Shown here piece after piece: positions 1-64,000 of a stretch of 64,000 nucleotides of DNA; the first letter of the stretch is position 1; the number at the start of each line of letters is the position of its first letter. The notes beneath the pieces were generated by a model, which saw only the letters and a list, made by a program, of their open reading frames with translations, did no database searches and was not told the origin of the DNA. The translations under genes were made by a program, and so were the position numbers. The stretch is from Dehalococcoidia bacterium (GTDB lineage Bacteria > Chloroflexota > Dehalococcoidia > Bin125). Location of the stretch: contig JAJEJC010000001.1 of the NCBI GenBank assembly GCA_022828105.1, positions 5,918-69,917 on the forward strand. Reading direction: 5' to 3'.

Positions 1-96
1 CGCCTGCGCGTGCCGCTCGTCGTTGACCGCGCCACCGTCCCGCTCGGCCAACCAGGGAACCGGCGCCGCTGCGGGCGCCGCAGATGTCGTCACCAT
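1..96 (-). CDS. partial CDS (first 32 codons; gene continues past window start), unknown product
   Basis: ATG at 94-96 on minus strand with GAGGG about 5 nt upstream. Open to the window edge and divergent from the SDR gene. Too short to assign. Confidence 0.35.
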   Translation of the reverse strand, partial: MVTTSAAPAAAPVPWLAERDGGAVNDERHAQA

Positions 97-231
97 CAAA
101 CCCTCTGTCCAGGAGAACCGTCCGTCCAACCGCCACTACCGCTTTAGCAAGGATTTCCCCGTTCCGTCAAGTCGGCGGCGGCCTAGTATCCTGCCTACTG
201 AACCGTTTGCTGCCAGAAAGGACCCAGGGTT

Positions 232-1179
232 ATGGGCGATCGACTTGAGGGACGCGTCGCGATCGTGACCGGCGCGGGACGCGGAATCGGCCGCGGACAC
301 GCGCTGCTGCTGGCCTCGGAGGGCGCGCGCGTCGTGGTCAACGACTACGGCGGCTCGCAGGGCGGCGAACTGGACGGCGAGGCGGGTCCGGCCGACGAGG
401 TCGTGAACGCGATCAAGGACGCCGGCGGCGACGCCGTGGCCAACTACGACTCCGTAGCCGACATGGACGCCGGCGAGCGCATGGTCCAGCAGGCGTTGGA
501 CGCCTTCGGCCGGCTCGACATCCTGATCAACAACGCGGGCATCCTGCGCGACCGGATGGTCTTCAACATGTCGGAAGAGGAGTGGGATGTCGTCGTCGAC
601 GTGCATCTGAAGGGTCACTTCACGGTGACCAAGTTCGCCTCCCAGGTCTACCGCCAGCAGCGCTCGGGCCGGATCGTCAACACGTCCTCCGAGTCCGGGC
701 TGGGCAACATGGGACAGGCCAACTACGCCGCCGCCAAGGAGGGCATCGTCGGGCTGACCCGCACGCTGGCCCGCGACCTGGGCCGCTACGGCGTCACCGC
801 CAACGCGATCCGGCCCCGGGCCGGCACGCGGCTGACCCTGACCGAGGAATTGGCCGAGGCCCAGCGCCGCGCGCGCGAGGCGGGCCTGGCCGCCGGCGAC
901 GCGGGCGATATCGACTTCGGCGCCGACCGCGAGGCGATGATGGCGCCCGAGAACGTCTCGCCCTTCACCGTCTGGCTCTGCACCGACGCAGCCGCCAACA
1001 TCAACGGGCGCGACTTCCTTGTCTGGGGCAACGAAGTGGGCATGTACTCGCTGCCCACGGTCGAGGCGGCGGTCTTCGCTTCCGGCACCGGCTTCACGCT
1101 GGACGAACTCGACCGCGTCGCCGCCCAGTCCTACCTCGGCTCGCAGAAGAATCCCTGGCCCGCACAGGCCCCGCGTTAG
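232..1179 (+). CDS. short-chain dehydrogenase/reductase (SDR) family oxidoreductase
   Basis: TGAGRGIG dinucleotide-binding motif, NNAG, catalytic YAAAK (YxxxK). High GC3 315-aa ORF. Confidence 0.9.
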   Translation: MGDRLEGRVAIVTGAGRGIGRGHALLLASEGARVVVNDYGGSQGGELDGEAGPADEVVNAIKDAGGDAVANYDSVADMDAGERMVQQALDAFGRLDILINNAGILRDRMVFNMSEEEWDVVVDVHLKGHFTVTKFASQVYRQQRSGRIVNTSSESGLGNMGQANYAAAKEGIVGLTRTLARDLGRYGVTANAIRPRAGTRLTLTEELAEAQRRAREAGLAAGDAGDIDFGADREAMMAPENVSPFTVWLCTDAAANINGRDFLVWGNEVGMYSLPTVEAAVFASGTGFTLDELDRVAAQSYLGSQKNPWPAQAPR

Positions 1180-1227
1180 AGGCGTTCCCACTCTCCCCGC
1201 CCCCCACGATCCGGAAGGAATCCAGAT

Positions 1228-1923
1228 ATGGCGATCCTCGCCCACGAACACATCGAATTCGCCGCCAACGGCGGCAGCGCCTCGGGCTACCTGGCCCGTC
1301 CCGTCGAGGGCGGACCCTATCCGGGCGTCGTCGTGATCCAGGAGTGGTGGGGGCTGAATCCCAACATCTGCGACATCGCCAACCGGATCGCGGCCGAGGG
1401 TTATGTCGCGCTCGCGCCCGACCTCTTCCACGGCTCGGTGACGGCCGAGCCGGACGAGGCGCAGAAGCTGATGATGTCGCTGCAGGAGCCCAACGCGCTG
1501 GTCGACATGTCCGGCGCGGTCGCCGCCTTGCAGGCGCGCGACGAGGTCCGCGCCGATCGGATCGGCGTGACCGGGTTCTGCCTCGGCGGCGGCATGTCGC
1601 TGCTGCTGGCGATGAACAACCCGGCCGTGACCGCGGCCGCGCCCTTCTACGGCGTGCCCGGCGCGGGCATGGGCGACGCGGGCCAGATCCAGGGCGCAGT
1701 GATGGGCTTCTACGCCGGACACGACGACTGGATCACGCCCGAGGTCGTGTCGGGCATTCAGTCGGCGCTCGACGGCGCCGGGGTGCGCAACGAGATCCAC
1801 ATGTACCCGGACTCGCACCACGGCTTCTTCAACGACACCAGCCCCGACGTGCACGATCCCGAGGCCGCCGCCGACGCCTGGACGAGGCTCAAGGCCTTCT
1901 TCGCCGCCGAGCTGCAGGCGTAA
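1228..1923 (+). CDS. dienelactone hydrolase family protein
   Basis: GVVVIQEWWGLN, Cys nucleophile elbow GFCLGGG, C-terminal H (YPDSHHGF), consistent with the DLH alpha/beta-hydrolase layout. Confidence 0.85.
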   Translation: MAILAHEHIEFAANGGSASGYLARPVEGGPYPGVVVIQEWWGLNPNICDIANRIAAEGYVALAPDLFHGSVTAEPDEAQKLMMSLQEPNALVDMSGAVAALQARDEVRADRIGVTGFCLGGGMSLLLAMNNPAVTAAAPFYGVPGAGMGDAGQIQGAVMGFYAGHDDWITPEVVSGIQSALDGAGVRNEIHMYPDSHHGFFNDTSPDVHDPEAAADAWTRLKAFFAAELQA

Positions 1924-1924
1924 G
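1902..1924. repeat. 23-bp direct repeat copy 1 (CGCCGCCGAGCTGCAGGCGTAAG), last 6 codons plus stop of the hydrolase gene
   Basis: Identical 23-mer read at 3264-3286. Confidence 0.9.
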
Positions 1925-1986
1925 GACCTCAGCGCCAGCCTCGATCCCCAACGGTTATAGACGCGAGCTGCTGAAGACGAGGCATC

Positions 1987-3036
1987 GTGATTGACACTAC
2001 GAACCACAGCCGGGCAAGCGCCGCGCTACTGATCTATAAGACCGCAACGCGACGATTCATCGCTCGTGCGCTGAAGACTCAAAATGGTGGCACTGGCGAT
2101 TGGTTTGCCGATCTCGTGCTTCCGAGCCTTTCTGGACCCCCAGCAGAGCATTTGAAGCAGCGGGTAGAAGAGGCTACCGAAAGTGGTGTCATCGTCAGCC
2201 GAGGGGGTCAAGACGACGACGGTCCGGAGCGCTTCCTCGAAGAAGCACACTTCCCACACATCGTGAAGGAAAACTGGGGCGCATTTCGTTACTGGCTGAA
2301 AGATCGCAACACAGTCCTGAAGCGACTTCGGCAGATCAAGGGCTACCGGAACGACGTAGTGGCACACAGCTACCAGCCTGTGTCGGAAGACCAAGTGACC
2401 GACATCATTCAGGCCTGTCAAGCTGTCGTTGAGCTGTTTGATTCCTCTGCATCCGATCAACTCGGAGAACTGCTGATGACCCCGGAGGTCCTACAAGAGT
2501 CGTCTGACTCCGTTTCAGAAGTTGTCCTGAGCAGTGCACAGCCGGAGACGCTAGATAGAGGCGCTGACTTGCCGAAGGCAGCAATTGACGCAGGCGCGCC
2601 ATCTGGCTGCCCACCGAGCGACGAAGCCAGGGCATCCGGTTCGACTGAAGGCGGAGGTGTTCCGAGGAGCGAAGAAGAAGGTGCGTGGCAAGGTGTGCTG
2701 AAGTTTGAACGAGAGCGACGCCGGCGTGCCGCCCGTCTTGACAGACTGATTCGACAATTCGTGCAGGCAGGTGAGGCGCAGTACCAGATTGAAGAACTCA
2801 AGGGCACGCTCGAAGAGTTGGGAACCGAGTCAGAACAAGACCTTGACGATTCGTGGAGTGAACTGCACTCGCTACGCTGGCTGACCATCCTACCCGAGTT
2901 GGTTGCACAGGTCATCGAAGAATCGGGCGGCTTCGATACGGTGGCCAATAGCCGCGATGGCGAGGTTGGGTTCTATGCAGAGGGCTCGAGTAAGTCCGTG
3001 GACTTGAAGATCATCCTCGAAGTCCGGGACCGATAA
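1987..3036 (+). CDS. Swt1-like HEPN domain protein (putative RNase effector) with acidic/coiled C-terminal half
   Basis: Rx4-6H motif in KGYRNDVVAH preceded by NWGAFRYWLKDRN context typical of Swt1-type HEPN. GTG start. AT-richer codon usage than neighbours. Confidence 0.65.
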   Translation: MIDTTNHSRASAALLIYKTATRRFIARALKTQNGGTGDWFADLVLPSLSGPPAEHLKQRVEEATESGVIVSRGGQDDDGPERFLEEAHFPHIVKENWGAFRYWLKDRNTVLKRLRQIKGYRNDVVAHSYQPVSEDQVTDIIQACQAVVELFDSSASDQLGELLMTPEVLQESSDSVSEVVLSSAQPETLDRGADLPKAAIDAGAPSGCPPSDEARASGSTEGGGVPRSEEEGAWQGVLKFERERRRRAARLDRLIRQFVQAGEAQYQIEELKGTLEELGTESEQDLDDSWSELHSLRWLTILPELVAQVIEESGGFDTVANSRDGEVGFYAEGSSKSVDLKIILEVRDR

Positions 3037-3263
3037 CACTTCGAACTCTGCCCTCCTAGAGTTTCTACAGGCCTCTCCCTTCGGCGTGGATCGTCAACCA
3101 GGGTCTCCGACTGGGGCTGCCTGACGACCTGCTCGAATAGGCCGTGGCGATCAGATGCTCCCGCCCTTCGACCGTCGCACCCGACACGTCGCGACCTACT
3201 GGAGGAATGGAGGAACTGACACGATCGCCGAACACTGAGTCGTCTCAGCCGACCGACCGCCGC

Positions 3264-3286
3264 CGCCGCCGAGCTGCAGGCGTAAG
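3264..3286. repeat. 23-bp direct repeat copy 2
   Basis: Identical to 1902-1924. Would encode AAELQA-stop in one frame. Confidence 0.9.
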
Positions 3287-3316
3287 TCCTCGATCTTCGC
3301 CGGACGGGCACGAGCG

Positions 3317-3340
3317 ACGCCCCCTCGGTCGAGGGGGCGT
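3317..3340 (+). terminator. GC-rich hairpin, probable intrinsic terminator
   Basis: ACGCCCCCTC-GGTC-GAGGGGGCGT followed by TTTCGTGTG. Lies between convergent genes. Confidence 0.5.
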
Positions 3341-3368
3341 TTCGTGTGAGCGTCCGCTGAGTCGGGCC

Positions 3369-3701
3369 CTAGAGCTCCAGCATGCCGGTTTCGCCCTCGT
3401 CGGCTTCGTTTTCGGACTCCTTGTCCGCGCCGAGGCCGACGCCGATGTAGACGAAGCCGCCGGCGGCGAGGCCGATGAACAGGCCCGCGCCGATGATGAT
3501 CCAGAGCAGCCAGGCGTCAAAGCCGCCGTCGGCCGAGGAGAGGTGCTGATTACCCGCGCCGAGGTTGATCAAAATCGCGTGGACCGCGATGGCGAGGATG
3601 TTGCCGACGATCAGGCCGGGCGCCAGCAGCGCCAACTGGATTGGGATCGGCGCGTCTTTGAGCCACTGCGGCATCATGAAGGAGGGAACCAGGGGTGGCA
3701 T
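3369..3701 (-). CDS. small integral membrane protein (about 3 TM), unknown function
   Basis: Internal ATG at 3699-3701 preceded by GAAGGGAAG. Hydrophobic segments LALLAPGLIVGNILAIAV and LLWIIIGAGLFIGLAAGGFVYIGV. The upstream extension in the track looks non-coding. Confidence 0.55.
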   Translation of the reverse strand: MPPLVPSFMMPQWLKDAPIPIQLALLAPGLIVGNILAIAVHAILINLGAGNQHLSSADGGFDAWLLWIIIGAGLFIGLAAGGFVYIGVGLGADKESENEADEGETGMLEL

Positions 3702-3845
3702 CGCAACTTCCCTTCGCTCACTGGGGCGGCGACGGTTTGAACGGCTTGTCCAAGTATCGCCCGAGTCGCCCATTCCGTCTAGGCGCCTGATCGAATGGAT
3801 ACTGTCCAATGCCCCCATAGCGCAATCGCGGATACGATAACGCGT

Positions 3846-5783
3846 ATGTCAACGAGACTCTCGCGCGGTCGTTGGACCGCCTTGCGCCGCCGCCGCCTCT
3901 CACGACGCACGCTGCTTCGCGCCACCGCACGCGCCGGGGTCGGAGCAGCGGGACTGGCGCTGGTCGGTTGCTCGGATGACGAGGAGCCGGCGCCCGAGCA
4001 GCAGGCGCAGCCGCTCCAGGATGCGGAACAGGACGCGCCCCAGCCTCAGCAGCAAGCGGCGCAGCAGTCGGCCCAGCAATCCGCCCAGCAATCGGGCTCG
4101 GCGCCGGACGGCGAGCAGGGCAATCGGCCGCCGCCCAGCGGTCCTGCGCGCGGCGGGATCATCCGCGCCTGGCTGCCGGTCGAGCGGCACGATCGCTGGG
4201 ACCCGCACCGTTCCCGCTTCCGCTACACGCAGGCAATGCACAGCCTGATGTACAACCGCTTGATCCGACCGGCGTCCGTATCGACCGGCGAACTCGAGGC
4301 CGACCTCTGCGCGCTGCCGGAGACGCCCGACGAGACGACCTACATCTTCACGGTCGATCCGGCAGCGGTCTTCTGGGACAACGAGCCGGCCAACGGGCGC
4401 GCGGTCACGGCCGAGGATGTCCGCTGGAACATCGAGCGCCAGCAGTCCGCGCTCGACGCCGACGGATTGCCCGATCCGCACTTCTTCCGCCGCGCCGGCT
4501 ACGCACGCACCGCCGCCGCCGAGGTCAGCTCCGAGGGCTCGATCCGCCTGACCACCGCCGAACCCGACGCCGCCTACCTCGGATCGGTGCACGCGTCGCC
4601 ATTCGCCTGGATCACGAGTCCCGAGGCGGCGGAACAGTTCGGCGACGCCTGGCGCGACGATCCGTCCGACGTGTTTCTCAACAGCGGCAGTGGCCCCTAC
4701 ACGCCGCTGCTCTACAACGGCGTCGAACTGACCCTGGCGCGATCCAGCAACTGGTGGCGGGGCGACTCCGCCTGGGCGGACGGCGTGACGTTCACGTCCG
4801 GCGATCCCAACGGCATCGCCGGTCTCTACGACACATCGGCCGTGGATCGCGCCGATTTCCCGCTGACCAACGAGACCGTCGAAGCGCTGCGCGAGCGGCA
4901 TCCGGAGCACCCGGCGGTCGAGCTGCCGCTCGCGGCGGCGGTCGAACTGCTCGCGCCGCTCTCGGACGAAGTCGGCTCGCCGCTCGGCGACCCCCGCATC
5001 GTCCGTGCGATTGGCCTCGCCGTCGACCGGCAGCAACTGCTGCAGCGGCTCTACGACGGACACGGCCGCGCGTCGGGTCCACTGCCCTGGTTCCTCGAAG
5101 GCTGGACGTTGAGCGAACGATTGCTGTCCGCGCTGCCTGGATACCGCGGCGATCGCGACGCAGACCTCGCCGAAGTCGCTGCGCTGGTCTCAAGCGCCGG
5201 CGGTGCGACCGGCGTGCCGATTCCGTTGGTCGTGGCCGACCTGTTCGAGGGCTTCTTTCCCGGCTCAGGCGAAGCGGCGCGCGGCATGATCGCCGAGTCC
5301 AGCGGGCTCGACGTGGCGCTCGAGTTTCGTCCCTTCGCCGAGGCGATCGACCAGATGCGCGCCGGCGAGCGATTCTGTTTCCTCGGCTGGGGCGCGGCGC
5401 CGCAGCAGGCCGATCCGACCGATATCTGGCTCGACACGCTGCACTCGCAGGGCGCGCGCCGCTGGAGCGGCGGGGCGAGTCCCGAGCTCGACGCGCTGAT
5501 CGAGCAGATGCGGACCACGTTCAATCTCGGCGCACGCCAGGACCTCGGTCACCAGGTGCAGGAAATGCTGCTGCGCGGCGAAGCCGTCCAGTGGCAGATT
5601 CCGTTGATCAACGGCATCCAACTCGGCCTGCACCAGCCCTGGCTGCATCCCGACCCGCGCCTGTTCGAGTACGCCTGGTCGACCGACCGCGTGAGCACAA
5701 GCTGGCTGGACACCGGCCACGAGTCCTATCCGACCGACCGAGCTCTGCCGGAGCCGGAGGCGGAGGACGACGCGGGCGGCTAG
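3846..5783 (+). CDS. ABC transporter substrate-binding lipoprotein, family 5 (peptide/nickel type), Tat signal
   Basis: RRRRLSRRTLL twin-arginine motif plus LALVGCS lipobox, then a Q/A/E-rich linker. Size and C-terminal pattern fit SBP_bac_5. ATG at 3846. Confidence 0.8.
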   Translation: MSTRLSRGRWTALRRRRLSRRTLLRATARAGVGAAGLALVGCSDDEEPAPEQQAQPLQDAEQDAPQPQQQAAQQSAQQSAQQSGSAPDGEQGNRPPPSGPARGGIIRAWLPVERHDRWDPHRSRFRYTQAMHSLMYNRLIRPASVSTGELEADLCALPETPDETTYIFTVDPAAVFWDNEPANGRAVTAEDVRWNIERQQSALDADGLPDPHFFRRAGYARTAAAEVSSEGSIRLTTAEPDAAYLGSVHASPFAWITSPEAAEQFGDAWRDDPSDVFLNSGSGPYTPLLYNGVELTLARSSNWWRGDSAWADGVTFTSGDPNGIAGLYDTSAVDRADFPLTNETVEALRERHPEHPAVELPLAAAVELLAPLSDEVGSPLGDPRIVRAIGLAVDRQQLLQRLYDGHGRASGPLPWFLEGWTLSERLLSALPGYRGDRDADLAEVAALVSSAGGATGVPIPLVVADLFEGFFPGSGEAARGMIAESSGLDVALEFRPFAEAIDQMRAGERFCFLGWGAAPQQADPTDIWLDTLHSQGARRWSGGASPELDALIEQMRTTFNLGARQDLGHQVQEMLLRGEAVQWQIPLINGIQLGLHQPWLHPDPRLFEYAWSTDRVSTSWLDTGHESYPTDRALPEPEAEDDAGG

Positions 5784-5784
5784 A

Positions 5785-6192
5785 TCAGGCCCAGCGGCGT
5801 TGGTGTTCCCGTTCGAACTCGAGGATGCGGCGGTAGACGCGCACCATCTCGCGATCGCGCGCCAGCGGTTCCTGCGGCGGCTTAATCACCGCGCCGCCCA
5901 GCGCCTCGACGATCTCGCGGTGGTCGTCGATGATGAAGTCGGGCACGATGTCGGTGAACAGGTACAGGCGCTGGCGGTACTGGAAGATCGGCTTGCCCAT
6001 GATCCCGGCGAGCAGCGGCCAGAGGTCGTGCTTGTCGGCGACCTCGCGGCGCGCGCCGTAACCGGACCACATGTAGACGTGGTGTCCGCGCTCCTGCAGC
6101 CGCTCCAGCACCTCGCGGGCGTAGGGTCGCAGGTGCAGGTTCCAGGAGACGAGACAGCCGTCGACGTCGAAGAAGATGTTGAGCGGGCGCAC
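5785..6192 (-). CDS. HAD-superfamily phosphatase-like protein (small)
   Basis: Motif I FFDVDGCL (DxDx), later IIDDH acidic motif. 135 aa. Confidence 0.6.
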   Translation of the reverse strand: MRPLNIFFDVDGCLVSWNLHLRPYAREVLERLQERGHHVYMWSGYGARREVADKHDLWPLLAGIMGKPIFQYRQRLYLFTDIVPDFIIDDHREIVEALGGAVIKPPQEPLARDREMVRVYRRILEFEREHQRRWA

Positions 6193-6335
6193 GAACGTTA
6201 GCCTAGCGGCACATGTCGCATGCAGCCCGGACCCTGCAGTCGTGGTGCCGCCACCTGAACGAGGCCGACCCCGGCCGCCACTTCCGGATGAAGAGCGGGC
6301 GGGAGTGCTGGCGCTGCGCCTGCCGCAACCGGGGC

Positions 6336-6527
6336 ATGCTGCGTCGGTCGCTGCTGACCTCGGCGGTGGTGGGGACGATCCTGGTCGCGATCAACCAGGG
6401 CACGGTGATCGTCGGCGGCGATGGGACATCGGAGTTGGCCTGGAAGATCCCCTTGACCTACTGCGTCCCGTTCCTGGTGGCGAGTTGGGGCGCGCTGGGG
6501 AATGCATATGCGCGGGGTGGGTCCTGA
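6336..6527 (+). CDS. NrtS-family putative nitrate/nitrite transporter-like small membrane protein
   Basis: LRRSLLTSAVVGTILVAINQG ... KIPLTYCVPFLVASWGAL resembles the NrtS two-TM pattern. Alternative starts at 6213 and 6288 cannot be excluded. Confidence 0.55.
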   Translation: MLRRSLLTSAVVGTILVAINQGTVIVGGDGTSELAWKIPLTYCVPFLVASWGALGNAYARGGS

Positions 6528-6559
6528 GTGTCGAGGTACGCTCTCCCGAAGTGGGAGGG

Positions 6560-7450
6560 ATGCCTGTGTCAGTCAGACTTGTGTGCTGGAACATTGCCAA
6601 GCGGATTCAGACGTGGCATGAACTCGTTGCCATGGAGGGCGTCGATGTCGCGCTGTTGCAGGAAGCGGGGACGGTTCCGCCAGAGGTCGCGAGTCGTGTG
6701 ACGCCCGGTCCGGATGCGCACTGGGACTCGCATTTGTGGAACGCGCGCTGGTGGGACGAACAGCGATTCCCTCACCTGCTTGAGCGTTGGCCGAAGGTGG
6801 TCAAGCTGTCGGACCTCGTCGACATTGAGTGGTTCAAGCAGGTCAGCCCGATCAGCCTTGTCGCTCCCGATGAGATTGCCGTGAGTGGCATCGGCACCAT
6901 CGCCGCTGCACGAGTGACTCCTCAGGACTCAGAGACGGAGCCATTCATCGTCATCTCGATGTACGCACGCTGGATGAGTCCGCACCCATCAACGGGAAGC
7001 AAGTGGTCAGTCGGCTACTCGGACGGTTCAGCGCATCGGATCATCTCCGACCTCTCAGCCTTCATCGGCAACGCGGACCCCGCCACACATCGAATCCTCG
7101 CTGCCGGAGACCTCAACACGGTCTTCGGCAGCGAACCGAACGACCCACAAGCGCTCGCGGCTCGAGACCAAACCATCTTCGACCGGATGGAGGCGTTGGG
7201 CCTGGAGCTGCTGGGACCGCGTTCTCCCGGCGGCCGTCAAGCATCCCCAACTCCGGAGGGGCTGCCGGCAGACACGCGTAACGTACCGACGTTCAAATCA
7301 AGCCGTCAGACACCGGAGACTGCGCAGAGCCAACTCGACTACGTGTTCGCGTCGAGAGGCTTCCACGAGCGGATCAAGGTGCGAGCGCTGAACTCTCCCG
7401 AGGAGTGGGGCGCGAGCGACCACTGCCGCCTGCTGATTGAGATCGACTGA
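6560..7450 (+). CDS. endonuclease/exonuclease/phosphatase (EEP) family protein
   Basis: ATG at 6560 behind GGGAGG. N-terminal VCWNI ... LLQEA and C-terminal SDHCRLL are typical EEP catalytic motifs. Lower GC than the flanks. Confidence 0.75.
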   Translation: MPVSVRLVCWNIAKRIQTWHELVAMEGVDVALLQEAGTVPPEVASRVTPGPDAHWDSHLWNARWWDEQRFPHLLERWPKVVKLSDLVDIEWFKQVSPISLVAPDEIAVSGIGTIAAARVTPQDSETEPFIVISMYARWMSPHPSTGSKWSVGYSDGSAHRIISDLSAFIGNADPATHRILAAGDLNTVFGSEPNDPQALAARDQTIFDRMEALGLELLGPRSPGGRQASPTPEGLPADTRNVPTFKSSRQTPETAQSQLDYVFASRGFHERIKVRALNSPEEWGASDHCRLLIEID

Positions 7451-7451
7451 C

Positions 7452-8636
7452 CTAGCGCGGCAGGCCGAGGCCTCGGGTGGCGATGATGTTGCGCATGATC
7501 TCGGAGGTGCCGGCGGCGATGGTGAGCGGGACGGCGTTGAGGTACTCGTCGGGCAGGCGGCCGTGGAGCGGGGCGTGGGCCTGCTCGCCCGAGAGGCCGC
7601 CGGCCAAGCCGAACATGTTGATCATGCCAGCCAGGCGCTGATTGATCATCGTGCCGTAGAGCTTCGACATCGAGGCCTCGTGGTTGGGCACCAGGCCCTG
7701 CGACTGCATCCAGGCGACGCGGTAGGCAAGCCAGCGGCCGACGGTGAACTCGATTTGCAGGTCGGCCAGCTTGTGGCGAACGCGCGGGTCCTCGTCGGGC
7801 CGCGTGCCGTCGGGTCGCGGCTGGCTGGCCAGCTCGGTCAGCTCGCCCAGGAGACGCACGCCGGAGACCACGCGGGAGATGCCGGAGCGCTCGAAGTCGA
7901 GCGTGGTCGTGGCGACGTACCAGCCGCGGTTTTCCTCGCCGACCATGTTCGAGGCGGGGACGCGGACGTCCTCGAAAAAGACCTCGTTGAAGTGGTGGCG
8001 GTTGGCCATATTGACCAGTGGTCGGACGGTGATGCCGGGCGTCTTCATGTCGAGCAGGAAGAAGGAGATGCCGCGGTGCTTGGGCGCATCCGGCTCGGTG
8101 CGGGCGAGCATGAAGATGTAGTCGGCGTGCTGCGCGCCCGAGGTCCAGATCTTCTGGCCGTTGATGATGTAATCGTCGCCGTCGCGGATCGCGCGGGTCT
8201 GCAGCGAGGCGAGGTCGGAGCCGGAGCCGGGCTCGGAGAATCCCTGGCACCACTGGATGTCGGCCGAGCGGATGCGGGGCAGAAAGAACTCCTTCTGCTC
8301 GTCCGAGCCGTACATGATCACCGTCGGTCCGACCCGGTCGACGCCCTGGTTGTAGACCGGCGCGCGGTGGTGGGCCATGGTCTCGTTGAACATCGCCTGG
8401 CGGATCGGTCCCGCGCCGGCGCCGCCGTGCTCTACCGGCCAGCCCAGGGTCAGCCAGCCGCGGTCGGCTAACGCGCGGTGAAATCCGCGGGTAAACTCCC
8501 AGCGCTCGCGGTTGGCCGCGCCGTCCTCGGCCGGTCCCTCGGAGAGGTCGGCCCAGCCCGGAGGCAACTGCTCGCCGAGGAAGTCCAGCACCTCCTCGCG
8601 AAAGGCCACGTCTTCCGCCGAGAATTTGAAGTCCAT
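7452..8636 (-). CDS. acyl-CoA dehydrogenase family protein
   Basis: QGFSEPGSGSDLASL ACAD signature. Start at MDFKFSAEDVAF (ATG 8634-8636). Confidence 0.9.
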   Translation of the reverse strand: MDFKFSAEDVAFREEVLDFLGEQLPPGWADLSEGPAEDGAANRERWEFTRGFHRALADRGWLTLGWPVEHGGAGAGPIRQAMFNETMAHHRAPVYNQGVDRVGPTVIMYGSDEQKEFFLPRIRSADIQWCQGFSEPGSGSDLASLQTRAIRDGDDYIINGQKIWTSGAQHADYIFMLARTEPDAPKHRGISFFLLDMKTPGITVRPLVNMANRHHFNEVFFEDVRVPASNMVGEENRGWYVATTTLDFERSGISRVVSGVRLLGELTELASQPRPDGTRPDEDPRVRHKLADLQIEFTVGRWLAYRVAWMQSQGLVPNHEASMSKLYGTMINQRLAGMINMFGLAGGLSGEQAHAPLHGRLPDEYLNAVPLTIAAGTSEIMRNIIATRGLGLPR

Positions 8637-8712
8637 GATCGTGCTCCCGCCGCGATTGGTCCGTTCGGTCAGATTAACAGAGGGCCCGCGGTTCGCCACT
8701 AGACTCTCTCTC

Positions 8713-11100
8713 ATGCCTGACAGAGCGGGACCACTTGGCGACGTACGGGTGATCGACCTGACCGACGACCGCGGGGTCTATGCGGGGAAGCTGCTGGGCG
8801 ACCTGGGCGCGGAGGTGATCCGGGTCGAACCTGCGGCGGGCGACCCGCTGCGAAGGCGTGCGCCGTTGCATGAGAACGGGTCGTCGCTGTGGCACGCGTT
8901 CTTCGCCAGTTCGCGGCAGTTCACGAGCGGCGATTGGGACGCGGCTGCGGAACTGGCGCAGTCGGCTGACATCGTCTTGGACTGCGAGCGGCTGGCGGAT
9001 CCTGAGGCGCTGCTGGCCGCGAATACGGGGCTGGTGATCGTTGACGTGACCTCGTTCGGCCGCTCGGGTCCGTGGCGCGACTACCTGGCGCCGGGGCTCG
9101 TGGCCGAGGCGCTGGGCGGGGTCGCCGCGACGTCGGGCGACGCCGACACGCCGCCGCTCAAGCTGTACGGCGACCAGTACGCCTTTGTGGCAGGGGTGTA
9201 CGCGGCGATCGGGGCGTTGGCCGCGCTGCGACACGCTCGCGAGACCGGAGCGGGCCAGATCGTGCGGCTGAGCGTGCACGAGGCGCTCTGCACGATCCTC
9301 GAGCACGTCTTGATGTGGGCCTGGTACCACGAGCACGTGCCCTTCGCCGACGGTCCCGTGCTGCCGCGCCAGGGGTCGCTGCACTGGTCCAGCGCATACG
9401 TCGTAATGCAGGCCGTGGGCGGTTCGATCATGATCACGCCGACGCCCGACTTCTCGCGCCAGGTCGCCTGGCTGGTCGAGGAGGGCACCGGGCTGGAGCT
9501 GCTGGACGAGCGCTTCAGCGATCCGGCCAACGTGGCCGAGATGATCATGCTGACGATGCAGACCCTGCGCGAGTGGGTTGCGGGCAAGGAAGTCGAGCTG
9601 TTCTTCCACGAGGCGCAGGCGCGGCACCATCCCTACGGCTGGGTGATGACGACGCCCGAGGTGGCGGAGAATCCGCAGCTTGAGGCGCGCGACTGGTGGA
9701 CCGATTATCCGGCCGGCGGGGCGACTGCAATCGGACCAGGGGCGCCGTATCACTTCTCGGAGACTTCGTGGAGGATCGGCGGAGCGGGGAGCCCCCCTCT
9801 GTCACAACGTGACATCTCCCCCCGCTTCGCGGGGGGAGAGACAGACTCCCATCCGATCTCCCCCCGCTCTGCGGGGGGAGATGCCGAAGGCAGAGGGGGG
9901 CGTCGCACCACAGGTCCCCTCGAAGGCATCCGGGTGCTCGACTTCACGCACGTGCTGGCCGGGCCGTTTGCGACGCGGGTGCTGGGCGACATGGGCGCGG
10001 ACGTGGTCAAGGTGATGTCCGCAACGCGCGTCTCACTTGCCGGCGGTCTGGACAGTCCGTATCACACGATGTGGAATCGCAACAAGCGGGTCTTCCAGCT
10101 CGACCTCAGCCGTACCGAGGCACGCGAGATCGCCCGCAAGCTGGCGGTCGAGGCCGATGTCGTGATCGACAACTTCTCGGTCGGCGTGCTGGATCGCTGG
10201 GAACTGGGTTACGACGCCGTCAGCCCCGACAATCCCGGCGTGGTCTATATCGGCATGTCGGGCATGGGCGTGTCGGGGCCGTGGTCGAACTACGTGACCT
10301 ACGCGCCGACCGTGCATGCGCTGGCCGGGCTGACCTACCTGACCGGCGTGCCGGGTCGCAACGACATCGGGATCGGCTTCAGCTACAACGATCACATGGC
10401 CGGACTGCACGGCGCGGTCGCGATCCTGGCGGCGCTCGAGGCTCGGCGCACGACGGGGCGGGGCCAGCAGATCGATATGAGCCAGTTCGAGGTCGGGGTC
10501 TCGTTCTCCGGCCCGGCGCTGCTGGACTTCTTCGCCAACGGGGTCGAGGCGCAGCCGGTCGGCAACGACCCGCCCTGGGAGGACTGGACGCCGCACGCGA
10601 TTTATCCCTGCCGGGGGAACGACGAATGGTGCGCCATCGCGGTCGTCAACGATGATCAATGGCGGGCGTTATGTCGGCTCATGGAAGCTCACGCCTGGCT
10701 CGACGACGCCTCGTTGGAGACCGCGGCTGGGCGTCGCGCGCGGCAGGCGGAGATCGACGTCCGGATCGGCGAGTGGACACGCACCCAGGATCGATACGAA
10801 CTGATGGATCGCTGCCAGGCGGCCGGCGTGCCGGCCGGCGTCGTGCAGACGGGATTCGATCTGACCGAGCGCGATCCGCAGCTCGCCCACTCGAGGATGT
10901 TCTTCGACTTCGACGACCCGCATCCCGACATTGGTCCGCTCAAGGGCGATCGGCTGCCGCTGCAGTTCGAGCGCACTCCCGCCACCGTCTACAATCGCTC
11001 GGAGGTCTTCGGCGAGTCCAACCTGTCGGTGGCGTCGGACTGGCTGGGAATCGCGGCGCTGGAGGTGGAGCGCTTGGAGTCGGAAGGGGTGATTGAGTAA
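8713..11100 (+). CDS. tandem fusion of two family III (CaiB/BaiF) CoA-transferase units joined by a repeat-derived linker
   Basis: Unit 1 starts GPLGDVRVIDLTDDRGVYAGKLLGDLGAEVIRVEP. Unit 2 starts GPLEGIRVLDFTHVLAGPFATRVLGDMGADVVKV. No stop between them in the track ORF. The linker SPPLSQRDISPRFAGGETDSHPISPRSAGGDAEGRGG is encoded by palindromic repeats. Confidence 0.8.
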   Translation: MPDRAGPLGDVRVIDLTDDRGVYAGKLLGDLGAEVIRVEPAAGDPLRRRAPLHENGSSLWHAFFASSRQFTSGDWDAAAELAQSADIVLDCERLADPEALLAANTGLVIVDVTSFGRSGPWRDYLAPGLVAEALGGVAATSGDADTPPLKLYGDQYAFVAGVYAAIGALAALRHARETGAGQIVRLSVHEALCTILEHVLMWAWYHEHVPFADGPVLPRQGSLHWSSAYVVMQAVGGSIMITPTPDFSRQVAWLVEEGTGLELLDERFSDPANVAEMIMLTMQTLREWVAGKEVELFFHEAQARHHPYGWVMTTPEVAENPQLEARDWWTDYPAGGATAIGPGAPYHFSETSWRIGGAGSPPLSQRDISPRFAGGETDSHPISPRSAGGDAEGRGGRRTTGPLEGIRVLDFTHVLAGPFATRVLGDMGADVVKVMSATRVSLAGGLDSPYHTMWNRNKRVFQLDLSRTEAREIARKLAVEADVVIDNFSVGVLDRWELGYDAVSPDNPGVVYIGMSGMGVSGPWSNYVTYAPTVHALAGLTYLTGVPGRNDIGIGFSYNDHMAGLHGAVAILAALEARRTTGRGQQIDMSQFEVGVSFSGPALLDFFANGVEAQPVGNDPPWEDWTPHAIYPCRGNDEWCAIAVVNDDQWRALCRLMEAHAWLDDASLETAAGRRARQAEIDVRIGEWTRTQDRYELMDRCQAAGVPAGVVQTGFDLTERDPQLAHSRMFFDFDDPHPDIGPLKGDRLPLQFERTPATVYNRSEVFGESNLSVASDWLGIAALEVERLESEGVIE
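9792..9902. repeat. MITE/REP-like palindromic element (two TCTCCCCCCGC-loop-GCGGGGGGAGA hairpins; 10-bp terminal inverted repeats)
   Basis: Hairpins at 9815-9839 and 9857-9881. CCCCCCTCTG (9792-9801) is the reverse complement of CAGAGGGGGG (9891-9900). The tail GATGCCGAAGGCAGAGGGGGGCG recurs at 39337-39359. Confidence 0.8.
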
Positions 11101-11115
11101 TGCGCTGCGCGATCC

Positions 11116-11997
11116 TTACGGCTCGTCCAGGTCAATGGCGATCGCAAACTCTGGCCAGCGGCTTCTGAAGTTCCGGCACTCCAGAGTCTCACGGTCGATT
11201 CTGCAGTGTCGAATCATCGTGATGATGCAGCTACTTTTCAGGTAGATGCCGCCGTTGTCGTCCAGCGTATGGAGACACTCGGAGAGCGCTGCCGGAGGAC
11301 CGCGCCACTCGTAGATGCCTTCCCAGTCAGGCTCCACCTGGCCTTCGATCGTCTCGAACGTCGCGGTGCTCTCCATGTAGCCTTCGGCTCCGTAGAGGAC
11401 CGTGAACAGGATGTCCGAGGAGTACACCCAGTTGTGGTGGCCGATGTCGTTCGGGAAGAACCGTCGTTGGGGATACAGCGGGTCACTCAACGCCGGTCCG
11501 TCCTCCGAGTATGGCAAGCCGTAGCGAAGCGCAAACTCTACTGCGTTCCTTGTGGGATGAACTCTGGCATATATGTGGACGATGGTTGTCTCGAACTGCT
11601 GCTGCAGTTCTGCTTCCAACTTAGCGTTGGTATCGGTGTAGGGAAGGGACTGGCACGGGAATCCTCGAGATCTGAGCCAGTCGTGATGCGGCGTGCGCAG
11701 CGGGAAGTATCGCTGTTCGGGCAACAGCAGCGTCCCTGGCCTGCCGCTCCGATCGAGCAACTGGTATCCAAACTCGACTCGATCGTCCTCAGTCAGGCGC
11801 GCCGCGATCCTGACCGCGAAGTCCACCGACTGGACTTCCGGCCGAGCGTCGTCAAGGACCACCCCAGGATCGGAATCCAATGAGTCACCGTCATCGGCAA
11901 TGGTGATTAGGGCAGGAGCGGCCGCAATCGACAGGACCAGAGCGGCCAAGACTGCGAGCATACGCTGGGGCAACGAACTGTGGCTCAGGCTAGACAT
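11116..11997 (-). CDS. secreted hypothetical protein with internal domain duplication and Cys-rich C-terminus
   Basis: Signal-like MLAVLAALVLSIAAAPA. Repeated blocks RVEFGYQLL...RYFPLRTPHHDW and AVEFALRYGL...RRFFPNDIGHHNW. Lower GC. Confidence 0.6.
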   Translation of the reverse strand: MSSLSHSSLPQRMLAVLAALVLSIAAAPALITIADDGDSLDSDPGVVLDDARPEVQSVDFAVRIAARLTEDDRVEFGYQLLDRSGRPGTLLLPEQRYFPLRTPHHDWLRSRGFPCQSLPYTDTNAKLEAELQQQFETTIVHIYARVHPTRNAVEFALRYGLPYSEDGPALSDPLYPQRRFFPNDIGHHNWVYSSDILFTVLYGAEGYMESTATFETIEGQVEPDWEGIYEWRGPPAALSECLHTLDDNGGIYLKSSCIITMIRHCRIDRETLECRNFRSRWPEFAIAIDLDEP

Positions 11998-12018
11998 GCC
12001 TCGCTGTCCTGAGATGTC

Positions 12019-13665
12019 CTACCTCTCCACCGAGTAGTCGATCTCCTTCGAGGTGATGACTTCGATCAGGGCTGCCTGGCCGTCTTCGGTGGCTCGGATG
12101 CCTCGCTTGAAGGCTTCCTTGAGGTCGCCGGGGGACTCGACGCGTTCTCCGTAGCCGCCGAAGGCCTTGGCCATGTCGGCGTAGTGGCCGGAGATGTCGG
12201 TGGCCCGGTACTTCTCCGTGGCGGTCTTCATGATCGGCAGTTCGATCGCCATCGAGAAGTTGTTGAGCAGCACGCTGAGGATGGGAATGTTCTCGCGCAC
12301 GGCGGTCTCGAAGTCCATGCCGGTCATGCCGATCGCGGCGTCGCCCCAGACATTGAGGCAGGTCTTCTCGGGGCTGGCGACCTTGGCGCCCATCGCGTAG
12401 CCGAGCCCGGTGCCGAGCTGGGTCGTCTTGCCCCAGCCGATGTAGCTGAGCGGGGTGGTCGAGTTCCAGAAGGGCGACATCTGGTCGCGCGGCGAGCCGG
12501 CGTCGTGGGTGGCGACAACATTGTCGATGCCGACCGTCTCGTCCAGGGTCGCGTGCAGGTCGCGCAGGGCGCGGTACGGGTTGATCGGCGCGTCGTCGGA
12601 GTCGGTCTTGTGGGCCCAGTCCTGGCGCCACTGTCCGTTGACCTCGGCGATCTTCGCGGCGATGGCGTCGGCGCGGCCGCGCGGGCCGGCGATCAGTTCG
12701 TGCACCTCGGCGATGATCGCGTCGAGCACCAGTGCCGCGTCGCCGACCACTCCCTCGGAGATCTCGACCTCATTGTTGAAATCCTCGGGATCGAGCGTCG
12801 AGTGGATGTAGTACGGACCCTTGGGCATCTGCAGGCCGAAGCCGGTCTTGGCGAACGAGCAACCGATGCCGAAAATCACGTCGGCGTCGCGCAGGAACTC
12901 GTGCACCGCCTTGGGGAAGGCGCGGCCGCCGGAGCCGAGCGAGAGCGGATGCGTCTCGGGGAAGGCGCTCTTGCCCTGCAGCGAGGTCGTGACCGGCGAT
13001 TCGAGCAGTTCGGCGAGTTCGCGGAGCTGATCCCAGGCGCGGGCGTAGTGGACGCCCTGTCCGGCGTAGATCACGGGCCGTTCGGCGTTGACCAGGGTCT
13101 GAGCGGCCTTGCGCGCGTCGGCCGGGTCGGGGCCGGAGCGGTAGGCAGGCGTGGGCGTGTAGTCGAGCGGCTCCGGAATCTCCGCGCCCCAGAGGTCGCC
13201 GGGGATTTCCAGCACGACCGGCCGCTGGCGGCCGTTCTTGGCGTGGGTGAAGGCGCGGCGGACGGCGTTGGCGAGGTCGCCCGGGTCGGTGAGCTGCTCG
13301 GTCCACTTGCTGACGTGCTGGAAGTTGACCAGTCCGGAGAAGTTGGGCGCGACGTTGGTCTGGGCGCGGGCGTAGCCGCCGGGAATGGCGACCATTGGCG
13401 CGGACTCGGACCAGGCCTGGGCGAGGCCGCCGAACGAGTTCTCGGAGCCGGGGCCGTTCTGGGTCAGGTAGACGGCCACGCGGTCGCCGGAGTTCATGCG
13501 GGCGAAGGCGTCGGCAATGTGGATGCCGGTGCGTTCCTGGCGCACGATGATCGTGCGGATATCGGCCTCGGCGGCCGCCTCGAAGATCGGGTTGACGGGG
13601 TAGCCGACGACGAAGTCGACGCCCTCCCGCTTGAGCATTTCGGCGATGGCGTTTGCGGTTCTCAT
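12019..13665 (-). CDS. thiamine diphosphate-dependent enzyme (acetolactate synthase/sulfoacetaldehyde acetyltransferase-like)
   Basis: N-terminal ThDP-enzyme fold (GVDFVVGYPVNP). C-terminal GDAAIGMTG...LLNN ThDP-binding motif. Confidence 0.85.
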   Translation of the reverse strand: MRTANAIAEMLKREGVDFVVGYPVNPIFEAAAEADIRTIIVRQERTGIHIADAFARMNSGDRVAVYLTQNGPGSENSFGGLAQAWSESAPMVAIPGGYARAQTNVAPNFSGLVNFQHVSKWTEQLTDPGDLANAVRRAFTHAKNGRQRPVVLEIPGDLWGAEIPEPLDYTPTPAYRSGPDPADARKAAQTLVNAERPVIYAGQGVHYARAWDQLRELAELLESPVTTSLQGKSAFPETHPLSLGSGGRAFPKAVHEFLRDADVIFGIGCSFAKTGFGLQMPKGPYYIHSTLDPEDFNNEVEISEGVVGDAALVLDAIIAEVHELIAGPRGRADAIAAKIAEVNGQWRQDWAHKTDSDDAPINPYRALRDLHATLDETVGIDNVVATHDAGSPRDQMSPFWNSTTPLSYIGWGKTTQLGTGLGYAMGAKVASPEKTCLNVWGDAAIGMTGMDFETAVRENIPILSVLLNNFSMAIELPIMKTATEKYRATDISGHYADMAKAFGGYGERVESPGDLKEAFKRGIRATEDGQAALIEVITSKEIDYSVER

Positions 13666-13685
13666 GGTGGGGTCTCCCTGGCGAT

Positions 13686-15128
13686 TTAGTCGGAGTGTAC
13701 GGGAGGCTTGCGGCCGGCCCAGGGCTGGGCCGCTTCGAGCTGCGCGCCCAGGCGGATCAGGGTCGCTTCGTCGGCGTAGGGAGCGACGAACTGCGTCCCG
13801 ACCGGCAGGCCGGCCTCGTTCCAGTAGAGCGGGACCGATGCAGCGGGGTTGCCGGAGGCGTTGAAGAGCGAGGTGAAGCCCACGGTCCGCTGGACATCCG
13901 TGCCCTGCGCCGCCAGATCGTCCCGATCCAGCGACAGCCGGCCCAGCGGCAGCGGCGTCGTGGCCATCGTCGGGGTCAGCATCACGTCGTAGCCGGGACC
14001 GTCGACGCCGGCGAACCAGCGTCCGACATAGCGGCCAATCGCGTGGACAGCGCGAGTCGCGGCGATGTATTCGGTCGCGGTGGGCATCTCGCCCGAGATC
14101 ATGCGCCAGGTCAGCGGCTCCATGTCCTCGGGATTGGGCGTGCGGCCCAGTTCGGCCGCCTTCTGGTCGAAGGCCAGCTTGGTCGAGGGTCGGACGATGT
14201 CGAAGAGCGGGTTACGGACCTCTTCGGGAATGTTCAGCACGGCGTCCTCGACCTCGTGACCGAGCGAGCGCAGGAGTGCGGCGGAGTGCTCGGCGGCGGC
14301 GATGCAATCGCCGTCGATCTCGCACTCGTTGAACGGCTGCACGATCATCCCGATCCGCAGCTTGCCAGGGTCGCGGCCGACTTCGTCCGCCCAGGGGCGC
14401 TCGGGCGGCGGCGCGTAGTAGGGCGCGCCGATGTCGGGGCCGGCGGTCGCGTCGAGCAGCACCGCAGAGTCGCGGACCGAGCGCGAGACGGCATGCACGG
14501 TCGACATGCCGGCCCAGCCCTCGCCGACGTCCGGTCCCGCCGGTGTTCGCGCGCGGGTTGGCTTGAGACCGAACAGCCCGTTGCAGGTCGCAGGAATGCG
14601 AATCGATCCGCCGCCGTCGGAGGCGTTGGCGACGGGGATGACGCCGGTGGCCACGGCCGCCGCAGCGCCGCCCGAGGATCCGCCGGCGGTGTGATCGAGG
14701 TTCCACGGATTGCGCGTCTTGCCGTGCAACTGCGATTCGGTGGTCGAGGTGATGCCCATCTCCGGCGACGTGGTGCGGCCGAAGATCGACAGGCCGGCGG
14801 CCTTGTAACGGATCACCATCTCCGAGTCGTGATCGGGAATCGTGTCGGCGAAGACCTTGGAGCCGCTGGAGATCGGCTGTCCGGCGTAGAGCGTGCCCAG
14901 GTCCTTGAGCAGGAACGGCACGCCGTGCATCGGACCCTCCGGCAATCCGCGCAGCGCGTTCTCGCGGGCGTGGTCGTACCAGGGGTAGACGACCGCGTTG
15001 ATCTGCGGATTGACCCGCTCGGCGCGCTCGATGGCTTCGTCGAGCAGTTCGATTGCCGAGACTTCACGGTCGGCCACCATGCGCGCCAGTTCGACGCCGT
15101 CGAAGTCCGAGTATCCCTGAATGGTCAT
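13686..15128 (-). CDS. amidase (amidase-signature family)
   Basis: [14 protein letters not shown] signature plus conserved Ser/Lys context. 480 aa. Confidence 0.9.
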
Positions 15129-15156
15129 TAGTGCGTCCTCTCGTAAGCTGCTTCAC

Positions 15157-15858
15157 ATGCTACGCACCGATGGACGCGAGCCCAACGAGTTACGTCCACT
15201 CAGCTTCCAACTCGACGTGCAGCGCCACGCCGACGGCTCCTGCATCGTCTCGTTGGGCGAGACGCAGGTGCTCTGCGCGGTCACGGTCGAGGAACGGGTC
15301 CCGCGTTGGATGCGCGGCACGGGACGCGGCTGGCTGACCGCCGAGTACAACATGCTGCCGGCCAGTACGAACACGCGATCGGGCCGCGAGCGCGTGCTCG
15401 GGGCGGGACGGACCAAGGAGATCCAGCGCTTGATCGGACGCAGTCTGAGAGCCGCCGTTGATCTCGACGCGCTGGGCGAGCGGACGTTCAACATCGATTG
15501 CGACGTGCTCAATGCCGACGGCGGCACGCGCACGGCGGCGGTGACAGGGGCGTTCGTCGCGGTGTCGCAGGCGATCGGCGGTCTGGCCTATGAGCGTTCG
15601 CCGATCCGGGCGGCCGTGGCGGCGGTCAGCGTCGGCATCCGCGAAGGGCAGGTGCTGGTCGATCTCAACTACGAGGAAGACTCAGGCGCCGACGTCGACT
15701 GCAACATCGTTGCTCTGGCCGACGGCGGGCTGGTCGAGGTGCAGGGCACGGCTGAGGGCGAGTCGTTCACACCGGAGCAGCTTGGCGAGATGGTCGCGGC
15801 GGCGCAGTCGGCGCTGGAGGAGATGTTCGCGGCACAGCGGTCGGCCATCGGAGCCTAG
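15157..15858 (+). CDS. rph: ribonuclease PH
   Basis: MLRTDGREPNELRP...ADGSCIVSLGETQVLC...WLTAEYNMLPASTNTR matches the RNase PH pattern. ATG at 15157. Confidence 0.9.
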   Translation: MLRTDGREPNELRPLSFQLDVQRHADGSCIVSLGETQVLCAVTVEERVPRWMRGTGRGWLTAEYNMLPASTNTRSGRERVLGAGRTKEIQRLIGRSLRAAVDLDALGERTFNIDCDVLNADGGTRTAAVTGAFVAVSQAIGGLAYERSPIRAAVAAVSVGIREGQVLVDLNYEEDSGADVDCNIVALADGGLVEVQGTAEGESFTPEQLGEMVAAAQSALEEMFAAQRSAIGA

Positions 15859-16721
15859 AAGTAGTCGGCGTAGAGGCCGAGGTGGCTGCCGCCGATCAGC
15901 AGGACGTGTCCGGGGCCGTACTCCTCGTCGGCCTGCTGACCGGGGAAGTTGCTCATCACGCGGAATCCGCCCGGGGAGGCTTCCTGTCCATAGGCGGCGA
16001 CATCCGCTCCCACCTGGCCGACATCCTGCCACATCGCCCATTGCGACGCCGGCTCCTTAGGCACGGCGAGCAGCGCCATCTGGGGCAAGGAGCGATGGGG
16101 CGAGGAGAAGCCGACGGAGACGGTCACCTGCCAGAGATTGGAGCGCCCGGCCTCCAGCGTGGGCAGCGCGTCGTAGAAGACGGTCGTGTCGGTTTCATGG
16201 ACGACGGTTGAGCCGTCTCCGGTCACGGCGTCGAGCCACGGCTCGCCGGTCGGCGCCAAGCGCGAGCGGTCGAGCTCTCTGGCGGCGTGGACCTGGAGGT
16301 GGGCGTGCGGCTGCGACTGCTCGCCCATCGCGCCGAAGTTGCAGAACACTCGGAATCCCAATGGCGCGCGGTCGGGGTTGCGATCCTGCAGCCAGGCGAC
16401 CGCCTGTTCGCCGTGATCGCGCGCCGTCGCGCCGACTTCGCCGAGGTCGGTCCAGAGTTCGTACTGCTGACAGTGGAACGGTGTGACGCAGTCCGAGTGC
16501 CAGCCAGGAATCACGAGCGAGGTCAGGTCGAAGAAGAGGAACTGATTCTCGAAGACGAACACGTCCGGTCGCGAGTCGGACCAGGGGACGGACGGATCTC
16601 CGCGGCGGGAGTCGATGAAGCGCCGCTCGCCGTCGCGAAAGAAGAGCGCCGACTCCGATCCGTCGGCGATTCCGCAGAAGACGCAGAATCGCGACGGGCG
16701 CTGGCCGGGCTTGTTGGGCAT
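15855..16721 (-). CDS. HIT-superfamily, GalT-like branch nucleotidyltransferase/phosphorylase-like protein
   Basis: N-terminal CVFCG (CxxC), PHAHLQVH (HxHxQ-type triad), second half a degenerate HIT repeat as in the GalT fold. Confidence 0.55.
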   Translation of the reverse strand: MPNKPGQRPSRFCVFCGIADGSESALFFRDGERRFIDSRRGDPSVPWSDSRPDVFVFENQFLFFDLTSLVIPGWHSDCVTPFHCQQYELWTDLGEVGATARDHGEQAVAWLQDRNPDRAPLGFRVFCNFGAMGEQSQPHAHLQVHAARELDRSRLAPTGEPWLDAVTGDGSTVVHETDTTVFYDALPTLEAGRSNLWQVTVSVGFSSPHRSLPQMALLAVPKEPASQWAMWQDVGQVGADVAAYGQEASPGGFRVMSNFPGQQADEEYGPGHVLLIGGSHLGLYADYF

Positions 16722-16836
16722 GAGGCTCAGCGTCGCACCATTCTCCGGCCTGAGCAAACGGGTGAGATACGATCTGTTCCAGTTCCCGCTTCACGCGGGA
16801 ACCTGCTCGGGCCCGTCTCCCTGGGGATGTCCACTC

Positions 16837-18054
16837 ATGGTCAACGTCCAACCACTCCGAGGCCTCCGCTACAACCCCGACGTTGTCGGCGACTGGGGCG
16901 CCGTGCTCGGCCCGCCGTACGACATCGTCGACGCCGACCAGACCGACCGGCTCAAGGCGTCCAGTCGCTACCAGGTCGCCCACATCGAGACCGCCGCCGG
17001 CGACGAGATCGCCGAGGCCGCACGGACACTCCGCGCCTGGCGCGACGCCGGCGCGATTGTCCAGGACGACGCGCCGTCCTATTACCTGCATGAGCACCGC
17101 TTTGGCGACGGACTAGACAGTCGCGTCCGCCGAGTGATCTTCGGCGCGGTCGAGCTCACCGGCTGGGGCGACGGCGTGATGGCCCACGAGCGAACGATGC
17201 CCGGTCCCAAGGCGACCCGGACGGCGCTGCGATCGGTCGTGGGAGCGGATGTCTCCCCGCTGATGGCGTTCGTTCCCGATCCCGACGGCGCGCTGGCGGA
17301 ACTGTTCGATCTCGCTGCTGAACTCCCCCTGCTCAGTCAAGGGACCGACCCAATGGGCGACGCGCACACCTTGCGCCGCATCGACGGGGCGAACACTGTG
17401 ATGCGGATCGGGGACGCATTCGCCAACGACACCATCTACATGGCCGACGGGCACCATCGCTATGAGTCGGCGCTGGACGCCATCGACGATCGGCCGGGCT
17501 CGCGATACGTGCTGATGGGCATTGCCTGCGCCGACGATCCCGCCCTGGTCGTCGGGGCGACCCACCGCATCGTTCACGGCGAGGTCCCGGCCAGCCTGCT
17601 CGCCCAGCTTGGCCGCAACTTCCGCATTGCCGAGTCCAACCCGACCGACCTCGCCGCAAGCCTTCCTGACGGAAGCTCGTCGCTGGGCCTGGTGACCGCG
17701 CATGGCGCGTGGCTGCTCGAACCGACGGAGGCGGCGGGCCGATCCATGCCGGACGACGTGCCCGACGCCTGGCGCAACCTTGCGCCCGCCGTGCTCCAAC
17801 ACGTCGTGCTCGAACCGCTGCTGGGCATCGACGCCGGGGCGCTTGCCGGTGGTCAGGCGGTCACGTACACGCACAACCTCGATGAGCTCTTCCGAGCGGT
17901 TAATGATGGATCGGCGACCGCCGGGTTTGTGCTCCCTGCGCCCACGCTCCAGGATGTGATCGATACCGCCGACGCGGGCTCGTTCATGCCGCAGAAGAGC
18001 ACTTACTTCGTGCCCAAGCTGCCCACCGGACTGGTCATGCACGCCCTCGACTGA
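16837..18054 (+). CDS. DUF1015 family protein
   Basis: MVNVQPLRGLRYNP...GPPYDIV...YYLHEHRF...HERTMPGPKATR matches the DUF1015 N-terminal pattern. ATG at 16837. Confidence 0.75.
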   Translation: MVNVQPLRGLRYNPDVVGDWGAVLGPPYDIVDADQTDRLKASSRYQVAHIETAAGDEIAEAARTLRAWRDAGAIVQDDAPSYYLHEHRFGDGLDSRVRRVIFGAVELTGWGDGVMAHERTMPGPKATRTALRSVVGADVSPLMAFVPDPDGALAELFDLAAELPLLSQGTDPMGDAHTLRRIDGANTVMRIGDAFANDTIYMADGHHRYESALDAIDDRPGSRYVLMGIACADDPALVVGATHRIVHGEVPASLLAQLGRNFRIAESNPTDLAASLPDGSSSLGLVTAHGAWLLEPTEAAGRSMPDDVPDAWRNLAPAVLQHVVLEPLLGIDAGALAGGQAVTYTHNLDELFRAVNDGSATAGFVLPAPTLQDVIDTADAGSFMPQKSTYFVPKLPTGLVMHALD

Positions 18055-18081
18055 TCCGGCCGCTCCTGCGCCCCTACACCG

Positions 18082-19704
18082 CTACATCTGCGCCTGCGAC
18101 ACGTCCTCGACTCCGTCAATCTCGTTGATCACTCCTACCTCGCCCACCGACAGCGCGCGCGAGATGGTCAGCGCCATGAGCGACATTTCCGACGGATCAT
18201 CCGCGCTGAAGCCCACGTCCATCGCGCCGATGTTGACATCGAGGCGGCCCAGCGCCATGCCCACTTCGCCAATTCGCCCCGGGCGGTCTTCGTTGCGCAG
18301 CACCAGGAGATGCAGATGTTCGCCCGCTTCTCCGGGCCGCAAACGCGGGCCCGAAATGTGCACGTGGAATCCGTTGATCTCGACCACCGCGGCCCGGCCG
18401 TGCTCCAACGTGCCCATCAGGGAGGTCTGCCCCGCGGAGGTGCGCAGCTCCACGGTGATTGTCGACGTATAGGGCTCGGCGTCCGGCGACTTGCGCTCGA
18501 CAATGCGCCAGCCTCGATGCGCAATCACGTTGTTGATGTTGACCAGGTTGACGTGCTCGTCCGAGATCGGCGCGAGCAGTCCGGCCACCACCGACGCCTT
18601 GAGCGGCGTCACGTCGTGACTGGCGATCTCGCCCTGGTAGCGAATGATGATGTCGCGCCACTGGCCGGATGCAAGCTGGGTCGCCAGCCGCCCGCACATC
18701 TCTGCCACCGAGAGATAGGGTCCAACCGCCTCCAACGACTCCGGATCGATCAGCGGCGCATTGACCGCCGCCTGCGAGGGGCGTCCGGCCAGCACCTTGA
18801 GCGTTTCCGTGGCAATCTCGACCGCGACGCGTTCCTGCGCCTCCTGCGTCGATGCCCCCAGGTGAGGGGTCGCGAGGACGCGAGGATGGCGGACTAGCGG
18901 ATTCTCGTGCGCGGGCTCGGAGGCGAACACGTCGAGCGCCGCGCCGGCCAGGCGGCCGGAGTCGAGCGCCTCGACCAGCGCCGATTCGTCGATCAGTCGG
19001 CCCCGTGCGGTGTTGACCAGTAGCGCGCCGGACTTGATCGCGCACAGCTCCTCGGCGCCCAACAGCGGGGGCGCATCGGGCGAGGCGGAGGAATGCAGCG
19101 TGATCACATCCGACTGCGCCAGCACTTCGGGCAGCGTCGCGAGCTCGGCTCCGACGCTGCGGGCGCGTTCCTCGGAGACGAACGGATCGAAGGCGATCGT
19201 GCGCATCTCCATCGCCTGCAAGCGCCGCGCGACCGCCGCGCCGACCAGTCCCAGGCCGATGATGCCGGCCGTCTTGCCGCGCAACTCCGCGCCGATGAAG
19301 GCGGAACGATTCCACTCGCCCGAGCGCAGGGACGCGTTGGCGGCCGCCAGGTGTCGGGACAGTGAGAGCAGCAGACCGATCGCCAGTTCGGCCGCCGAGA
19401 CGGTGTTCCCCCCTGCCGCGTTGAGCACGATGATCCCGCGCTCGGATGCCGCGTCGAGATCAATGTTGTCGACGCCGGCTCCGGCTCGACCAATCACCCG
19501 AAGCGCGGGCGCGGACTCGATCAGTGTGCGGTCGACCTGCGTGCCGCTGCGCACGATCAATCCCTGGCAGTCGGCGATGGCGGCGAGCAAGTCGTCGCGC
19601 GAGCGGCCAACGCCGTCGACAATGTCCGCTTCGCGGCCGAGGATGGCGAGACCCTCGTCGGCGAGCCGCTCACTGATCAGGATGCGAGCCAGGGTTTGAG
19701 CCAT
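18082..19704 (-). CDS. serA: D-3-phosphoglycerate dehydrogenase (long form with C-terminal ACT-like regulatory domain)
   Basis: 2-hydroxyacid dehydrogenase fold with GIIGLGLVG NAD motif. About 540 aa with C-terminal regulatory extension. Adjacent aminotransferase. Confidence 0.85.
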   Translation of the reverse strand: MAQTLARILISERLADEGLAILGREADIVDGVGRSRDDLLAAIADCQGLIVRSGTQVDRTLIESAPALRVIGRAGAGVDNIDLDAASERGIIVLNAAGGNTVSAAELAIGLLLSLSRHLAAANASLRSGEWNRSAFIGAELRGKTAGIIGLGLVGAAVARRLQAMEMRTIAFDPFVSEERARSVGAELATLPEVLAQSDVITLHSSASPDAPPLLGAEELCAIKSGALLVNTARGRLIDESALVEALDSGRLAGAALDVFASEPAHENPLVRHPRVLATPHLGASTQEAQERVAVEIATETLKVLAGRPSQAAVNAPLIDPESLEAVGPYLSVAEMCGRLATQLASGQWRDIIIRYQGEIASHDVTPLKASVVAGLLAPISDEHVNLVNINNVIAHRGWRIVERKSPDAEPYTSTITVELRTSAGQTSLMGTLEHGRAAVVEINGFHVHISGPRLRPGEAGEHLHLLVLRNEDRPGRIGEVGMALGRLDVNIGAMDVGFSADDPSEMSLMALTISRALSVGEVGVINEIDGVEDVSQAQM

Positions 19705-19731
19705 GCGGCTCTCGTTCCGCTGAGTTGGGCG

Positions 19732-20856
19732 TTATCCGTCGATGCCTGGGATCACGGCGCCTTCCGCCGCGGCGAAGCCCTCGGCGACCAGCGCCTGCTG
19801 CAGCGCGGCGAAGCATGCGCTGAACTCGGCTTCATCGAGATATCCGAGGTGGCCGATGCGCCAGATTGAGGGCGCGAGCTTGCCCTGTCCGCCCGCGATC
19901 ACAACGTCATGCTCCTCGCGCAGTCGGCGGGACACCGCCGATCCGGTCATGCCGTCAGGCACCTTGATCGCAGTGACAGTGTCGGAGGCATAGCGCTCCT
20001 CGGCCAGCAACTCGAGCCCCAGCGACCTGGCTGCCGCGCGAGTCCAGGACGCGAAGCGGTGGTGGCGGGCAAAGATCGCTTCCGGCCCTTCCTCGATCAA
20101 CATCGGCAGGGCCGCGTCCATCGCGTACATCGTCGGCAAGGCCGGCGTCCAGGGCGGCTGCCCGCGCTCGGCGTACTCGTGGTGGGTGGTCAGATCGAAG
20201 TAGAAGCTGGGCATCGTCGAGCGTTCGGCCGCCGCCCAGCCGCGCTCGGACAACGCCGCCATCGCGATTCCGGGCGGCGACAGCCAACCCTTCTGCGACG
20301 CGGTGACCACGGCGTCAAGGCCCCAGTCGTCCATCCGCATCTCGATCGAGCCGAGCGACGATACGGCGTCGACGATGATCAGCGGATCGGCGACTGCGCG
20401 AACGGCGGCGGCGATCTCGCCAATCGGATTGGTTACGCCAGTGGAGGTTTCGTTGTGCGTGATCAGCAGCGCGTCGTACTCGTCCTGTTGGATCAGCTCA
20501 GCGACCAGGTCCGGAGTCGCGGCCTCGCCCCACTCGATAACCGAGCGGGTGACGGTCGCTCCGTAGCGCTCGGCAATCGTTCCGAATCGGTCGCCGAAGG
20601 AGCCGACGGTGACGCACAGCACATTGTCTCCGGGCGAGAGCGTGTTGACGACTGCGGCCTCCATCGCGCCGGTACCGGACGCCGAGAGGATCATGATCTC
20701 CTGCTCGGTGCCGAAGAAGGGCTGGATTCCGCTGGTCAGACGTTCCAGCAGTTCCGCGAACTCCGGTCCTCGGTGATTGATCATCTCTCCGCTCGCCGCA
20801 GCCAGGACTTCAGGCGGACAGGGCGTCGGGCCGGGGATTCTGAGATTCGTGGTCAT
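19732..20856 (-). CDS. class V aminotransferase (phosphoserine/serine-glyoxylate aminotransferase-like)
   Basis: IPGPTPCPPEVL...MINHRGPEF...LSASGTGAMEAAV, typical of AGT/SerC-like class V PLP enzymes. Downstream of serA. Confidence 0.8.
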   Translation of the reverse strand: MTTNLRIPGPTPCPPEVLAAASGEMINHRGPEFAELLERLTSGIQPFFGTEQEIMILSASGTGAMEAAVVNTLSPGDNVLCVTVGSFGDRFGTIAERYGATVTRSVIEWGEAATPDLVAELIQQDEYDALLITHNETSTGVTNPIGEIAAAVRAVADPLIIVDAVSSLGSIEMRMDDWGLDAVVTASQKGWLSPPGIAMAALSERGWAAAERSTMPSFYFDLTTHHEYAERGQPPWTPALPTMYAMDAALPMLIEEGPEAIFARHHRFASWTRAAARSLGLELLAEERYASDTVTAIKVPDGMTGSAVSRRLREEHDVVIAGGQGKLAPSIWRIGHLGYLDEAEFSACFAALQQALVAEGFAAAEGAVIPGIDG

Positions 20857-20975
20857 ACTGCAAACGAACCGTTCTCTAGGATGAAGATGTGCGCCGGACG
20901 GGCCGGCGGCTGGAGATGGATCGCTCGAAGCGTATCAGCGACTCCTGCCTGGCGAACTTCCCGATGGAGCTGCGG

Positions 20976-22370
20976 ATGACGCATTCTGCTCACGGGGCAA
21001 CGGATCACCGCTCGAAGCTGCGCTCGCTGCCGAGCGTTGACCGCGTGCTCGCAGACCCCGCGTTAGCCGGGATGCTGGAACAACTCTCGCGCCGCGATGT
21101 CACCGAGGCGGTACGAGGGGTCATTGCGGAGTCGCGCGACGCGCTGTTCGCAGCTCGCGACGTACCGACGAATCCCGAGGCGCTCGCCCGCTTGGCGGCG
21201 AAGTCGCTCAGTCCGCTCGTGCAACCCTCGCTGCGCCGCGTGATCAACGCCACCGGCGTCGTGGTGCACACGAACCTGGGCCGAGCGCCGGTCTCGGACG
21301 CAGCCGAGCAGGCGATGAGCCGCGCGGCGTCGGGCTACTCCAATATCGAGTACGACGTCGAGTCGGGCTCACGCGGTTCCCGCTCGCAGCACCTGGAGTC
21401 GTTGCTCTGCGCTGTCAGCGGCGCGCAGGCTGGCATCGCCGTCAACAACAACGCAGCGGCGCTGTACTTCGCCCTGCACGCATTCTGTGCGGGACGCGAG
21501 GTCATCGTCTCACGCGGTCAGGCGGTCGAGATCGGTGGCGGGTTCCGCATTCCGGATGTGTTGCGACAGTCCGGCGCGCGACTGATCGAAGTGGGAACCA
21601 CCAACCGAACCCGCGCCGAGGACTACGCGGAGGCCGTGAGCGAAGACACCGCCGCCATTCTTCGAGTGCATTCGTCCAACTTCCGCATCGTGGGGTTCAC
21701 CGAGGAACCATCGCTCAGAGAGCTGCGGCAAGTCGCCGATCAGGCCGGCGCGATGCTGATCGACGATCTCGGCAGCGGGTGTCTGCTCGATACTCGCCGC
21801 TTCGGGCTGAGCTACGAACCGCGCCCGCAAGACAGCGCTGCCGACGGCGCAGACCTGATCCTGTTCAGCGGCGACAAGCTGCTCGGCGGCCCGCAGGCGG
21901 GCCTGATTGTCGGCCGGTCGGAGTCAATCGACCCGCTGCGCCGGCATCCGCTGATGCGCGTGCTGCGGCTGGACAAGGCGGCAATCGCCGGCCTCGCCGC
22001 CACATTGCGGCACTACGCGGCCGACGAGGCAGTCGAGGCAATCCCGGTCTGGCGGATGATCGCCGCCGATCTCGATGAGCTGGACGCCCGAGCCAGCGCC
22101 TGGCGCGATGCGATCAACGAGGGAGAAGTCGAGTCGGCCGAGTCGCCGATCGGCGGCGGTTCGTTGCCGGCGGAGACCCGACCTACGCGAGTCCTGGCTC
22201 TGGCGCATCCGCGCCCATCGGAGGCTGCACGCTTGCTGCGAGCGCACGAGCCGCCGGTGATCGCACGGGTCGTGAGTGGTCGGCTGGTGCTCGACCCTCG
22301 CACGGTGTTGCCCGGCGAAGACGGCTGCGTGATCGATGCCCTGCGAACTGTGATCGGAGCGGCGTCTTGA
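20976..22370 (+). CDS. selA: L-seryl-tRNA(Sec) selenium transferase
   Basis: LRSLPSVDRVL..., VINATGVVVHTNLGRAP, YSNIEYD, GQAVEIGGGFRIPDV, FSGDKLLGGPQAG (PLP-Lys region). Alternative ATG at 20964. Confidence 0.9.
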   Translation: MTHSAHGATDHRSKLRSLPSVDRVLADPALAGMLEQLSRRDVTEAVRGVIAESRDALFAARDVPTNPEALARLAAKSLSPLVQPSLRRVINATGVVVHTNLGRAPVSDAAEQAMSRAASGYSNIEYDVESGSRGSRSQHLESLLCAVSGAQAGIAVNNNAAALYFALHAFCAGREVIVSRGQAVEIGGGFRIPDVLRQSGARLIEVGTTNRTRAEDYAEAVSEDTAAILRVHSSNFRIVGFTEEPSLRELRQVADQAGAMLIDDLGSGCLLDTRRFGLSYEPRPQDSAADGADLILFSGDKLLGGPQAGLIVGRSESIDPLRRHPLMRVLRLDKAAIAGLAATLRHYAADEAVEAIPVWRMIAADLDELDARASAWRDAINEGEVESAESPIGGGSLPAETRPTRVLALAHPRPSEAARLLRAHEPPVIARVVSGRLVLDPRTVLPGEDGCVIDALRTVIGAAS

Positions 22371-23155
22371 TCGCTCTCGGCGCGGTGCTGCCGCATCCGC
22401 CCGTGCTGCTGCCCGAGATTGGACAGGGCCGCGAGCGTGCGGCGCAGGCAACGCTGGACGCCTACAGCGTCGTCGCCGCCAGGATTCGCGAACTTGGCAT
22501 CCGCCGGGTGCTGATGATCTCGACGCACGGCATCGTCACGCTCAATCGATTCCACATCCTGTCCGAGCGGCTATGCGGAAACCTGTCCCGCTTTGGCGTG
22601 CCCGGCGTCAGCGTTGAGCATGCAATCGACCCTGAGCTGACCGAGGCCTTGATCGGATCCGCCGCCGAGTCGGACGTGCCCTTAACCGCGGTGAACGGCT
22701 GGGAGGAGTCCGATCACTCACTCGGCGTGCCGCTGCGGCTGCTCGATGGCGCGATACCCGACCGTATCGCCGTAGTCAGCATCAGCTTTCGGCCGCCGGA
22801 GGATCACTTGCGCATTGGGGAGGCCATCGGCGCGGCCCTGGAGCAGTTCGACGAGCCGACCGCGATTCTCGCCTCGGGCGACGCGGTGCATACGCTCTCG
22901 GAAGCCTCGGCGTACGGCCATCACCGACGCGCCGATGAGGTTCAGCGGCAGTACGAGTCGGCGTTGGCAGACTGGAGTCCCGACTCCCTGTGCGCGATCG
23001 ACGAGACGCTGCGCCGCGAAGTTGACGAGTCGGTGATCTCGCCCACGCTGATCCTGATGGGCGCGTGTCGCGATCGCGCGGTCAATCCGCATATCCTTGC
23101 ATCGGAGCATCCCTGGGGTGTGGGTTATGTCACGTCCCTGATCGAACTCGGCTAG
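22367..23155 (+). CDS. class III extradiol dioxygenase-like (LigB/MEMO superfamily) protein
   Basis: N-terminal AVLPHPPVLLPEIG and HG/H motifs. TTG start overlapping the selA stop (TTGA). Confidence 0.55.
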   Translation: MIALGAVLPHPPVLLPEIGQGRERAAQATLDAYSVVAARIRELGIRRVLMISTHGIVTLNRFHILSERLCGNLSRFGVPGVSVEHAIDPELTEALIGSAAESDVPLTAVNGWEESDHSLGVPLRLLDGAIPDRIAVVSISFRPPEDHLRIGEAIGAALEQFDEPTAILASGDAVHTLSEASAYGHHRRADEVQRQYESALADWSPDSLCAIDETLRREVDESVISPTLILMGACRDRAVNPHILASEHPWGVGYVTSLIELG

Positions 23156-23166
23156 GACCCATCACC

Positions 23167-25590
23167 GTGGACGCCAAGAGCATCGCCGTCCTGGAATTTC
23201 CCAAGATCATCGAGCGTCTGGCCGATCGATGCGGTAGTCCGGGCGGACGTGAGCTCGCCCTGCAACTCCGACCCAGCACCGATGGGGACGAAGTTCGGCG
23301 CCGACTCGCGGCGACCGCCGAGGCTCGCCAGCTCGCCTCGCTGAAGCCCAACTTCCACCTGGGCCAGGCGCCTGACATCGAAGCATCGTTGCTCGCGGCG
23401 TCGCGCGCCGCGATCCTGTCCGCGCCCGACATCCTGGAGGTTGCCATTCTGCTTCGCACCGCGCGACACGCCAGGAACCAGATCGCGCCGCTCTCGCGCG
23501 AGTTGCCGCAACTCGCCCGCCTTGCCCAGCGGATCGACGACTTCTCGCCACTGATCCGGCAAATCGAGTCGACCATTGATGAGCGGGGCGAAGTGCCCGA
23601 CGATGCCTCGCCTGCGCTCGCTGAGGCCCGGGCCAGGGTGCGCACATTGCAGGAGCGCCTGGAACGCCAGCTTGAACGGACGTTGCGGCACGCCGTTTCC
23701 GAAGGCATTGCTCAAGAGTCGCTGATCACCGAGCGCGACGGCCGCTTCGTGATCCCGATCAAGGCCGAGTTGCGCGGCTCACTGCCCAGTGTGGTCCATG
23801 ACGTCTCTGCCTCGGGCGCGACCCTGTTCGTCGAACCGCTGGCCGTGGTCGAGCCTGGCAACCGTCTGCGCGAGGCGCGGCGCGAGGAGGAGCGCGAGGT
23901 CGAGCGGATCCTGCGCGCGCTCTGTCAGTTGATCGGCGAAGAAGCAGGGGCAATCCGCGCGGCGATCCGCTGTATATCGGCCATCGATCTCGCCCAGGCT
24001 AAAGCGCGGGTCGGCTCGGACCTCGACGCCCCGCTTCCGTCCGACAAGGACTCGCTGAACTGGATTTCGGATCAGTCCAACGATCTGATCCTGCACTCGG
24101 CCCGCCATCCGCTGCTGAGCGGCGACGTGGTGCCGATCTCGGCCGCGCTCAACTCCGACACTCGCTGCGTCCTGATCACGGGTCCCAACACGGGCGGCAA
24201 GACGGTGGCGCTGAAGACGGTCGGCTTGCTCTGCCTGATGGCCCAGGCCGGACTGCCGATACCGGCCGAACTGGGGACACGGTTGCCCGTGCTGCAGGAC
24301 ATCTTCGCCGACATCGGCGACGAGCAGTCGATCGAACAGTCGCTCTCCACCTTCTCCGCGCACATGACCAACATCGTGCGGATCATCAATGCGGCAGGGC
24401 CGGGCACGCTGGTGCTGCTGGACGAGCTGGGCGCCGGCACCGACCCGTCGGAGGGCGCGGCCCTGGCTCGATCGCTGCTGGAGGAGTTCCTCGACCTCGA
24501 CTGCCTGCTGGTCGCCACGACTCACCACGGCGAACTCAAGGTCTTTGCCCACGCAACCGACGGCATCGTCAACGCGTCGGCCGAGTTCGATACACAGACG
24601 CTGCAGCCCACCTACCGGATCATCATGGGTACGCCGGGACGCTCCAACGCGCTGGCCATCGCCCAGCGGCTGGGGATGCCGGAGCGCATCCTCGAGCGGG
24701 CCCGCAGCGACGCGACGACCGAGGCGGCCACGCTCGAACACCTGCTCGCCGAGCTGCAGCACGAGCGCGACGCCATTGCGGGCCAGGTCAGCGCCGAGCG
24801 GGTCGCGCGGGAGGAAGCCGAAGCGATCCGGGCCAACCTGGCCGAGCGTCGTGAGGCGATCGAGGCGGAGCGCGACGCCGTGCTCGCCCGTACCGAGCGC
24901 GCGATGGAGGACGAGCTGGCTCAGTTCCGGCGCTCGCTGCGAGCCTCGCTCAAAGAACTCGAACGGCGGCAGTCGCGTGAGCGAGCCGAGGAGTTGTCCG
25001 AGCAGCAAGCCGAACAGGGACGTGAGCGGCTGCAGCGAGTCCGCCGAGAACGAGCCCAACAGCGCCGCAGACGCGCCGACCGGCGGCCCGAGGAATCTTC
25101 ATTCGATCCCGACGGCCTGAACAGCGGCGATTTCATCTATCTGCGTGGACTGCCCGAGCCGGGCGAAGTGCTCACGCCGGTCGAGGACGGCGCGCTCGAC
25201 GTGCAGCTTGGATCGCTCCGAACCCGCGTCCGGGTCGAGCAAATCGAGCGCCTCGCACCGGCCGGCGCGCGAAGCGATGACGGGAAGCGTCCATTGCGCG
25301 GAATGGGCGCAACTGCGAACCATCTGCCGCGCCCTCCGGTCGATCCGGGCTCCAAGATCGATCTACGCGGACAGGTCACTGACGACGCAATGCCGATGGT
25401 CGATTCTTTCCTCGATGTCGCCTACCGCGCGGGACAGACCCGGCTGGAAGTTGTGCACGGCAAGGGCACCGGAGCGCTGCGCCGAGCGGTCCGCGATCTG
25501 CTGCGTCGGCATCCATTGGTCACCAGCTTCGAGAGCGCGGAGCCGAAGCAGGGCGGCGACGGCGTGACCATCGTCACCCTGGTCGGATAG
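23167..25590 (+). CDS. mutS2: endonuclease MutS2 (MutS domain plus C-terminal Smr)
   Basis: Walker A GPNTGGKT, DELGAGTDP, long coiled-coil, C-terminal Smr (IDLRGQ...VVHGKGTGALR). GTG start at 23167. Confidence 0.9.
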   Translation: MDAKSIAVLEFPKIIERLADRCGSPGGRELALQLRPSTDGDEVRRRLAATAEARQLASLKPNFHLGQAPDIEASLLAASRAAILSAPDILEVAILLRTARHARNQIAPLSRELPQLARLAQRIDDFSPLIRQIESTIDERGEVPDDASPALAEARARVRTLQERLERQLERTLRHAVSEGIAQESLITERDGRFVIPIKAELRGSLPSVVHDVSASGATLFVEPLAVVEPGNRLREARREEEREVERILRALCQLIGEEAGAIRAAIRCISAIDLAQAKARVGSDLDAPLPSDKDSLNWISDQSNDLILHSARHPLLSGDVVPISAALNSDTRCVLITGPNTGGKTVALKTVGLLCLMAQAGLPIPAELGTRLPVLQDIFADIGDEQSIEQSLSTFSAHMTNIVRIINAAGPGTLVLLDELGAGTDPSEGAALARSLLEEFLDLDCLLVATTHHGELKVFAHATDGIVNASAEFDTQTLQPTYRIIMGTPGRSNALAIAQRLGMPERILERARSDATTEAATLEHLLAELQHERDAIAGQVSAERVAREEAEAIRANLAERREAIEAERDAVLARTERAMEDELAQFRRSLRASLKELERRQSRERAEELSEQQAEQGRERLQRVRRERAQQRRRRADRRPEESSFDPDGLNSGDFIYLRGLPEPGEVLTPVEDGALDVQLGSLRTRVRVEQIERLAPAGARSDDGKRPLRGMGATANHLPRPPVDPGSKIDLRGQVTDDAMPMVDSFLDVAYRAGQTRLEVVHGKGTGALRRAVRDLLRRHPLVTSFESAEPKQGGDGVTIVTLVG

Positions 25591-25602
25591 ATTCGGACTC
25601 GC

Positions 25603-26232
25603 ATGGTCCTGCGACGCATCGCCGAGGCCATTGACCGCCGCCCCAACACGGCGCGTGTGCGGCGCAGCATTCTGCAGCTCGCCGCCGACGATTTCGTCAA
25701 GCAGTTGCCGCAGCGCAAGGGTCGCTCCGGCAACTGGGGCGTCAGCGGTTGGGACGTCTCCAATCTCGCCCATCCCGCCTTCTGGAGCATGGCTCTGCTC
25801 AGCCAGCGCCGTCAGCGGTTCGCCATGACGCTGATCGGGCAGGTCTATGTCGATCAGGCCGCCGTGCAGCCGTATGTGCAGGAGAAGCGAGCCGCCGAGC
25901 AGGTGTTGGACAGCCTCGACGGCATCGACGCCGACTCGCTAGTCGGCTTTGTCGATGCCGCCGTGATGCTGTTCCAGCCGCCCAACGCAACCGGCGCGCC
26001 GCTGGTGCCCGCCGACCAGGCAGCCGAGATCCTCCGTCTCGCGCTGCTGCGCGGCGCAATGGTGGGCGAACTGCGCTCCGATCAGGTTCGCACCGCCTGG
26101 AGCGCGGCACATCCGGATCAGGTCGAGCAGCACGGCCCCGAAGTGGCATGGAAGAAGGCCCAGGGCCGGGCAGAAATGCTGCTCGAAGGCTGGTCCCAGT
26201 CGCGCCGATCCCAGGGCCGGCGGATTATCTGA
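25603..26232 (+). CDS. hypothetical protein
   Basis: 209-aa ORF with strong GC3 bias, 13 nt after mutS2. No recognisable motif. Confidence 0.6.
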   Translation: MVLRRIAEAIDRRPNTARVRRSILQLAADDFVKQLPQRKGRSGNWGVSGWDVSNLAHPAFWSMALLSQRRQRFAMTLIGQVYVDQAAVQPYVQEKRAAEQVLDSLDGIDADSLVGFVDAAVMLFQPPNATGAPLVPADQAAEILRLALLRGAMVGELRSDQVRTAWSAAHPDQVEQHGPEVAWKKAQGRAEMLLEGWSQSRRSQGRRII

Positions 26233-26279
26233 CTATTTCGCCCAAGAACGGGCGCTTGCGGCACAGCTACCCTCAAGCC

Positions 26280-27572
26280 ATGACCACGCAAGGCAGCGGC
26301 ATGAGAGGCATGTTCGACGACGCCGACGTGGTCGACCCTGCCGCGCCCCTTGCCGCCCGCATGCGACCGCGCAGCCTCGACGAGATTGTCGGTCAGCAGC
26401 AGCTCGTCGGTCCCGGCGCGCCACTGCGGCGGGCGATCGAGGCCGACGCGCCGCCTTCGTGCATCCTCTGGGGACCGCCAGGATGCGGCAAGACGACCAT
26501 CGCCCAGGTCATTGCACGTCTGACCCAGGCGCAGTTCACGCAGCTCTCGGCCGTTTCCAGCGGCGTCGCCGACCTGCGCAAGGTGATCGCGGCCGCCGAG
26601 GCCGGCCGCCGCGACGGCCTGGCCCGGACCCTGCTCTTCATCGACGAAATCCACCGCTTCAACAAAGCCCAGCAGGACGCCGTGTTGCACGCCGTCGAGG
26701 ACGGCACGATCACGCTGATCGGCGCGACCACCGAGAATCCGTCGTTCGAGGTGATCGCGCCCCTGCTGAGCCGGACGCGCGTGTTCAAGCTCGAGCCCCT
26801 TGACGCGGCCGATATCCTGCGCCTGCTGGAGCGGGCGATCGCGGATCAGGACCGCGGACTCGGCAAGAATCCGCCGTCGATCGACGAGCCCGCGCTTGAT
26901 GCCGTCGCCAACGTCGCCGGCGGCGACGCGCGCGTAGCGCTCAACACGCTGCAGGCGGCCGTGGACAGCGTCTCGGGCCAGGACCGCGCCGTAACGGTAG
27001 ACGATGTCTCCGAGGTCGCGCAGCGGGCGCTGCCCTACGACAAGGGCGGCGACGCGCACTACGACACGATCAGCGCATTCATCAAGTCCGTGCGGGGCTC
27101 CGATCCCGACGCCGCCGTCTACTGGCTGGCGCGGATGCTCGAAGCCGGCGAAGACCCGATGTTCGTGGCCCGGCGGATCGTGATCCTCGCCGCCGAGGAC
27201 ATCGGCCTTGCCGACCCGCAGGCGCTGTCGGTCGCCGTCGCCGCGCAGCAGGCGACGCACCTGATCGGGATGCCCGAGTGCACGCTCGTGCTGTCGGAAG
27301 CCGCCATCTATCTCGCACGCGCGCCCAAGAGCAACTCGGCGATGCAGGCCTACTCGGCCGCCTTGGGCGCGGTCCGCGATTCGGGCGCACTACCCGTGCC
27401 GCTGCACCTGCGCAATGCGGCGACCGGACTGATGGCCGCGCATGGCTACGGCAGGGACTACCAGTACGCGCACGATTACGAGGGCGGCGTCGCGCCCGAT
27501 CAGCAGCACCTGCCCGACGAGCTCTCGGGCGCCGCCTACTACCGACCCTCCGAGCGGGATGTGCAGCCGTGA
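26280..27572 (+). CDS. rarA: replication-associated recombination protein A (AAA+ ATPase)
   Basis: LDEIVGQQQL, Walker A GPPGCGKTT, FIDEIHRFNK, C-terminal MgsA domain (YDTISAFIKSVRGSD). ATG at 26280 in frame with the track ORF. Confidence 0.9.
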   Translation: MTTQGSGMRGMFDDADVVDPAAPLAARMRPRSLDEIVGQQQLVGPGAPLRRAIEADAPPSCILWGPPGCGKTTIAQVIARLTQAQFTQLSAVSSGVADLRKVIAAAEAGRRDGLARTLLFIDEIHRFNKAQQDAVLHAVEDGTITLIGATTENPSFEVIAPLLSRTRVFKLEPLDAADILRLLERAIADQDRGLGKNPPSIDEPALDAVANVAGGDARVALNTLQAAVDSVSGQDRAVTVDDVSEVAQRALPYDKGGDAHYDTISAFIKSVRGSDPDAAVYWLARMLEAGEDPMFVARRIVILAAEDIGLADPQALSVAVAAQQATHLIGMPECTLVLSEAAIYLARAPKSNSAMQAYSAALGAVRDSGALPVPLHLRNAATGLMAAHGYGRDYQYAHDYEGGVAPDQQHLPDELSGAAYYRPSERDVQP

Positions 27573-27601
27573 AGCCCAGACAGCGATTTCCCGAACTGGC
27601 C

Positions 27602-27913
27602 ATGCCCGCCGTCGAGGCCGTCGCGGAGCTCTTCGGCGCGGAGCCCGTTCGCCAGGAATGGAATCTGCCCGACGACTCAGTCGGCGTCTGGGAAGTGCTC
27701 TACCGCGCCGAGACCGGCAACATCCGCATCCTGCTCTGGCCCGCCATCGACCGGATCGACGTGACCGTCGGACCGCACATGTGGGTCGTCAAGGGCGTGC
27801 GCGAAGTCGAAGTCATCGACGAACTGGAGTGCATCGCCCGCTTCGGCGAGGACGGCACGCTCACGGTCGCCCGCAGCGGCCACGTGGTGCTCACATCCCC
27901 GCGCAGCGGGTGA
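27602..27913 (+). CDS. small hypothetical protein
   Basis: ATG at 27602, or GTG at 27569 overlapping the rarA stop as GTGA. GC3-rich. No motif. Confidence 0.5.
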   Translation: MPAVEAVAELFGAEPVRQEWNLPDDSVGVWEVLYRAETGNIRILLWPAIDRIDVTVGPHMWVVKGVREVEVIDELECIARFGEDGTLTVARSGHVVLTSPRSG

Positions 27914-27919
27914 AAGGGG

Positions 27920-28543
27920 CTATCCCGGCTCAGGAATCGGCAAGCCGCGCAGCCGTGCGAGGTCGTCCAGGAAGCGGCCCAGCATCGTCGCCGTCGCTCC
28001 GAAGATGCGGTGTCCCTCGTACCAGTACTCGCGCATGTGAAACACCTGCCCGTCGCGCGTGCGCCGCTCGAATGCCACGTTGGACGGGTCCAGCAGCTGC
28101 GACAGCGACGGCGTAATGATCTCGCCGACCTCGATCGCCAGCGGGCGAAACGGGTACGGCGCGCGATCGATCAGTCCCACATAGGGCGTGACGTGGAAGT
28201 CGGACATCGTGCGGTAGTGCGACTGCTCGCCGAGTACATCCACGTGCTCCGCCCGAAGGCCGACCTCTTCGTCCGCCTCGCGCAGCGCCGCAGCCATTGG
28301 GTGCTCGTCGGCCGAGTCCAGCGCGCCGCCGGGGAAAGAAATCTCACCCTTGTGATGCTCAACCTCGTGCGAGCGGACCGTCAGCACGACCTCGGGGTCG
28401 TCGTACGGCAACAGGGCGATCAACACCGCCGCCCGCCAGCGACCGATGTCCTCGGGCAGCGTCTGGATGTCATGGCCAGCCGCAGCCGAGCGCACTTCGG
28501 CAATCGCCGCGGCCTCGTGCTCCTGGTCCACATAGTCGGGCAT
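27920..28543 (-). CDS. Nudix hydrolase, CoA pyrophosphatase type
   Basis: LTVRSHEVEHHKGEISFPGG upstream motif plus Nudix box GGALDSADEHPMAAALREADEEVGL. Confidence 0.85.
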   Translation of the reverse strand: MPDYVDQEHEAAAIAEVRSAAAGHDIQTLPEDIGRWRAAVLIALLPYDDPEVVLTVRSHEVEHHKGEISFPGGALDSADEHPMAAALREADEEVGLRAEHVDVLGEQSHYRTMSDFHVTPYVGLIDRAPYPFRPLAIEVGEIITPSLSQLLDPSNVAFERRTRDGQVFHMREYWYEGHRIFGATATMLGRFLDDLARLRGLPIPEPG

Positions 28544-28609
28544 CGATGTCCACCGTCCCTGCTCGCGCGCATCTACGCGAGCGCCTCGTTCGTCGCCCTC
28601 CAGCCTACG

Positions 28610-29479
28610 TCACCGACCGGCGCCGCTCTCGTCGTAGCCCTGATCGCGCTCGCGCTTGAAGGCTGCCCAGCCCTGCTCCTCGCGGACGCGCTGGCGGTCC
28701 GATCCGACCGCGTCGTCGGCCTCCATCAGCTCGCGCAGCGCGTCGTGGTCGCGATAGCCGACAGCGTCGATCAGACCCATCTGCTCGTAGACCAAGTTGA
28801 CGAGCCGTTTGTTCAGGCGCACCACCGACGGCGGCAACGACGCGAGCTTGCGCGCCATCTCGTCCGCCGCTTGGTCAAGCTGATCGTCCGGCATGACGCG
28901 ATTGACCAAACCCATCCGCAGCGCGTCCTGCGCGCCCACGACCTCGCCCAGCAGCAGCACTTCCTTTGCCTGCTTCTGGCCGACCAGGAAGGGCGTGATC
29001 AGGACGGGGACGCCGAAGCCGTGGCGGATCTGGATCTCACCGAGCTTCGCGTTGTCCGAGGCCACGGTCAGGTCGCAGACGCCGGCCAGCTCGCAACCCT
29101 GACCGACCGCGTGTCCGCGCACCGCCGCGATCACCGGCTTGGCGAACGACCAGATGCGCATCATCACGTCGATGGAGTTGGGAGCGGGATCGTCGTCGGG
29201 ATAGAGCGACGACCAGAGGTCGCCGCCGGCCGAGAATGCCCGGCCTGCGCCGGTCAGGATCACGGCGCGGACATCGTCGTCCGACTCGGCGCGATCCAGC
29301 GCCTGGTCGAGCAGGCGGGTCACGTTCTTGTTGATCGCGTTCAACACGATCGGCCGGTTGAGCGTGATCCGGGCCACGCCCCCGGCTGCCTCATAGCGCA
29401 CGTCGTCGGGCGACGGCGGCGGGATAGCGATTCCGTCCGGGGTCTGCTTCCAAGCGCTCGTGTCGGGTTCGGTGGTCAT
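28610..29479 (-). CDS. enoyl-CoA hydratase/isomerase (crotonase) family protein
   Basis: ITLNRP...VILTGAGRAFSAGGDL oxyanion-hole motif. ATG at 29477-29479. Confidence 0.85.
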   Translation of the reverse strand: MTTEPDTSAWKQTPDGIAIPPPSPDDVRYEAAGGVARITLNRPIVLNAINKNVTRLLDQALDRAESDDDVRAVILTGAGRAFSAGGDLWSSLYPDDDPAPNSIDVMMRIWSFAKPVIAAVRGHAVGQGCELAGVCDLTVASDNAKLGEIQIRHGFGVPVLITPFLVGQKQAKEVLLLGEVVGAQDALRMGLVNRVMPDDQLDQAADEMARKLASLPPSVVRLNKRLVNLVYEQMGLIDAVGYRDHDALRELMEADDAVGSDRQRVREEQGWAAFKRERDQGYDESGAGR

Positions 29480-29487
29480 TGACGTTC

Positions 29488-32400
29488 CTACTCCTGCTCG
29501 GGATAGAGCACGACGCGGACCCAGCGATCCGTCGGCAGGATGCGTCCGGCGGCGGCGACCACCTGGTCGAGCGTCAGCGCATCGACCCGCTCCTCGTAGC
29601 TGGTGATCCACTCGAACGACTCACCGCGGATCAGCACGGTCTCGATCTGACTCACCCAGTAACTGTTCTCTCGCAGGTCTTCCGCGTAGGCGACACGCAG
29701 TTGCTCCTTGACCGTGTCGAGATAGCTCTGCTCGCCGCCGTCGCGGATCCAGTCCAGCTCGATTTCGATTTCGCCCAGCAGCTCCTCGACGCGATCCGGA
29801 TCGCTGCCAAAGATAATCGCCGCCTGGTACTCGGAGTCCGGTATTGAACTCAGCCTGCCCCAGACCGAGATGCTGTAGGTGCCGCCCAACGCCTCGCGAA
29901 TCCGTTCGCGCAGACGGGTTCCCAACATCTCTCCCGCGACCTCGACTGCTAGCGCTTCTTCACGGGTCCAGACGCCCTCGCCTTCGAAGACCCAGACCGT
30001 GTTGCTGCGCGCCTCGATGCCGCTGTACACGGTCTCGTCAATCACTCCCGGCGGCGGGTCGACGTGGTGGTCGACCCACTCCTCGACCCGGCCGGTCGTC
30101 GGCAAGCTGGCAAGGTACGTCTCGCTCAGCGTTCGCAGCTGATCCCAGTCAAACGCGCCAACGAACACGAACCGTGCATCGCCAAGGTCGGCAAAGCGGT
30201 CGGCGTAGACCGCCTCCGCTCGTTCCATGTTCAGTTCGTCAACCACCTCGAGGCTGAACGGCCGTCCTCTCAGGTGACCCTGGCTGAGCAGCGAGTTGAC
30301 CCGGTCGAACAGCACGGCATCCGGCTGGGTTGGACGCAGCTCCGCGGAGCTGCGCAGCCGCTCCTCGAAGGTTGAGTAGAAGTCCGGATCCAGTCGGGCC
30401 GCGGTCGCGTACAGGTGGATGAGCTGGAACATCACTTCAAGGTCCTGCGGCGACGCCTCGCCGCGCAGTCCCTCGATCAGTTCATTGATGTATGGAGTCA
30501 CGCTCGCCCGCACGCCGGCCAGCAGCCGGTCCAGGGCGACGCTGTCGTGCTCGCCGACTCCGCTGCCATGAATCAGGTCGTCCGCGTAGAGTGCAGACAC
30601 GTAGTCCTCGTCCGAGACCAGCGACGTGCCTCCCGGACTAAAGGCGGTGAATCGCACTTCGTCGTCCTTGAAGTCGGTCTGCTTGGCTATCACGGTGATG
30701 CCGTTCGAGAGGGTCCACTGGACCGCGTCGATCGACTCGATCTCCGTTTCATCCACGATGCGGCCGGCCGTAGGAATCGATGCAATCAGCGGCTCGTCGC
30801 TGGATTCGTCGGCGTAGGGCTCAACGACCATCGAGCCGGCGTCGACAAGCTGTGCGCTCAATACCGCTTCGAGCGCTTCGCCGCCGGTCGGGTCGATGCC
30901 CTCCGGTCCCAGCACCAACAGCACGCTGTTGCGAACCTCGGTCCAGGCCCGCGCGACCGCATTGACATCGCCCAGCGACACCTGCGGCAGCAGGGCGCGG
31001 GTGAGGTCCCACTGCGCCTCGATGCCCGTTGCAGGCGCGCCGCTGAGGAAGTGCGACCGGTACGAAATCGCAATCTGCGAGGAATCGATCTGCTCGCGAT
31101 TGGTGTACTGGCGTTCGACCCCGCTGAGCAGGTTGATCTTCTCGCGTTCCAGCTCCGAGGCGGTGAACCCATGCTGTCCGGCGCGCTGGACTTCCTCCAG
31201 CATGGCCGTGACGCCGCGCTCGACGCCTTCCTGGGTTGTGGCAACGGCAAACTGTTCGATATCCAGCGTCAGGACGAACGGCGAAAATCCGGCGAATGAG
31301 CCCAGGTAGGGCGGATCGGCCTCCTGGCCGCGCTCGAACAGCCGCGCATTGAGCATGGCAAAGGCGAGTCCGCTGGTCAGGCTGCGCTGCAACGCAGCCA
31401 CATCGCGACCCCGTTCGGGCGACAGTTTGCGCACGAGCACGATCTGCGTGTAGGGCGCTTCAGGATCGGTGAACACGTCGACCTGCGGCTGCTCGTTGCC
31501 GGGAACGTCAAACAGCGGCCGCTCCACGGCTTCGGCAACGGCCGCCCGTTCCTGGTTCGCTTCGCCCTCGGGCGGCGGCGCGAAGTGCCGCCTGATCCTC
31601 GACTCCATCTCCGCGACCTCGAAGTCGCCCACGGCGACCACGGCCATCAGGCTCGGCCGGTACCAGCGCTCGTAGAAGGCGCGCAGTTCTTCGGCTGGCG
31701 CGGTTTCGAGTACTTCGAGCAACCCGATCGGATCGCGCTCGGCGTACTGAGACGAGCCAAAGAGCAGCGGGTAGAGATTGCTGTAGAAGCGGGAATCGAA
31801 TCCCTGGAACAGGCGGCGCTCCTCGATCACCACGCCGCGTTCCAGCTCCACTTCCTCTGGATCAAACGCGATGGCATAGGCCCAGTCGCTGAGAATATGG
31901 AAGGTGGTCTCCATGATCTCGGCGTCGTTGGTCGGCACTTCGAGGAAGTAGACCGTCTCGTCCAGTCCGGTGTAGGCGTTCAGGTGCGCGCCGAAGTCGC
32001 TGCCGATCGACTCCAGGTACTCGACGATTTCCTGCTTCTCGAAGCGCTCCGTGCCGTTGAACGCCATGTGCTCGACAAAGTGAGCGAGCCCGCGCTGCTG
32101 CTCTTCCTCCAACACCGACCCGGCGCGGACCACAAGCGAAAGATGCGCTCGACCCTGCGGCTCCGAGTTCTGGCGAATGTAGTACGTCAATCCATTGCTC
32201 AACGTTCCGACCGTGACGTCGGGATCGAACGGCAGCGGATCGTCAGGATCGAATACGGGCAGTTCCGGCTCGGCATCTTCCTCCGACTCTTCCGCTTCGA
32301 CCTCTGCTGCAGCCTGCGCCTGATCTGCTTGTTCTGTTTGCTCGGCCTCCGGTTGAGCCGGCTGCTCGCTCTCTGCCGATTGCTCCGTTTGCTCCTCTGC

Positions 32401-32571
32401 GCTCTCCTGTTCGTCCTGCGCAGTCTGTTCGGCCGCGACAGGTTGATCTGCTTGCTCGGTCTGCGGTGTGACCACCTGAGCGGGTCGCTCGGAAGGGGGC
32501 GCATCGTTCGAGCAGCCGGCGACGGCAACCAATAACAGCAGCCCCAACAGCAATGAGATCGATGGCTTCAT
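29488..32571 (-). CDS. M16 (pitrilysin/insulinase) family zinc peptidase lipoprotein, double-length
   Basis: Lipobox LVAVAGCS, long E/Q/A-rich linker, inverted zincin motif HFVEH. About 1027 aa with repeated M16 halves. Confidence 0.85.
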   Translation of the reverse strand: MKPSISLLLGLLLLVAVAGCSNDAPPSERPAQVVTPQTEQADQPVAAEQTAQDEQESAEEQTEQSAESEQPAQPEAEQTEQADQAQAAAEVEAEESEEDAEPELPVFDPDDPLPFDPDVTVGTLSNGLTYYIRQNSEPQGRAHLSLVVRAGSVLEEEQQRGLAHFVEHMAFNGTERFEKQEIVEYLESIGSDFGAHLNAYTGLDETVYFLEVPTNDAEIMETTFHILSDWAYAIAFDPEEVELERGVVIEERRLFQGFDSRFYSNLYPLLFGSSQYAERDPIGLLEVLETAPAEELRAFYERWYRPSLMAVVAVGDFEVAEMESRIRRHFAPPPEGEANQERAAVAEAVERPLFDVPGNEQPQVDVFTDPEAPYTQIVLVRKLSPERGRDVAALQRSLTSGLAFAMLNARLFERGQEADPPYLGSFAGFSPFVLTLDIEQFAVATTQEGVERGVTAMLEEVQRAGQHGFTASELEREKINLLSGVERQYTNREQIDSSQIAISYRSHFLSGAPATGIEAQWDLTRALLPQVSLGDVNAVARAWTEVRNSVLLVLGPEGIDPTGGEALEAVLSAQLVDAGSMVVEPYADESSDEPLIASIPTAGRIVDETEIESIDAVQWTLSNGITVIAKQTDFKDDEVRFTAFSPGGTSLVSDEDYVSALYADDLIHGSGVGEHDSVALDRLLAGVRASVTPYINELIEGLRGEASPQDLEVMFQLIHLYATAARLDPDFYSTFEERLRSSAELRPTQPDAVLFDRVNSLLSQGHLRGRPFSLEVVDELNMERAEAVYADRFADLGDARFVFVGAFDWDQLRTLSETYLASLPTTGRVEEWVDHHVDPPPGVIDETVYSGIEARSNTVWVFEGEGVWTREEALAVEVAGEMLGTRLRERIREALGGTYSISVWGRLSSIPDSEYQAAIIFGSDPDRVEELLGEIEIELDWIRDGGEQSYLDTVKEQLRVAYAEDLRENSYWVSQIETVLIRGESFEWITSYEERVDALTLDQVVAAAGRILPTDRWVRVVLYPEQE

Positions 32572-32715
32572 CCGAGCGCTCACTGCGTTGCCCTTTCCTT
32601 GCCGGTGGCCGCGCCGCGCCACGGGCGCGCACCCGCCACAGTGTCCGCGTTCGGGTCACTACACGCTGTTCACCAGTAGCCGCGATGTGTTGACTCTGTG
32701 CAGCCGAGCAATGCG

Positions 32716-34341
32716 CTAGGAGAGCGTGAAGCCCTCGTAGCCGTTGGCGGCGACCTCCTCCAGGCGCTCGCGATAGCGTGGCGCGCCTCCCGGATAGATC
32801 ATGTAGCGCTGGTGATCGTGCTTGCCGTGTCCGTCGACGTTGGAGTTGTAGCCCGTGAACCAGCTCTTGACCTTGCTCATCAACTGGAACTGGTACATCT
32901 CCTGCACGTGTTGCCGCCAGGCCGACTCCGCCTCGGCGTTCGCCTCGATCCGTCGGTATCCGTGATCACGCATGTAGCCGAGCAGGTCGGAGATCCAATC
33001 GACCGCCGTCTCAATCCCACGTGGGTAGTTGGTCGAGACCGAGCCGCCCTGCGGGCCGCTCAGCATCAGCAGGTTCGGGAAGCCTGAGGTCTGCATGCCC
33101 AGCAGCGTGTCGGGACTCTCTGCCCACTTCTCGCGCAGCGCCACACCGCCCGAGCCGGTCATGTTGATCCGATCGAACGCGCCGGTGATCGCATCGAAGC
33201 CGGTCGCGTAGATAATCAGATCGAACTCGTAGTCCTGCTCCGACGTCGTCAATCCCGTCGGCGTGATCCGCTCGATCGGCGTCTCGTTGATATCGATCAG
33301 CCGGACGTTCTCGCGGTTGTAGGCCTCGTAGTAGCGAGTCTCCAGTGGGACGCGCCGAGTGCCGAATCCGTGGTCCTTGGGAATCAGCCGCTCGGCCGTG
33401 ACCGGATCATGGACCCGTGAGCGGATCTTGTCGGCGATGAACTCCGAGTACTCGGCGTTCGCCTCAGGATTGATGCCCACGTCGATGAAGTTGCCCATCC
33501 AGACACTGAAGCCGCGCGCCGCGTAGATCTTCTCCCACAGATCAAGCCGTTCTTCGCGCGGTACGTCGCGCATCTTGCGTGGATCGGGGCTGTGCAGAAA
33601 TCCGCCGGCGTTGCGGCGGCAGATCTCGAAGATCTCGTCATACGACGACTTGATGTCCGCGAGATCTGTGGGATCGATCTCGTCGTTGTGCAGCGGCGCG
33701 CACCAGTTCGGTCGGCGTTGGAACACCGTCAGCTCGCCGACCTTGTCCGCGATCTCCGAGATCACCTGGACGCCGGTCGCGCCGGTGCCGATTACTGCCA
33801 CGCGCTTGCCCGCCAGCTCGACCGGCTCGTGCGGCCAGTAGTAGGTATGCCAGGCATCGCCCTCAAAACTGTCGCGTCCCGGAATCCTCGGCAGAGTCGC
33901 CGCCGACAGCATTCCGATCGCGGTGAGCAGAAAGCGGCCCGTGAACTCGCGGCCGTCCTCCAGCCGCACCCTCCAGAAAGATCCGTCCTCGTCGAACGTC
34001 GCGGCCTTGACCTTACAGCCGAACTGCATGTGCTGCCGCAGGTCGAACTTGTCGACAACATGATTCAGATAACGCAAGGTCTCGGCTTGACCCGCGAAGT
34101 GCTCACTCCAGTCCCACTCGGCCAACAGCTCCTTGGAGAAGGAGTATCCGTAGGTGTAGCTTTCCGAGTCGAACCGCGCGCCGGGGTAGCGATTCCAGTA
34201 CCAGGTGCCGCCCGGCCCGTCGGCCGCCTCAAGCACGGTCGCGCTCATGCCCAGCTCCTGCAGCCGATAGATCTGGTAGATGCCGGCCACTCCCGCGCCG
34301 ATCACGACGGCGTCGTACTGCGGCTGTTGCGATTCCGTCAT
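32716..34341 (-). CDS. Baeyer-Villiger (flavin-containing) monooxygenase
   Basis: GAGVAGIY FAD motif, GGTWYWNRYPG, BVMO fingerprint FEGDAWHTYYWP, second Rossmann GTGATGVQ. Confidence 0.9.
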   Translation of the reverse strand: MTESQQPQYDAVVIGAGVAGIYQIYRLQELGMSATVLEAADGPGGTWYWNRYPGARFDSESYTYGYSFSKELLAEWDWSEHFAGQAETLRYLNHVVDKFDLRQHMQFGCKVKAATFDEDGSFWRVRLEDGREFTGRFLLTAIGMLSAATLPRIPGRDSFEGDAWHTYYWPHEPVELAGKRVAVIGTGATGVQVISEIADKVGELTVFQRRPNWCAPLHNDEIDPTDLADIKSSYDEIFEICRRNAGGFLHSPDPRKMRDVPREERLDLWEKIYAARGFSVWMGNFIDVGINPEANAEYSEFIADKIRSRVHDPVTAERLIPKDHGFGTRRVPLETRYYEAYNRENVRLIDINETPIERITPTGLTTSEQDYEFDLIIYATGFDAITGAFDRINMTGSGGVALREKWAESPDTLLGMQTSGFPNLLMLSGPQGGSVSTNYPRGIETAVDWISDLLGYMRDHGYRRIEANAEAESAWRQHVQEMYQFQLMSKVKSWFTGYNSNVDGHGKHDHQRYMIYPGGAPRYRERLEEVAANGYEGFTLS

Positions 34342-34492
34342 CTCACGCTCCTTCAGGTCACTTCGTAAGTTTCGACCGCCGGATTGACCTCGAACGGCTC
34401 CTCTTCGCAGTCTAGGAGCCGGGCAACCCTGCGGTGTCGGCCGCCCGCGATCGCAGTGGACTAGGATCGTCTCGTCGCAGGAGGCGCCTGAG

Positions 34493-35137
34493 ATGCAGTT
34501 CCGGCAAGGTCAGAAGGAAGCGATCGCCAGAGGTGAACTGACGCTCACCCTTCGCCGCTGGCGGCGGCCGCAGGCGAAGGTCGGTGGACGCTATCGAGTC
34601 GGATCTCACGTGATCGAGGTCACGTCAGTCGAACGGGTCGAACCTTCCGATATCTCAGTCGCGGATGCCCGCGCCGCAGGTCACGACTCTCCACAGGCTG
34701 CACTCGACGCCGTCCGCGCCAATCAACGCTCGTCGGGCGATCCTGAGGCGCCGCTCTATTGGATCGAGTTCCGCTCGTTGGGCGAGCAGGCGGATCCTCG
34801 GGCTGCGCTGGCCGCTGACGATGCGCTGCAATCGGAGGACATCGCCGAACTGACTGCTCGGCTGAACAAGATGGACGCGCGCTCGCAGCACGGTCCCTGG
34901 ACACGGGCCACGCTGGCGGCGATTGCCGAAGCGCCCGGTCGACGCGCCGCCGAACTCGCCGCTGCGCAGTCGCGCGAGACGAAGAAGTTCAAGACCGACG
35001 TGCGCAAACTCAAAGCGCTCGGCCTGACGATCAGCCTCGAAGTCGGCTACCGACTGTCTCCCCGAGGGCAAGTCGTACTCGACGCGCTGCAGGAGCCTAC
35101 GACTGCCGCGCCGCCGCAATCTCACGCGCCGCGCTGA
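34493..35137 (+). CDS. ASCH (PUA-like) domain-containing hypothetical protein
   Basis: N-terminal ELTLTLRRWRRPQAKVGGRYRV...IEVTSVERV resembles an ASCH beta-barrel pattern. The remainder is unassigned. Confidence 0.5.
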   Translation: MQFRQGQKEAIARGELTLTLRRWRRPQAKVGGRYRVGSHVIEVTSVERVEPSDISVADARAAGHDSPQAALDAVRANQRSSGDPEAPLYWIEFRSLGEQADPRAALAADDALQSEDIAELTARLNKMDARSQHGPWTRATLAAIAEAPGRRAAELAAAQSRETKKFKTDVRKLKALGLTISLEVGYRLSPRGQVVLDALQEPTTAAPPQSHAPR

Positions 35138-35492
35138 CTACGCCCGGCATTGCGGCTTCCAGCTCAGCTGCATCCAGCGACTCTGCCACGCCCGGATATC
35201 CGGCCCGCTCGATCATCGGGCCCAGGCGGCCGCGCTCGAAGCAGTCCAGGGTCCAATCCAGCGCGTCGCCGGCGGCGGTCAGGTCGAGCATCAGCCGCTC
35301 GTCGTCGGACTGCGGTCCGTAGTGATAGTGCGGCGCGACACGGAAGCAGTCGAACCTGAGCAGTTCCGTGTCTTCGCCGTCCACGGCCGCGCGCACTTCG
35401 ATGCACAACCCTTCGTCGCCTGCAATGTCGTCGCGATAGCGCATGGCGAAGGCGATCGCGCCCGCCTCGACTCGTTCCTGATGCCCACTCAT
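35097..35492 (-). CDS. hypothetical protein (131 aa)
   Basis: ATG at 35490-35492 preceded by GGAGA. GC3-rich. 41-nt convergent overlap with the preceding gene. Confidence 0.5.
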   Translation of the reverse strand: MSGHQERVEAGAIAFAMRYRDDIAGDEGLCIEVRAAVDGEDTELLRFDCFRVAPHYHYGPQSDDERLMLDLTAAGDALDWTLDCFERGRLGPMIERAGYPGVAESLDAAELEAAMPGVVSAAREIAAARQS

Positions 35493-35633
35493 GATCCGTC
35501 TCCAAGGCCTTGCTGGGAATGGCAAGCTAGCACAGCCGCAACGCGCGTGTGGACCGCGTCTCGGAGCAGAGGTCGGTCGGGGAATGTCTATTCTGTGTGG
35601 AACGAACCGGAGGAGCGAAGGAGAGGGATCGGC

Positions 35634-35969
35634 ATGATCGAAATGCAAGACGAACTCCAGGACGACGTGCTGGTGCTCAGTCCGACCGGCCGAATCGACG
35701 GCGCCAACGCCAGGGAGTACGAGGAAACCCTGCTGGATCGGATCAAGGCGGGCCACAGCAAGATTCTGCTCGATTGCCAGCGGATCAACTACATCTCCTC
35801 CGCCGGCCTGCGGGTGCTGCTGATGGCCTCCAGGCGCGCCGGCGAGTCCGCCGGCAACCTCATCCTCTGCGAAGTGCAGGAGCAGGTTCACGACGTCTTC
35901 AAGTTCTCCGGTTTCGCCGAGATCATTCAGATTCATGGGGACCGCAACGACGCGCTCGAGGCGTTCTAG
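35634..35969 (+). CDS. STAS domain protein (anti-sigma-factor antagonist-like)
   Basis: VLVLSPTGRIDGANA...ILLDCQRINYISSAGLRVLL...FKFSGF matches the SpoIIAA/STAS pattern. ATG at 35634 after GGAGGAGCGAAGGAGAGGG. Confidence 0.8.
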   Translation: MIEMQDELQDDVLVLSPTGRIDGANAREYEETLLDRIKAGHSKILLDCQRINYISSAGLRVLLMASRRAGESAGNLILCEVQEQVHDVFKFSGFAEIIQIHGDRNDALEAF

Positions 35970-36066
35970 TCCCGCTTCCGTTTTGGGGGAGAGACTTTCC
36001 CCTTCAGCCCACCCAAGCCGGCTTCTCCCGGCGCTGCGATACAATCTGCGCCGACGGGAAGCGCGC

Positions 36067-37527
36067 ATGACGAACCATCTGCTCGACGGTTACGCCGACG
36101 ACGGTACCGCCTGCGACGAGATGTTCGATCCGGCCGGCGAGTTCCGGCCGGAGTACCGCGAACTGGGCGAGCTATTGCAGCGATGGACGGCGGACGATCA
36201 TCTCGAACGCGAGGAACGTGCCGACCTCGCTCTGCTCAGCGCCGGAATCACGTTCAATGTCTATTCCGAGGAAGAGGGCACGGAGCGCATTTTCCCGTTC
36301 TCGCTGATCCCTCGCATCGTGGGCGCGCAGGAATGGTCGGAGATCGAATCGGGACTCAAGCAGCGGCTCCAGGCGCTGAACATGTTCTTGATCGATGTGT
36401 ACGGAACGCAGCGAATCATCAAGGAACAGGTGATTCCCGAGGAGATCGTCCTCAGCTCTCCCGGTTACCAGCCAAAGATGGCCGGCTTTCGCCCGCCGCT
36501 CGACATCTACGCGCACATCGCCGGCTGCGACCTGGTCCGCGACCGTGAGCAGGGAATGGTCGTCCTGGAGGACAACCTCCGCACTCCATCGGGAGTCTCC
36601 TACGTGCTCGAGAATCGGGCCGTGATGCTGCGCGTGGTTCCCGACCTGTTTCCCCGCTGGGGCGTCCGCGCAATCGCGGACTACCCCAGTCAGCTCATGT
36701 CGATGCTGCTCTCCGTCCGACCCGAGGTCAGCAGCGATCCGCCGCGCGCCGTGTTGCTGACGCCGGGGCTCTACAACTCCGCCTACTTCGAGCACTCGTT
36801 CCTCAGCAATCAGATGGGCATCCCGCTGGTCGAAGGCTCCGACCTGACCGTCGGTGACGACGATTTCGTCTATCTGCGTTCAACCACCGGACTTGAGCGG
36901 GTCGACGTGATCTACCGCCGGATCGACGACGACTTTCTCGATCCCGAGTTCTACCGACCTGACTCGCTGCTGGGCGTGCCGGGACTGATGCGCGCCTACC
37001 ACAAGGGACACGTCAGCCTGGTCAACGCGCCGGGCGCCGGCGTCGCCGACGACAAGGTTGTCTACCGCTGGGTGCCCGACATCATCCGCTTCTATCTGGA
37101 CGAGGAACCGATCCTGGCCAACGTCGAGACGTTCTCGGCGCTGATTCCGTCGGAGCTGGACCACATCCGCGCCCACGCGCGAGAACTCGTGATCAAGCCG
37201 GCCAACGCATCGGGCGGCTACGGCGTGCTGATCGGCGCGCAGGCGTCGGCGGCCGAGCTTGAAGACACGCTGGCCCAGGTCGAGGCGGAGCCCCGCAACT
37301 GGATTGCGCAGCCGCTGCTTGAATTCAGCTCGATCCCGACCTTCGACGGCGATCTGCTCAAGCCGCGCCGCTCGGACCTGCGGCCGTTCATTCTCTCCGG
37401 ACGCGAGACCTGGGTGATTCCCGGCGGACTGACCCGCGTCGCCCTGCGCGAGGGCTCCTACATCGTCAACTCCTCGCAAGGCGGAGGCAGCAAGGACACC
37501 TGGGTGCTGAACGAGGGGCCCGACTGA
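36067..37527 (+). CDS. circularly permuted type 2 ATP-grasp protein (DUF404/DUF407)
   Basis: Sequence pattern and about 486-aa size, followed directly by alpha-E and Anbu genes (canonical operon order). Confidence 0.8.
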   Translation: MTNHLLDGYADDGTACDEMFDPAGEFRPEYRELGELLQRWTADDHLEREERADLALLSAGITFNVYSEEEGTERIFPFSLIPRIVGAQEWSEIESGLKQRLQALNMFLIDVYGTQRIIKEQVIPEEIVLSSPGYQPKMAGFRPPLDIYAHIAGCDLVRDREQGMVVLEDNLRTPSGVSYVLENRAVMLRVVPDLFPRWGVRAIADYPSQLMSMLLSVRPEVSSDPPRAVLLTPGLYNSAYFEHSFLSNQMGIPLVEGSDLTVGDDDFVYLRSTTGLERVDVIYRRIDDDFLDPEFYRPDSLLGVPGLMRAYHKGHVSLVNAPGAGVADDKVVYRWVPDIIRFYLDEEPILANVETFSALIPSELDHIRAHARELVIKPANASGGYGVLIGAQASAAELEDTLAQVEAEPRNWIAQPLLEFSSIPTFDGDLLKPRRSDLRPFILSGRETWVIPGGLTRVALREGSYIVNSSQGGGSKDTWVLNEGPD

Positions 37528-38504
37528 TGCTCAGCCGAGTCGCCGAGAACCTCTTCTGGCTCGGACGCTACCTGGAGCGGGCCGAGAACATCGCCCGCAT
37601 GGCGCGCGTCGAGCACGAGGTGTCGCTGGAGAGCGGCCAGGAAATCTGGCACAGCCTGGTCAGCACGACGGCGTCGAATCAGCTCTTCTGGGACACGCTC
37701 GCCGACTCGCCCGACCTGACCCACTCCGAGTTCCTGATCTACTCGATGCAGAATCCCGCCTCGCTGCGCGCCACGCTGGTCCGCGCGCGCGAGCTGGCGC
37801 GCGGACTGCGCGAGCACATCTCGCGGGAGGTCTGGGAGGAGATCAACGCGCTCTATCTCTACCTCGCCCTGCGCAAGGAGTACATCGCCAGCGACATCCA
37901 ACAGTTCTGCACCGAGACCCAGCGGCGCACCCAGACCATCCTCGGCCTCTACGACAACACGGTGTTGCGCGACGAGGGGCGCGAGTGGTTCCGCTGCGGG
38001 ATGTATCTCGAACGCGCCGACATGACCAGCCGGATCATCGACGCCAAGTACCACATCCTGCTGCCCCGCGGCGACGACGTCGGCGGACCGTTCGACCGCT
38101 TCCAGTGGATGGCCGTGCTGCGATCCGCCTCGGCCCGCGAGGCCTACTGGCGGATGGGCAACAGCGAGGTTGACGGCATCGTCGTCGCCGATCTGCTGAT
38201 CTTCTCGCAGGAGTTCCCGCGCAGCCTCGCCTTCTGCGTGCAGGCGTTGCAGCGGCACTTCCAGCAGGCGACCGGCGAGACGCCCAAGCGGCGCCGAGCC
38301 GGCGCAGAGCGCGGCATCACGCTGCTGCACCTGGACATCGGCGCGCGCGACATGGAGCAACTCGTCGACGATGGACTGCACGAGTTCATCGACGACTTCC
38401 AGCAGCGCCTGATCGAGATCGACCGTTCGATCACCGACGACATCTTTCGCGCCGAACCCAACGCCGAGCAGTCGCAGCAACTGGCTACAGCGGAGCAGGG
38501 CTGA
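37527..38504 (+). CDS. alpha-E domain protein (DUF403)
   Basis: MLSRVAENLFWLGRYLERAEN N-terminus is characteristic. Start overlaps the upstream stop. Confidence 0.85.
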   Translation: MLSRVAENLFWLGRYLERAENIARMARVEHEVSLESGQEIWHSLVSTTASNQLFWDTLADSPDLTHSEFLIYSMQNPASLRATLVRARELARGLREHISREVWEEINALYLYLALRKEYIASDIQQFCTETQRRTQTILGLYDNTVLRDEGREWFRCGMYLERADMTSRIIDAKYHILLPRGDDVGGPFDRFQWMAVLRSASAREAYWRMGNSEVDGIVVADLLIFSQEFPRSLAFCVQALQRHFQQATGETPKRRRAGAERGITLLHLDIGARDMEQLVDDGLHEFIDDFQQRLIEIDRSITDDIFRAEPNAEQSQQLATAEQG

Positions 38505-38505
38505 G

Positions 38506-39243
38506 ATGACCTTTTGCCTGGGCATCAAGTGCCGCGACGGCCTGATTGCGATCGCCGACACCCGCATCACCAGCGGCTCCGAGGTCTCGACGGCCAAGAA
38601 GATCGCCGTCCACCGCGGCGACGGACACACGATGTTCATCCTCACCAGCGGACTGCGCTCGGTGCGCGACAAGGCGATCACCTACTTCGCCGAGCGGCTG
38701 CGGCGCAACGAGCACGAACTGACCCGCTCCTACCAGGCCGTCAACGCGCTGGCCGAGGAAATGCGGCGCGTCTACAACGAGGACAACGAGTGGCTGCTCA
38801 AGGCCGGACTGCACTTCGACCTGCACTGCATCGTCGGCAGCCAGATGACCGAGGACGATGCGCCGCATCTATTCCTGCTCTATCCGCAAGGCAACTGGGT
38901 TGAAGTCTCGCGCGGCACGCCCTACCTGATCATCGGCGAGACCCGCTTTGGCAAGCCGATCCTCGATCGCACCCTGCGCTATGAGGCCTCGCTGGAAGAA
39001 TCGCTGCGGCTGGGCGTGCTCTCGTTCAACTCGACCGAGGCCAGCTCCGCCGATGTCGGGCCGCCGATGGACGCCGTCGTCTACCGCGCCGACTCCTTTG
39101 AAGCCGCCGAGCACCGCTTCAGCGCCGATGAGCTGGAGCCGATCTCCAGCTTCTGGCAGCAAGCCATCGAACACGCCGTCGAGCAGTCCGCCGCCCCCTT
39201 CGCCCCCCTCGCCCAATCCATCGGCCTCGACCCCGCGGACTGA
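38506..39243 (+). CDS. Anbu-type proteasome beta-subunit homolog (Ntn hydrolase)
   Basis: MTFCLGIKCRDGLIAIADTRITSG has Thr directly after the initiator Met. Operon context with cpATP-grasp and alpha-E. Confidence 0.8.
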   Translation: MTFCLGIKCRDGLIAIADTRITSGSEVSTAKKIAVHRGDGHTMFILTSGLRSVRDKAITYFAERLRRNEHELTRSYQAVNALAEEMRRVYNEDNEWLLKAGLHFDLHCIVGSQMTEDDAPHLFLLYPQGNWVEVSRGTPYLIIGETRFGKPILDRTLRYEASLEESLRLGVLSFNSTEASSADVGPPMDAVVYRADSFEAAEHRFSADELEPISSFWQQAIEHAVEQSAAPFAPLAQSIGLDPAD

Positions 39244-39301
39244 CCAGTTCCTGCTTCACGCAGGAACCCGCCCCCAGTTCCTGCTTCACGCAGGAACCCG
39301 C
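39244..39301. repeat. 2 tandem copies (period 30) of CCAGTTCCTGCTTCACGCAGGAACCCGC, each an 8-bp-stem hairpin with loop TTCAC
   Basis: Hairpins GTTCCTGC-TTCAC-GCAGGAAC at 39247-39267 and 39277-39297, immediately after the Anbu stop. Confidence 0.85.
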
Positions 39302-39311
39302 TCCGTTCCCC

Positions 39312-39359
39312 TCTCCCCCCGCGCCTCGCGGGGGGAGATGCCGCAGGCAGAGGGGGGCG
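39312..39359. repeat. REP-like hairpin of the same family as 9792-9902
   Basis: TCTCCCCCCGC-GCCTC-GCGGGGGGAGA followed by TGCCGCAGGCAGAGGGGGGCG. One mismatch in the tail relative to 9882-9902. Confidence 0.8.
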
Positions 39360-39384
39360 CCCAACCTGTGCGACAATCCAACCC

Positions 39385-42189
39385 ATGACCACCGAAACCG
39401 CACGCGAGGAAGCCGTCAACCCGCTGCTCGGACAGCTCCTCCGACAGCGCGGCATCCCCGCCCGCGCCGAACGACGCAGCCGCGGCGACACGCCCGACAT
39501 CCGCTACGAACTGCCGACCGGCGAACTCGTCCTGCTCGAATGCAAGTGGGAGTCCGGTCACGCCGACCTGCTCGACCAGCTCAACGACCGACTGACCGAC
39601 TTCCCCGACGCAATCGCCCGCGTCGGCGTCCTCTATCCCGACGCATTCAAGCACGTCGACGATATCCAGGACGAACTCGAACACACCCTCAACCTCCAGT
39701 GGTTCCTCCACAGTTCCCGACAGCAGACCTACGCCGACCCACCCATCCGCGACGGCGGTCTGGATCAACTCGCCGACCATCTCCGGCCGATCCTCCTGGA
39801 GGTTGAGGGCTACGACCTCATCACCCAGGCCGCAGACGACGTGCGACTCGCACTGGAAGACGCCGCCGCCTCCATCAACAAGCACGCCAACATTGGACGC
39901 CGAATCTCCGAGGTGATTGCCGAAGCGGATAAGGAGAGCGACCGCGCGGCCGCCCTGCGCATCGGCTGCCTCGTGCTATTCAATGCGCTCGCGTTTCAGG
40001 ATCGCCTCTCCGCCCTCAATGAAGACGTGCCAACGGCGCAGGAAGTGCTTAACGCCGGCGCAGCCGACTTGCGCGACATCTGGCTCACGATCTGTCGCGA
40101 GATTGACTACGTCCCAGTGTTCGAGATCGCCGCAGAGATCCTGGGCATCCTCAGCGATGCCCCTGGCAACATCCAGAACGGCGCCATCGTGCCACTGGTT
40201 AGGGCTGTAAGAAAGACCGCTCGAATCGAGGGGCACGATCTTGCGGGCCGTCTGTTCCACACCCTGCTTTCCGACGCCAAGTTCACAGGCGCCTACTACA
40301 CGTCCGTCCCAGCTGCCACCATCCTCTCCCGTCTGGTCTTCGAGGACTGGCCGAAAGGCGTTGACTGGTCCAACCACGAGCTCCCGTCAGCGCTCAACAT
40401 CGCCGACCTTGCCTGCGGTACTGGCACCTTGCTCATGGCAGTTGCCGCCGAAGCCGAACGCCGGCATCTGAATGCAGGGGGAAGCGACGCACGCCAGTTG
40501 CACAAGGAGCTAGTCGAACAGGCTTTGCACGGCTACGACGTGCAGCTCTCTGCGATCCACTTTGCTGCCACAAGCCTGGCCATGCTCAACCCTCACATTG
40601 AGTTCGACCGCATGAACCTCTACGTCATGCCACTCGGTGTCAACGGCGACCAGGTCTCGCTCGGCTCTCTGGACTTCCTCGAAGAGGGCAAAGCCCCAAT
40701 CCAGCATTCTCTATCAGCCCATGCCTTCGGCCTGTCCGAGCAGGCGGCGGAGCAAGTGACCGGTGGAGGTCTGGAGTCTTCCCCGACTCAGCAGACTGCA
40801 GAACTGCCCAAACTCGATCTTGCGATCATGAATCCGCCGTTTACACGCGCCGGACTGATGCTGTTCGGGATGTTGCCGCAAGCCGATCGCCGCAAGGTTC
40901 AGCAGGAGCTATCGCGCCGATTGCGCTCACGCAGCGGCTCCGCGATCGCTGGCCTCGGTGCGGCCTTCGTCGCCACCGCCGCGCCGAGGCTGCAACCGGG
41001 CGAAGGCCGCCTGGCGTTGGTGTTGCCCGCCACGCTCTGTACTGGGTCATCCTGGCAACAGACCCGCTCGTTGATTGAGCGCGACTTCAAGCTCGATATG
41101 GTCATCGCCTCACACGATCCCCTGCGCTGGAACTTCTCCGACAGCACCGACCTCTCTGAAGTCCTGCTGATCGCCACCAGGCGCGAGGTCGGCGAGATCG
41201 GCATGCAACACCGCACCACCTACGTCAATCTGTGGCAGAACCCCGACAGCGTGCTCGACGCCCAGCGAACCGCCGACGTCATCGCCCGAACCTCGCCCGC
41301 CGAAATCGAGTCGCTTGGTTGTGCGCTGCTCAGCGTCGGAGGACAACACGTCGGCGAAGCGACGTCGATCCCTATGTCGCGCTACAACAACCGCAAGTGG
41401 GCCGCCATCCAGTTCTCCCGCGCCGATCTCACCCGTGCCGCCTTGAGCCTGACTGAGACCGGCGAAATCAGCCTGCCAGGCTCAAGCCGAGCCGCCACGA
41501 TCTCCCTCTGCGAACTCTTAGACATCGCAACAATCGGCCCTGATCGCCGGCGCTTGATCGACGGATTCGAGCGGACGTCAACCATCACGGCCTATCCGAT
41601 GGTGGAAGGTCATGACACGGACGACCGCACGTCAATGACTTGTGCACCAGACGCCTACCTCTCCCCGCTCGCTGTCCCCAAAGGCGGGCAGCGTCCTGGC
41701 TACGGCGACCGGCTCTGGCAGATGTCGAGCCGCCTGCTCGTCGCAGAGCGACTTTGGCTGAACACGACTCGCGTTTTAGCCATGCATTGCGATCAAGCGG
41801 TGCTCTCCAACGTCTGGTGGGAGGTGCGGGTAGAGGACGAAGAGACTGAGAAGGCACTTGCTGTCTGGTTGAACCCAACGCTAGGCATCATCTCGCTCCT
41901 AGGGCAGCGCACGAGCACGCGTGCTGGCTGGGTCGCCAGCAAGAAAGCCGACCTGGGGAAGCTACCTGTCCTCGATCCGCGAGAGCTCTATCCAGAGCAG
42001 CGATCCCAGCTCGCTGACCTGTTCGATTCAAGCGCCCACCTCAGCTTCGAGCGCCTACCCGCAATGGTCGACTGCCCCGCCCGCAAAGCCCTGGACGACG
42101 GCCTCTCCGAGATTCTGGACTTGCCCGACTTGGCCGTGCTGAGGCGCTTGTTGGCGTCGGAGCCGGTGGTCTCGAATCAGCGGTTGTGA
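39385..42189 (+). CDS. single-chain PD-(D/E)xK nuclease-like / N6-adenine DNA methyltransferase / TRD fusion (type IIG/IIL-like R-M architecture)
   Basis: N-terminus TPDIRYEL...LVLLECKWE (D...ExK). MTase motifs GAYYTSVP, DLACGTGTLL, GYDVQ, IMNPPFTRAG. About 330-aa C-terminal tail with LNPTLGIISLL...LPVLDP pattern of TRDs. No obvious SD. Unusually C-ending codon bias. Confidence 0.7.
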   Translation: MTTETAREEAVNPLLGQLLRQRGIPARAERRSRGDTPDIRYELPTGELVLLECKWESGHADLLDQLNDRLTDFPDAIARVGVLYPDAFKHVDDIQDELEHTLNLQWFLHSSRQQTYADPPIRDGGLDQLADHLRPILLEVEGYDLITQAADDVRLALEDAAASINKHANIGRRISEVIAEADKESDRAAALRIGCLVLFNALAFQDRLSALNEDVPTAQEVLNAGAADLRDIWLTICREIDYVPVFEIAAEILGILSDAPGNIQNGAIVPLVRAVRKTARIEGHDLAGRLFHTLLSDAKFTGAYYTSVPAATILSRLVFEDWPKGVDWSNHELPSALNIADLACGTGTLLMAVAAEAERRHLNAGGSDARQLHKELVEQALHGYDVQLSAIHFAATSLAMLNPHIEFDRMNLYVMPLGVNGDQVSLGSLDFLEEGKAPIQHSLSAHAFGLSEQAAEQVTGGGLESSPTQQTAELPKLDLAIMNPPFTRAGLMLFGMLPQADRRKVQQELSRRLRSRSGSAIAGLGAAFVATAAPRLQPGEGRLALVLPATLCTGSSWQQTRSLIERDFKLDMVIASHDPLRWNFSDSTDLSEVLLIATRREVGEIGMQHRTTYVNLWQNPDSVLDAQRTADVIARTSPAEIESLGCALLSVGGQHVGEATSIPMSRYNNRKWAAIQFSRADLTRAALSLTETGEISLPGSSRAATISLCELLDIATIGPDRRRLIDGFERTSTITAYPMVEGHDTDDRTSMTCAPDAYLSPLAVPKGGQRPGYGDRLWQMSSRLLVAERLWLNTTRVLAMHCDQAVLSNVWWEVRVEDEETEKALAVWLNPTLGIISLLGQRTSTRAGWVASKKADLGKLPVLDPRELYPEQRSQLADLFDSSAHLSFERLPAMVDCPARKALDDGLSEILDLPDLAVLRRLLASEPVVSNQRL

Positions 42190-42264
42190 GCTTCCAGGCG
42201 GATCGCCACCTGTGAAGGCCATGGCTTGATTCGCCTATGAGTAACTGACCTGAGGAGAGGGATC

Positions 42265-43545
42265 ATGACCCAAGCCAGACGCCCCCGAGTTGCTGCGATC
42301 GGCATGAGTGATGCCCAGCTTGAGTCCATCTCTATGCTCTGCGGCGACCTCCGACATGCTGACACTTTGGCCGAGTATCTCCAGCGTTACAACTGGAGAG
42401 AGACAGACGTTGTCGTCGCCGAGGAGCTCGGATATGATCAAGTCGATCCTGGCGTTAATCTCATGATTGCCGGTCATACCAATCTGTCCTGGAGAGACAC
42501 TTATAGCACTCGAACGCGTCGGATTCAGCACAGAGCGTATACAAGACGTAGCAACACTGAGAGAGAAGTCAGCGTACCTAACTCTTGCCCAGACAACTAC
42601 AATTCACTCGCTGTGCGGTTGTCCAATCAGATCGCCAATGGCAAGGAACCACCACCTGTGTTAACGACTTCCCGTGAGGATAACACTGCCATCATCGAGA
42701 CGACATCGGGTCATCCTGTCGCGTTGCGTATTGAGTTACCACAACGAGAAGTCGGCGATGCTGTCACGCTCAATCGCCCAACAGCCCTGCTGCTTCCGCG
42801 AGTGTACAATCTCGCCGCCTGGTTCACAGCATTCCTAGTTGATGTCAACGTGCACGATCCTCGTCGTGTGCCCCAGCCACCACCACGCCTCCAGAGAGCC
42901 TCGGACTGGTATACGCCGAAAGAGAGAGCGCTGGCGGCGGAGATTGATAGAGCATCCGTAGACATCAGGCAAATGGTCGAGAAACGCGATCTGCTTCAGG
43001 AAGAACTAGTCAGTGCTGGTAAGGGGGCCGATCGAGAGACACGAAGAGTGATCTGGGAGGACGGTGAAGAGCTGGTCGCCGCGGTCAGCGAGATTCTGTC
43101 TGACCTCGGCTTTCAGGTTCAAGATATGGATGCTGGGCTAGATCCGAATGAGCAAAGGCATGAAGACCTACGGTTGACGGTGCCGCAGAGGCGCAACTGG
43201 GAAGGGATGGTTGAGGTCAAGGGCTACACCAACGGCACTCGAACGAACGACGCCCGCCAGATTCGTGAGCATCGTGAACACTACATCTCTGAGAAGGGTC
43301 AGCCTCCTGACTTGACTCTGTGGATCGTAAATCCATTCCGCCACAAGGATCCCTCGTCTCGCCCATCTCCCAGCAGCAACGTAGGAGAGGCTGCCTCAAA
43401 CGTCGGCGCGGTTCACGTCTTGGCGACAGACTTGTACCGGCTGTGGGTCCTCGCGCAGATAAGAGACTTGGACGCGGGTGACGTAGTACAGGAGCTGATC
43501 GACGCCACTCCGGGTCTCTGGAAGTCCACAGCGCTGGGCGACTGA
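42265..43545 (+). CDS. hypothetical partner protein with coiled-coil segment and C-terminal PD-(D/E)xK-like core
   Basis: Strong SD GAGGAGAGGG. C-terminus LVAAVSEILSDLGFQVQDMD...HEDLRLTV...MVEVKGYTNG (helix, D, ExK). AGA/AGG-rich, AT-ending codons unlike the flanks. Confidence 0.6.
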   Translation: MTQARRPRVAAIGMSDAQLESISMLCGDLRHADTLAEYLQRYNWRETDVVVAEELGYDQVDPGVNLMIAGHTNLSWRDTYSTRTRRIQHRAYTRRSNTEREVSVPNSCPDNYNSLAVRLSNQIANGKEPPPVLTTSREDNTAIIETTSGHPVALRIELPQREVGDAVTLNRPTALLLPRVYNLAAWFTAFLVDVNVHDPRRVPQPPPRLQRASDWYTPKERALAAEIDRASVDIRQMVEKRDLLQEELVSAGKGADRETRRVIWEDGEELVAAVSEILSDLGFQVQDMDAGLDPNEQRHEDLRLTVPQRRNWEGMVEVKGYTNGTRTNDARQIREHREHYISEKGQPPDLTLWIVNPFRHKDPSSRPSPSSNVGEAASNVGAVHVLATDLYRLWVLAQIRDLDAGDVVQELIDATPGLWKSTALGD

Positions 43546-43603
43546 CTGCCCGCTGCACCCCAAGCCAAGGTCGGTCCGGCGAATGGGTGAGCGACTGGGC
43601 GAA

Positions 43604-43669
43604 GCCGAGCGGGTCCCTGAGCGGAGTCAGGGACCGGAGGCCGAGCGGGTCCCTGCGTGAAGCGGGGAC
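43604..43669. repeat. REP-like repeats: GCCGAGCGGGTCCCTG x2 (period 36) with hairpins 43612-43635 and 43649-43669
   Basis: GGTCCCTGA-GCGGAG-TCAGGGACC and GTCCCTGC-GTGAA-GCGGGGAC. The latter is the inverted counterpart (loop GTGAA vs TTCAC) of the 39247 hairpin. Confidence 0.75.
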
Positions 43670-43736
43670 TTGGATGGTTGTAGGCTGGCGGGGACTGCGG
43701 CGTGGGCCGGGGGCAGCGTAAGCGGGCGTACAACTC

Positions 43737-44840
43737 GTGGCCAACCGACCGCTCGCTCAACTCCGCGAGCGTCGCCCTGAGTGGGCCGACGCGGGCGAGA
43801 CGCCGTTGCCCGGACTGTTGGGCATTCTCGCCTGGGCGACGCTGTCCGCCGCGCTGCTGGCGCTGGTCGCCGCCAACCTCGTCCTGGGCGCGTTCGACGT
43901 CGAGTTCCCGCGCATCGTGGGGCTGCTGTTCGACAAGGCCGGCATCGATCTGGGCATCGAGTACACGCGCCGCGAGGAGGCCGTGGTCTGGGTGATCCGG
44001 CTGCCGCGCATGGTCATGGCGGCGCTGGTCGGGGCCGGACTCGGCGTCTCCGGAGCGGCGCTGCAGGGGTTGTTCCGCAACCCGCTGGCCGATCCGGGCC
44101 TGATCGGCGTCTCCAGCGGCGCCGCGTTCGCCGTCGCGTTGTCGATCGTGCTCGGGATCACTGCCTGGGGATCGTTCGTGCAGCCGCTGGCGGCGTTCAT
44201 CGGCGGACTGACGCTGACCTTCCTGATCTACGCCTTCGCGCGGCGCAGCGGACGCCAGCAGATGGCGACGATGCTGCTGGTCGGCATCGCCGTCAACGCG
44301 CTGCTCGCCGCCGCGATCAGCTTCATCCTCTCCTTCTCCAACGACGCCGAGCTGCGCGACATCGTGTTCTGGACGCTGGGCAGCCTGGCCGGCTCGATCT
44401 GGAGCTATGTCCTCGCCGCCGCGCCGCTGATCCTCTTCGCCGTGGCGGTCCTGATCCGCCAGTCGGGCGCGCTCAACCTGCTCTCGCTCGGCGACGCCGA
44501 GGCCCGCCACCTGGGACTGCGCGTCCAGCGCTCGCAACTGTTTATCGTCACCGCCGCCGCGATGGCCACGGGCGCCGGCGTGGCGGTTGCCGGCGTGGTC
44601 GGATTCGTCGGCCTGATCGCGCCGCACATGGTGCGCCTCGCGGTCGGTCCCGATCACCGCCGCCTAATGCCGGCCAGCGCCATCGCCGGGGCCATCCTGG
44701 TGCTGGGCGCGGATCTTGCGGCGCGCACGATCGTCGCGCCGTCCGAGTTGCCCCTGGGCGTGCTCACGGCGCTGATCGGCACGCCGGTCTTCCTCTTCCT
44801 AATCGACCGCGCGCGCCGCAGCCTGGCCTCGGGCTTCTAG
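43737..44840 (+). CDS. FecCD-family ABC transporter permease (iron-siderophore/cobalamin type)
   Basis: LPRMVMAALVGAGLGVSGAALQGLFRNPLADPGLIGVSSGA is the hallmark FecCD region. GTG start. No cognate ATPase or binding protein adjacent. Confidence 0.85.
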   Translation: MANRPLAQLRERRPEWADAGETPLPGLLGILAWATLSAALLALVAANLVLGAFDVEFPRIVGLLFDKAGIDLGIEYTRREEAVVWVIRLPRMVMAALVGAGLGVSGAALQGLFRNPLADPGLIGVSSGAAFAVALSIVLGITAWGSFVQPLAAFIGGLTLTFLIYAFARRSGRQQMATMLLVGIAVNALLAAAISFILSFSNDAELRDIVFWTLGSLAGSIWSYVLAAAPLILFAVAVLIRQSGALNLLSLGDAEARHLGLRVQRSQLFIVTAAAMATGAGVAVAGVVGFVGLIAPHMVRLAVGPDHRRLMPASAIAGAILVLGADLAARTIVAPSELPLGVLTALIGTPVFLFLIDRARRSLASGF

Positions 44841-44850
44841 GCCTGCCTGC

Positions 44851-47262
44851 CTAGGCCGGTGCTTCGCTCGGCGCTTCAGTCGGCGCGTCCGACCTCGGCA
44901 TCCGGAATCCGACGCGCGGTTCGGTGAAGATGTAGCGCGGCTGCTCGACATCGTCGCCCAGCTTGCGCCGCAGCTTGCCCATCATCGTGCGCATCGGCCG
45001 CAGATCGGAGTGGGGCTCCTTGTTCCAGACCCTGGTCAACAACTCCTCGTATGTCACGAGCTGTCCGCCCTTGGCCGAGAGCTCGGCCAGCATCCGGTAC
45101 TCGGTCGGCGTGAGCCGGACCAACTCGCCGTTCAGCGTCACGCGGCGTTCGATGTAATCGACCGCGAGGCCGTCGCGCAGGTACGGCGGCGGCGGCTCGA
45201 AGACTTCGCGCCGCCGCAGGGCAGCCTTGATCCGCGCCACAAGCTCGGTCGGCGAGAACGGCTTGACCACGTAGTCGGCGGCGCCGTTCTCGAAGGCCCG
45301 CGCGATCAGTTCGTCGCGTCCGTAGGCGGAGATGAAGATGACCGGCACGTCGGCGATCTTGAGCATCTCGCCCATCAGCTCGATGCCGTCGGCGCCGGGC
45401 AGGACGAGGTCCAGCAGCACCAGGTCGGGCCGCTCCCGATCCATCAGCCGCAGCGCGTCGCGCGGATCGCCCGTGAGCAGCGGCTCGAATCCGTCCCGCA
45501 CCAGCGCGTCGCGCACGTAGTGCAGCGCCTGCGGATCGTCGTCCACGGCGAGCACGCGGGTCAGCGCCGCCCGCGCGGACCGGACCTCGCTGCGGGCAGG
45601 CGCCGGAGCAGCCGCCACGGGTGCGCTTGCGGCGGCCTCGACGGTGGGCAGGGTGAACGTGAAGCGAGCGCCGAGTCCGGGCCCCTCGCTCTCGGCCCAG
45701 ATGCGTCCGCCGTGCGCCTCGACGATGCCCTTGCAGATTGCCAGTCCGAGTCCGGCGTCTCCGCCCTGATCCTCGTTCTGCGCGCTCGAGAACTTGCGGA
45801 ACAGCAGCGGCAGACTCTCGGCCGGAATGCCTCGACCCTGATCCGACACCGAGACGGCGAGGTGGACCGCGTCTCGCGCGACGTTCAGACTGATCAGCGA
45901 TGACTCAGGAGAGTTGCGAGCGGCGTTGTTCAGCAGATTGACGAGCACCTGGACGATGCGCCGCCGATCGGCCATGACCAGGGGCAGTTCCGGTTCGAGA
46001 TCGATCTGCAGCGACCTCCCGTCTCCGGTGTTCGTGAAGGCGGTTCGGGCGCGATCAATCAGGACCTGCATCTCCGCCGGCTCGGGATTGACCGGCAAGT
46101 CGCCGGTCTCAATCCGTGCCACGTCGAGCAGGTCGGAGACCAGGCTGTTCAGGTGGTCGGTCTGATCCTCGATGATGCGGAAGAACTGTCGCACGATTGC
46201 CGGATCGAGCTCGACGTCTGAGTTCAGCACCGTCGCGGCGGATCCCTTGATCGAGGTCAGCGGCGCTCGCAGCTCGTGGCTGACCATGGCCAGGAACTCG
46301 GAGCGCAGGTGCTCCAGCTCCTTGACCGCGGCCATGTCCTGCATCGTGACAACAACCGACTCGACGACGCCCGCGGGCGAGACGATCGGCGTCGCATTGA
46401 TCAACACGGTGACGCGGCGTCCATCGGCGACTGTCAGTACGATCTCCTCGGCGCGCACGGTTTCGCCGACGCCCAAGAGCTCGGTCATCTTCAGCTCGCG
46501 CAGCGAGAACTCGCGCCCGTCGGCGCGCCGGCAGCTCACCACCTCGAGCAGTTCCACCGCCGACTGGCCGGGATCGCGCAGGCGATCGACGATTCGCGAC
46601 GTTTCGCGATTGAACGACTTGGGCGCACCGGTCGTGGCATCGAGGACCACCACGCCGACCGGCGATGTCTCGATCAGCGTCTCGAGGTCGGCCCTGGTTT
46701 GCTGCTCCTGCCGATGGCGGCGGGCATTGGCGATCACCAGCGCCGCCTGGGACGCGAACATGACCAGCGTCTCTTCGTCCTCCCTGGTGTACTCGCGGTC
46801 TGCCTGGTCGTGCGCCAGGTAGACGGTGCCGACCCCGACACCCTGGTGTCGGATTGGAGCCACGAGCAGCGACGCCGCCGGCAGCGGCGGACGGAAACTG
46901 GGCAATCCCTCGGCGCTCATGTGCGCGTCGATGTCGCGGATTCTCAGCGGTTCGTCCACTGCACTGAGGTAGGCAAAGAACGCCGGGGCCTCAGGCATCT
47001 CAAGGAGCGCCTCGCGTTCGTCCGCGGTGACGCCGGAGACGATCAGGTTGGACGTCTGGCCGTCGTCGCTCAACACCGTGATCGCCCCGTAGCGCGAGCC
47101 GGTCAGCGCCTTGGCGCTGTCGACGACATCTTGCAGGACGGTGTCAAAGTCCAGGCTCTCCGAGATGCGCAGGCTGGCTTCGCCCAAACGGGACAGGCGA
47201 TCCTCCAGTTGGGCGATCCGTGCCTCGTGCTCGTTGCGTTGCACTGTCATCTCCAAGGTCAT
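44851..47262 (-). CDS. hybrid sensor histidine kinase fused to OmpR-type response regulator (GAF-PAS-HisKA-HATPase-REC-winged helix)
   Basis: H-box SHELRAPL, HATPase N/G boxes (LLNNAARNS; GLGLAICK), receiver VLAVDDDP...DLVLLDLVLPGADG...KPF, C-terminal LTPTEYRMLAEL...RKLG...GFRM. Start at 47262 or 47250. Confidence 0.85.
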   Translation of the reverse strand: MTLEMTVQRNEHEARIAQLEDRLSRLGEASLRISESLDFDTVLQDVVDSAKALTGSRYGAITVLSDDGQTSNLIVSGVTADEREALLEMPEAPAFFAYLSAVDEPLRIRDIDAHMSAEGLPSFRPPLPAASLLVAPIRHQGVGVGTVYLAHDQADREYTREDEETLVMFASQAALVIANARRHRQEQQTRADLETLIETSPVGVVVLDATTGAPKSFNRETSRIVDRLRDPGQSAVELLEVVSCRRADGREFSLRELKMTELLGVGETVRAEEIVLTVADGRRVTVLINATPIVSPAGVVESVVVTMQDMAAVKELEHLRSEFLAMVSHELRAPLTSIKGSAATVLNSDVELDPAIVRQFFRIIEDQTDHLNSLVSDLLDVARIETGDLPVNPEPAEMQVLIDRARTAFTNTGDGRSLQIDLEPELPLVMADRRRIVQVLVNLLNNAARNSPESSLISLNVARDAVHLAVSVSDQGRGIPAESLPLLFRKFSSAQNEDQGGDAGLGLAICKGIVEAHGGRIWAESEGPGLGARFTFTLPTVEAAASAPVAAAPAPARSEVRSARAALTRVLAVDDDPQALHYVRDALVRDGFEPLLTGDPRDALRLMDRERPDLVLLDLVLPGADGIELMGEMLKIADVPVIFISAYGRDELIARAFENGAADYVVKPFSPTELVARIKAALRRREVFEPPPPYLRDGLAVDYIERRVTLNGELVRLTPTEYRMLAELSAKGGQLVTYEELLTRVWNKEPHSDLRPMRTMMGKLRRKLGDDVEQPRYIFTEPRVGFRMPRSDAPTEAPSEAPA

Positions 47263-47434
47263 GACACATAATAGGAAGTCGTGCAAAAGGTAATGGCGCC
47301 GTCACCCAATCAGGAGACACTGCCTTCCGCTCCCGTCAATTCAGACAGGCGCAGCTTCGGCCGCCATTCGGAGCATCGACTCGATGCCGACGCGCGGTTC
47401 AGCGCGCGTCGCCAATTCTCAGTCCAGTACGCGT

Positions 47435-47510
47435 TGGTGGGCCGGGCTGGATTCGAACCAGCGACCGAGCGGTTATGAGCCGCCTGCTCTGACCCCTGAG
47501 CTACCGGCCC
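47435..47510 (-). tRNA. tRNA with CAT anticodon (Met, or Ile2 if lysidine-modified), CCA encoded
   Basis: Reverse complement GGGCCGGTAGCTCAGGGGTCAGAGCAGGCGGCTCATAACCGCTCGGTCGCTGGTTCGAATCCAGCCCGGCCCACCA folds as a cloverleaf (7-bp acceptor, GGTTCGAATCC T-arm). Lacks the initiator 3xGC anticodon stem. Confidence 0.9.
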
Positions 47511-47552
47511 GGGATGCTCTGATTGTATCGAGCCGTCGGCTACGATCCGCGC

Positions 47553-48122
47553 ATGCGATGTCGAGCGGCGTCGGGATTGCTGATCACGCTGGCGGCGCTC
47601 CTGGTTCTGGCTTGCGGGCCAACACAGGACTCGGGCGCGCTGAACGGCGGCGGCGTGATCGCGCCGGCTACCGAGCGGCCCGCCGGCATCGACTCGTTCC
47701 TGCAGCTTCCCGACGGTGTCGACAATGTCGACTTCCCCTGGTCGGAGGTCGAATTCGAACGCTCCAGCGGGACATTGACCGTGGGCGTTCTGGTCGCCAA
47801 CACCAACGAGCGCCGCTCGCGCGGGATGATGTATCGCAGCGGGTTGCCCGAGCAGAGCGGGATGATCTTCATCTGGGAGAACCTTCGCGCGCAAACGGGC
47901 GGCTTCTGGAATCCGAATGTGCCGATCGATCTCGACGTGGCATGGCTCGACGCGGACGGTTCGATCATGGAGTTCACCGTGCTGATCGCCGGTGACTCGA
48001 CTACCAAACGACCGGCCGAACCGTACTTCTTCGTCATGGAGATGCCGCGCGGACGATTTGCAGCGCTCGGTATCGAGCTGGGTGACCGCGTCGTCATCCC
48101 GCCGACCCTGTTGCCTCGCTAG
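47553..48122 (+). CDS. DUF192 domain lipoprotein
   Basis: Lipobox LVLACG. RSRGMMYRSGLPEQSGMIFIW and DLDVAWLDADG fit the DUF192 pattern. Confidence 0.7.
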   Translation: MRCRAASGLLITLAALLVLACGPTQDSGALNGGGVIAPATERPAGIDSFLQLPDGVDNVDFPWSEVEFERSSGTLTVGVLVANTNERRSRGMMYRSGLPEQSGMIFIWENLRAQTGGFWNPNVPIDLDVAWLDADGSIMEFTVLIAGDSTTKRPAEPYFFVMEMPRGRFAALGIELGDRVVIPPTLLPR

Positions 48123-48229
48123 CCGAGTGTGCAGCGCGATTCGTCTGCGACCCGACGCAGCCGTCGTGATATCGTGGCGCTGAGCTAGCGGGCTTCCGAT
48201 CACGCGGCCCATTCGAACGGAGCGCAATC

Positions 48230-48328
48230 ATGAAGCGAGTTTTGGGTATTGGTGCAGTGCTCGCGGCGTTGGCGGCTATCGCCCGCGTCGTGATGGGCCG
48301 ACGCCGCGACGCGGAGGATGAGGCGTAG
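48230..48328 (+). CDS. possible 32-aa single-TM mini-protein
   Basis: ATG after GGAGCGCAATC. MKRVLGIGAVLAALAAIARVVMGRRRDAEDEA. Below the track size cut-off, read manually. Confidence 0.3.
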   Translation: MKRVLGIGAVLAALAAIARVVMGRRRDAEDEA

Positions 48329-48336
48329 CCAGCTCA

Positions 48337-49785
48337 CTGATCCTGGCACTGGATCAGGGCACCTCGTCGAGCCGTGCGCTTGCCTGGGATGAACAGGGAC
48401 GAGTCGTTGCGCTCGCGCAGCGGGCGGTAGCCTCGCGCTACCCGGAGCCGGGCTGGGTGGAGCAATCGGGCCGTGACATCTGGGAGTCTCAGCTCGAAGC
48501 GGCGCGCGCAGTGGTGCGCGAAGTCGGGATTGAGCACGTCCGATCCGTGGCGCTTGCGAATCAGCGGGAAACCTCGCTGATCTGGGATCGTGCATCGCGT
48601 GATCCGATCGGCCCTGCGATTGTCTGGCAATGCCGGCGGACGGCGGGCGCGGCGGCCCACCTGCTCAACGCTCACGGAGACGAGGTCCGCAGCCGCTCGG
48701 GATTGCGCCCCGACGCCTACTTCTCGGGCTTGAAGATCGCCTGGTTGCTCGACCATGTACCGGGAGCGAGGCAGCGCGCGCCCCAGGGCGACCTGGTCGC
48801 GGGCACCGTCGATAGCTGGTTGCTGGCCAACCTCACCGGCGGCGGCGTGTTCGCGACGGATCGGACGAACGCGTCGCGGACGATGCTCTGGAATCTGACC
48901 GAGCGACGCTGGGACGCGGACCTCTGCCGCTGGCAGCGGGTCCCCGAAACGATCTTGCCCGAGGTGCATCCCAGCGCGCACGAGTACGGACACACGGCGG
49001 CGTCGCTGTTCGGCGCGCCGCTGCCGATCCTGGCGGTCGCGGGCGATCAACAGGCCGCTCTGTTTGGGCATGGCATCGTTGAGCCGGGACGCGCCAAGTG
49101 CACCTACGGCACCGGCGCATTCATCCTCACTCACGCCGGCCGTTCGATCGAATCAGCGGCGCCCGCTTCGGGCCTGCTGCTGACCGCGTCGGCGGACGGC
49201 GGACTGGCATACGAAGGCGGAATCTTCACCGCCGGATCGGTGGTGCAGTGGCTGCGCGACGAGTTGCGCCTTGCGCCCACGGCGCCGGATATCTCATCGA
49301 TGGCGGTAGCGGCTGAATCCTCTCAGGGTGTGATGTTGATACCGGCGCTGGCCGGATTGGGCGCGCCGCATTGGGACGCGGACGCTCGCGGCGCGATTCT
49401 GGGCATCACCCGAGGAACGACTCCGGCTCAGATTGCCCGCGCGGCATTAGAATCGATCGCGTTTCGCGTCCGCGAAGTGGTGGAAGCGATGGAGGCGGAG
49501 TGCGGGCAGATCGAGGAGTTGCGGGTCGACGGAGGGATGTCATCCAGCGACGTCCTGCTCCAGATTCAGTCGAACGCGCTGCAACGTTCCATCATCCGGC
49601 CGGCGATCCAGGAGACCACTGCGCTGGGAGCGGCAAGGCTTGCCGCCACGGCGGCGGGTAGCTCGCTCGACGTAAAGGACGCAGAGGATGCGAAGGATCG
49701 CTTCGAACCGAACGGCGAACTGGAGCGAGAGTTCGATCGCTGGACATCGGCTCGGCGCGCGATTCAACACCTCGGGGCCAACTGA
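48337..49785 (+). CDS. glpK: glycerol kinase (start codon uncertain, possibly CTG 48337)
   Basis: Frame open from 48322. LILALDQGTSSSRA (FGGY N-terminal motif) lies upstream of the first ATG/GTG/TTG (48457). Rest is typical GlpK. Confidence 0.8.
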   Translation: MILALDQGTSSSRALAWDEQGRVVALAQRAVASRYPEPGWVEQSGRDIWESQLEAARAVVREVGIEHVRSVALANQRETSLIWDRASRDPIGPAIVWQCRRTAGAAAHLLNAHGDEVRSRSGLRPDAYFSGLKIAWLLDHVPGARQRAPQGDLVAGTVDSWLLANLTGGGVFATDRTNASRTMLWNLTERRWDADLCRWQRVPETILPEVHPSAHEYGHTAASLFGAPLPILAVAGDQQAALFGHGIVEPGRAKCTYGTGAFILTHAGRSIESAAPASGLLLTASADGGLAYEGGIFTAGSVVQWLRDELRLAPTAPDISSMAVAAESSQGVMLIPALAGLGAPHWDADARGAILGITRGTTPAQIARAALESIAFRVREVVEAMEAECGQIEELRVDGGMSSSDVLLQIQSNALQRSIIRPAIQETTALGAARLAATAAGSSLDVKDAEDAKDRFEPNGELEREFDRWTSARRAIQHLGAN

Positions 49786-49787
49786 GT

Positions 49788-51419
49788 ATGGTTCAGGCCA
49801 TGACTACGCCGGACTACGACGTCATCATCATCGGGGGCGGGATCAACGGCGCGGCCGCTGCATCGTCGGTCGCCGCTCGCGGTTACCGCACGCTGGTCCT
49901 GGAACAGAACGACTTCGCTTCCGGCACGACGTCGGCATCGACGAAGCTGATCCACGGCGGTCTGCGCTACCTCGAGACCGGCGACGCGCGATTGGTCCAC
50001 GAGTCCCTGCAATCGCGCGAGCAACTGTTGCGCGAACGCGCGCACCTGGTCAGGCCGATGGGGTTCATCCTGCCGGTCTACGAGGGCGACTCGCGTCCGC
50101 CCTGGTACATCCGATCCGGATTGGCGCTCTACGACTTGCTCTCGCCGCGCAAAGTGTCACCGTGGCACTCCTCGTTCTCGCGGCGCGAGTTGCAGCGCTT
50201 CGAGCCGTCGATTTCGACCGACCGGATGCGTGCGGCCTACCTCTACTTCGACGCTCAGGTCTGGTCTCCGGAGCGGCTGACGCTGGAGTACCTCGCCGAA
50301 GCACGCGCTTCAGGGGCGGATCTGCGCAACCACGCCTCGGTCGACTACCTCATTGTCGACGGGCAGCGGGCACGCGGCGTCGACTTCCATGACGTGCTGA
50401 CCGGACGGCGGTCGACGGCCTCGGCCAGGTTGGTGATCAACGCAGCGGGCCCCTGGGTCGATGCAGTGCTCGACGCCACCGGCCGATCGTTGCAAAAGCG
50501 AATCGGCGGGACGCGGGGATCTCACCTGGTGCTCGATCTCGAGGGCCGCGGTCCCAAACATGCCGTGCTGGCCAGCGCGCAGTCGGACGGACGGCCGATA
50601 TTCGTCACCCCCTGGCTGGATCACCACATCATCGGCACGACCGATGTGCGCGACGACGACGATCCGTCCGACGTGCGGGCCGCGGGTTGGGAGATTGACT
50701 ACCTGATCGCGGAGGCGGCGCGGATCCTCCCAGGTCTCGGCATCGAGCATCGCAATGCGCTCTATGCCTATTCGGGGGTTCGGCCGTTGGCGCGGGCGCG
50801 CGAGGGAGTGTTCGAGGGCGCGATCTCGCGGCGTTCGTTCCTGGTAGACCATTCGTCGGAGGGAGTCGGGCGGCTGCTCTCGATCGTCGGAGGCAAGCTG
50901 ACCACCGCTACGGCGCTCGGTCACAAGGTTGGTTCTGCGGTGGCGCAGCGGATCGGTCGTCCGCGAGCGCGCGGAATCGCAGCATTGCCTGAGATTCCCA
51001 CCAGTCGGGCAGTGTTCTTGCCGCCTGAGACCCAGGAGCATCTGCGCATGGTCTACGGTCCTCGTGCGCCCCAGGTGGCAGCCTACGCGGCGGCCGATCC
51101 GGCCCTGGCCGAACCGGTCTCCAGGCACCACCGCGACATCGGAGCCCAGGTGCAGTACGCCGTCGCTCATGAGAACGCGCGGACGGTCGCCGATGTACTG
51201 CTCCGGCGCACGATCATCGGGCTGACCAGGGACCTTGGTCGCAGCGCCGCCGCCCCGACTGCGGCAATCATGGCTCGGCGGCTCGGATGGTCCGACGAAG
51301 TGCGGGACCAGGCCGTGCGCGACTACTTCGCCGAGTTGCACCGCAGTTATGTCGTGCTCAATCCCGACGTGAACGAGATGTCGACCACTGGCGCGGCGCG
51401 AGCCGCCGAGTCCGAGTAG
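49788..51419 (+). CDS. glpD: FAD-dependent glycerol-3-phosphate dehydrogenase
   Basis: DVIIIGGGINGAAAA, STKLIHGGLRYLE. Directly downstream of glpK. Confidence 0.9.
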   Translation: MVQAMTTPDYDVIIIGGGINGAAAASSVAARGYRTLVLEQNDFASGTTSASTKLIHGGLRYLETGDARLVHESLQSREQLLRERAHLVRPMGFILPVYEGDSRPPWYIRSGLALYDLLSPRKVSPWHSSFSRRELQRFEPSISTDRMRAAYLYFDAQVWSPERLTLEYLAEARASGADLRNHASVDYLIVDGQRARGVDFHDVLTGRRSTASARLVINAAGPWVDAVLDATGRSLQKRIGGTRGSHLVLDLEGRGPKHAVLASAQSDGRPIFVTPWLDHHIIGTTDVRDDDDPSDVRAAGWEIDYLIAEAARILPGLGIEHRNALYAYSGVRPLARAREGVFEGAISRRSFLVDHSSEGVGRLLSIVGGKLTTATALGHKVGSAVAQRIGRPRARGIAALPEIPTSRAVFLPPETQEHLRMVYGPRAPQVAAYAAADPALAEPVSRHHRDIGAQVQYAVAHENARTVADVLLRRTIIGLTRDLGRSAAAPTAAIMARRLGWSDEVRDQAVRDYFAELHRSYVVLNPDVNEMSTTGAARAAESE

Positions 51420-51437
51420 GTTCGCGGTCAGTCGCCG

Positions 51438-53708
51438 TCAGCCGGCGGCAGGGAGCCTCCAGCGTCCGAGGCGGAGCGCGTTGCCGAGCACCGACATGGA
51501 ACTGGCCACCATCGCGAGGGCCGCCGCGATCGGCTCGAACTGCCCGCGTTCGCCGAACAACCAGCCCAGGCCGCCGGACACGCCGCCGAGCGCGTCGAAG
51601 ATCGGTACCGCAAGCCCGGCGGCGAGCGGGATCAAGAGGATGTTGTAGCCAAACGCGAAGCCCAGATTCTGGCGGATCACGCGTCGAGTCGCGTGGCCAA
51701 GCAACACCGCCTGCGCGGCTCGCAAGGGATTGGACTGCATCAGGGTGACTTGCGCGGTCTCGACGGCGACATCGGAGCCCGTTCGCATCGACATGCCCAA
51801 CTCGGCCTCGGCAAGCGCAGGCGCGTCGTTGACGCCGTCCCCGACCATGACAACACGCTTGCCGCTCGCCTGCAAGTCCGCCACCAGGGCCGACTTCTCG
51901 GTCGGCAAGACCTGGGCATGGACCCGGTCGATACCGATCTGACGACCGACCTCACGGGCCGACATCTCAGTGTCGCCGCTGATCAGAACCGACTCCAGAC
52001 CGCGCCTGCGCAGCAAGTCAACCGCCTCTGCCGCTCCATCCTTGACGTAGTCGCCGAGCTGGATCACGCCAATCAGTTCGCCGCCACTGGCGACGTAGAC
52101 GGGCGTCGTCGGGCGTTCTTCCTCGCTGACCTCGATGCCCAACGCGGACATCAACTTGGCGTTGCCGACTGCGAGATCGCGCCCCTGTATCTGGCCGCTC
52201 GCGCCTCTCCCGGGATGTGATGTGAACCCGGAGATATCCAGCGGCGAGAGTTCCAGGCTGTCGACATGAGCCACGATTGCAGCGGCAAGCGGATGCTCGG
52301 ATTGCCGCTCAATCGAATCGGCGAGCTGAAGCAACTCCTGCTCGGTCACGCCGAATGCTTCAACCGAGGTCACTTCGTGCCGGCCACTGGTCAGGGTGCC
52401 TGTCTTGTCCCAGGCCACGGTGTCTACCCGGCCGGCTGCCTCCAGCGCCTCAGCGTCGCGAAAGAGTATGCCAAGCGATGCGGCGCGTCCCGCGCCGGCC
52501 GCAATTGCCGCAGGCGTCGCCAGACCCAGTGCGCAGGGACAGGCGACGACGAGCACCGCGACCGAGCTGAGCACGGCGCCGGTCCAGCTTGCGTCATTAC
52601 CCAGTAGTCCCCAGGCAACAAAAGTGATGACCGCAACCAGGATCACGATCGGCACGAACACGGACGCGATCCGGTCGGCGAGTCTCTGCACGGGAGCCTT
52701 CGACGATTGCGCCCGCTCGACCGCGGCCGTGATTCGCGCCAGCGCGGTCTCCGTTCCGACCTGCGTGGCCCGATAGCTGAACGCGCCATCGAGATTGATC
52801 GTCCCTGCGTACACGCCGTCGGTGGGACCCTTGGCAACCGGTAAGCTCTCGCCGGTCAGCGCGGCCTGGTCGACGGAGCTTTGACCGCTGGCAACCGTGC
52901 CGTCAACCGGAATCAGCTCGCCGGGCCGGACCAGCACAAGGTCGCCGACCTCGACCTCGGAGGCAGGTACGTCCCGCTCGACGCCGTCGGACGAGATGCG
53001 CGCGGTCTGCGGAGCGAGCTCCAGCAGGCGCGTCAATGCAGATGCGGCCAGTTGCCGCACGCGAGCCTCGAGCGCGCGGCCGAGACCGACGAAGCCGACG
53101 ATGATCAACGCCGTGTCGAAAAACACATCGCGCGCCGCGCCGGCCGACTCAAACGCCGCGGGCACGAGCGTTGCCGCCGCGCCGTAGCCCCAGGCGGCGA
53201 ACACGCCGATCACAATCAGCGTGTCCATGTCCGTGCTGCGGCGCATGGCGGCGAGCCAGGCCCGACGCAGCATTGGCCAGAGGCTCCAGGCGAGGATCGG
53301 CGAAGCGACGGCAAGCAAGACTGGATGCAGGATGTCGGGACTCCACCCGAACTCGCCCCAACGATTCGCCTGCATCGCGAAGAAGATGCCCCAGCCGACG
53401 ATTAACGCCGGCAACGCGCGACTGAGCATGGGGAGTAGATCCGGGGCTGCGACCGCGCCGTCATCGTCCGCCTGATCGAGCAGTTCGTATCCCGCGCCGC
53501 TGATCGCGGCGCTGAGCGCGGCGCGATCGGGGTCGCCGTCGACTCCAATCACCGCACGCCCGGCGAGAAAATCCGCCGAAGCGTCGACGACGCAGTCCAC
53601 CTTGACCAGGGCTCGCTCGACTCGCCGCACGCAGGCGGCGCAGTGCATTCCGTCGATGCGCAAGGTCTCGGTCCGTGACGCGTTGGCCGTGGTCATCGAT
53701 TGCAGCAT
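51438..53708 (-). CDS. copA: heavy-metal (copper-type) translocating P1B-type ATPase
   Basis: HMA domain [15 protein letters not shown] motif ([11 protein letters not shown]), [17 protein letters not shown]. Start at 53708 or 53696. Confidence 0.85.
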
Positions 53709-53739
53709 ATGTCGCTGCGACTGCGGGTAGCCTGAGCAC

Positions 53740-54963
53740 ATGCCGCGCGTGATGCTCCTGATACCCACCGCTTCCTATCGCGCGCCCGACTTCATGTCGG
53801 CAGCGGACAAGCTCGGTCTCGACGTGGTCGTTGCCTCGGACATCGATCAGCCGCTGGCCGACATGTATCCGGGCCGCTGGCTCACGCTGCCGTACCACGA
53901 CATCGCCCGCGGCGCGCAGGCGGTCGCCCGATACGCCGACCGCTTTCCCCTCGACGCGGTCGTGGCCGTCGACGATCCCGGCGCCATCCTGGCCGCCCAC
54001 GCCAGCGCCGAGCTGCAACTCACCGGCAACTCACCGGAGTCGGTGATTGGCACGCGAGACAAGTCAGAGTTACGCCGCGCGCTGGAGTCGCACGGCGTGC
54101 GCTCGCCGAGTTGGCAGGTCTGCCGCTTCGATGACGAGCCGCCGCTCGACGGATTGGAGTTTCCGGTCGTGGTCAAGCCGTTGGGCCTGAACGGCTCGCG
54201 CGGCGTAATCCGGGCCAACGACGAAGCGTCGCTGCGACGGGCGATCGAGCGGCTGCGCCTGCTGTTGAGCACGAAGTCTGCCGCCGAGGAGTGCGGCGAA
54301 CTGGCCGATCGCTACTTGATCGAGGGCTACATCCCGGGCTCGGAAGTGGCGCTCGAGGGGCTGCTGCGCGATGGCGAGCTGCACACCCTGGCAGTGTTCG
54401 ACAAACCCAACCCGCTGCACGGACCGTTCTTCGAAGAAACGATCTACGTCACGCCGTCGCGGCTTCCGGAAACGCAGATCGCAGAAGTCGTGGCGACCGC
54501 GCGGATGTCGGCGCAGGCGCTGGGCCTGCACGACGGACCGCTGCACGCGGAGTTGCGGCTCAACGACGAAGGCGCCTGGCCGGTCGATGTCGCTGCTCGC
54601 ACGATCGGCGGGCTGTGCGCGCGGACGCTGCGCTTCGGGGCGGGAATGTCGCTGGAGGAAATCGTGTTGCGGCACGCGATCAATGCGCCGCTCGCCTCGC
54701 TGAATCGCGAGTCAAGGGCGGCCGGCGTGATGATGATGCCGATCGTCGGCCGGGGACGCATCCGCGCGATCCGAGGACTGGACGAAGCCGCAGCGGTTCC
54801 CTTGATCGAGGAGATCGAAATGGAGGCCCGGGTCGGCGACATGCTGGTCCCGCTGCCCGAAGGCGCCGACTATCCCGGCTTCATCTTCGCCCGAGGCGAA
54901 GACCCCGCTGAGGTGGAGTCGGCGCTGCGAGAGGCATGGTCGAAGATCGAGTTTGTGCTGTGA
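53740..54963 (+). CDS. ATP-grasp domain protein (carboxylate-amine ligase-like, substrate unknown)
   Basis: Pre-ATP-grasp plus ATP-grasp layout ([29 protein letters not shown]). 407 aa. Confidence 0.7.
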
Positions 54964-55460
54964 ACGAACAAGAGCTCATCTCCTGGGTTCAAGAACTGCC
55001 TGCGCCGCAGCGGGATTACTTGCTGGAACTCGCCGTCCCAGAACACCGGTCTGGCATCGACATCGCGGCGACGCAAGAATCGAGAGTTGTCGCCATCTCT
55101 GGATGGGCTCTCGTGGGGATTGGCACATTGGCAGTCGCCGATCTCGTTTCGATATCGACCAGCGCCCAAGGGAGAGCGTCTCTGCTCGCAATCGCTGCAT
55201 CCACCATTGTGTTGCTGGCTGGAGCCTACGCGCTCTGGCCTCGGGACATGGCAATGGGAATCTCGGCGCAGTGGTACGTCGGATCGGACTTGACTGGCGG
55301 ACTATCGATGCACACGCTCAGTCTGGCAGCATTGCTGCGTGCCAACGAAATCAACGACGTGGTCTATGTGCGGCGCGTCGCCGCGCTCAAGGTGATGACG
55401 AGGTTCCTCATCGTGCAAGGTCTGCTGATTGTCGTAAGCGTCATCACCTCAGTTGCCTGA
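54960..55460 (+). CDS. hypothetical membrane protein (about 3 TM)
   Basis: GTG at 54960 overlaps the ATP-grasp stop (GTGA). TM segments WALVGIGTLAVADLV, LLAIAASTIVLLAGAYAL, FLIVQGLLIVVSVI. Lower GC. Confidence 0.55.
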   Translation: MNEQELISWVQELPAPQRDYLLELAVPEHRSGIDIAATQESRVVAISGWALVGIGTLAVADLVSISTSAQGRASLLAIAASTIVLLAGAYALWPRDMAMGISAQWYVGSDLTGGLSMHTLSLAALLRANEINDVVYVRRVAALKVMTRFLIVQGLLIVVSVITSVA

Positions 55461-55559
55461 TCAGAGGCTCTTCTTCACGATCTTAAGGGGCAAAAGACTC
55501 TTCTTGTCGGCATTCTTAGCAATGTTGGAAGAGGAGGCACTCGACTTGCTGCTTGCCAT
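55461..55559 (-). CDS. possible 32-aa Ser/Lys-rich mini-ORF
   Basis: ATG preceded by CCGGAGGGAACGGC. MASSKSSASSSNIAKNADKKSLLPLKIVKKSL. AT-rich patch 33 nt downstream of the MFS gene. Read manually. Confidence 0.3.
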   Translation of the reverse strand: MASSKSSASSSNIAKNADKKSLLPLKIVKKSL

Positions 55560-55592
55560 GCCGTTCCCTCCGGTCATCTCACAGACATCTTA

Positions 55593-56954
55593 TCAACGCT
55601 GTGGCGCGGAGCGGGGAATCAGCCGATTGACTGCAATGGACTCTACTGCTGTTCCTGGAGGCCGGGCGAAGTAGATCGGGATGACGGCCGCGTAGGTCAG
55701 GATTGCGACCAGAGTCAGGGGGACGTCGTAGGAACCGGTCAGATCGTCGAGCAGACCGATCAGCCAGGGTCCGATCCCGCTGGACATCTGCGTCGCCATG
55801 GCAATCATCCCGTAGACCGCGCCGAAGCTGACGTAGCCGAACACATCCGAGGTGAGCAGCGACATCAACATGTAGACGTTGCCAATCGTGAAGCCGAAGG
55901 TGAGCACGGCGACATAGGTCATGGCGGCGCTCTCGAACTGAATCACGACCAGCGCCGCAGTGCCTTGAACGACGAACATGATCACGGTCAAGATGCGCAG
56001 GTCGACGCGGTCGGCGAAGAAGCGTCCGACCACCAGCCGGGCGACAATGCTGCCGAAGGCGAGGATCGAGAGCGTGGTCGTGGCGGCAGTCAGCGATCCG
56101 AGCCGCTCCTCGAGCAGCGCGGTCTGATGGAGGATGAATCCTGTCTGGGCGAGCAGGACGATCAGGAAGCCGGTCATGATCGCCCAGAACGGTACCGTGC
56201 GGGCGGCCTGACTCACCGTCCAGGTCCGCGTCTGATTGGCGGCGGATCGGGCCACATTCGTCGCCACGCGGACGGCAGGACGCAGCCCGTCCTGGGGCAG
56301 GTTCATCTGGCGCGGGTCCCAGACCAGGACGAAGAAGACGATCGGCAGACCGATCACGAGGATCAAACCGGCCATCACCGGGGTCGCGACGCTGAGACCG
56401 AACTGTTCGATCAGGAAGCCGTTGAGCGGCGAGAGCACGACGCCGCCGAGCGAGACGCCGGTCGACGCCATCGCCATGGCCCAGGCCCGGCGCTGCACGA
56501 ACCAGCGCGTGAGCGTCGCGTTGACCGCGACGCCGGCGCTCATCCCCGAGCCCACCGCCAGGACGACGTAGGCGGCAAAGAGCTGCCAGAACTCCTGCAC
56601 CTGGCCGACGGCGCAGGCGGCGACGATGATTAGCAGCAGACCGGGCGCCATCCAGCGCTTCGCGCCCTGGCGGTCGATCCGTGGTCCGACCCAGGCAGCG
56701 GTGATGCCCGAGAACACGAAGTACATGCCCGTCGCCAGCGAGACCAGGCCGTTGCTCCAGCCGTGCATCTCCTGCAGCGGACCGAGGTAGACGGCGAGCC
56801 CGTAGTAGCCGACGCCGACGGAGACGAACATCAGCGCTCCGCAGGCGAACACGATCGCCCACCCGTAGTAGAAGCCGGACGGCAAGAGCCGCGCGGCCAG
56901 CGGCCGCTGCGGCGCCAGGCTGATGTCGTTGCGTACCGTTGGTTGTCTGGTCAT
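55593..56954 (-). CDS. MFS transporter
   Basis: About 12 hydrophobic segments. GPRIDRQGAKRWM loop 2-3 motif-like. 453 aa. Confidence 0.85.
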   Translation of the reverse strand: MTRQPTVRNDISLAPQRPLAARLLPSGFYYGWAIVFACGALMFVSVGVGYYGLAVYLGPLQEMHGWSNGLVSLATGMYFVFSGITAAWVGPRIDRQGAKRWMAPGLLLIIVAACAVGQVQEFWQLFAAYVVLAVGSGMSAGVAVNATLTRWFVQRRAWAMAMASTGVSLGGVVLSPLNGFLIEQFGLSVATPVMAGLILVIGLPIVFFVLVWDPRQMNLPQDGLRPAVRVATNVARSAANQTRTWTVSQAARTVPFWAIMTGFLIVLLAQTGFILHQTALLEERLGSLTAATTTLSILAFGSIVARLVVGRFFADRVDLRILTVIMFVVQGTAALVVIQFESAAMTYVAVLTFGFTIGNVYMLMSLLTSDVFGYVSFGAVYGMIAMATQMSSGIGPWLIGLLDDLTGSYDVPLTLVAILTYAAVIPIYFARPPGTAVESIAVNRLIPRSAPQR

Positions 56955-57073
56955 GGTTGGCTGGTGAGAGCCGATTCAGCATACGACCGAGATCACCGGG
57001 CCAACATCGCGCAGCTGTCTAGACTGCCACCGAACTCACCGAACCTACCAAGCCGCCGGGAAGAGGGAGCGCA

Positions 57074-58197
<1,124 letters not shown>

Positions 58198-58201
<4 letters not shown>

Positions 58202-59577
58202 GTCTCGATCAAGCTGATCGCCGCGCTGTCCCTTGTGTCGCTCATGGGGGCCAACTGGTCCCCCGTGGGTTCGGCTCAACAGAACCAGTCTTCGGTCAGG
58301 CCCGGCTGGTGCAGATGCGGCGCGGGGATGTCGGGCCAGGGTTCCGCGCCCAGTGCATCGCATGCGGCGCGTTTGATCTCGGCGAACGACGCTCCGCGTT
58401 CGGCGAGCGCGGCCACCTGCCCTTGCAGGGCATCCATGCGTGCGTCGGAGTGCCGCCAGTTCCAGGTCAGACCGTCGGCGTCGTAGTCGACCAGCGCGCC
58501 CATCTCGCGCATCGGCACGACCAGCGGCGAGTCCGCGGGCACGAGTAGTCGCAAGCCGAGTTGTACGGGCGGCGTCAGGCCGACGAGCGCTCTCGACTCG
58601 ACGAACCGCAGCAGCGCGAGGTAGTCCTCGGCCGAGGTCCAGGGTGTGAACGGCAACCATGTCGGACGCAACGCGATGCCGGCCGCCTGTGTCGACTGCA
58701 GCACCTCGTCCAGGTCCGATGCCGAGTGGCCCTTGTCGAGCACCTCCAGCAGGCGGTCGTCTACGGACTCGAATGCAGAGGTGATGAACGTCACGCCGAG
58801 TTCGGCCATCTCGGCCAGCATGTCGCCGTGCTCGATCAGGTGCTCGACCTTGATCGTGGCGTCGAAGGTCAGTCCCGGATGCGCCTCGGCCGAGCGGCGC
58901 AGCAGATCAATCGCCAGTTGCGGCGCGTTGAGGAAGTCGGGGTCGCCGAACGTGATGTGTTCGGCGCCGGCGCCGATCTGCTGATCGATGTCGGCGAGCA
59001 CGGTTTCCGCGCCGTTGAGTCGCAGTCGCCCGGCGTAGATCGGCGTCAGCGGGCAGTGCGTGCAGTGGTGCGCGCAGCCGCGCGTCGCCTCGACATGGCC
59101 GGCCAGGTGCGCCACGCCTGAGGCGTCCATGTAACGGGCGTACTCGTCCAACGCAGGCAGCAGCGTGCGATCGGGAACAGGCCTCGCATCGCGGTCGAAG
59201 ACGGGAACAGTCGGCGCATCGCCTCCGTTGGCGAGCGCGACCAGTTGCAGGTCGGTGTCGCCGCTGATCGCACGACCGATGCCCAGCTCGCGAAGCGAGT
59301 TGGCGGCGAGTCCGTAGAACACGATCTTTTCCGACATCGATTCGATCTGACGTGCGATGCGGATGCCGAGCCGCGCCGCCGTGTGCATCGGCGTCGAGAT
59401 GCCAATCAGGTCCGCAGCATCAGCGGCCTCGGCGAGCCGCTCGGCGCTGACCGACTCGACGGCGAGATCAAGCGCCGAGACTTGATGACCGGCCGCTCGA
59501 AGGGCCGCCGCAGGCGCGGCAATCCCCAGCGGCTGGTGCCCTTGCTCGTACGTGGAAATCAGGAGGACGCGCGCCAT
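58198..59577 (-). CDS. CUAEP-tail B12-binding-domain radical SAM selenoprotein (in-frame TGA = Sec at 58276-58278)
   Basis: CxxxCxxC (CAHHCTHC). B12-binding-like N-terminus MARVLLISTYEQGHQPLG. The track ORF stops at ...DWFC-TGA, and read-through gives C-U-A-E-P plus 22 codons to TAA 58198-58200. SECIS-like hairpin lies 11 nt downstream. Confidence 0.75.
58246..58264 (-). promoter_or_regulatory. bacterial SECIS-like hairpin
   Basis: Minus strand GGGGG-A-CC-AGUU-GG-CCCCC starts 11 nt after the UGA. GU in the apical loop and one bulged A. Confidence 0.6.
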
Positions 59578-59605
59578 TGGACGGCTGTCCAGGCTGTCGA
59601 CCGGC

Positions 59606-60214
59606 CTACTTCTTCGAGGGCTTGTAGTAGGGGTTCTCGCCCGACTGGTGATCGGTGACGTCGACCAGTTCCTCGATCTCGGGGAGCTGCTCTTTGACCG
59701 CAACCTCGATGCCCTGCTTGAGGGTGACATTGGCCATGCCGCAGCCCTGGCAGCCGCCGCCCATCTCGATGTAGGCCCTGGAACCTTGCACCTCGAGCAA
59801 CTGCACGAAGCCGCCGTGGGCGGCGATCTGCGGGTTGACCTGCTCGTCGAAGATGCGCTGAATCTCCTGAGCCAGCGGGTCGCGCCAGACGGGATTGGGA
59901 TTCGCAAACTCAAGGCCGGAGACGTTGGGGCCTTTGAACTCGTAGTGGACGGCAGTGCCGCGTAGGTCCTCGATCCGTTCGCCTTCGACGTAGAGCAGGA
60001 AATCGGGGTACTGCACGATCGCGTCGCCGGAGGGCTCGTATCCTCTCTCGACGATCGTCAGGACGTGTTCAAAGCCCTCAGAGGTGCGGCCGTTGATCTT
60101 CAGCCGCAGACCCGCCACTTCTTCCGGATAACCGGTCAAGACCTCGACCAACTTCTCGCGAGCCACCTCGGAAAAGGTGATGCCCAGATCGCCTGTCAGC
60201 GCCTCGGTTGTCAT
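59606..60214 (-). CDS. NfuA-like Fe-S cluster carrier (degenerate A-type N-domain plus Nfu C-domain)
   Basis: C-terminal IAAHGGFVQLLEV...GGGCQGCGMA CxxC Nfu motif. N-terminal HesB-like region without Cys. Start at 60214 or 60238. Confidence 0.75.
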   Translation of the reverse strand: MTTEALTGDLGITFSEVAREKLVEVLTGYPEEVAGLRLKINGRTSEGFEHVLTIVERGYEPSGDAIVQYPDFLLYVEGERIEDLRGTAVHYEFKGPNVSGLEFANPNPVWRDPLAQEIQRIFDEQVNPQIAAHGGFVQLLEVQGSRAYIEMGGGCQGCGMANVTLKQGIEVAVKEQLPEIEELVDVTDHQSGENPYYKPSKK

Positions 60215-60286
60215 TGCCTGCTCCCGTCCCGAACTCATTATCTAGCATAGCGTTCGGTCAGGTTGGATTTGTGACGGGAGCGCGAC

Positions 60287-62020
60287 ATGGCGGTCGAACG
60301 AGTCATCGTCGAGAAGAACATCGATATCCCGATGCGGGACGGAATCATCCTGCGGGCAGACCTCTACCGCCCGGAAGACGCCGATCGGCCGGGACGCGCG
60401 GTGCCGGGCGTCGTGACCCGCACGCCGTACGACAAGGAGATGTCGGGCGCGGGCCTGGTCGCGGTGATGCCCAGCGCGCTCAAACTGGCCGAGCGCGGCT
60501 ACGCGGTCGTCGTCTGCGATTGCCGCGGACGCTATGCCTCGGAAGGCGACTTCAAACCGTTCCACCAGGAAGGTCCCGACGGCTACGACACGCTCGAGTG
60601 GGTCGCCGCGCAACCCTGGTGCGACGGCAACACGGCCATCTACGGCCCGTCCTATGTCGGCGCGACGACGATGCTGGCCGCGCGCGAGCGGCCGCCGTCG
60701 CTGCGCTGCGCGATACCAATCATCACCGCCGACGACTACTACGACGGTTGGACCTACCAGGGCGGCGCGTTCCAGCTTGGATTCGTGGGACTCTGGGGCA
60801 GCGGACTGGCCGCGACTGGTTACTTGCAACAAGATCACAAGCGGCCGGCCGAGGCGCAGGCGGACATGACCGAGGCAATCATGGGCAACGCCTTCCGCCT
60901 GCTCGGCAGTCGTCCGCTGAACGCAATGCCCGGCATCTCGCAGGATGGCGTCGCGCCCTACTGGCACGAGTGGCTCGAACACGAGACGCGGGACGAGTAC
61001 TGGGAATCGGTCCGGCATTCGGCCGATTACTCACGCTTCCAGGTGCCGATGCTGCACATCGGCGGCTGGTTCGACATCTTCGGGATCGGCACAGTCAGGA
61101 ATTTCCGTGGCATCACGGCTGATGGCAATCCAAAACAGCATCTGATCATGGGTCCCTGGGCGCACACCAACTACGACCGCTGGCTGGGCGAGATGGAGTT
61201 CGGTCCGACCGGCGCCGCAGCGGCGGCCAACGTGATGGCCGACATCAATAAGTTCCTCGACACGCACCTGAAGGGCAGCAAACGCGAGGTCGCCACGGTG
61301 CGCTGGTTCCTGATGGGCGCGAACGAATGGCGCACGGACGAGTCCTGGCCGCCGCCCAGCGCGGAGGAGCGGAGCTGGTACCTGGGTTCGGACGGAGGCG
61401 GCAACCTGCACTACGGCGACGGCCGCCTGACGGACGAGTGTCCCGACGACGACATGCGTTGGGACGAGTTCACCTACGTGGGTTACAAGCCGGTGATCAC
61501 CGAAGGCGGATCGACCCTGCAACAGGCGATTGGCCTGCCCGGCCCGCGCAACCAGTCCCACGCCGAGAGCCGCGATGACGTGCTCTGCTACACCACCGAA
61601 CCGCTGACGGCGCCAATCGACGTGGCCGGACCGGTCGAAGTCGACATCTGGCTCTCCAGCAGTCAACCGGACACCGACATCACGGCCAAGCTGGTCGACG
61701 TGCACCCCGACGGCAAGCCGGTCTCGCTGGTCGACGGAATCACGCGGGCCCGCTTCCGCGAGGGATTCGATCGCGAGGTCATGCTCACGCCGGGCGAGGT
61801 CGTCAAGCTGACCGTGGACCTGGCCTCGCTGGGTCACCGTTTCGATGTCGGACACCGGATCCGACTGGAAGTGTCGAGCAGCAACTACCCTCGCTTCATG
61901 GCGAACTCGAACGACGGCGGTTCGGTCAACTCGGCGACCGAGATGCAGACCGCGATCAACCGGATTCGCCGCGGCGGCGAGCATCCCTCGGCGCTGCGCA
62001 TGTACGTCCTGGAAGCCTGA
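60287..62020 (+). CDS. CocE/NonD family hydrolase (S15 X-Pro dipeptidyl-peptidase-like)
   Basis: IPMRDG..L.ADLYRP, TRTPYDK, GPSYVGATT nucleophile elbow, C-terminal beta-jelly-roll region. Confidence 0.85.
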   Translation: MAVERVIVEKNIDIPMRDGIILRADLYRPEDADRPGRAVPGVVTRTPYDKEMSGAGLVAVMPSALKLAERGYAVVVCDCRGRYASEGDFKPFHQEGPDGYDTLEWVAAQPWCDGNTAIYGPSYVGATTMLAARERPPSLRCAIPIITADDYYDGWTYQGGAFQLGFVGLWGSGLAATGYLQQDHKRPAEAQADMTEAIMGNAFRLLGSRPLNAMPGISQDGVAPYWHEWLEHETRDEYWESVRHSADYSRFQVPMLHIGGWFDIFGIGTVRNFRGITADGNPKQHLIMGPWAHTNYDRWLGEMEFGPTGAAAAANVMADINKFLDTHLKGSKREVATVRWFLMGANEWRTDESWPPPSAEERSWYLGSDGGGNLHYGDGRLTDECPDDDMRWDEFTYVGYKPVITEGGSTLQQAIGLPGPRNQSHAESRDDVLCYTTEPLTAPIDVAGPVEVDIWLSSSQPDTDITAKLVDVHPDGKPVSLVDGITRARFREGFDREVMLTPGEVVKLTVDLASLGHRFDVGHRIRLEVSSSNYPRFMANSNDGGSVNSATEMQTAINRIRRGGEHPSALRMYVLEA

Positions 62021-62043
62021 GCGAACAGAGAGAGGAACGATCG

Positions 62044-62370
62044 ATGATTTACGAACTGCGTATCTACACGGCGCATCCGGGCAAGATGGGCGCGCTGATG
62101 AAGCGCTTCCGCGACCACACGATGGAGCTGTTCGAGCGCCACGGCATCCACAACGTGGGCTACTGGATCAACTCGGTCGGCGGCCGCTCGGACGAGCTGT
62201 GGTACATCATCAGCTTTGAGAGCGCCGGCCAGCGCGACGAAGCCTGGCGCAACTTCGCCTCCGATCCCGAGTGGGTGGCCGCCCGCGCCGCATCGGAGGA
62301 AGACGGCCCGCTCGTCCATCACATCGAAAACCGAATCCTCCAACCCACCGAGTGGTCGCCGATGCCGTAG
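62044..62370 (+). CDS. NIPSNAP family protein
   Basis: MIYELRIYTAHPGKMGALMKRF... typical NIPSNAP ferredoxin-like repeat. 108 aa. Confidence 0.8.
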   Translation: MIYELRIYTAHPGKMGALMKRFRDHTMELFERHGIHNVGYWINSVGGRSDELWYIISFESAGQRDEAWRNFASDPEWVAARAASEEDGPLVHHIENRILQPTEWSPMP

Positions 62371-62438
62371 AGGCAATCAGGCGGGATCTCCGTCTGGGAA
62401 CGCCGCACTCCAGATGAGACAATGATATCCTTGGGTAA

Positions 62439-62879
62439 ATGATTCCCGAGTTCAGCGACAACGGACTCCTGCCGCCGGGGATCTACTGGGTCTCGTGGAG
62501 CGAGATGACCGAGCGGTTTAGCCACAGTCCTCGGCGCAGGAAGCTGCTGGACGGACTCTTTGCTGCGCTGCAGAGCCTGAAGATTGCCGGCTGCCAGACG
62601 CTATACATCGACGGGAGCTTCGTCACCGCCAAGGAGAATCCGAACGACTATGACGCCTGTTGGGAAGAGGCCGGTGTAGATCCCGATGTACTTGACCCCG
62701 TGCTCCTGACATTCGATGCCGGACGGACGGCGCAGAAGGACAAGTATCTCGGAGAACTGTTTCCCGTAAGCGCTGTTGCGGACTCTCAAGGCTCGTCGTT
62801 TCTGGAGTTCTTTCAGACAGACCGTGAGATGGGAAAACGCAAGGGCATCCTCGCGATCGACCTTGGGGGAATGTCATGA
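62439..62879 (+). CDS. minimal nucleotidyltransferase-fold protein (putative toxin-antitoxin component)
   Basis: DGSFVTAKENPNDYDACW matches the pol-beta NTase hG[GS]x9-13DxD motif. 146 aa. Lower GC. 4-nt ATGA overlap with the next gene. Confidence 0.6.
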   Translation: MIPEFSDNGLLPPGIYWVSWSEMTERFSHSPRRRKLLDGLFAALQSLKIAGCQTLYIDGSFVTAKENPNDYDACWEEAGVDPDVLDPVLLTFDAGRTAQKDKYLGELFPVSAVADSQGSSFLEFFQTDREMGKRKGILAIDLGGMS

Positions 62880-63322
62880 TCAAGAACGAGCGGCAGTATC
62901 GGATCTCGAAGGCTCAGGCTTCCCGATTCAGACGGACCCTGGAGGAATTGCAGCAGGGAGGAAGGGCAGCCGAGGGTCTTCATCCTCGGATCGCTCAGGC
63001 GCAGATTGATGCCGTAGCAAGTCAACTGACAGACCTGGAAGACGAAATCCAAGACTATGAGGCGCTGAGACGCGGCGAGTTCCAGGTCGGACAGTTGGTA
63101 TTGGTTGACGAGTTGGCGACGATGTTGATTAAGGCTCGAATCGCCAATCGCCTGAGCCAGAAGGATCTGGCACAACGGCTCGGCCTCAAAGAGCAGCAGA
63201 TTCAGCAGTACGAAGCCACGGATTACACGTCGGCAAGTCTGCGGAGATTGCAGGAGGTCGCCCATGCGCTCGGGGTCGAGCAGGACCGCGATTTTCAGCC
63301 ATCCGCGTCGCGCGAGCCGTAA
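62876..63322 (+). CDS. XRE-family HTH protein with N-terminal helical extension (HigA/COG5499-like antitoxin architecture)
   Basis: RLSQKDLAQRLGLKEQQIQQYE HTH_3 core. N-terminal IKNERQYRISKAQ...YEALRRGE helical region. Confidence 0.7.
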   Translation: MIKNERQYRISKAQASRFRRTLEELQQGGRAAEGLHPRIAQAQIDAVASQLTDLEDEIQDYEALRRGEFQVGQLVLVDELATMLIKARIANRLSQKDLAQRLGLKEQQIQQYEATDYTSASLRRLQEVAHALGVEQDRDFQPSASREP

Positions 63323-63355
63323 GCACGCTGAGCAGGCTCGGCGTCTTGGCGCTCT

Positions 63356-64000
63356 TCAGCCGCGATGGCGGAGTCTCGCAACCATGACCGGGGGGATCTG
63401 CGGGAGCTGATCCCAGCTCAGGCGATGAGGCGAGTCGCCGTCCCCGCCGTCGGTGATTGAGGGCTCTCGGATGCCGTCAAGCACCCAGCCTCGGTCGAAT
63501 GCGGTGCTGAAGAGCTCAGTCAGCGTGCGGTCGAAGTAGGGCTGAATCGCCGGCTGCCCTTTGACCGCGATGCCGTGGTTGACACCGGTGTTGAGGTAGT
63601 TGGTGATCTTCACACCCGACTCCTCGATGAACCGTCCGTCCTCGGTCTCCCGGCGTTCCTCGTAGAGGTGCACCTGCGGGCCGGGCCGAAAGACCGGATG
63701 CAGCACCGAGAACACAAACGGTGCGCCTTCCGAGAGCGCAAGCGGGAGCATGTCGAAGAGCGGCGAGATCTCGGCGATGTCCATCAGCGCCATGTTGCAG
63801 ACCACAGCGCCGAATGGCGCGCCCGATGCGCCGGAGAGCGCGGCCAGCGCGCTGCGGTCGGTCGCGTCGAGTCGGATCCAACGGATGTTGTGCCCGTCGG
63901 AACGCTCCCTGGCCTGTTCGAGCTGCGCGTCCGAACCGTCGCTGGCCGTAACGGCGACGCCGAGTCTCGCCAACTGGCGCGCGAAGTTGCCGTTGCCGCA
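63356..64000 (-). CDS. class I SAM-dependent methyltransferase (partial, N-terminus beyond window end)
   Basis: Frame open to position 64000. CGNGNFARQLARLGVAVTASD is SAM motif I with the acidic post-I residue. Stop at 63356. Confidence 0.75.
   Translation of the reverse strand, partial: CGNGNFARQLARLGVAVTASDGSDAQLEQARERSDGHNIRWIRLDATDRSALAALSGASGAPFGAVVCNMALMDIAEISPLFDMLPLALSEGAPFVFSVLHPVFRPGPQVHLYEERRETEDGRFIEESGVKITNYLNTGVNHGIAVKGQPAIQPYFDRTLTELFSTAFDRGWVLDGIREPSITDGGDGDSPHRLSWDQLPQIPPVMVARLRHRG

What the first reader, a model, noticed from the sequence alone, without database searches (positions are those of the whole stretch)
1902..3286. Low-GC 1.36-kb islet with a lone Swt1-like HEPN gene, inserted at the 3' end of the dienelactone hydrolase gene between perfect 23-bp direct repeats
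CGCCGCCGAGCTGCAGGCGTAAG occurs at 1902-1924, where it is the last 6 codons plus stop of the hydrolase gene (AAELQA-stop). It occurs again, identical, at 3264-3286. About 30 nt after the second copy lies a GC-rich hairpin with a T-tract (3317-3345) that looks like the hydrolase gene's original terminator. The roughly 1.34 kb between the copies is visibly AT-richer than the flanks. It encodes one protein (1987-3036) with an Rx4-6H HEPN motif (KGYRNDVVAH) and leaves about 230 nt with no convincing ORF. Duplication of a gene's 3' end is the signature of site-specific integration, yet no integrase, transposase or antitoxin partner is present. This is therefore either a decayed element or a cargo-only islet mobilised in trans. 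HEPN RNases are typical abortive-infection or toxin effectors.
Basis: partly seen in the sequence, partly recalled or inferred. Interest (0 to 1): 0.7.

Follow-up and report, generated by a model that had tools for sequence, protein, structure and literature searches.

The report
Swappable HEPN toxin-like gene cassette
A single RNase-like (HEPN) gene was inserted after a hydrolase gene in an uncultured Dehalococcoidia genome; it is one allele of a very variable, horizontally exchanged gene that always sits in this same slot, and the 23-bp repeat is a leftover scar of its insertion, not a classical attachment site.

Summary
The 23-mer occurs exactly twice, the 1.36 kb between the copies has lower GC, it holds one 349-aa ORF, and the hairpin after copy 2 is the hydrolase's own terminator, as empty sites in relatives show.

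The protein is a real but divergent Swt1/Abi2-type HEPN protein (hhalign 99.9% against Pfam-certified members; R121 and H127 invariant).

The mobility model needs revising.
- All known homologues (9 alleles, 39-96% aa identity) lie in this one slot between two convergent core genes, one per genome, scattered among about 45 empty relatives.
- Genomes with 95-98% identical flanks carry alleles only about 55% identical.
- The window's islet is 97% identical to one in a genome whose flanks are only 76-91% identical (dS 0.06 against 0.32).
- That sister copy keeps a 61-nt duplicate of the hydrolase 3' end. The window's 23-mer is the same duplicate after a 33-nt deletion.
- Other alleles have different junctions and no repeat.
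- There is no integrase, inverted repeat, partner gene or known RNA.

Best reading: an integrase-free, homology-exchanged cassette in a variable hotspot. It probably encodes a one-gene abortive-infection or toxin-like RNase with a conserved effector domain and a hypervariable, swapped C-terminal domain. The function is inferred, not shown.

The parts
1228..1923 (+). Dienelactone hydrolase family gene (231 aa). It is the conserved left-flanking core gene. Its last 61 nt plus the base after the stop (1864-1924) are the segment that was duplicated.
   Evidence: PF01738, E 9.5e-55. Syntenic in 50 related Dehalococcoidia loci.
1902..1924 (+). Left copy of the 23-bp direct repeat: the last 6 codons, the stop codon and a G.
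1925..1986 (+). Left end of the islet and 5' leader of the HEPN gene (62 nt). No promoter-like or terminator-like site was predicted, and a GAGG lies a few nt before the GTG start. The gene is probably read through from the hydrolase gene (inferred).
   Evidence: 97% identical in L069. Not conserved across the other alleles.
1987..3036 (+). HEPN gene, 349 aa. Residues 1-165 form the Swt1/Abi2-type HEPN domain (1987-2481), residues 166-230 a low-confidence linker, and residues 231-349 a C-terminal helical hairpin plus two beta-strands (2677-3033).
   Evidence: ORF. Only 8 close homologues among 5.8 billion sequences. The family profile reaches PF18731-certified proteins at E 1.4e-26. hhalign probability 99.9%, E 7e-35. 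AF2 model of the N-domain: pLDDT 88, pTM 0.85, all helical. dN/dS 0.34 against the L069 copy.
2347..2367 (+). Codons R121-N-D-V-V-A-H127, the Rx5H catalytic motif of the HEPN domain.
   Evidence: R121 and H127 are invariant in a 19-sequence alignment that includes Pfam-certified Swt1-like HEPN proteins. The motif aligns to the RNxWAH consensus.
3037..3263 (+). Non-coding tail of the islet (227 nt). The first ~70 nt looked similar by eye to the 3' region of the L070 allele; the rest is shared only with L069.
   Evidence: No ORF of note, no Rfam family, fold z-score -0.43, no terminal inverted repeats, no BLAST match to any other locus. 9 differences from L069 across the tail.
3264..3286 (+). 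Right copy of the repeat. It is what remains of a 61-nt duplicate of the hydrolase 3' end; 33 nt were deleted at 3263/3264 relative to L069.
   Evidence: L069 2125-2185 is 61/61 identical to window 1864-1924.
3287..3368 (.). Original spacer downstream of the hydrolase gene, with the hairpin terminator shared by the two convergent genes (stem 3321-3337, wider palindrome 3301-3356).
   Evidence: The same hairpin follows the hydrolase stop in empty sites L004, L028, L005, L019 and L027.
3369..3818 (-). Small hydrophobic-protein gene (149-aa ORF, called as 110 aa in public annotation; no Pfam hit). It is the conserved right-flanking core gene and is present in both empty and occupied loci, so it is not a specific partner of the HEPN gene.

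Best explanation
The islet is one allele of a clade-restricted, single-slot accessory gene cassette.

Where it sits. Its slot is the short spacer between two convergent core genes, the hydrolase gene and a small hydrophobic-protein gene, in a group of uncultured Dehalococcoidia. In most genomes the slot is empty. In some it holds a HEPN gene, and in more distant relatives it holds other cargo.

How it moves (inferred). Alleles are old and very divergent, and they are exchanged among lineages by recombination that uses the conserved gene ends, without a recombinase of their own. In the lineage of the window's allele, one insertion duplicated the last 61 nt of the hydrolase gene. That could have been a single crossover of a circular or ends-in DNA carrying hydrolase 3'-end homology, or a one-sided illegitimate join. 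The copy to the right of the islet later lost 33 nt in the window, which left the perfect 23-mer.

What it encodes (shown to inferred). The product has a conserved N-terminal Swt1/Abi2-type HEPN domain with an intact Rx5H site. By inference it is a metal-independent RNase that acts as a dimer. Its C-terminal domain is hypervariable and swapped between alleles. I infer this domain to be the regulatory part, an auto-inhibitor and/or trigger sensor, because no antitoxin gene or RNA accompanies the gene in any of the 9 alleles. The most likely role is a one-gene abortive-infection or toxin-like defence effector that is kept silent until triggered.

Shown: the insertion, horizontal exchange, the nature of the scar, HEPN homology and domain mosaicism. 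Inferred: the recombination route, RNase activity, the regulatory role of the C-domain and the defence role.
For: **Slot and empty sites**
- 50 syntenic loci were found. Most have only 75-260 nt between the two stop codons, with the same terminator hairpin.

**Single slot**
- The window protein, P0001-P0003, P0005, P0006, P0008 and the L015 allele all lie between the hydrolase gene and the small hydrophobic-protein gene.
- Only one copy is present in the complete 3.28-Mb genome OY760135.1.
- The family was not found in IMG/VR or the JGI metagenomes.

**Patchy distribution**
- Occupied loci fall in at least 6 separate places on the hydrolase tree, next to empty sisters.

**Incongruence between flanks and cassette**
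- L074 and L076 have flanks 97.8% identical over 4.8 kb on each side, right up to both stop codons, yet their cassettes are at most 68% identical.
- L070 and L015 have hydrolase genes 97.8% identical and HEPN genes 54% identical.
- Window against L069: hydrolase gene 90.8%, right flank 76-86%, islet 97%.
- Mismatch counts for window against L069 are 64/678 in the left flank, 41/1381 in the islet and 59/414 in the right flank (Fisher p 1.7e-9 and 1.6e-15).
- dS is 0.061 for the HEPN gene and 0.32 for the hydrolase gene.
- L069's core flanks are L003-like (94.7% and 98.3%), while its whole spacer is window-like.

**The scar**
- L069's right-hand copy is 61/61 identical to window 1864-1924 and differs at 6 sites from L069's own gene end.
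- The window lacks 33 nt of that copy.
- Extra hydrolase-end copies occur only in HEPN-occupied loci: window, L069 and L017.

**No mobility machinery**
- No recombinase within about 10 kb, no terminal inverted repeats and no tRNA nearby.

**Protein**
- HEPN homology.
- All alleles match the PADLOC candidate-defence model PDC-M34B, at E 2.6e-8 to 2.5e-3.
- The ORF is intact in all 9 alleles, and dN/dS is 0.34.
- Domains are mosaic. Window against L070 is 56% identical in the N-domain but 81% in the C-domain. Window against L075 is 66% and 31%. There are at least 5 C-domain types only 20-30% identical to each other.

**No partner**
- The spacers flanking the gene are as short as 40-108 nt (L015) and are not conserved across alleles.
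- No Rfam hit.

**Other cargo in the same slot**
- More distant relatives carry other cargo here, including tandem pairs of a weakly PIN-like gene and a 159-aa gene.
Against: - No experiment or expression data exist. RNase activity, toxicity and a defence role are all inferred from homology and population pattern.
- The window protein itself does not reach any curated Pfam, NCBIfam or PADLOC threshold.
- Foldseek gave no significant structural match. HEPN proteins and PbAbiF appear only among non-significant top hits.
- The window-L069 high-identity tract ends exactly at the repeat boundaries: the last left mismatch is at 1905 and the first right mismatch at 3287. A recombinase acting at the repeat would explain this just as well or better.
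- A simple single crossover into an L003-identical site does not reproduce L069's right junction, so at least one unseen intermediate lineage is needed.
- The sample is small: 9 alleles and one close pair.
- Low GC in all alleles is unexplained if the gene has long resided in high-GC genomes.
Confidence: 0.55

Rival explanations
1. The islet is a cargo-only or decayed integrative element that inserts by site-specific recombination at an att core in the hydrolase 3' end. A tyrosine or serine recombinase encoded elsewhere moves it, and the repeats are attL and attR.
For: - Perfect repeats flank the islet and the hydrolase gene is reconstituted.
- Empty sites exist.
- The tract of high identity between the window and L069 is bounded by the repeats. 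The left copy in L069 is a hybrid: L003-type up to window position 1905 and window-type from position 1911 or earlier. A crossover inside a core would produce this.
- In L070 against L015 the left breakpoint also falls in the last ~15 nt of the hydrolase gene.
Against: - No recombinase lies in the islet or within about 10 kb.
- The repeat is not a fixed core. It is 61 nt in L069 and 23 nt in the window only because of a later deletion.
- Five of the eight occupied lineages have no repeat at all, and the junctions resolved in L070 and L015 lie about 50-100 nt after the stop codon.
- L017 has its hydrolase-end copy on the opposite side of the gene.
- The tail has no arm-type repeats or special structure.
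- The 23-mer is absent from all other genomes searched.
Confidence: 0.2
2. The repeat has nothing to do with how the islet moves. It is a by-product of homology-facilitated illegitimate recombination. Incoming DNA was anchored by homology on one side and joined through a GCCGCCG microhomology on the other, which trapped a fragment of the recipient's hydrolase gene end. All later spread was ordinary double-crossover replacement of the whole spacer.
For: - The right-hand fragment is contiguous with native downstream sequence, exactly as in an empty site.
- The junction lies in a GCCGCC-rich microhomology.
- L017 shows the mirror-image arrangement, a foreign hydrolase-end fragment to the left of the gene, as a right-anchored event would give.
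- Spacer-wide replacement with breakpoints at the stop codons is seen in L074/L076 and L070/L015.
Against: - The duplicate is a perfect 61/61 copy of the window-type gene end. This requires the homologous crossover to lie at the very end of the gene, or a donor identical there.
- The step in identity between window and L069 falls exactly at the end of the right copy, from 0-1% to about 15%. This model does not predict that.
Confidence: 0.25
3. The HEPN gene is an old vertically inherited resident of this locus. It evolves fast and has been lost many times, and the repeat is a local duplication.
For: - All homologues share one slot and one clade.
- All have the same atypical composition.
- The neighbouring solute-binding-protein gene is also only about 69% identical between the window and L017.
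Against: - Synonymous divergence of the islet is five times lower than that of the adjacent hydrolase gene in the window-L069 pair.
- Genomes with 95-98% identical flanks carry alleles only 54-56% identical.
- The N- and C-domains give conflicting relationships.
- Empty sisters such as L033 retain intact spacer sequence on both sides of the insertion point, which simple deletion does not give.
Confidence: 0.07
4. Functional rival. The protein is not a stand-alone defence effector. It could be the toxin of a toxin-antitoxin pair whose antitoxin (protein or RNA) lies elsewhere or in the 227-nt tail, or it could be a non-catalytic RNA-binding or regulatory HEPN protein.
For: - Weak similarity to HepT toxins around the catalytic helix.
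- AbiF-type HEPN toxins are neutralised by a neighbouring non-coding RNA (PMC12373285).
- The window allele has an unexplained 227-nt tail.
- Some Swt1-family HEPN domains are inactive (PMC3710099).
Against: - No nucleotidyltransferase or other second ORF is present in any allele.
- No abiF RNA (RF03085) or any other Rfam family was found.
- The tail is absent from the other alleles, and the flanking spacers are not conserved.
- The catalytic R and H are invariant.
Confidence: 0.2

Closest known systems
Bacterial Swt1-like HEPN domains (Pfam PF18731; Ava_2192 group of the Abi2/Swt1 clade, Anantharaman et al. 2013, PMC3710099)
   Same: The N-terminal ~165 aa are homologous (profile E 1.4e-26, hhalign 99.9%). 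The R[ND]xx(x)AH catalytic motif is conserved, and the family has a conflict/defence context.
   Different: The described bacterial members are mostly fused to a DUF499 AAA+ ATPase or STAND/TPR modules inside R-M or BREX-like operons (PMC3710099). This one is a solo gene with an unrelated, hypervariable C-terminal coiled-coil/beta-hairpin domain. It scores below the Pfam threshold on its own.
AbiD/AbiF (Abi_2) one-gene abortive-infection HEPN proteins with the abiF RNA
   Same: Single ~350-aa HEPN protein of low GC, in the Abi2/Swt1 branch of the superfamily. PbAbiF (8vz6) has the highest query TM-score (0.39) among the listed PDB matches, but that match is not significant.
   Different: No Abi_2 Pfam match. 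No abiF RNA motif (RF03085) or conserved flanking RNA. AbiF toxins are neutralised by that RNA (PMC12373285).
HepT-MntA (type VII toxin-antitoxin)
   Same: HEPN RNase toxin with weak local similarity around the Rx4-6H helix (E 0.005-0.014).
   Different: No adjacent MntA nucleotidyltransferase gene. Scores are far below the cut-offs (16.8 bits against 60). The protein is three times longer than HepT.
CapRel-SJ46-type fused toxin-antitoxin immune proteins (PMC9712102)
   Same: An analogy of design only: one polypeptide with a conserved N-terminal toxin domain and a variable C-terminal domain, and no separate antitoxin gene.
   Different: Unrelated folds and chemistry (a RelA/SpoT-like pyrophosphokinase rather than HEPN). 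Auto-inhibition and trigger sensing are untested here.
Core-genome defence hotspots without identifiable mobilisation genes (E. coli hotspots, PMC10121019, which also cites two such hotspots in Pseudomonas aeruginosa)
   Same: A fixed slot between conserved core genes that is empty in most strains, holds diverse conflict-type cargo in others, and has no integrase.
   Different: The slot here is tiny (a spacer of about 80-250 nt between convergent genes) and mostly holds a series of alleles of one gene family rather than many unrelated systems. The host is an uncultured Dehalococcoidia clade.
Integrase-borne islands and prophages that target and reconstitute the 3' end of a gene (tRNA or tmRNA type)
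   Same: The target gene's 3' end is duplicated, the gene is reconstituted, and empty sites exist.
   Different: No integrase, the repeat is not shared by other insertions in the slot, and the islet holds 1.3 kb with a single cargo gene.
PADLOC candidate system PDC-M34, component B
   Same: All alleles match the model over the N-terminal ~120 aa, at E 2.6e-8 to 2.5e-3.
   Different: PDC-M34 is a multi-gene candidate, and no component A is present here. The match covers only part of the protein. The candidate itself is uncharacterised.

Membership tests
HEPN superfamily | Rx4-6H motif at the start of the last core helix | tested here: met
   R121-NDVVA-H127. R and H are invariant in 19 relatives and align to RNxWAH.
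HEPN superfamily | All-alpha helical-bundle fold matching solved HEPN structures | tested here: inconclusive
   The AF2 model of the N-domain is all helical (pLDDT 88, pTM 0.85). Foldseek found no match with E below 1. HEPN entries (2hsb, 8vz6, 7bxo, 5yep) appear only among non-significant top hits.
HEPN superfamily | Endoribonuclease activity | not testable with these tools
   This needs biochemistry.
Swt1-like HEPN (PF18731) | Match to the Pfam model at the gathering score | tested here: not met
   The window protein has no PF18731 hit at E up to 1. The best allele, P0006, reaches E 4.1e-4 and 21.1 bits against a cut-off of 27.5, covering model positions 1-112 of 115.
Swt1-like HEPN (PF18731) | Homology to certified members by profile methods | tested here: met
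   The family profile hits PF18731-certified proteins at E 1.4e-26 down to 1e-7. hhalign gives probability 99.9%, E 7e-35, over 161 columns.
HepT-MntA type VII toxin-antitoxin | Adjacent MntA nucleotidyltransferase antitoxin gene | tested here: not met
   No second conserved ORF in any of the occupied loci.
HepT-MntA type VII toxin-antitoxin | HepT model above the cut-off | tested here: not met
   NF047751 scores 16.8 bits against 60, and PF01934 scores 15.5 against 23.5.
AbiD/AbiF (Abi_2) with abiF RNA | Abi_2 domain match | tested here: not met
   No Abi_2 hit for any allele at E up to 1.
AbiD/AbiF (Abi_2) with abiF RNA | Neighbouring abiF RNA motif (RF03085) | tested here: not met
   An Rfam E-value scan of 1800-3500 found only one chance-level miRNA hit. 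No 5' element is conserved across alleles.
Site-specific integrative element | Integrase or recombinase gene in the element | tested here: not met
   The islet has a single ORF with HEPN homology. Its neighbours are metabolic genes.
Site-specific integrative element | Direct repeats at both ends, and an empty site with a single copy | tested here: met
Site-specific integrative element | The same att core used by independent insertions | tested here: not met
   L070, L015, L074, L075 and L076 have no repeat; the resolved insertion points differ (L070, L015). L017 has the gene-end copy on the other side of the HEPN gene.
Site-specific integrative element | Excised circular form | not testable with these tools
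   This needs read-level data or PCR.
IS, MITE or transposon | Terminal inverted repeats and a short fixed-length target duplication | tested here: not met
   No terminal inverted repeats. The duplication is 61 nt.
Integron gene cassette | An attC-type imperfect palindrome at the cassette end and an intI/attI platform | tested here: not met
   The tail does not fold better than shuffled sequence. No integrase is nearby.
Core-genome variable (defence) hotspot | A fixed slot between conserved core genes with presence/absence and content variation among relatives | tested here: met
Core-genome variable (defence) hotspot | Cargo with demonstrated anti-phage function | not testable with these tools
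   There are only homology hints: HEPN, PDC-M34B, and weakly PIN-like pairs in L041 and L044.

The most novel reading that the evidence does not exclude
The locus is a bacterial 'immune receptor allele series'. It encodes a one-protein fused toxin-sensor: a conserved HEPN RNase domain joined to interchangeable C-terminal specificity modules. Balancing selection keeps it as an ancient polymorphism at a single chromosomal slot in uncultured, largely sponge-associated Dehalococcoidia. It spreads between species as an integrase-free cassette that carries a copy of the target gene's 3' end and homes by that homology.
Probability: 0.2. Interest if true: 0.65.

Novelty: new variant of a known kind. 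Interest (0 to 1): 0.45.

Why it matters
If this reading is right, the locus gives a compact natural example of three things.
- A single-gene HEPN effector whose regulation must be built into the protein. This makes a testable prediction: the isolated N-domain should be toxic and the full-length protein silent.
- Domain-level shuffling and long-lived allelic diversity at a defence-like locus in an uncultured symbiont lineage, where defence biology is known almost only from gene counts.
- Gene flow between species into a fixed slot with no mobility genes, with a readable scar that records how the DNA got in.

It also carries a practical caution. A perfect short repeat that duplicates a gene end is not enough to call an att site, and comparison with a sister copy changed the interpretation here.

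Tried and rejected
- **Foldseek, full-length model.** The model (pLDDT 65.6) gave only noise against the PDB.
- **Foldseek, N-domain model.** No significant match against the PDB or BFVD.
- **Sequence search of the PDB with the family profile.** Only spurious helical hits.
- **Barstar.** Pfam Barstar hits appeared in 3 alleles. I considered them as a possible fused RNase inhibitor and rejected them. They are below threshold (at most 21 bits against 23.4), cover 32-36 residues and lie inside the HEPN domain.
- **Small RNA or structured element in 3037-3263.** No Rfam hit and z -0.43.
- **Conserved 5' leader or RNA across alleles.** None.
- **Terminal inverted repeats or arm-type repeats.** None.
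- **Other copies.** The 23-mer has no other copy in the window or in 185,579 genomes. The family has no relatives in JGI metagenome contigs or IMG/VR.
- **L070-L073.** These turned out to be one population and added nothing.
- **The 91-aa cluster members P0068 and P0069.** I suspected truncated pseudogenes. The locus I looked up (P0068, L080) is an alternative gene call on DNA identical to the window; P0069 was not looked up.
- **Assembly chimera as the origin of L069.** Rejected. The shared junction sequence is 19 nt. That is shorter than the assembler's k, which I recall to be 31 for Logan (my own knowledge). L069 also keeps 33 nt that the window lacks.
- **Simple Campbell insertion of the window's unit into an L003-identical site.** This does not reproduce L069's right junction.


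Full report
**1. The observation**

The 23-mer CGCCGCCGAGCTGCAGGCGTAAG occurs at 1902-1924 and 3264-3286 and nowhere else in the window, even with 3 mismatches. No shuffle gave two matches. Copy 1 is the end (AAELQA, stop codon, then a G) of a 231-aa dienelactone hydrolase (DLH) family ORF at 1228-1923 (PF01738, E 9.5e-55). Between the copies GC falls to 0.55-0.60, against 0.65-0.77 outside.

One ORF of 349 aa (1987-3036) carries KGYRNDVVAH. The 227 nt at 3037-3263 have no convincing ORF, no Rfam match and no unusual fold. Thirty nt after copy 2 lies a G+C-rich hairpin with a T-tract. Identical DNA over window 1-7036 was assembled from three samples, one of them a 942-kb scaffold that appears to be the source, so the structure is not an assembly artefact.

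**2. Host and empty sites**

The hydrolase protein retrieved 68 loci. About 50 are syntenic Dehalococcoidia/Chloroflexota MAGs with the gene order short-chain dehydrogenase, hydrolase, spacer, small hydrophobic-protein gene on the opposite strand, then SBP_bac_5 solute-binding protein. From my own knowledge, many of the bin names indicate marine-sponge metagenomes.

In most loci the two convergent stop codons are only 75-260 nt apart. In L004, L028, L005, L019 and L027 the hydrolase stop is followed by the same hairpin, GCCCCCTCG...CGAGGGGGCG. Removing one repeat unit (1362 nt) from the window leaves an 83-nt spacer.

**3. The protein**

Curated libraries give only sub-threshold hits:
- HepT, E 0.014 and 0.0048
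- CARF_HEPN, E 2e-4
- PDC-M34B, E 2.7e-4

Only 8 close homologues exist among 5.8 billion clustered proteins. A profile built from them found 61 cluster representatives. Those tested carry Pfam HEPN_Swt1 above threshold at their N-termini, mostly fused to DUF499 ATPases or STAND/TPR modules. This is the bacterial Ava_2192 group of the Abi2/Swt1 clade described by Anantharaman et al. (PMC3710099).

hhalign of the family against these certified N-termini gives probability 99.9%, E 7e-35, over 161 columns, with YRNekVAH aligned to RNxWAH. R121 and H127 are invariant in a 19-sequence alignment. The AF2 model of residues 1-170 is confident (pLDDT 88, pTM 0.85) and all helical. Foldseek returned no significant match. 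A HEPN protein (2hsb), PbAbiF (8vz6, TMq 0.39) and HepT chains appear only among hits with E above 1 (two searches were also negative).

HEPN membership therefore rests on sequence profiles, and the structural test is inconclusive. The rest of the protein is a low-confidence linker (residues 166-230) followed by a helical hairpin and two beta-strands (residues 231-349), with no family assignment.

**4. Every homologue sits in the same slot**

P0001 (L069), P0002 (L070-L073), P0003 (L017), P0005 (L074), P0006 (L075), P0008 (L076) and a 34%-identical copy in L015 all lie between the hydrolase gene and the small hydrophobic-protein gene. The complete 3.28-Mb genome OY760135.1 has one copy. No relatives were found in IMG/VR or JGI metagenome contigs. 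On a hydrolase-gene tree the occupied loci are scattered in at least six places next to empty sisters.

**5. Horizontal exchange**

Pairwise comparisons are strongly incongruent.

| Pair | Flanks | HEPN cassette |
|---|---|---|
| L074 / L076 (same sample) | 97.8% over 4.8 kb on each side, up to both stop codons | at most 68% |
| L070 / L015 | hydrolase gene 97.8% | 54% |
| window / L069 | hydrolase gene 90.8%; right flank 76-86% | 97% |

L033 has nearly the same flanks as L070 and L015 but is empty.

For the window-L069 pair, mismatches are 64/678 in the left flank, 41/1381 in the islet and 59/414 in the right flank (Fisher p 1.7e-9 and 1.6e-15). The steps are sharp: 14 then 2 mismatches per 100 nt at the left edge, and 1 then 15 at the right edge. 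Synonymous divergence is 0.061 for the HEPN gene and 0.32 for the hydrolase gene.

L069's core flanks are L003-like (94.7% on the left; 98.3% from the stop of the small hydrophobic-protein gene onward). Its entire spacer is window-like. The same allele therefore sits in two species-level backgrounds.

**6. What the 23-mer is**

In L069 the copy to the right of the islet is 61 nt long (L069 2125-2185). It is 61/61 identical to window 1864-1924, the window's own hydrolase gene end. It differs at 6 positions from L069's functional gene end, which is L003-like. The window's right copy is the same fragment after a 33-nt deletion at 3263/3264 in a GCCGCC-rich stretch.

The 23-bp repeat is therefore a truncated remnant of a 61-nt duplication of the hydrolase 3' end that travels with this allele. 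It is not a defined core site. Additional hydrolase-end copies were found only in HEPN-occupied loci: window, L069 and L017. In L017 the copy is a degenerate 48-nt fragment lying between the hydrolase stop and the HEPN gene, on the other side of the gene. L070, L015, L074, L075 and L076 have no repeat. In L070 and L015, compared with the empty sister L033, the insertion points lie about 100 and 50 nt after the stop, beyond a palindromic element that is also present in empty sites.

There are no terminal inverted repeats. No recombinase lies in the islet or among the neighbouring genes, which are metabolic. No tRNA is nearby.

**7. How it got there (inferred)**

The general pattern is a whole-spacer cassette with breakpoints at the two stop codons, old alleles, patchy presence and no mobility genes. 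It fits exchange by homologous recombination in the conserved gene ends, at a slot kept polymorphic for a long time.

For the window's allele the repeat-bounded tract has two candidate explanations:
- a single-crossover (Campbell or ends-in) insertion of DNA carrying hydrolase-end homology;
- a one-sided illegitimate join at GCCGCC microhomology that trapped the recipient's gene end.

A trans-acting site-specific recombinase would explain the sharp boundaries in this one pair, but not the other alleles. A simple insertion of the window's unit into an L003-identical site does not reproduce L069's right junction, where the terminator part is 85% window-like and not L003-like. At least one unsampled intermediate is implied. 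I cannot resolve these routes with the data in hand.

**8. What it probably does (inferred)**

- The gene is intact in all 9 alleles and is under purifying selection overall (dN/dS 0.34; 0.72 in the N-domain, on few substitutions).
- The domains are mosaic. Window against L070 is 56% (N-domain) and 81% (C-domain). Window against L075 is 66% and 31%. At least five C-domain types are only 20-30% identical to each other, while N-domains stay at 55-70%.
- No second ORF or conserved flanking RNA accompanies the gene. The spacers around it can be as short as 40-108 nt (L015) and are not conserved across alleles. The abiF RNA motif is absent.
- All alleles match the PADLOC candidate-defence model PDC-M34B.
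- In more distant relatives the same slot holds other cargo, including tandem pairs of a weakly PIN-like gene (E 3.5e-4) and a 159-aa gene.

The most economical reading is a one-gene, HEPN-based abortive-infection or toxin-like effector. The conserved N-domain would be the RNase. The hypervariable C-domain would hold it in check and/or recognise a trigger. This design is analogous to fused toxin-antitoxin immune proteins such as CapRel-SJ46 (PMC9712102), and it is an analogy only. No promoter or terminator is predicted between the hydrolase gene and the HEPN gene, so read-through transcription ending at the native terminator is likely.

**9. Comparison with known systems**

- The domain belongs with the bacterial Swt1-like HEPN proteins, but the architecture (solo gene with this C-domain) is not the described DUF499 fusion.
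- It resembles AbiD/AbiF in size and single-gene layout, but fails both the Abi_2 and the abiF-RNA tests. AbiF biology is described in PMC12373285 and PMC12165695.
- It is not a HepT-MntA pair.
- As a genomic feature it resembles core-genome defence hotspots that lack identifiable mobilisation genes (PMC10121019). It resembles an integrase-borne island only superficially.

**10. Verdict**

It is a real, horizontally exchanged HEPN islet with a genuine empty site and no mobility genes. The 23-mer is a scar of a longer duplication rather than an att core. The low GC is a family trait rather than a sign of recent foreign origin. I rate it a new variant of a known kind (a solo HEPN conflict gene in a core-genome hotspot). 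It is of moderate interest mainly for its allele series, its domain swapping and its readable insertion scar. All functional statements remain inference.

Noticed in passing
L002 5697-5740, L033 5697-5740, L015 4736-4790, L070 795-850, L074 4894-4940, L075 about 2090-2130: A REP-like palindromic element (ACTCCGTCATACCCGCGCTTGCCGCGGGTATCTCGCC and variants) sits just after the hydrolase stop in both empty and occupied loci. Other empty sites (L003, L010, L027) carry different palindromic fillers. The spacer is a general sink for small hairpin elements.
   Followed up: partly
L041 5693-8318 and L044 5706-8909 (minus strand): In more distant relatives the same slot holds two to three tandem copies of a gene pair, on the minus strand. 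One gene is weakly PIN-like (~145-200 aa; Pfam PIN E 3.5e-4, below threshold) and the other is a 159-aa gene with no family. This looks like arrayed toxin-antitoxin-type modules.
   Followed up: partly
L038 6366-7247; L018 5729-6423; L037 5696-6534: Other fillings of the slot: a 293-aa protein with an N-terminal HTH_38 domain (L038), two unassigned ORFs (L018), and an 837-nt high-GC repetitive stretch without clear genes (L037).
   Followed up: partly
L017 5710-5757: A degenerate 48-nt copy of the hydrolase 3' end (about 7 differences from the functional gene end over the 46 nt compared; the stop codon appears lost by a 1-nt deletion) followed by a C-rich run. It lies between the functional hydrolase stop and the HEPN gene, the mirror image of the window's arrangement.
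   Followed up: partly
window 39385-43545: A low-GC stretch (0.57 at 42-43 kb) with a 934-aa protein that has an NPPF motif and weak type II/IIG methyltransferase and PglX/mad2-like PADLOC hits. It is followed by a 426-aa protein with no family. This may be another defence-type insertion. Palindromic repeats lie immediately upstream at 39244-39366.
   Followed up: partly
window 16779-16808, 39244-39303; 9857-9909, 39314-39366: Two families of dispersed G+C-rich palindromic (REP-like) repeats in intergenic positions.
   Followed up: no
L074 9807-10945, L075 6549-8211, L076 9967-10993: A GmrSD-type (type IV restriction) gene lies a few kb downstream of the slot in three HEPN-occupied relatives. 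In the window the gene following the conserved 135-aa HAD-like ORF on that side is an Exo_endo_phos-family gene (6176-7450) instead. This suggests a second variable spot nearby.
   Followed up: no
window 11116-11997 (-) and 54936-55460 (+): Two further ORFs (293 aa and 174 aa) lie in locally low-GC bins (0.60 and 0.59). Neither has a Pfam match.
   Followed up: partly
L080 4001-4276 (equivalent to window 2761-3036): On DNA identical to the window, one public annotation calls only a 91-aa C-terminal fragment of the HEPN gene, which creates 91-aa members in the protein cluster. This is a gene-calling difference and not a truncation.
   Followed up: yes
window 1987-3036 and all alleles: GC3 of the HEPN gene is 0.57-0.66 in every allele, against 0.85-0.94 for the adjacent hydrolase gene, although the family is known only from this high-GC clade. 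The persistent compositional gap is unexplained.
   Followed up: partly

Follow-up and report, generated by a model that had tools for sequence, protein, structure and literature searches.

Two co-oriented genes, bordered on either side by REP-like hairpins, lie at this locus of the window (the whole 64,000-nt stretch of DNA analysed here), with housekeeping-type genes both upstream (CP_ATPgrasp, Alpha-E and a proteasome-type gene) and downstream (FecCD and a histidine kinase/response regulator). The features are:

39244..39303, + strand: tandem pair of REP-like hairpin units, 30 nt each (GTTCCTGC-TTCAC-GCAGGAAC), in the intergenic stretch that follows the proteasome-type gene and precedes gene 1
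39385..42189, + strand: gene 1, an ORF of 934 aa
39385..39789, + strand: gene 1 residues 1-135, PD-ExK nuclease domain (from conservation and AF2)
39496-39498, 39538-39540 and 39544-39546, + strand: gene 1 catalytic codons D38, E52 and K54
39790..40254, + strand: gene 1 residues 136-290, helical arm from nuclease to methyltransferase (from AF2 and Foldseek)
40255..41244, + strand: gene 1 residues 291-620, gamma-class N6-adenine methyltransferase core (from motifs and profile matches)
41245..42186, + strand: gene 1 residues 621-934, C-terminal tail, placed where a target-recognition domain would be (by position)
42190..42264, + strand: spacer of 75 nt between gene 1 and gene 2
42265..43545, + strand: gene 2, an ORF of 426 aa
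42265..42864, + strand: gene 2 residues 1-200, alpha/beta N-domain of Rossmann/flavodoxin-like topology (from AF2 secondary structure)
42898..43035, + strand: gene 2 residues 212-257, a short (212-215) and a long (218-257) helix (from AF2)
43060..43542, + strand: gene 2 residues 266-426, FokI/Mrr-like PD-(D/E)xK nuclease domain (from Foldseek and conservation)
43601..43673, - strand: two REP-like hairpin units, downstream of gene 2

The first-pass annotation had described this layout accurately: both ORFs, their spacer, the housekeeping flanks and the strong Shine-Dalgarno sequence of gene 2 (GAGGAGAGGG, 42253-42262, ending 2 nt ahead of the ATG) were all recovered, and the peptide motifs quoted from the two genes are present in the translations and conserved in homologs. 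It had further proposed that the pair forms an undescribed, obligate defence module, with a second nuclease acting alongside a IIG-like enzyme. Locally, the tight spacing, the shared orientation and the lack of a terminator-like site in the 75-nt spacer (whose RNA fold is ordinary, z = -1.6) all speak for such a module, as does the composition, which is foreign in both genes: their GC is 0.56-0.63 vs 0.65-0.71 in the flanks, and AGA and AGG make up 14 of the 43 Arg codons of gene 2 but none of those in the three upstream genes and FecCD. GC3 also departs from the flanks (0.84-0.93), but it differs between the two genes themselves (0.77 in gene 1 and 0.60 in gene 2), which argues against a single module. 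While the reported departure in codon usage held for GC, GC3 and the gene 2 Arg codons, two of its particulars did not: gene 1 does not favour GAA (25 vs 35 GAG), and C-ending codons make up 0.49 of its total, a value within the flank range (0.44-0.58).

The hairpin upstream of gene 1 (RNA fold z = -5.0) has a further copy, with compensatory changes, at 16782-16806, and related Dehalococcoidia genomes carry it in at least 111 stretches. Together with the units downstream of gene 2, which lie in the opposite orientation (z = -4.6), the upstream units form one dispersed intergenic repeat family, and they belong to neither gene 1 nor gene 2.

In the closest genome (L194, proteasome-type protein 95% identical), the same site carries an unrelated 580-aa ORF. 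The corresponding site holds ~700 bp of spacer in L196 (93%), and in L202 an Eco57I-like gene that is distinct from gene 1 and lies on the opposite strand.

The linkage of the two genes across genomes decides on the proposed module. With loci retrieved by pattern from one genome per species, a scheme that may miss rare linked cases, no gene-2 relative was found near any of 40 other gene-1 loci (±8 kb; tblastn and profile HMMs), and only one of 31 gene-2 loci had a gene-1 relative in its vicinity (±10 kb; same methods). This single relative is a paralogue of 28% identity, 3 kb off, on the opposite strand and non-adjacent, so the synteny of gene-2 homologs with methyltransferase fusions that the module predicts did not materialise. 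The nearest homologs tell the same story: the closest to gene 1 (79%, L072) is flanked by a luciferase-like gene on one side and a TIR gene on the other, without gene 2, and the closest to gene 2 (61%, L073 and L075) share another syntenic context without gene 1. The complete chromosomes retrieved for the two genes do not overlap either. From their genomic distribution, gene 1 and gene 2 are each normally solitary, which makes an obligate module highly improbable. Nevertheless, being co-oriented, 75 nt apart and not separated by a terminator-like site, the two genes may be co-transcribed, and their products could cooperate functionally in this one genome.

Gene 1 codes for a single-chain restriction-modification enzyme, divergent but type IIG/IIL-like, with an MmeI/BpuSI-like layout, in agreement with the nuclease-methyltransferase fusion originally recognised. 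Its homologs (more than 1875, every one unnamed or hypothetical) are almost confined to sponge-type Chloroflexota MAGs. Foldseek, run with an AF2 model of low confidence (mean pLDDT 57), placed BpuSI (2.5e-8 over 738 columns), BsaXI and DrdV at the top, with PglX and LlaBIII also matched, and two PADLOC models, MTase_II (3e-9) and REase_MTase_IIG (8e-5), were hit as well. Pfam N6_Mtase reached 12 bits, below its cut-off of 20.4; Eco57I, MmeI_Mtase and TaqI_C gave no Pfam match, in the tail or elsewhere in the protein; and HMMER found no solved relative.

The domain order of gene 1 (PD-ExK, helical arm, gamma-class N6-adenine methyltransferase, tail) is that of MmeI, BpuSI, DrdV and Eco57I, and like other type IIG/IIL single-chain enzymes it stands alone, with no flanking methyltransferase. 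Its nuclease domain (pLDDT ~60-87 by block) is modelled as alpha-beta-beta-beta-alpha; strand 2 opens with D38 and strand 3 closes with E52/K54, which is where MmeI has its catalytic residues (PMC2731913). The catalytic residues are retained on alignment: across 32 sequences, P37, D38 and K54 never vary, and at least 90% keep E52. The matches to BpuSI and DrdV extend over the arm, which is helical in the model (136-298). In the methyltransferase core, motif X (GAYYTS, 302-307), motif I (DLACGTG, 341-347) and motif IV (NPPF, 483-486) are present, with G302/Y304/Y305/T306/S307, D341/C344/G345/T346/G347 and N483/P484/P485 invariant in the same 32 sequences; matches from Pfam, PADLOC and NCBIfam cover residues 273-600, and hhalign to an Eco57I/MmeI-type enzyme aligned motifs X and I (E = 1e-5). 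The sequence is nevertheless very divergent from known type IIG/IIL enzymes, with YYTS in motif X rather than YTP. The C-terminal tail, 60% conserved among homologs and modelled with low confidence, is by its position a putative target-recognition domain.

At five gene-1 loci (L043, L046, L063, L067 and L072, including both closest homologs of the window copy), a convergent CAP12/Pycsar-type TIR gene lies 3-37 nt from the gene-1 stop, and at least three of the TIR proteins are barely related to one another. The 3' end of gene 1 could therefore be read as a swappable slot for an effector that backs up the restriction enzyme, TIR elsewhere and the gene-2 nuclease here. However, such a neighbour is missing at about 34 of the 40 gene-1 loci, the TIR gene can be present or absent within one syntenic group while gene 1 stays constant, and it matches a PADLOC single-gene candidate in its own right (PDC-S35). 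The pattern is accounted for by the tendency of defence genes to cluster in islands, and we regard a functional slot as very unlikely; that other single-gene defence candidates gather at the 3' end of gene-1 homologs counts instead for two independent systems in the window.

Gene 2 is a candidate stand-alone sensor-nuclease of an unannotated family: as first reported, it could not be assigned to a named family, with no match in Pfam, PADLOC, NCBIfam or PHROGs. The suspected PD-(D/E)xK core was borne out in its AF2 model (mean pLDDT 85), where the C-terminal domain matched the FokI structure 2fok (Foldseek 6e-4, probability 1.0, rmsd 4.4 Å), as well as Cdn1, the R2 endonuclease, Avs4 and EndoMS. 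Viral proteins annotated as 'restriction endonuclease' or Mrr-like match this domain too. All of 33 sequences keep D289, E300, D301, E317 and K319, E317-V-K319 forming the ExK motif, and the catalytic residues are mostly retained across the wide family. The long helix (218-257) is a possible coiled-coil dimerisation element. For the N-domain, Foldseek returned weak matches only, to class I glutamine-amidotransferase-like folds (TM ~0.2, rmsd ~11 Å). Close homologs share an invariant polar cluster in this domain (R8, C26, R30, E46-T47-D48, N97-E99-R100-E101, T146-S148), of which only R8 (as P7/R8) and D48, along with P178, persist across the wider family.

The nuclease domain thus shares its fold and its D..(E)D..ExK active-site pattern with FokI/Mrr-like nucleases, but gene 2 lacks the FokI-type DNA-recognition domain, having an alpha/beta fold joined through a long helix in its place, and lacks both the N-terminal winged helix of Mrr and a Pfam Mrr_cat match. 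In its logic (~400-450 aa, Rossmann-like at the N-terminus and a PD-(D/E)xK nuclease at the C-terminus) it resembles Can2/Card1 and Cdn1 (the latter described in PMC12825302); however, no CARF or SAVED family was matched in Pfam, PADLOC or NCBIfam, the structural match to Cdn1 spans only ~150 columns, and the 25 commonest Pfam families of gene-2 neighbours include no cas or cyclase family. Like Shedu (SduA), gene 2 occurs singly and joins a conserved PD-(D/E)xK effector to an N-terminal region that diverges fast, and it shares with Shedu and other single-gene nuclease systems its location in defence islands and mobile elements, but it matches neither DUF4263/Shedu nor any PADLOC model, and its role in defence is putative.

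The gene-2 family counts at least 386 close homologs and 1382 clusters at 50% identity. Each of the eight distant homologs checked is part of a mobile element or a defence island, with integrase/relaxase, resolvase, D5 primase, type I R-M, GmrSD, RES/AbiJ or RHS genes next to it. No neighbour family recurs, the top Pfam family having four members among 112 flanking ORFs. In three loci, co-oriented and mutually unrelated methyltransferases lie directly upstream of gene 2 (gene 1 in the window, an Eco57I/MmeI-type IIG in L015 and an N6_N4 methyltransferase-HNH fusion in L075), and the L275 and L276 copies have type I R-M or GmrSD genes in their vicinity. Together with the FokI/Mrr-like fold, this may point to a loose association, with gene 2 acting as a restriction-type nuclease that uses any upstream methyltransferase, or as a modification-dependent (type IV-like) one, its position being functional while the partner varies. 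Yet a methyltransferase within two genes is absent from most loci (N6_Mtase accounts for 2 of 112 flanking ORFs), L073, although syntenic with L075, lacks one, and many copies lie between housekeeping genes (LepA/EF-G, a luciferase-like gene). Moreover, Foldseek detected no modified-base reader fold (SRA, PUA-like or winged helix) in the N-domain, and a few R-M neighbours are to be expected because defence islands contain R-M genes more often than anything else. An association of this kind is thus distinctly unlikely.

The same neighbourhoods bear on a non-immune role, in which gene 2 would serve mobile-element maintenance, recombination or repair, or be a selfish or toxin-like traveller. Its proximity to integrases, relaxases, resolvases, D5 primase and RHS toxins, the IS1 copies that flank a remote homolog on a Klebsiella plasmid, and the lack of a matching PADLOC model are all compatible with this. 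In sponge-type genomes, however, gene 2 often stands alone amid housekeeping genes with no mobility genes near, and some sponge-type loci have SoFic, DndB, type I or IIG R-M, or PADLOC candidate genes close by; both this company (R-M, Abi, SoFic, Dnd) and the variable N-domain on a conserved nuclease layout are typical of defence genes. We consider a non-immune role possible, if unlikely.

Altogether, the best reading (a probability of about 0.7, taken jointly) is that the site downstream of the conserved CP_ATPgrasp/Alpha-E/proteasome-type cluster is a 'defence islet': a small variable hotspot where two single-gene systems, each acquired independently, lie side by side and do not form one module. 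By homology, the tail and methyltransferase core of gene 1 would recognise a DNA site and methylate adenine at N6, marking host DNA, while the N-terminal PD-ExK domain, carried on the helical arm, would cut unmarked DNA at a distance, all without a partner. For gene 2, the fast-evolving N-domain is presumably a sensor or recognition module and the long helix presumably pairs two copies; most likely, a cue sensed by the N-domain, whether a ligand, a phage component or some feature of the DNA, would release a nuclease otherwise kept inactive or off-target, and the paired nuclease domains would then cleave DNA. Large and as yet lacking a model in Pfam, PADLOC or NCBIfam, the gene-2 family is a plausible candidate for a single-gene nuclease defence system.

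The gene pair occupies two ORFs in the window:

39385..42189, + strand, gene 1, ORF of 934 aa
42265..43545, + strand, gene 2, ORF of 426 aa

Coordinates, strands and lengths are those proposed in the first-pass annotation, as is the 75-nt gap with a strong SD (GAGGAGAGGG sits 2 nt before the gene-2 ATG); no terminator-like site was found in this spacer. The pair is flanked on the 5' side by a CP_ATPgrasp/Alpha-E/proteasome-type cluster and on the 3' side by a FecCD permease gene and a hybrid histidine kinase/response regulator gene. GC content is 0.56-0.63 across the pair and 0.65-0.71 in the flanks, and GC3 is 0.77 in gene 1 and 0.60 in gene 2 against 0.84-0.93 in five flanking genes. A departure in codon usage had been claimed for both genes: the AGA/AGG richness of gene 2 was borne out (14 of 43 arginines, with none in the three upstream genes and FecCD), but gene 1 does not favour GAA over GAG (25 vs 35).

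The pair had been proposed to form a single two-gene defence module. The neighbourhoods compared were those of 31 gene-2 loci, taken with 10 kb on either side, of 39 gene-1 loci with 8 kb on either side, and of the nearest homologs; tblastn, all-against-all clustering and profile HMMs were applied to them. None of these methods revealed a gene-2 relative near gene 1 in any of the 40 gene-1 loci, and a gene-1 relative was present in a single one of the 31 gene-2 loci (L005), where it is a 28% identical paralogue lying 3 kb off on the opposite strand. The closest gene-1 homolog, 79% identical, is flanked by a luciferase-like gene and a TIR gene, the syntenic context of the 61% identical gene-2 homologs is an unrelated one, and neither set is linked to the family of the other gene. 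In the 112 ORFs around gene-2 homologs, the count of any one Pfam family did not exceed four. PADLOC-type genes nearby formed a scatter of methyltransferases, SoFic and DndB, a single IIG enzyme, a single HKD-Snf2 protein and PDC candidates. The two families thus show no conserved linkage, the very observation named at the outset as speaking against an obligate module, which is therefore not supported. We prefer to describe the locus as a variable hotspot that holds two single-gene systems independent of each other.

The window, L015 and L075 do each have a methyltransferase gene directly upstream of a gene-2-family member, and these methyltransferases are unrelated to one another, a pattern compatible with ordinary defence-island clustering. 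In L075 the upstream gene (6360-7802, +) encodes a 480-aa N6_N4 DNA methyltransferase-HNH fusion; in the otherwise syntenic locus L073 it is replaced by three small ORFs of unknown function.

Gene content downstream of the proteasome-type gene differs between genomes, marking the site as a variable hotspot. The proteasome-type gene itself has close orthologs in many genomes; the interval that follows it measures ~700 bp in L196 (93% identity) and is occupied in L202 by an Eco57I-like gene other than gene 1, encoded on the opposite strand. In the closest genome (L194, 95% identity), an unrelated 580-aa ORF (10031-11773, +), which has no PHROGs match, precedes the kinase gene. The FecCD gene of the window (43737-44840, +) has a native-like GC3 of 0.93. 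Its homolog in L206 (1-729) lies upstream of the CP_ATPgrasp/Alpha-E cluster, not downstream, and FecCD is absent at this site in the closest genomes, which together suggest a local rearrangement.

The window has three sites with a REP-like hairpin, GTYCCYGC-TTCAC-GCRGGRAC, whose stem shows compensatory changes:

39244-39303, + strand, REP-like hairpin
43601-43673, - strand, REP-like hairpin
16782-16806, + strand, REP-like hairpin

Two of the repeats bracket the gene pair in inverted orientation and are 87% complementary, which raised the idea of a mobile cassette with terminal repeats. We discarded this idea because the hairpin is dispersed in the window and in related genomes: it was located in at least 111 sequence stretches from sponge-type Dehalococcoidia genomes (loci L083-L162), in many copies per genome and often as inverted pairs 76 nt apart. 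Its absence from the other gene-1 and gene-2 loci also undercuts the cassette reading. Rfam returned no match in window positions 38500-44500, the hairpin included.

We conclude that gene 1 encodes a divergent single-chain type IIG/IIL-like R-M enzyme, with predicted nuclease and methyltransferase activities. Its reading as a type IIG-like nuclease-methyltransferase fusion is upheld by both conserved motifs and structural matches. Across 32 aligned homologs, P37, D38 and K54 do not vary and E52 is kept in at least 90%; in the AF2 model, D38 begins strand 2 and E52/K54 end strand 3, the same placement as in MmeI. The modelled N-terminus (α-β-β-β-α followed by a long helical region) is reasonable over the first 280 residues. 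GAYYTS (302-307, motif X), DLACGTG (341-347, motif I) and NPPF (483-486, motif IV) are invariant or nearly so in the same 32 homologs, in the motif order X, I, IV of gamma-class N6-adenine methyltransferases. Enzymes of the MmeI family combine an N-terminal PD-ExK nuclease, a helical arm, gamma-class motifs X then I-VIII and a C-terminal recognition domain, without a flanking methyltransferase (PMC2731913). Gene 1 matches this description in nuclease residue placement, helical arm, gamma-class motifs and its solitary occurrence, no conserved neighbour, partner or second methyltransferase gene being found across the 40 gene-1 loci.

Matches of gene 1 to methyltransferase models in the curated libraries are weak. 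They comprise the PADLOC models MTase_II (3e-9) and REase_MTase_IIG (8e-5), the NCBIfam model MAD2 (5e-5) and the Pfam model MTS (1e-3). Of the other Pfam models, N6_Mtase scores 12.2 bits (cut-off 20.4), MmeI_Mtase is not passed and Eco57I gives no match. By hhalign, gene 1 aligns with an Eco57I/MmeI-type enzyme (E = 1e-5). Foldseek ranked BpuSI first (2.5e-8 over 738 columns), with further matches to BsaXI, DrdV, PglX and LlaBIII. The mean pLDDT of the model is 57, a consequence of an alignment shallow in diversity, and what we drew from it was limited to residues 1-280 and to the ranking of the Foldseek matches as a whole. The C-terminal 314 aa, in the place of a target-recognition domain, are conserved, but pLDDT is below 50 at 668-863, TaqI_C is not matched, and the tail could not be placed in any known family of such domains. 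Sequence-based searches of solved structures with gene 1 and gene 2, as single proteins and as profiles, returned noise only. More than 1875 gene-1 homologs (60-79% identity) were found, nearly all in Chloroflexota/Dehalococcoidia MAGs and all unnamed or annotated as 'hypothetical'.

A paralogous branch, 24-28% identical to gene 1, is represented by L005 13898-16801(-), L051 11143-14046(+), L049 4733-7864(+) and L202 10121-12664(-), with L005, L051 and L202 at 27-28%. Against Pfam Eco57I (cut-off 25.3 bits), L202 (33.7) and L051 (27.0) pass, L005 (24.4) falls just below and L049 has no match. Gene-1 homologs are mostly solitary, with a tandem arrangement beside a member of the paralogous branch in L049 and L051. 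The L005 protein carries E-A-E in place of the E-C-K of gene 1 (ExE vs ExK); judging from this substitution its nuclease may be inactive. In L065, L066, L067, L068 and L071 (around 8000-10800), gene-1 homologs are split into two or three ORFs and are probably pseudogenes. Two intact copies (L044 and L050) lie on one chromosome, OZ247430.1.

At five gene-1 loci, in several flanking contexts, a convergent CAP12/Pycsar-type TIR gene lies 3-37 nt from the stop codon of the gene-1 homolog:

L043 10848-11759, - strand, TIR gene
L046 10827-11642, - strand, TIR gene
L063 10807-11727, - strand, TIR gene
L067 10833-11768, - strand, TIR gene
L072 10843-11901, - strand, TIR gene

These loci include the two closest homologs of gene 1, and the TIR genes match the PADLOC single-gene candidate PDC-S35 (E = 7e-85 for L043). 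At least three barely related TIR proteins are represented, those of L063 and L072 being barely related or unrelated to the rest, which suggests repeated TIR insertion at the gene-1 3' end. The pattern, which is the sole hint of anything beyond chance co-location, also suggests a tendency of other defence genes to accumulate 3' of gene-1 homologs. In a bolder and improbable reading, gene-1-type enzymes would functionally recruit interchangeable 3' effectors, a TIR protein elsewhere and the gene-2 nuclease here.

Gene 2 had been said to match no nameable family, and indeed no Pfam, PADLOC, NCBIfam or PHROGs model matches it: PADLOC-DB v2 gave nothing at E ≤ 1, HMMER found no relative among solved structures, and neither PHROGs nor a phage DNA collection returned a match. 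In its AF2 model (pLDDT 85), residues 1-200 form an alpha/beta N-domain and 218-257 a helix of 40 residues, and the C-terminal domain is again alpha/beta. Foldseek matched the latter to the FokI structure 2fok (E = 6e-4, rmsd 4.4 Å) and to further PD-(D/E)xK nucleases employed in conflict systems (Cdn1, R2 endonuclease, Avs4, EndoMS); viral 'restriction endonuclease'/Mrr-like proteins match it as well. D289, E300, D301, E317 and K319 are invariant in close homologs and mostly retained in the wide family, so that the second PD-(D/E)xK-like core claimed for the pair is present as a restriction-endonuclease-like fold with a conserved D...(D/E)xK. FokI-type domains cut double-stranded DNA as dimers, and the helix of gene 2 therefore probably pairs two FokI-like domains. 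The domain reading of both genes was, in short, correct.

The N-domain gave weak matches (TM ~0.2) to class I amidotransferase-like and flavodoxin-like folds, and its polar cluster is conserved among close relatives only; on this basis we regard it as a putative domain for recognition or sensing that is diverging. Its identification as a class I glutamine amidotransferase was not adopted, since that match combines TM ~0.2 with an rmsd of ~11 Å, Cys26, which is invariant, sits at the end of a helix and not at a nucleophile elbow, and the polar cluster is lost in the wider family. Gene 2 also stands apart from known nuclease effectors. Unlike Mrr-type type IV enzymes, it has no Pfam, NCBIfam or PADLOC match and carries an alpha/beta N-domain resembling no known reader. 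It differs from the CARF/SAVED effectors (Can2, Card1, Cdn1) in having no CARF or SAVED family match and no cas or cyclase family among the commonest neighbours of its homologs, the structural match to Cdn1 being partial only.

Gene-2 relatives are numerous, with at least 386 close homologs and, in an exhaustive profile search, 1382 cluster representatives (50% identity) at E ≤ 1e-3, from Chloroflexota, Actinomycetota and other phyla. The family is open to direct testing, as some of its hosts are in culture (Arthrobacter, Pseudarthrobacter, Curtobacterium, Microbacterium, Cellulomonas). The genomic loci came from an alignment-based scan; a single-protein pattern scan found none, and a JGI metagenome scan added one short contig only. 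Each of the eight distant homologs examined has a mobile or defence setting. In Arthrobacter this is an integrase/relaxase element, in L079 and L278 resolvase elements (L278 also has a D5-primase element), in Pseudarthrobacter a type I R-M cluster, in Actinotalea GmrSD and in Microbacterium a RES/AbiJ island adjoining an integrase; RHS loci are also among the settings. On a Klebsiella pneumoniae plasmid (NZ_CP095134.1; L076 5632-7323, +), a gene between IS1 copies encodes a 563-aa hypothetical protein that is remotely homologous to the half of gene 2 made up of helix and nuclease (hhalign E = 2.5e-5) and has no Pfam or PADLOC match. In a Tepidiformaceae MAG (L006), an animal haem peroxidase family gene (6611-8950, +; Pfam E = 1e-150), a eukaryote-like gene in a sponge-type bacterium, lies one gene upstream of a gene-2 homolog, with an ORF (8970-9923, -) in between.

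Because of these mobile and defence contexts and of its architecture, we favour a reading in which gene 2 would act as a solitary sensor-gated nuclease in defence or inter-element conflict. It is reasonable to regard the family as an uncharacterised solitary nuclease and a candidate for defence. That it constitutes a new, widespread single-gene anti-phage/anti-plasmid system with a previously undescribed sensor domain is a further step that we put forward tentatively and, on balance, rather doubt.

As the two-gene architecture fails, the locus adds no new R-M layout. Its interest lies in each gene separately. Gene 1 adds a divergent member to the type IIG/IIL enzymes and stands for a large unannotated branch, overlooked by current Pfam and NCBIfam models and abundant in sponge-type Chloroflexota, which defence censuses would under-count. 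Gene 2 represents a large uncharacterised family of solitary FokI/Mrr-like nucleases, recurrent in mobile elements and defence islands; if it is immune in function, it would add one more single-gene nuclease system, possibly with a new sensor fold, to the defence catalogue.

Follow-up and report, generated by a model that had tools for sequence, protein, structure and literature searches.

A predicted radical SAM selenoprotein with a C-terminal Cys-Sec pair in a Dehalococcoidia clade related to NF040546

A radical SAM gene on the reverse strand of a 64,000-nucleotide stretch of Dehalococcoidia DNA (the window, by which we mean the whole stretch that was analysed) very probably encodes a SECIS-directed selenoprotein of 459 residues that belongs to a sister clade of the NCBIfam family NF040546 and forms a unit with an NfuA-like Fe-S carrier. 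The gene extends from an ATG at 59577 to a TAA at 58200-58198 (58198-59577, minus strand). Its 459 codons include codon 434, a TGA at 58276-58278 of the same strand, which is predicted to specify selenocysteine and is aligned with Cys codons or residues in homologs. Judged from comparative sequence evidence, this codon is almost certainly decoded as selenocysteine, with 25 further residues following it. The original prediction of a selenoprotein at this locus was real and correctly interpreted, and none of the tests that were made of it refuted it.

The read-through frame is present in the window sequence as predicted: ...LTEDWFC is followed by the TGA (58278-58276), by GCC GAA CCC (encoding AEP), and eventually by the TAA at 58200-58198. 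Past the TGA the frame is open for 25 codons in all, AEPTGDQLAPMSDTRDSAAISLIET, up to that TAA. The predicted tail is ...DWFC-TGA-AEPTGDQLAP..., and if the UGA is read as Sec the C-terminal peptide is ...DWFC-U-AEPTGDQLAPMSDTR. The end of the gene does overlap, by 4 nt, the end of a convergent deacetylase ORF (57074-58201). It had been expected that gene callers would truncate the gene, and this is what has happened: the database copy (P0001) and about 100 homologs are 433 amino acids long and end in WFC.

In the predicted protein, a B12-binding-like Rossmann domain at the N-terminus is followed by a radical SAM core and then by a Cys433-Sec434-AEPT tail. The CxxxCxxC motif for the SAM-cleaving [4Fe-4S] cluster (CAHHCTHC; C168, C172 and C175) is encoded in the window at 59053-59076 on the minus strand, and its three cysteines are invariant across the family. 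This motif and the B12-binding-like N-terminus, both of which had been recognized by eye, correspond to Pfam matches above the gathering scores–Radical_SAM (PF04055) at 45.5 bits, and B12-binding (PF02310) at 39.6 bits, for which the gathering score is 32.1. An AlphaFold2 model of a natural Cys-form homolog (P0113) has a mean pLDDT of 91 overall and 66-68 over the tail, and from the low values in this model the C-terminal Cys-Sec tail is probably mobile.

Roughly 590 genomes have a homolog of the gene. We compared 81 sites, consisting of the window's own site and 80 loci in Dehalococcoidia/Chloroflexota genomes. The recoding codon is TGA at 78 of the 81 sites and TGC or TGT at the other three (all of them among the 80 genome loci), and an in-frame continuation AEPT..Q[LF]AP with a clade-specific conserved C-terminus is found at 81/81. 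Orthologs do not terminate at an FC-stop; instead, AEPT..Q[LF]AP continues in frame past a TGA at 78/81 sites. Alignment also reveals Cys homologs at the U position, both as TGC/TGT codons at 3 of the 80 loci and as Cys in eight full-length proteins, which read WFCCAEPT.AQLAPLD. In the 48 nt past the TGA, codon positions 1 and 2 are invariant and position 3 is variable, which is a coding signature, and the C-terminus is conserved to a common stop despite differences in the downstream genes. A global reassignment of TGA is ruled out, because it is an ordinary stop for 35 of the 70 long ORFs in the window.

The window contains selA (L-seryl-tRNA(Sec) selenium transferase; 20976-22370, plus strand). 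Its identification, made originally by inspection, is secured by a TIGR00474 score of 525.6 bits against a cutoff of 267.9, and its presence is evidence that the organism makes Sec-tRNA. Neither ARAGORN nor Rfam found a tRNA-Sec in the 64-kb window, and six-frame scans of the window for the selB G1 motif and the selD motif G-[C/U]-G-C-K did not find these genes; a lone SelB/SelD motif match at 40197 was rejected, being in an Arg-rich frame that is non-coding in appearance. A SelA pattern scan covered 29 loci, too few for a contrast between Sec and Cys forms, and found a TGA-form gene and selA together on two related chromosomes. Among the loci seen, tRNA-Sec and SelB were neighbours of selA in distant Chloroflexia and in other phyla only.

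The candidate SECIS is a 19-nt hairpin, GGGGG-A-CC-AGUU-GG-CCCCC (58246-58264, minus strand), with 7 bp, a bulged A, and the apical loop AGUU at 58256-58253. As predicted, it begins exactly 11 nt past the UGA (58264-58246). The distance from the UGA to the loop is 19 nt, and G24 and U25 (numbered from the U of UGA) are at 58255 and 58254. E. coli fdhF has G23/U24, so the 11-nt gap and G24/U25 of the window are within 1 nt of fdhF. Like the consensus bacterial SECIS (bSECIS) of the fdhF type, the window hairpin lies within the coding sequence right after the UGA and has a 4-nt loop on a 7-bp stem, with a G then a U early in the loop, but its primary sequence is unrelated to that of fdhF and its bulged base is A, not U. 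The bSECIS model has a loop of 3-9 nt, a stem of 4-16 bp, and an early-loop G followed by G or U, at 16-37 nt from the UGA and with an MFE <= -7.5 (PMC13188914). The window hairpin lies inside 4/4 constraints (loop AGUU, 7 bp, 19 nt, -13.5 kcal/mol). Rfam returned no SECIS or other meaningful match, either at gathering thresholds across the whole window or permissively at 58150-58340, and may hold no such model. No U-run is present 3' of the hairpin.

A plain shuffle of a 71-nt stretch gave z = 0.01, so the shuffle test by itself does not set the hairpin apart. The 27-nt hairpin segment has an energy of -13.5 kcal/mol. Recodings with synonymous codons, which leave the peptide unchanged, give -7.1 +/- 2.4, and only 0.37% of 3000 such recodings reach the observed energy. 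Across the family the median hairpin energy is -11.1, versus -7.2 for recodings, and the Cys-form median of -6.4 is at the random level.

The hairpin is conserved among homologs, with compensatory changes in the stem (75 distinct homologs), as a true SECIS was expected to be. The family-wide helix, at alignment columns 16-22/28-34, is 83% paired and has a covariation score of 0.255, compared to 0.118 when shuffled, with 0 of 500 shuffles scoring as high; helices slid to other registers score at most 0.151. For example, pair 17-33 is GC in 26 homologs, CG in 20, AU in 9 and GU in 9, and pair 20-30 is AU in 41, GC in 9 and CG in 4. The 3' partners of the covarying pairs are wobble positions in Ala and Pro codons. 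In the window's clade the stem register is shifted and an A is bulged; within that clade the stem is conserved, without covariation. We rejected the window's own register (5+2 bp, bulged A) as a family-wide structure, because it is 65.9% paired and does no better than shuffles. The hairpin encodes T-G-D-Q-L-A-P, a peptide that is conserved also in Cys forms, so its sequence conservation is partly at the protein level. The loop centre CAGUU is retained in 73 of 75 Sec forms versus 2 of 7 distinct Cys forms. Where the loop encodes Leu, all 66 Sec forms concerned use TTG or TTA, whereas the three genome loci with Cys forms use CTN; in the window's radical SAM gene, TTG accounts for 4 of 55 Leu codons. 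On this comparative evidence the predicted SECIS is under selection at the RNA level, and its signal has decayed in most Cys forms.

The original prediction had assigned the protein to the CUAEP/CCAEP-tail radical SAM (seleno)protein family, NF040546. This model is indeed its top match and best full-length match (472.5 bits, E = 1.4e-141, profile positions 1-467 of 468, with U written as C and the tail included), and the HMM alignment extends through the C433-U434-A-E-P-T tail. Outright membership does not stand, however, since the score is below the curated equivalog cutoff of 500; we therefore regard the window's clade (455-473 bits, versus 560-603 for bona fide members) as a sister clade of the same lineage rather than as a called member. 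The two groups have in common a C-[U/C]-A-E-P-T tail following a conserved PGLTExWF, the B12-like plus radical SAM architecture, an NfuA-like gene upstream with an L-amino-acid ligase nearby, and the SECIS position and AGUU loop. They differ in that the window protein is about 25-45 residues shorter, with 433 residues ahead of the Sec as opposed to about 456-464, and ends in ..ISLIEx instead of ..LDRALGV; its SECIS stem is in a shifted register with a bulged A, and genes for a deacetylase and an MFS transporter are inserted between the radical SAM gene and the ligase.

The only text that we found to mention NF040546 is a preprint by Haft (10.1101/2022.07.06.499078), in which the family is uncharacterised, and this agrees with the earlier statement that its function is unknown. 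The selenoprotein lineage is thus already catalogued, and our finding is modestly new. Even NCBI entries that already bear the CUAEP-tail name stop short at the Sec codon and lack the very residue from which the family takes its name. Because the window's clade scores slightly less than the NF040546 cutoff, pipelines label its proteins "radical SAM protein" and never consider recoding.

[quoted passage not shown] In arsinothricin biosynthesis, the Cys-rich C-terminal tail of ArsL binds As(III) and is needed for C-As bond formation, in which As(III) is coupled to a 3-amino-3-carboxypropyl fragment cleaved from SAM (10.1101/2024.02.01.577332; 10.64898/2026.04.29.721666). SAM cleavage by an ArsL enzyme gives MTA and an ACP radical. 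Both proteins have a CxxxCxxC radical SAM core after the same N-terminal domain, and a vicinal chalcogen pair in a motif at the extreme C-terminal tail, which in ArsL is the functional Cys-rich motif. In place of RCCLKC, however, the window tail reads WFC-U-AEPT, in which only C433 and U434 are conserved, giving two chalcogen ligands, one of them selenium, versus three Cys in ArsL. We saw neither arsM nor arsQ, the partner genes of ArsL, and no ars operon near the radical SAM gene, and no match to an ArsM model among the neighbour genes covered by a general scan; an MFS transporter is present near the gene in the close clades.

The protein has the predicted N-terminal cobalamin-binding Rossmann domain of the cobalamin-dependent (class B) radical SAM enzymes (PF02310 and fold matches). 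The best fold match, AprD4, which is not known to use cobalamin despite its B12-binding-like domain, has the same succession of a Rossmann-type B12-binding-like domain and a radical SAM barrel (TM-score 0.68-0.71), and the cobalamin-dependent enzymes TsrM, OxsB, MgmA, TokK and CysS have the same fold architecture (TM-score 0.57-0.65). Sequence identity to these six proteins is only 13-22%, and none of them has a Cys-Sec tail. A sequence search of the PDB gave weak matches only, to partial radical SAM cores (Elp3, MiaB). The ArsL papers that we consulted, among them 10.1101/2024.02.01.577332, report no cobalamin requirement.

The gene's immediate upstream neighbour, 28 nt from its start codon and on the same strand as predicted, is an ORF whose profile matches identify an NfuA-like Fe-S carrier with a degenerate A-type domain and a NifU domain with CxxC (59606-60238, minus strand). 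An NfuA-like gene is directly upstream in 72 of the 80 loci and in the Cys-form contigs L110-L114, and the two genes are probably in one operon. Most likely, the carrier would load or repair the [4Fe-4S] cluster of the radical SAM enzyme.

An ATP-grasp L-amino-acid ligase is encoded at 53740-54963 on the plus strand (PDB 3VOT, E = 3e-41; BacD, E = 6e-16). As well as in the window, a ligase is found near the radical SAM gene in 65 of the 80 genome loci and in L110-L112; the ortholog at locus L059 has the Pfam domains ATP-grasp_4, LAL_C2 and ATPgrasp_N. Divergent from the ligase gene is one for a copper-type P1B heavy-metal ATPase (51438-53768, minus strand; TIGR01511, 512 bits against a cutoff of 397), which recurs near the cluster in 41 loci and whose functional link to it is uncertain. 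The ligase gene is on the strand opposite to the radical SAM gene, and neither it nor the ATPase gene is co-transcribed with that gene, a point against the functional analogy to ArsL. The convergent deacetylase is a histone-deacetylase-family amidohydrolase (57074-58201, plus strand; Pfam Hist_deacetyl, 289 bits), present in 43 loci and common to the closer clades only. Between it and the ligase is an MFS transporter gene (55593-56954, minus strand), which is also mainly common to the closer clades.

A class I SAM-dependent methyltransferase gene (63356-64000, minus strand), cut by the window end, is on the same strand as the Nfu and radical SAM genes. It occurs in 37 loci, is directly upstream of Nfu in L037 and L041, and matches no ArsM model. 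An in-frame stop that would cost the methyltransferase ORF (63356-63973) its SAM-binding motif was discounted, because the ORF merely runs off the end of the window. We also considered a TehB-like methyltransferase as a conserved ArsM analogue and rejected it; it adjoins the ligase in L110 but in no other locus, by tblastn.

The UGA at codon 434 is very probably decoded by the standard bacterial route, in which SelA makes the Sec-tRNA and SelB delivers it. The SECIS hairpin 11 nt past the UGA, with G24 and U25 in its AGUU loop, would direct this decoding, and translation would proceed through AEPTGDQLAP... to the TAA at 58198. In the product, Cys433 and Sec434 would be adjacent on a C-terminal arm. 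By analogy to ArsL, this arm, being mobile, may hold a substrate that is soft and thiophilic, either a metal or a metalloid, and bring it to the SAM/[4Fe-4S] site; alternatively, it may act at that site as a selenenylsulfide redox arm. The preference for Sec over Cys (78 of 81 sites) suggests that the selenium atom is active in the chemistry and not a passive ligand, and the conserved L-amino-acid ligase could ligate an amino-acid product. Taken jointly, these functional steps–a substrate-holding or redox Cys-Sec arm, selenium taking part in the chemistry, and a ligase acting on the product–are a tentative proposal that we consider possible but doubtful. A more specific version is unlikely: that the CU-tail enzymes are ArsL-like, with the Cys-Sec arm holding As, Sb, Se, Te or a metal to which a SAM-derived 3-amino-3-carboxypropyl group is added, and that the ligase and other partners convert the product to a peptide-borne organometalloid antimetabolite. 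The partners would be the ligase and, in some clades, the methyltransferase, the deacetylase and the MFS exporter, and their roles are part of the same improbable joint reading.

The strongest competitor, which we hold as a possibility short of an even chance, is that Cys433-Sec434 is a redox-active selenenylsulfide on a flexible arm that would deliver electrons, or else a hydrogen atom, to the radical SAM site and bind no metalloid. The comparison here is with mammalian thioredoxin reductase and its Gly-Cys-Sec-Gly tail. This explanation would fit a vicinal Cys-Sec pair on a low-confidence, probably mobile tail, as well as the strong preference for Sec over Cys, which is typical of redox-active sites; it is also consistent with the presence of only two conserved chalcogen ligands in the tail, compared to three in ArsL, and with arsenic or metalloid genes not being adjacent. 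Set against it, ArsL, the closest characterised homolog, binds its substrate with the tail, a copper-type P1B ATPase recurs nearby, and CU motifs cluster in heavy-metal-handling proteins (Haft, 10.1101/2022.07.06.499078).

We think it very unlikely that the Sec is consumed, as a sacrificial donor of selenium to a carbon radical that yields an organoselenium compound, with the NfuA-like partner serving in a turnover and repair cycle. In favour of a sacrificial role, a dedicated carrier of the Nfu type closely accompanies the gene (in 72 of 80 loci), most members of the family have Sec, and enzymes of the ArsL type bond carbon to a heteroatom held by the tail. The precedent for such a cycle is the turnover and repair involving NfuA and lipoyl synthase. 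However, forms with Cys occur beside the same neighbouring genes, which means that selenium is not indispensable, and a protein used for one turnover would be costly.

Least probable of all, to the point of being barely credible, is that the TGA is a true stop, the sole product has 433 residues, and the downstream conservation and hairpin have some other basis, such as transcription termination or mRNA stability of the convergent genes: gene callers do end the gene at the TGA, the 71-nt region folds no better than shuffles (z = 0.01), and SelB, SelD and tRNA-Sec were not seen in the 64-kb window, but SelA is present there, the sequence past the TGA has three-base periodicity with codon positions 1 and 2 invariant, the same tail peptide follows TGC/TGT in the Cys forms, the C-terminus is conserved up to a common stop even where the downstream genes differ, the hairpin has no trailing U-run, and the GUU of its loop is kept by means of rare Leu codons in the TGA forms only.

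The selenoprotein described here represents a radical SAM lineage that is uncharacterised and in which Sec, at 78 of 81 sites, is the norm. Its predicted SECIS, backed by covariation and with an AGUU loop, a fixed distance from the UGA, and two stem registers, could serve as a seed model for Sec genes in Chloroflexota. If the unlikely organometalloid reading were true, a radical SAM enzyme would be using selenocysteine to handle its substrate, and an unrecognised natural-product pathway would be widespread in uncultured marine Dehalococcoidia.

The radical SAM gene at 58198-59577 on the minus strand, whose strand we read base for base from the ATG at 59577 to the TAA at 58200-58198, has the interrupted frame described in the original prediction. 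Its codons CTG ACC GAA GAC TGG TTC TGT lead into TGA (58278-58276), and the frame then continues as GCC GAA CCC ACG GGG GAC CAG TTG GCC CCC ATG and onward to the TAA, giving the C-U-A-E-P tail. The gene therefore comprises 433 codons, the UGA and 25 more codons (AEPTGDQLAPMSDTRDSAAISLIET). Its last 4 nt are shared with the 3' end of the convergent deacetylase ORF (57074-58201), as had been noted. The predicted CxxxCxxC motif is CAHHCTHC (C168, C172 and C175), and the B12-binding-like N-terminus is matched by Pfam, in which both the Radical_SAM and B12-binding domains exceed their gathering scores.

Homolog searches recovered about 100 close relatives called at 433 amino acids, every one ending in ...TEDWFC, in line with the expectation that gene callers would truncate such genes, together with more distant, untruncated homologs reading ...WFCCAEPT.AQLAPLD.... 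We compared 80 genome loci from Dehalococcoidia or other Chloroflexota MAGs (47-83% protein identity); once the gene in the window and a second, partial copy in locus L049 were counted too, 81 sites were readable. The codon after WFC is TGA at 78 of the 81 sites and TGC or TGT, the anticipated Cys form, at the other three; an in-frame AEPT..Q[LF]AP follows at all 81, so no ortholog ends at FC-stop without the AEP continuation. The stop lies 11-50 codons past the recoding site, and the endings are conserved clade by clade: proteins of the window's clade finish in ..ISLIEx, those of the distant clade in ..LDRALGV. When the 48 nt running from the TGA are aligned without gaps, the Ala, Glu, Pro and Thr codons show no variation at positions 1 and 2 but do vary at position 3, the signature of translated sequence downstream of the TGA. 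Genome-wide reassignment of TGA is ruled out, because half of the window's long ORFs (35 of 70) close with TGA. Nor is the conservation after the TGA due to an overlapping gene, since the downstream genes differ from clade to clade. Recoding of this TGA is as well supported as sequence analysis allows.

Two of the related loci carry irregular copies. In L049, a 73-nt copy of the WFC-UGA-AEPT-SECIS segment (10179-10251; 97% identical), reading ..REAWFC-U-AEPTEEQLAPLEKALTV, lies 2.8 kb downstream of the intact gene (end near 7420); either the recoding module left a stray extra copy there or the assembly is faulty. L029, a long-read MAG, has about three tandem repeats of the gene's 5' end (5748-6829; ~315 bp each, 86-90% identical), followed by an intact copy starting near 6684.

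The hairpin GGGGG-A-CC-AGUU-GG-CCCCC is present at 58264-58246 on the minus strand, starting 11 nt after the UGA as predicted, and is conserved among homologs. Numbering columns from the U of the UGA in 75 distinct TGA forms, we found that C22, A23, G24, U25 and G28 are invariant. Across these forms an AGUUN loop is closed by a family-wide helix of 7 bp, columns 16-22 against 28-34, which is 83% paired. Base pairs exchange at 17-33 (GC 26, CG 20, AU 9, GU 9) and 20-30 (AU 41, GC 9, CG 4); the covariation score of 0.255, compared with 0.118 for shuffles, was reached by none of 500 shuffles, and sliding the register lowers it in every case. On the 3' side, the paired bases fall at the wobble positions of Ala and Pro codons, and their partners in codons 6 and 7, with which they covary, are non-synonymous positions; the constraint therefore acts on the RNA. 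All 66 TGA forms with Leu in the loop encode it as TTG or TTA (TTG makes up only 4 of the 55 Leu codons of the window's gene), and the three Cys-form genome loci use CTT or CTC. The window's clade, which has Asp (GAC) at codon 7, uses a register one base out of step with the family-wide helix, in which an A bulges and the AGUU loop has 4 nt; we rejected this register as the family-wide structure, as it is clade-specific.

The window's hairpin has a folding energy of -13.5 kcal/mol. Recoding its peptide with synonymous codons gives -7.1 ± 2.4, and 0.37% of 3000 such recodings reach the observed energy; the family median is -11.1 compared with -7.2 kcal/mol. For the seven distinct Cys forms the median is -6.4 kcal/mol. 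Two of the seven retain CAGUU; in one of these, metagenome contig L110, Sec seems to have given way to Cys recently. In E. coli fdhF the gap from the UGA to the hairpin and the position of the G and U differ by no more than 1 nt from the 11 nt and G24/U25 found here. Rfam has no family matching the hairpin. A published bacterial SECIS model has a loop of 3-9 nt with G then G or U in its first positions, a stem of 4-16 bp, an MFE of -7.5 or below and a UGA-to-loop distance of 16-37 nt (PMC13188914); the corresponding values here are an AGUU loop, 7 bp, -13.5 kcal/mol and 19 nt.

Of the Sec machinery, selA is where it had been placed (20976-22370, plus strand; 525.6 bits against a TIGR00474 cutoff of 267.9), and we found no tRNA-Sec, SelB or SelD within the 64-kb window, which is part of a 942,667-bp metagenome scaffold. 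SelA is not known to do anything besides making Sec-tRNA. A TGA-form gene and selA occur together on two related chromosomes (OZ242948.1 and OZ242034.1). Beside selA, and divergent from it, are a class V aminotransferase-like ORF (19732-20856, minus) and a D-3-phosphoglycerate dehydrogenase-like ORF (18082-19704, minus), both assigned from sequence reading; they look like serine-pathway genes adjoining the enzyme that converts Ser-tRNA(Sec).

The protein's best match is NF040546, the CUAEP/CCAEP-tail family (E = 1.4e-141, 472.5 bits, profile positions 1-467 of 468), which bears out the predicted assignment in substance, although the score falls short of the curated 500-bit cutoff. Bona fide members, in a distant clade, score 560-603, and the window's clade and two intermediate clades 455-491. 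Because the cutoff is unmet but tail, architecture, SECIS and gene neighbours are shared, we place the gene in a sister clade within the NF040546 lineage. NCBI names proteins of the window's clade simply "radical SAM protein", and homolog P0107, named as a CUAEP-tail protein, is nevertheless stored truncated at WFC. One sentence in the Haft preprint, the sole text we found on the family, describes it as uncharacterised and CU motifs as rare and inclined to turn up in heavy-metal-handling proteins (10.1101/2022.07.06.499078); the family is missing from the main text of a 2026 review of prokaryotic selenoproteins.

The predicted NfuA-like ORF (59606-60238, minus) ends 28 nt upstream of the radical SAM gene. 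In 72 of the 80 loci, and in the Cys-form contigs, the next gene upstream is such an NfuA-like gene in the same orientation, with spacing from 28 nt down to a 4-nt overlap. The two form an operon-like pair, for which the simplest explanation is that Nfu delivers clusters to the enzyme. An L-amino-acid ligase (53740-54963, plus, opposite to the radical SAM gene; 3VOT E = 3e-41, BacD E = 6e-16) is nearby in the window and 65 of the 80 loci, with a deacetylase and an MFS transporter in between in the closer clades. It is paired divergently with a copper-type P1B ATPase (51438-53768, minus) in 41 loci; in the window the listed starts of the two overlap by 29 nt, and the GTG start of the ATPase is probably called too far upstream. 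A generic class I SAM methyltransferase (63356-64000, minus) runs off the window end, and is listed from an internal TTG because its ORF is cut there; one lies upstream in 37 loci, and in L037 and L041 it immediately precedes Nfu. A small-molecule pathway would fit these neighbours, though much of their conservation could be synteny inherited within one bacterial class. A TehB-like methyltransferase follows the ligase in L110 (3498-4097, minus) and was found in no other locus. Two adjacent small ORFs (62439-63322; 146 and 148 amino acids, 4-nt overlap), in the lower-GC end of the window (61.8% over 62001-64000) and shared with one of the 80 loci (L010), have the look of a short insertion and may be a toxin-antitoxin pair. 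GC also dips at 2001-4000 (61.4%) and 42001-44000 (60.5%), against a background of ~67%.

The second-best family is ArsL of arsinothricin biosynthesis (NF040542, E = 3.5e-73, residues 4-395). Despite a canonical CxxxCxxC, ArsL generates a 3-amino-3-carboxypropyl species by cleaving SAM and makes a C-As bond; As(III) is bound by its C-terminal tail, RCCLKC, which is needed for product but not for SAM cleavage (10.1101/2024.02.01.577332; 10.64898/2026.04.29.721666). Where ArsL has RCCLKC, our protein has a Cys-Sec pair. The only cysteines invariant in the family are C168, C172, C175 and C433, so an auxiliary cluster is unlikely. P0113, a homolog that naturally has the Cys form, gave an AlphaFold2 model that is confident as a whole (pLDDT 91, pTM 0.91) and drops to pLDDT 66-68 over the tail, consistent with a mobile arm; the nearest solved folds are AprD4, TsrM, OxsB, MgmA, TokK and CysS. 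By analogy with ArsL, our preferred reading is that the Cys-Sec arm would supply the SAM/[4Fe-4S] site with a soft substrate or with redox equivalents.

The finding is real, and the selenoprotein interpretation is almost certainly correct. Since the family is already catalogued as a selenoprotein family, the gene is not a new kind but a new, formally sub-threshold member. Selenoprotein families usually have more Cys than Sec forms; here we see the reverse, with 78 Sec and 3 Cys forms among the DNA sites and about 110 and 8 among the 120 proteins listed. Our analysis contributes this predominance of Sec over Cys, the covariation-supported description of the SECIS, the conservation of Nfu and the ligase as partners, the finding that the window's clade is systematically truncated and under-called, and a testable ArsL-based hypothesis for what the protein may do.
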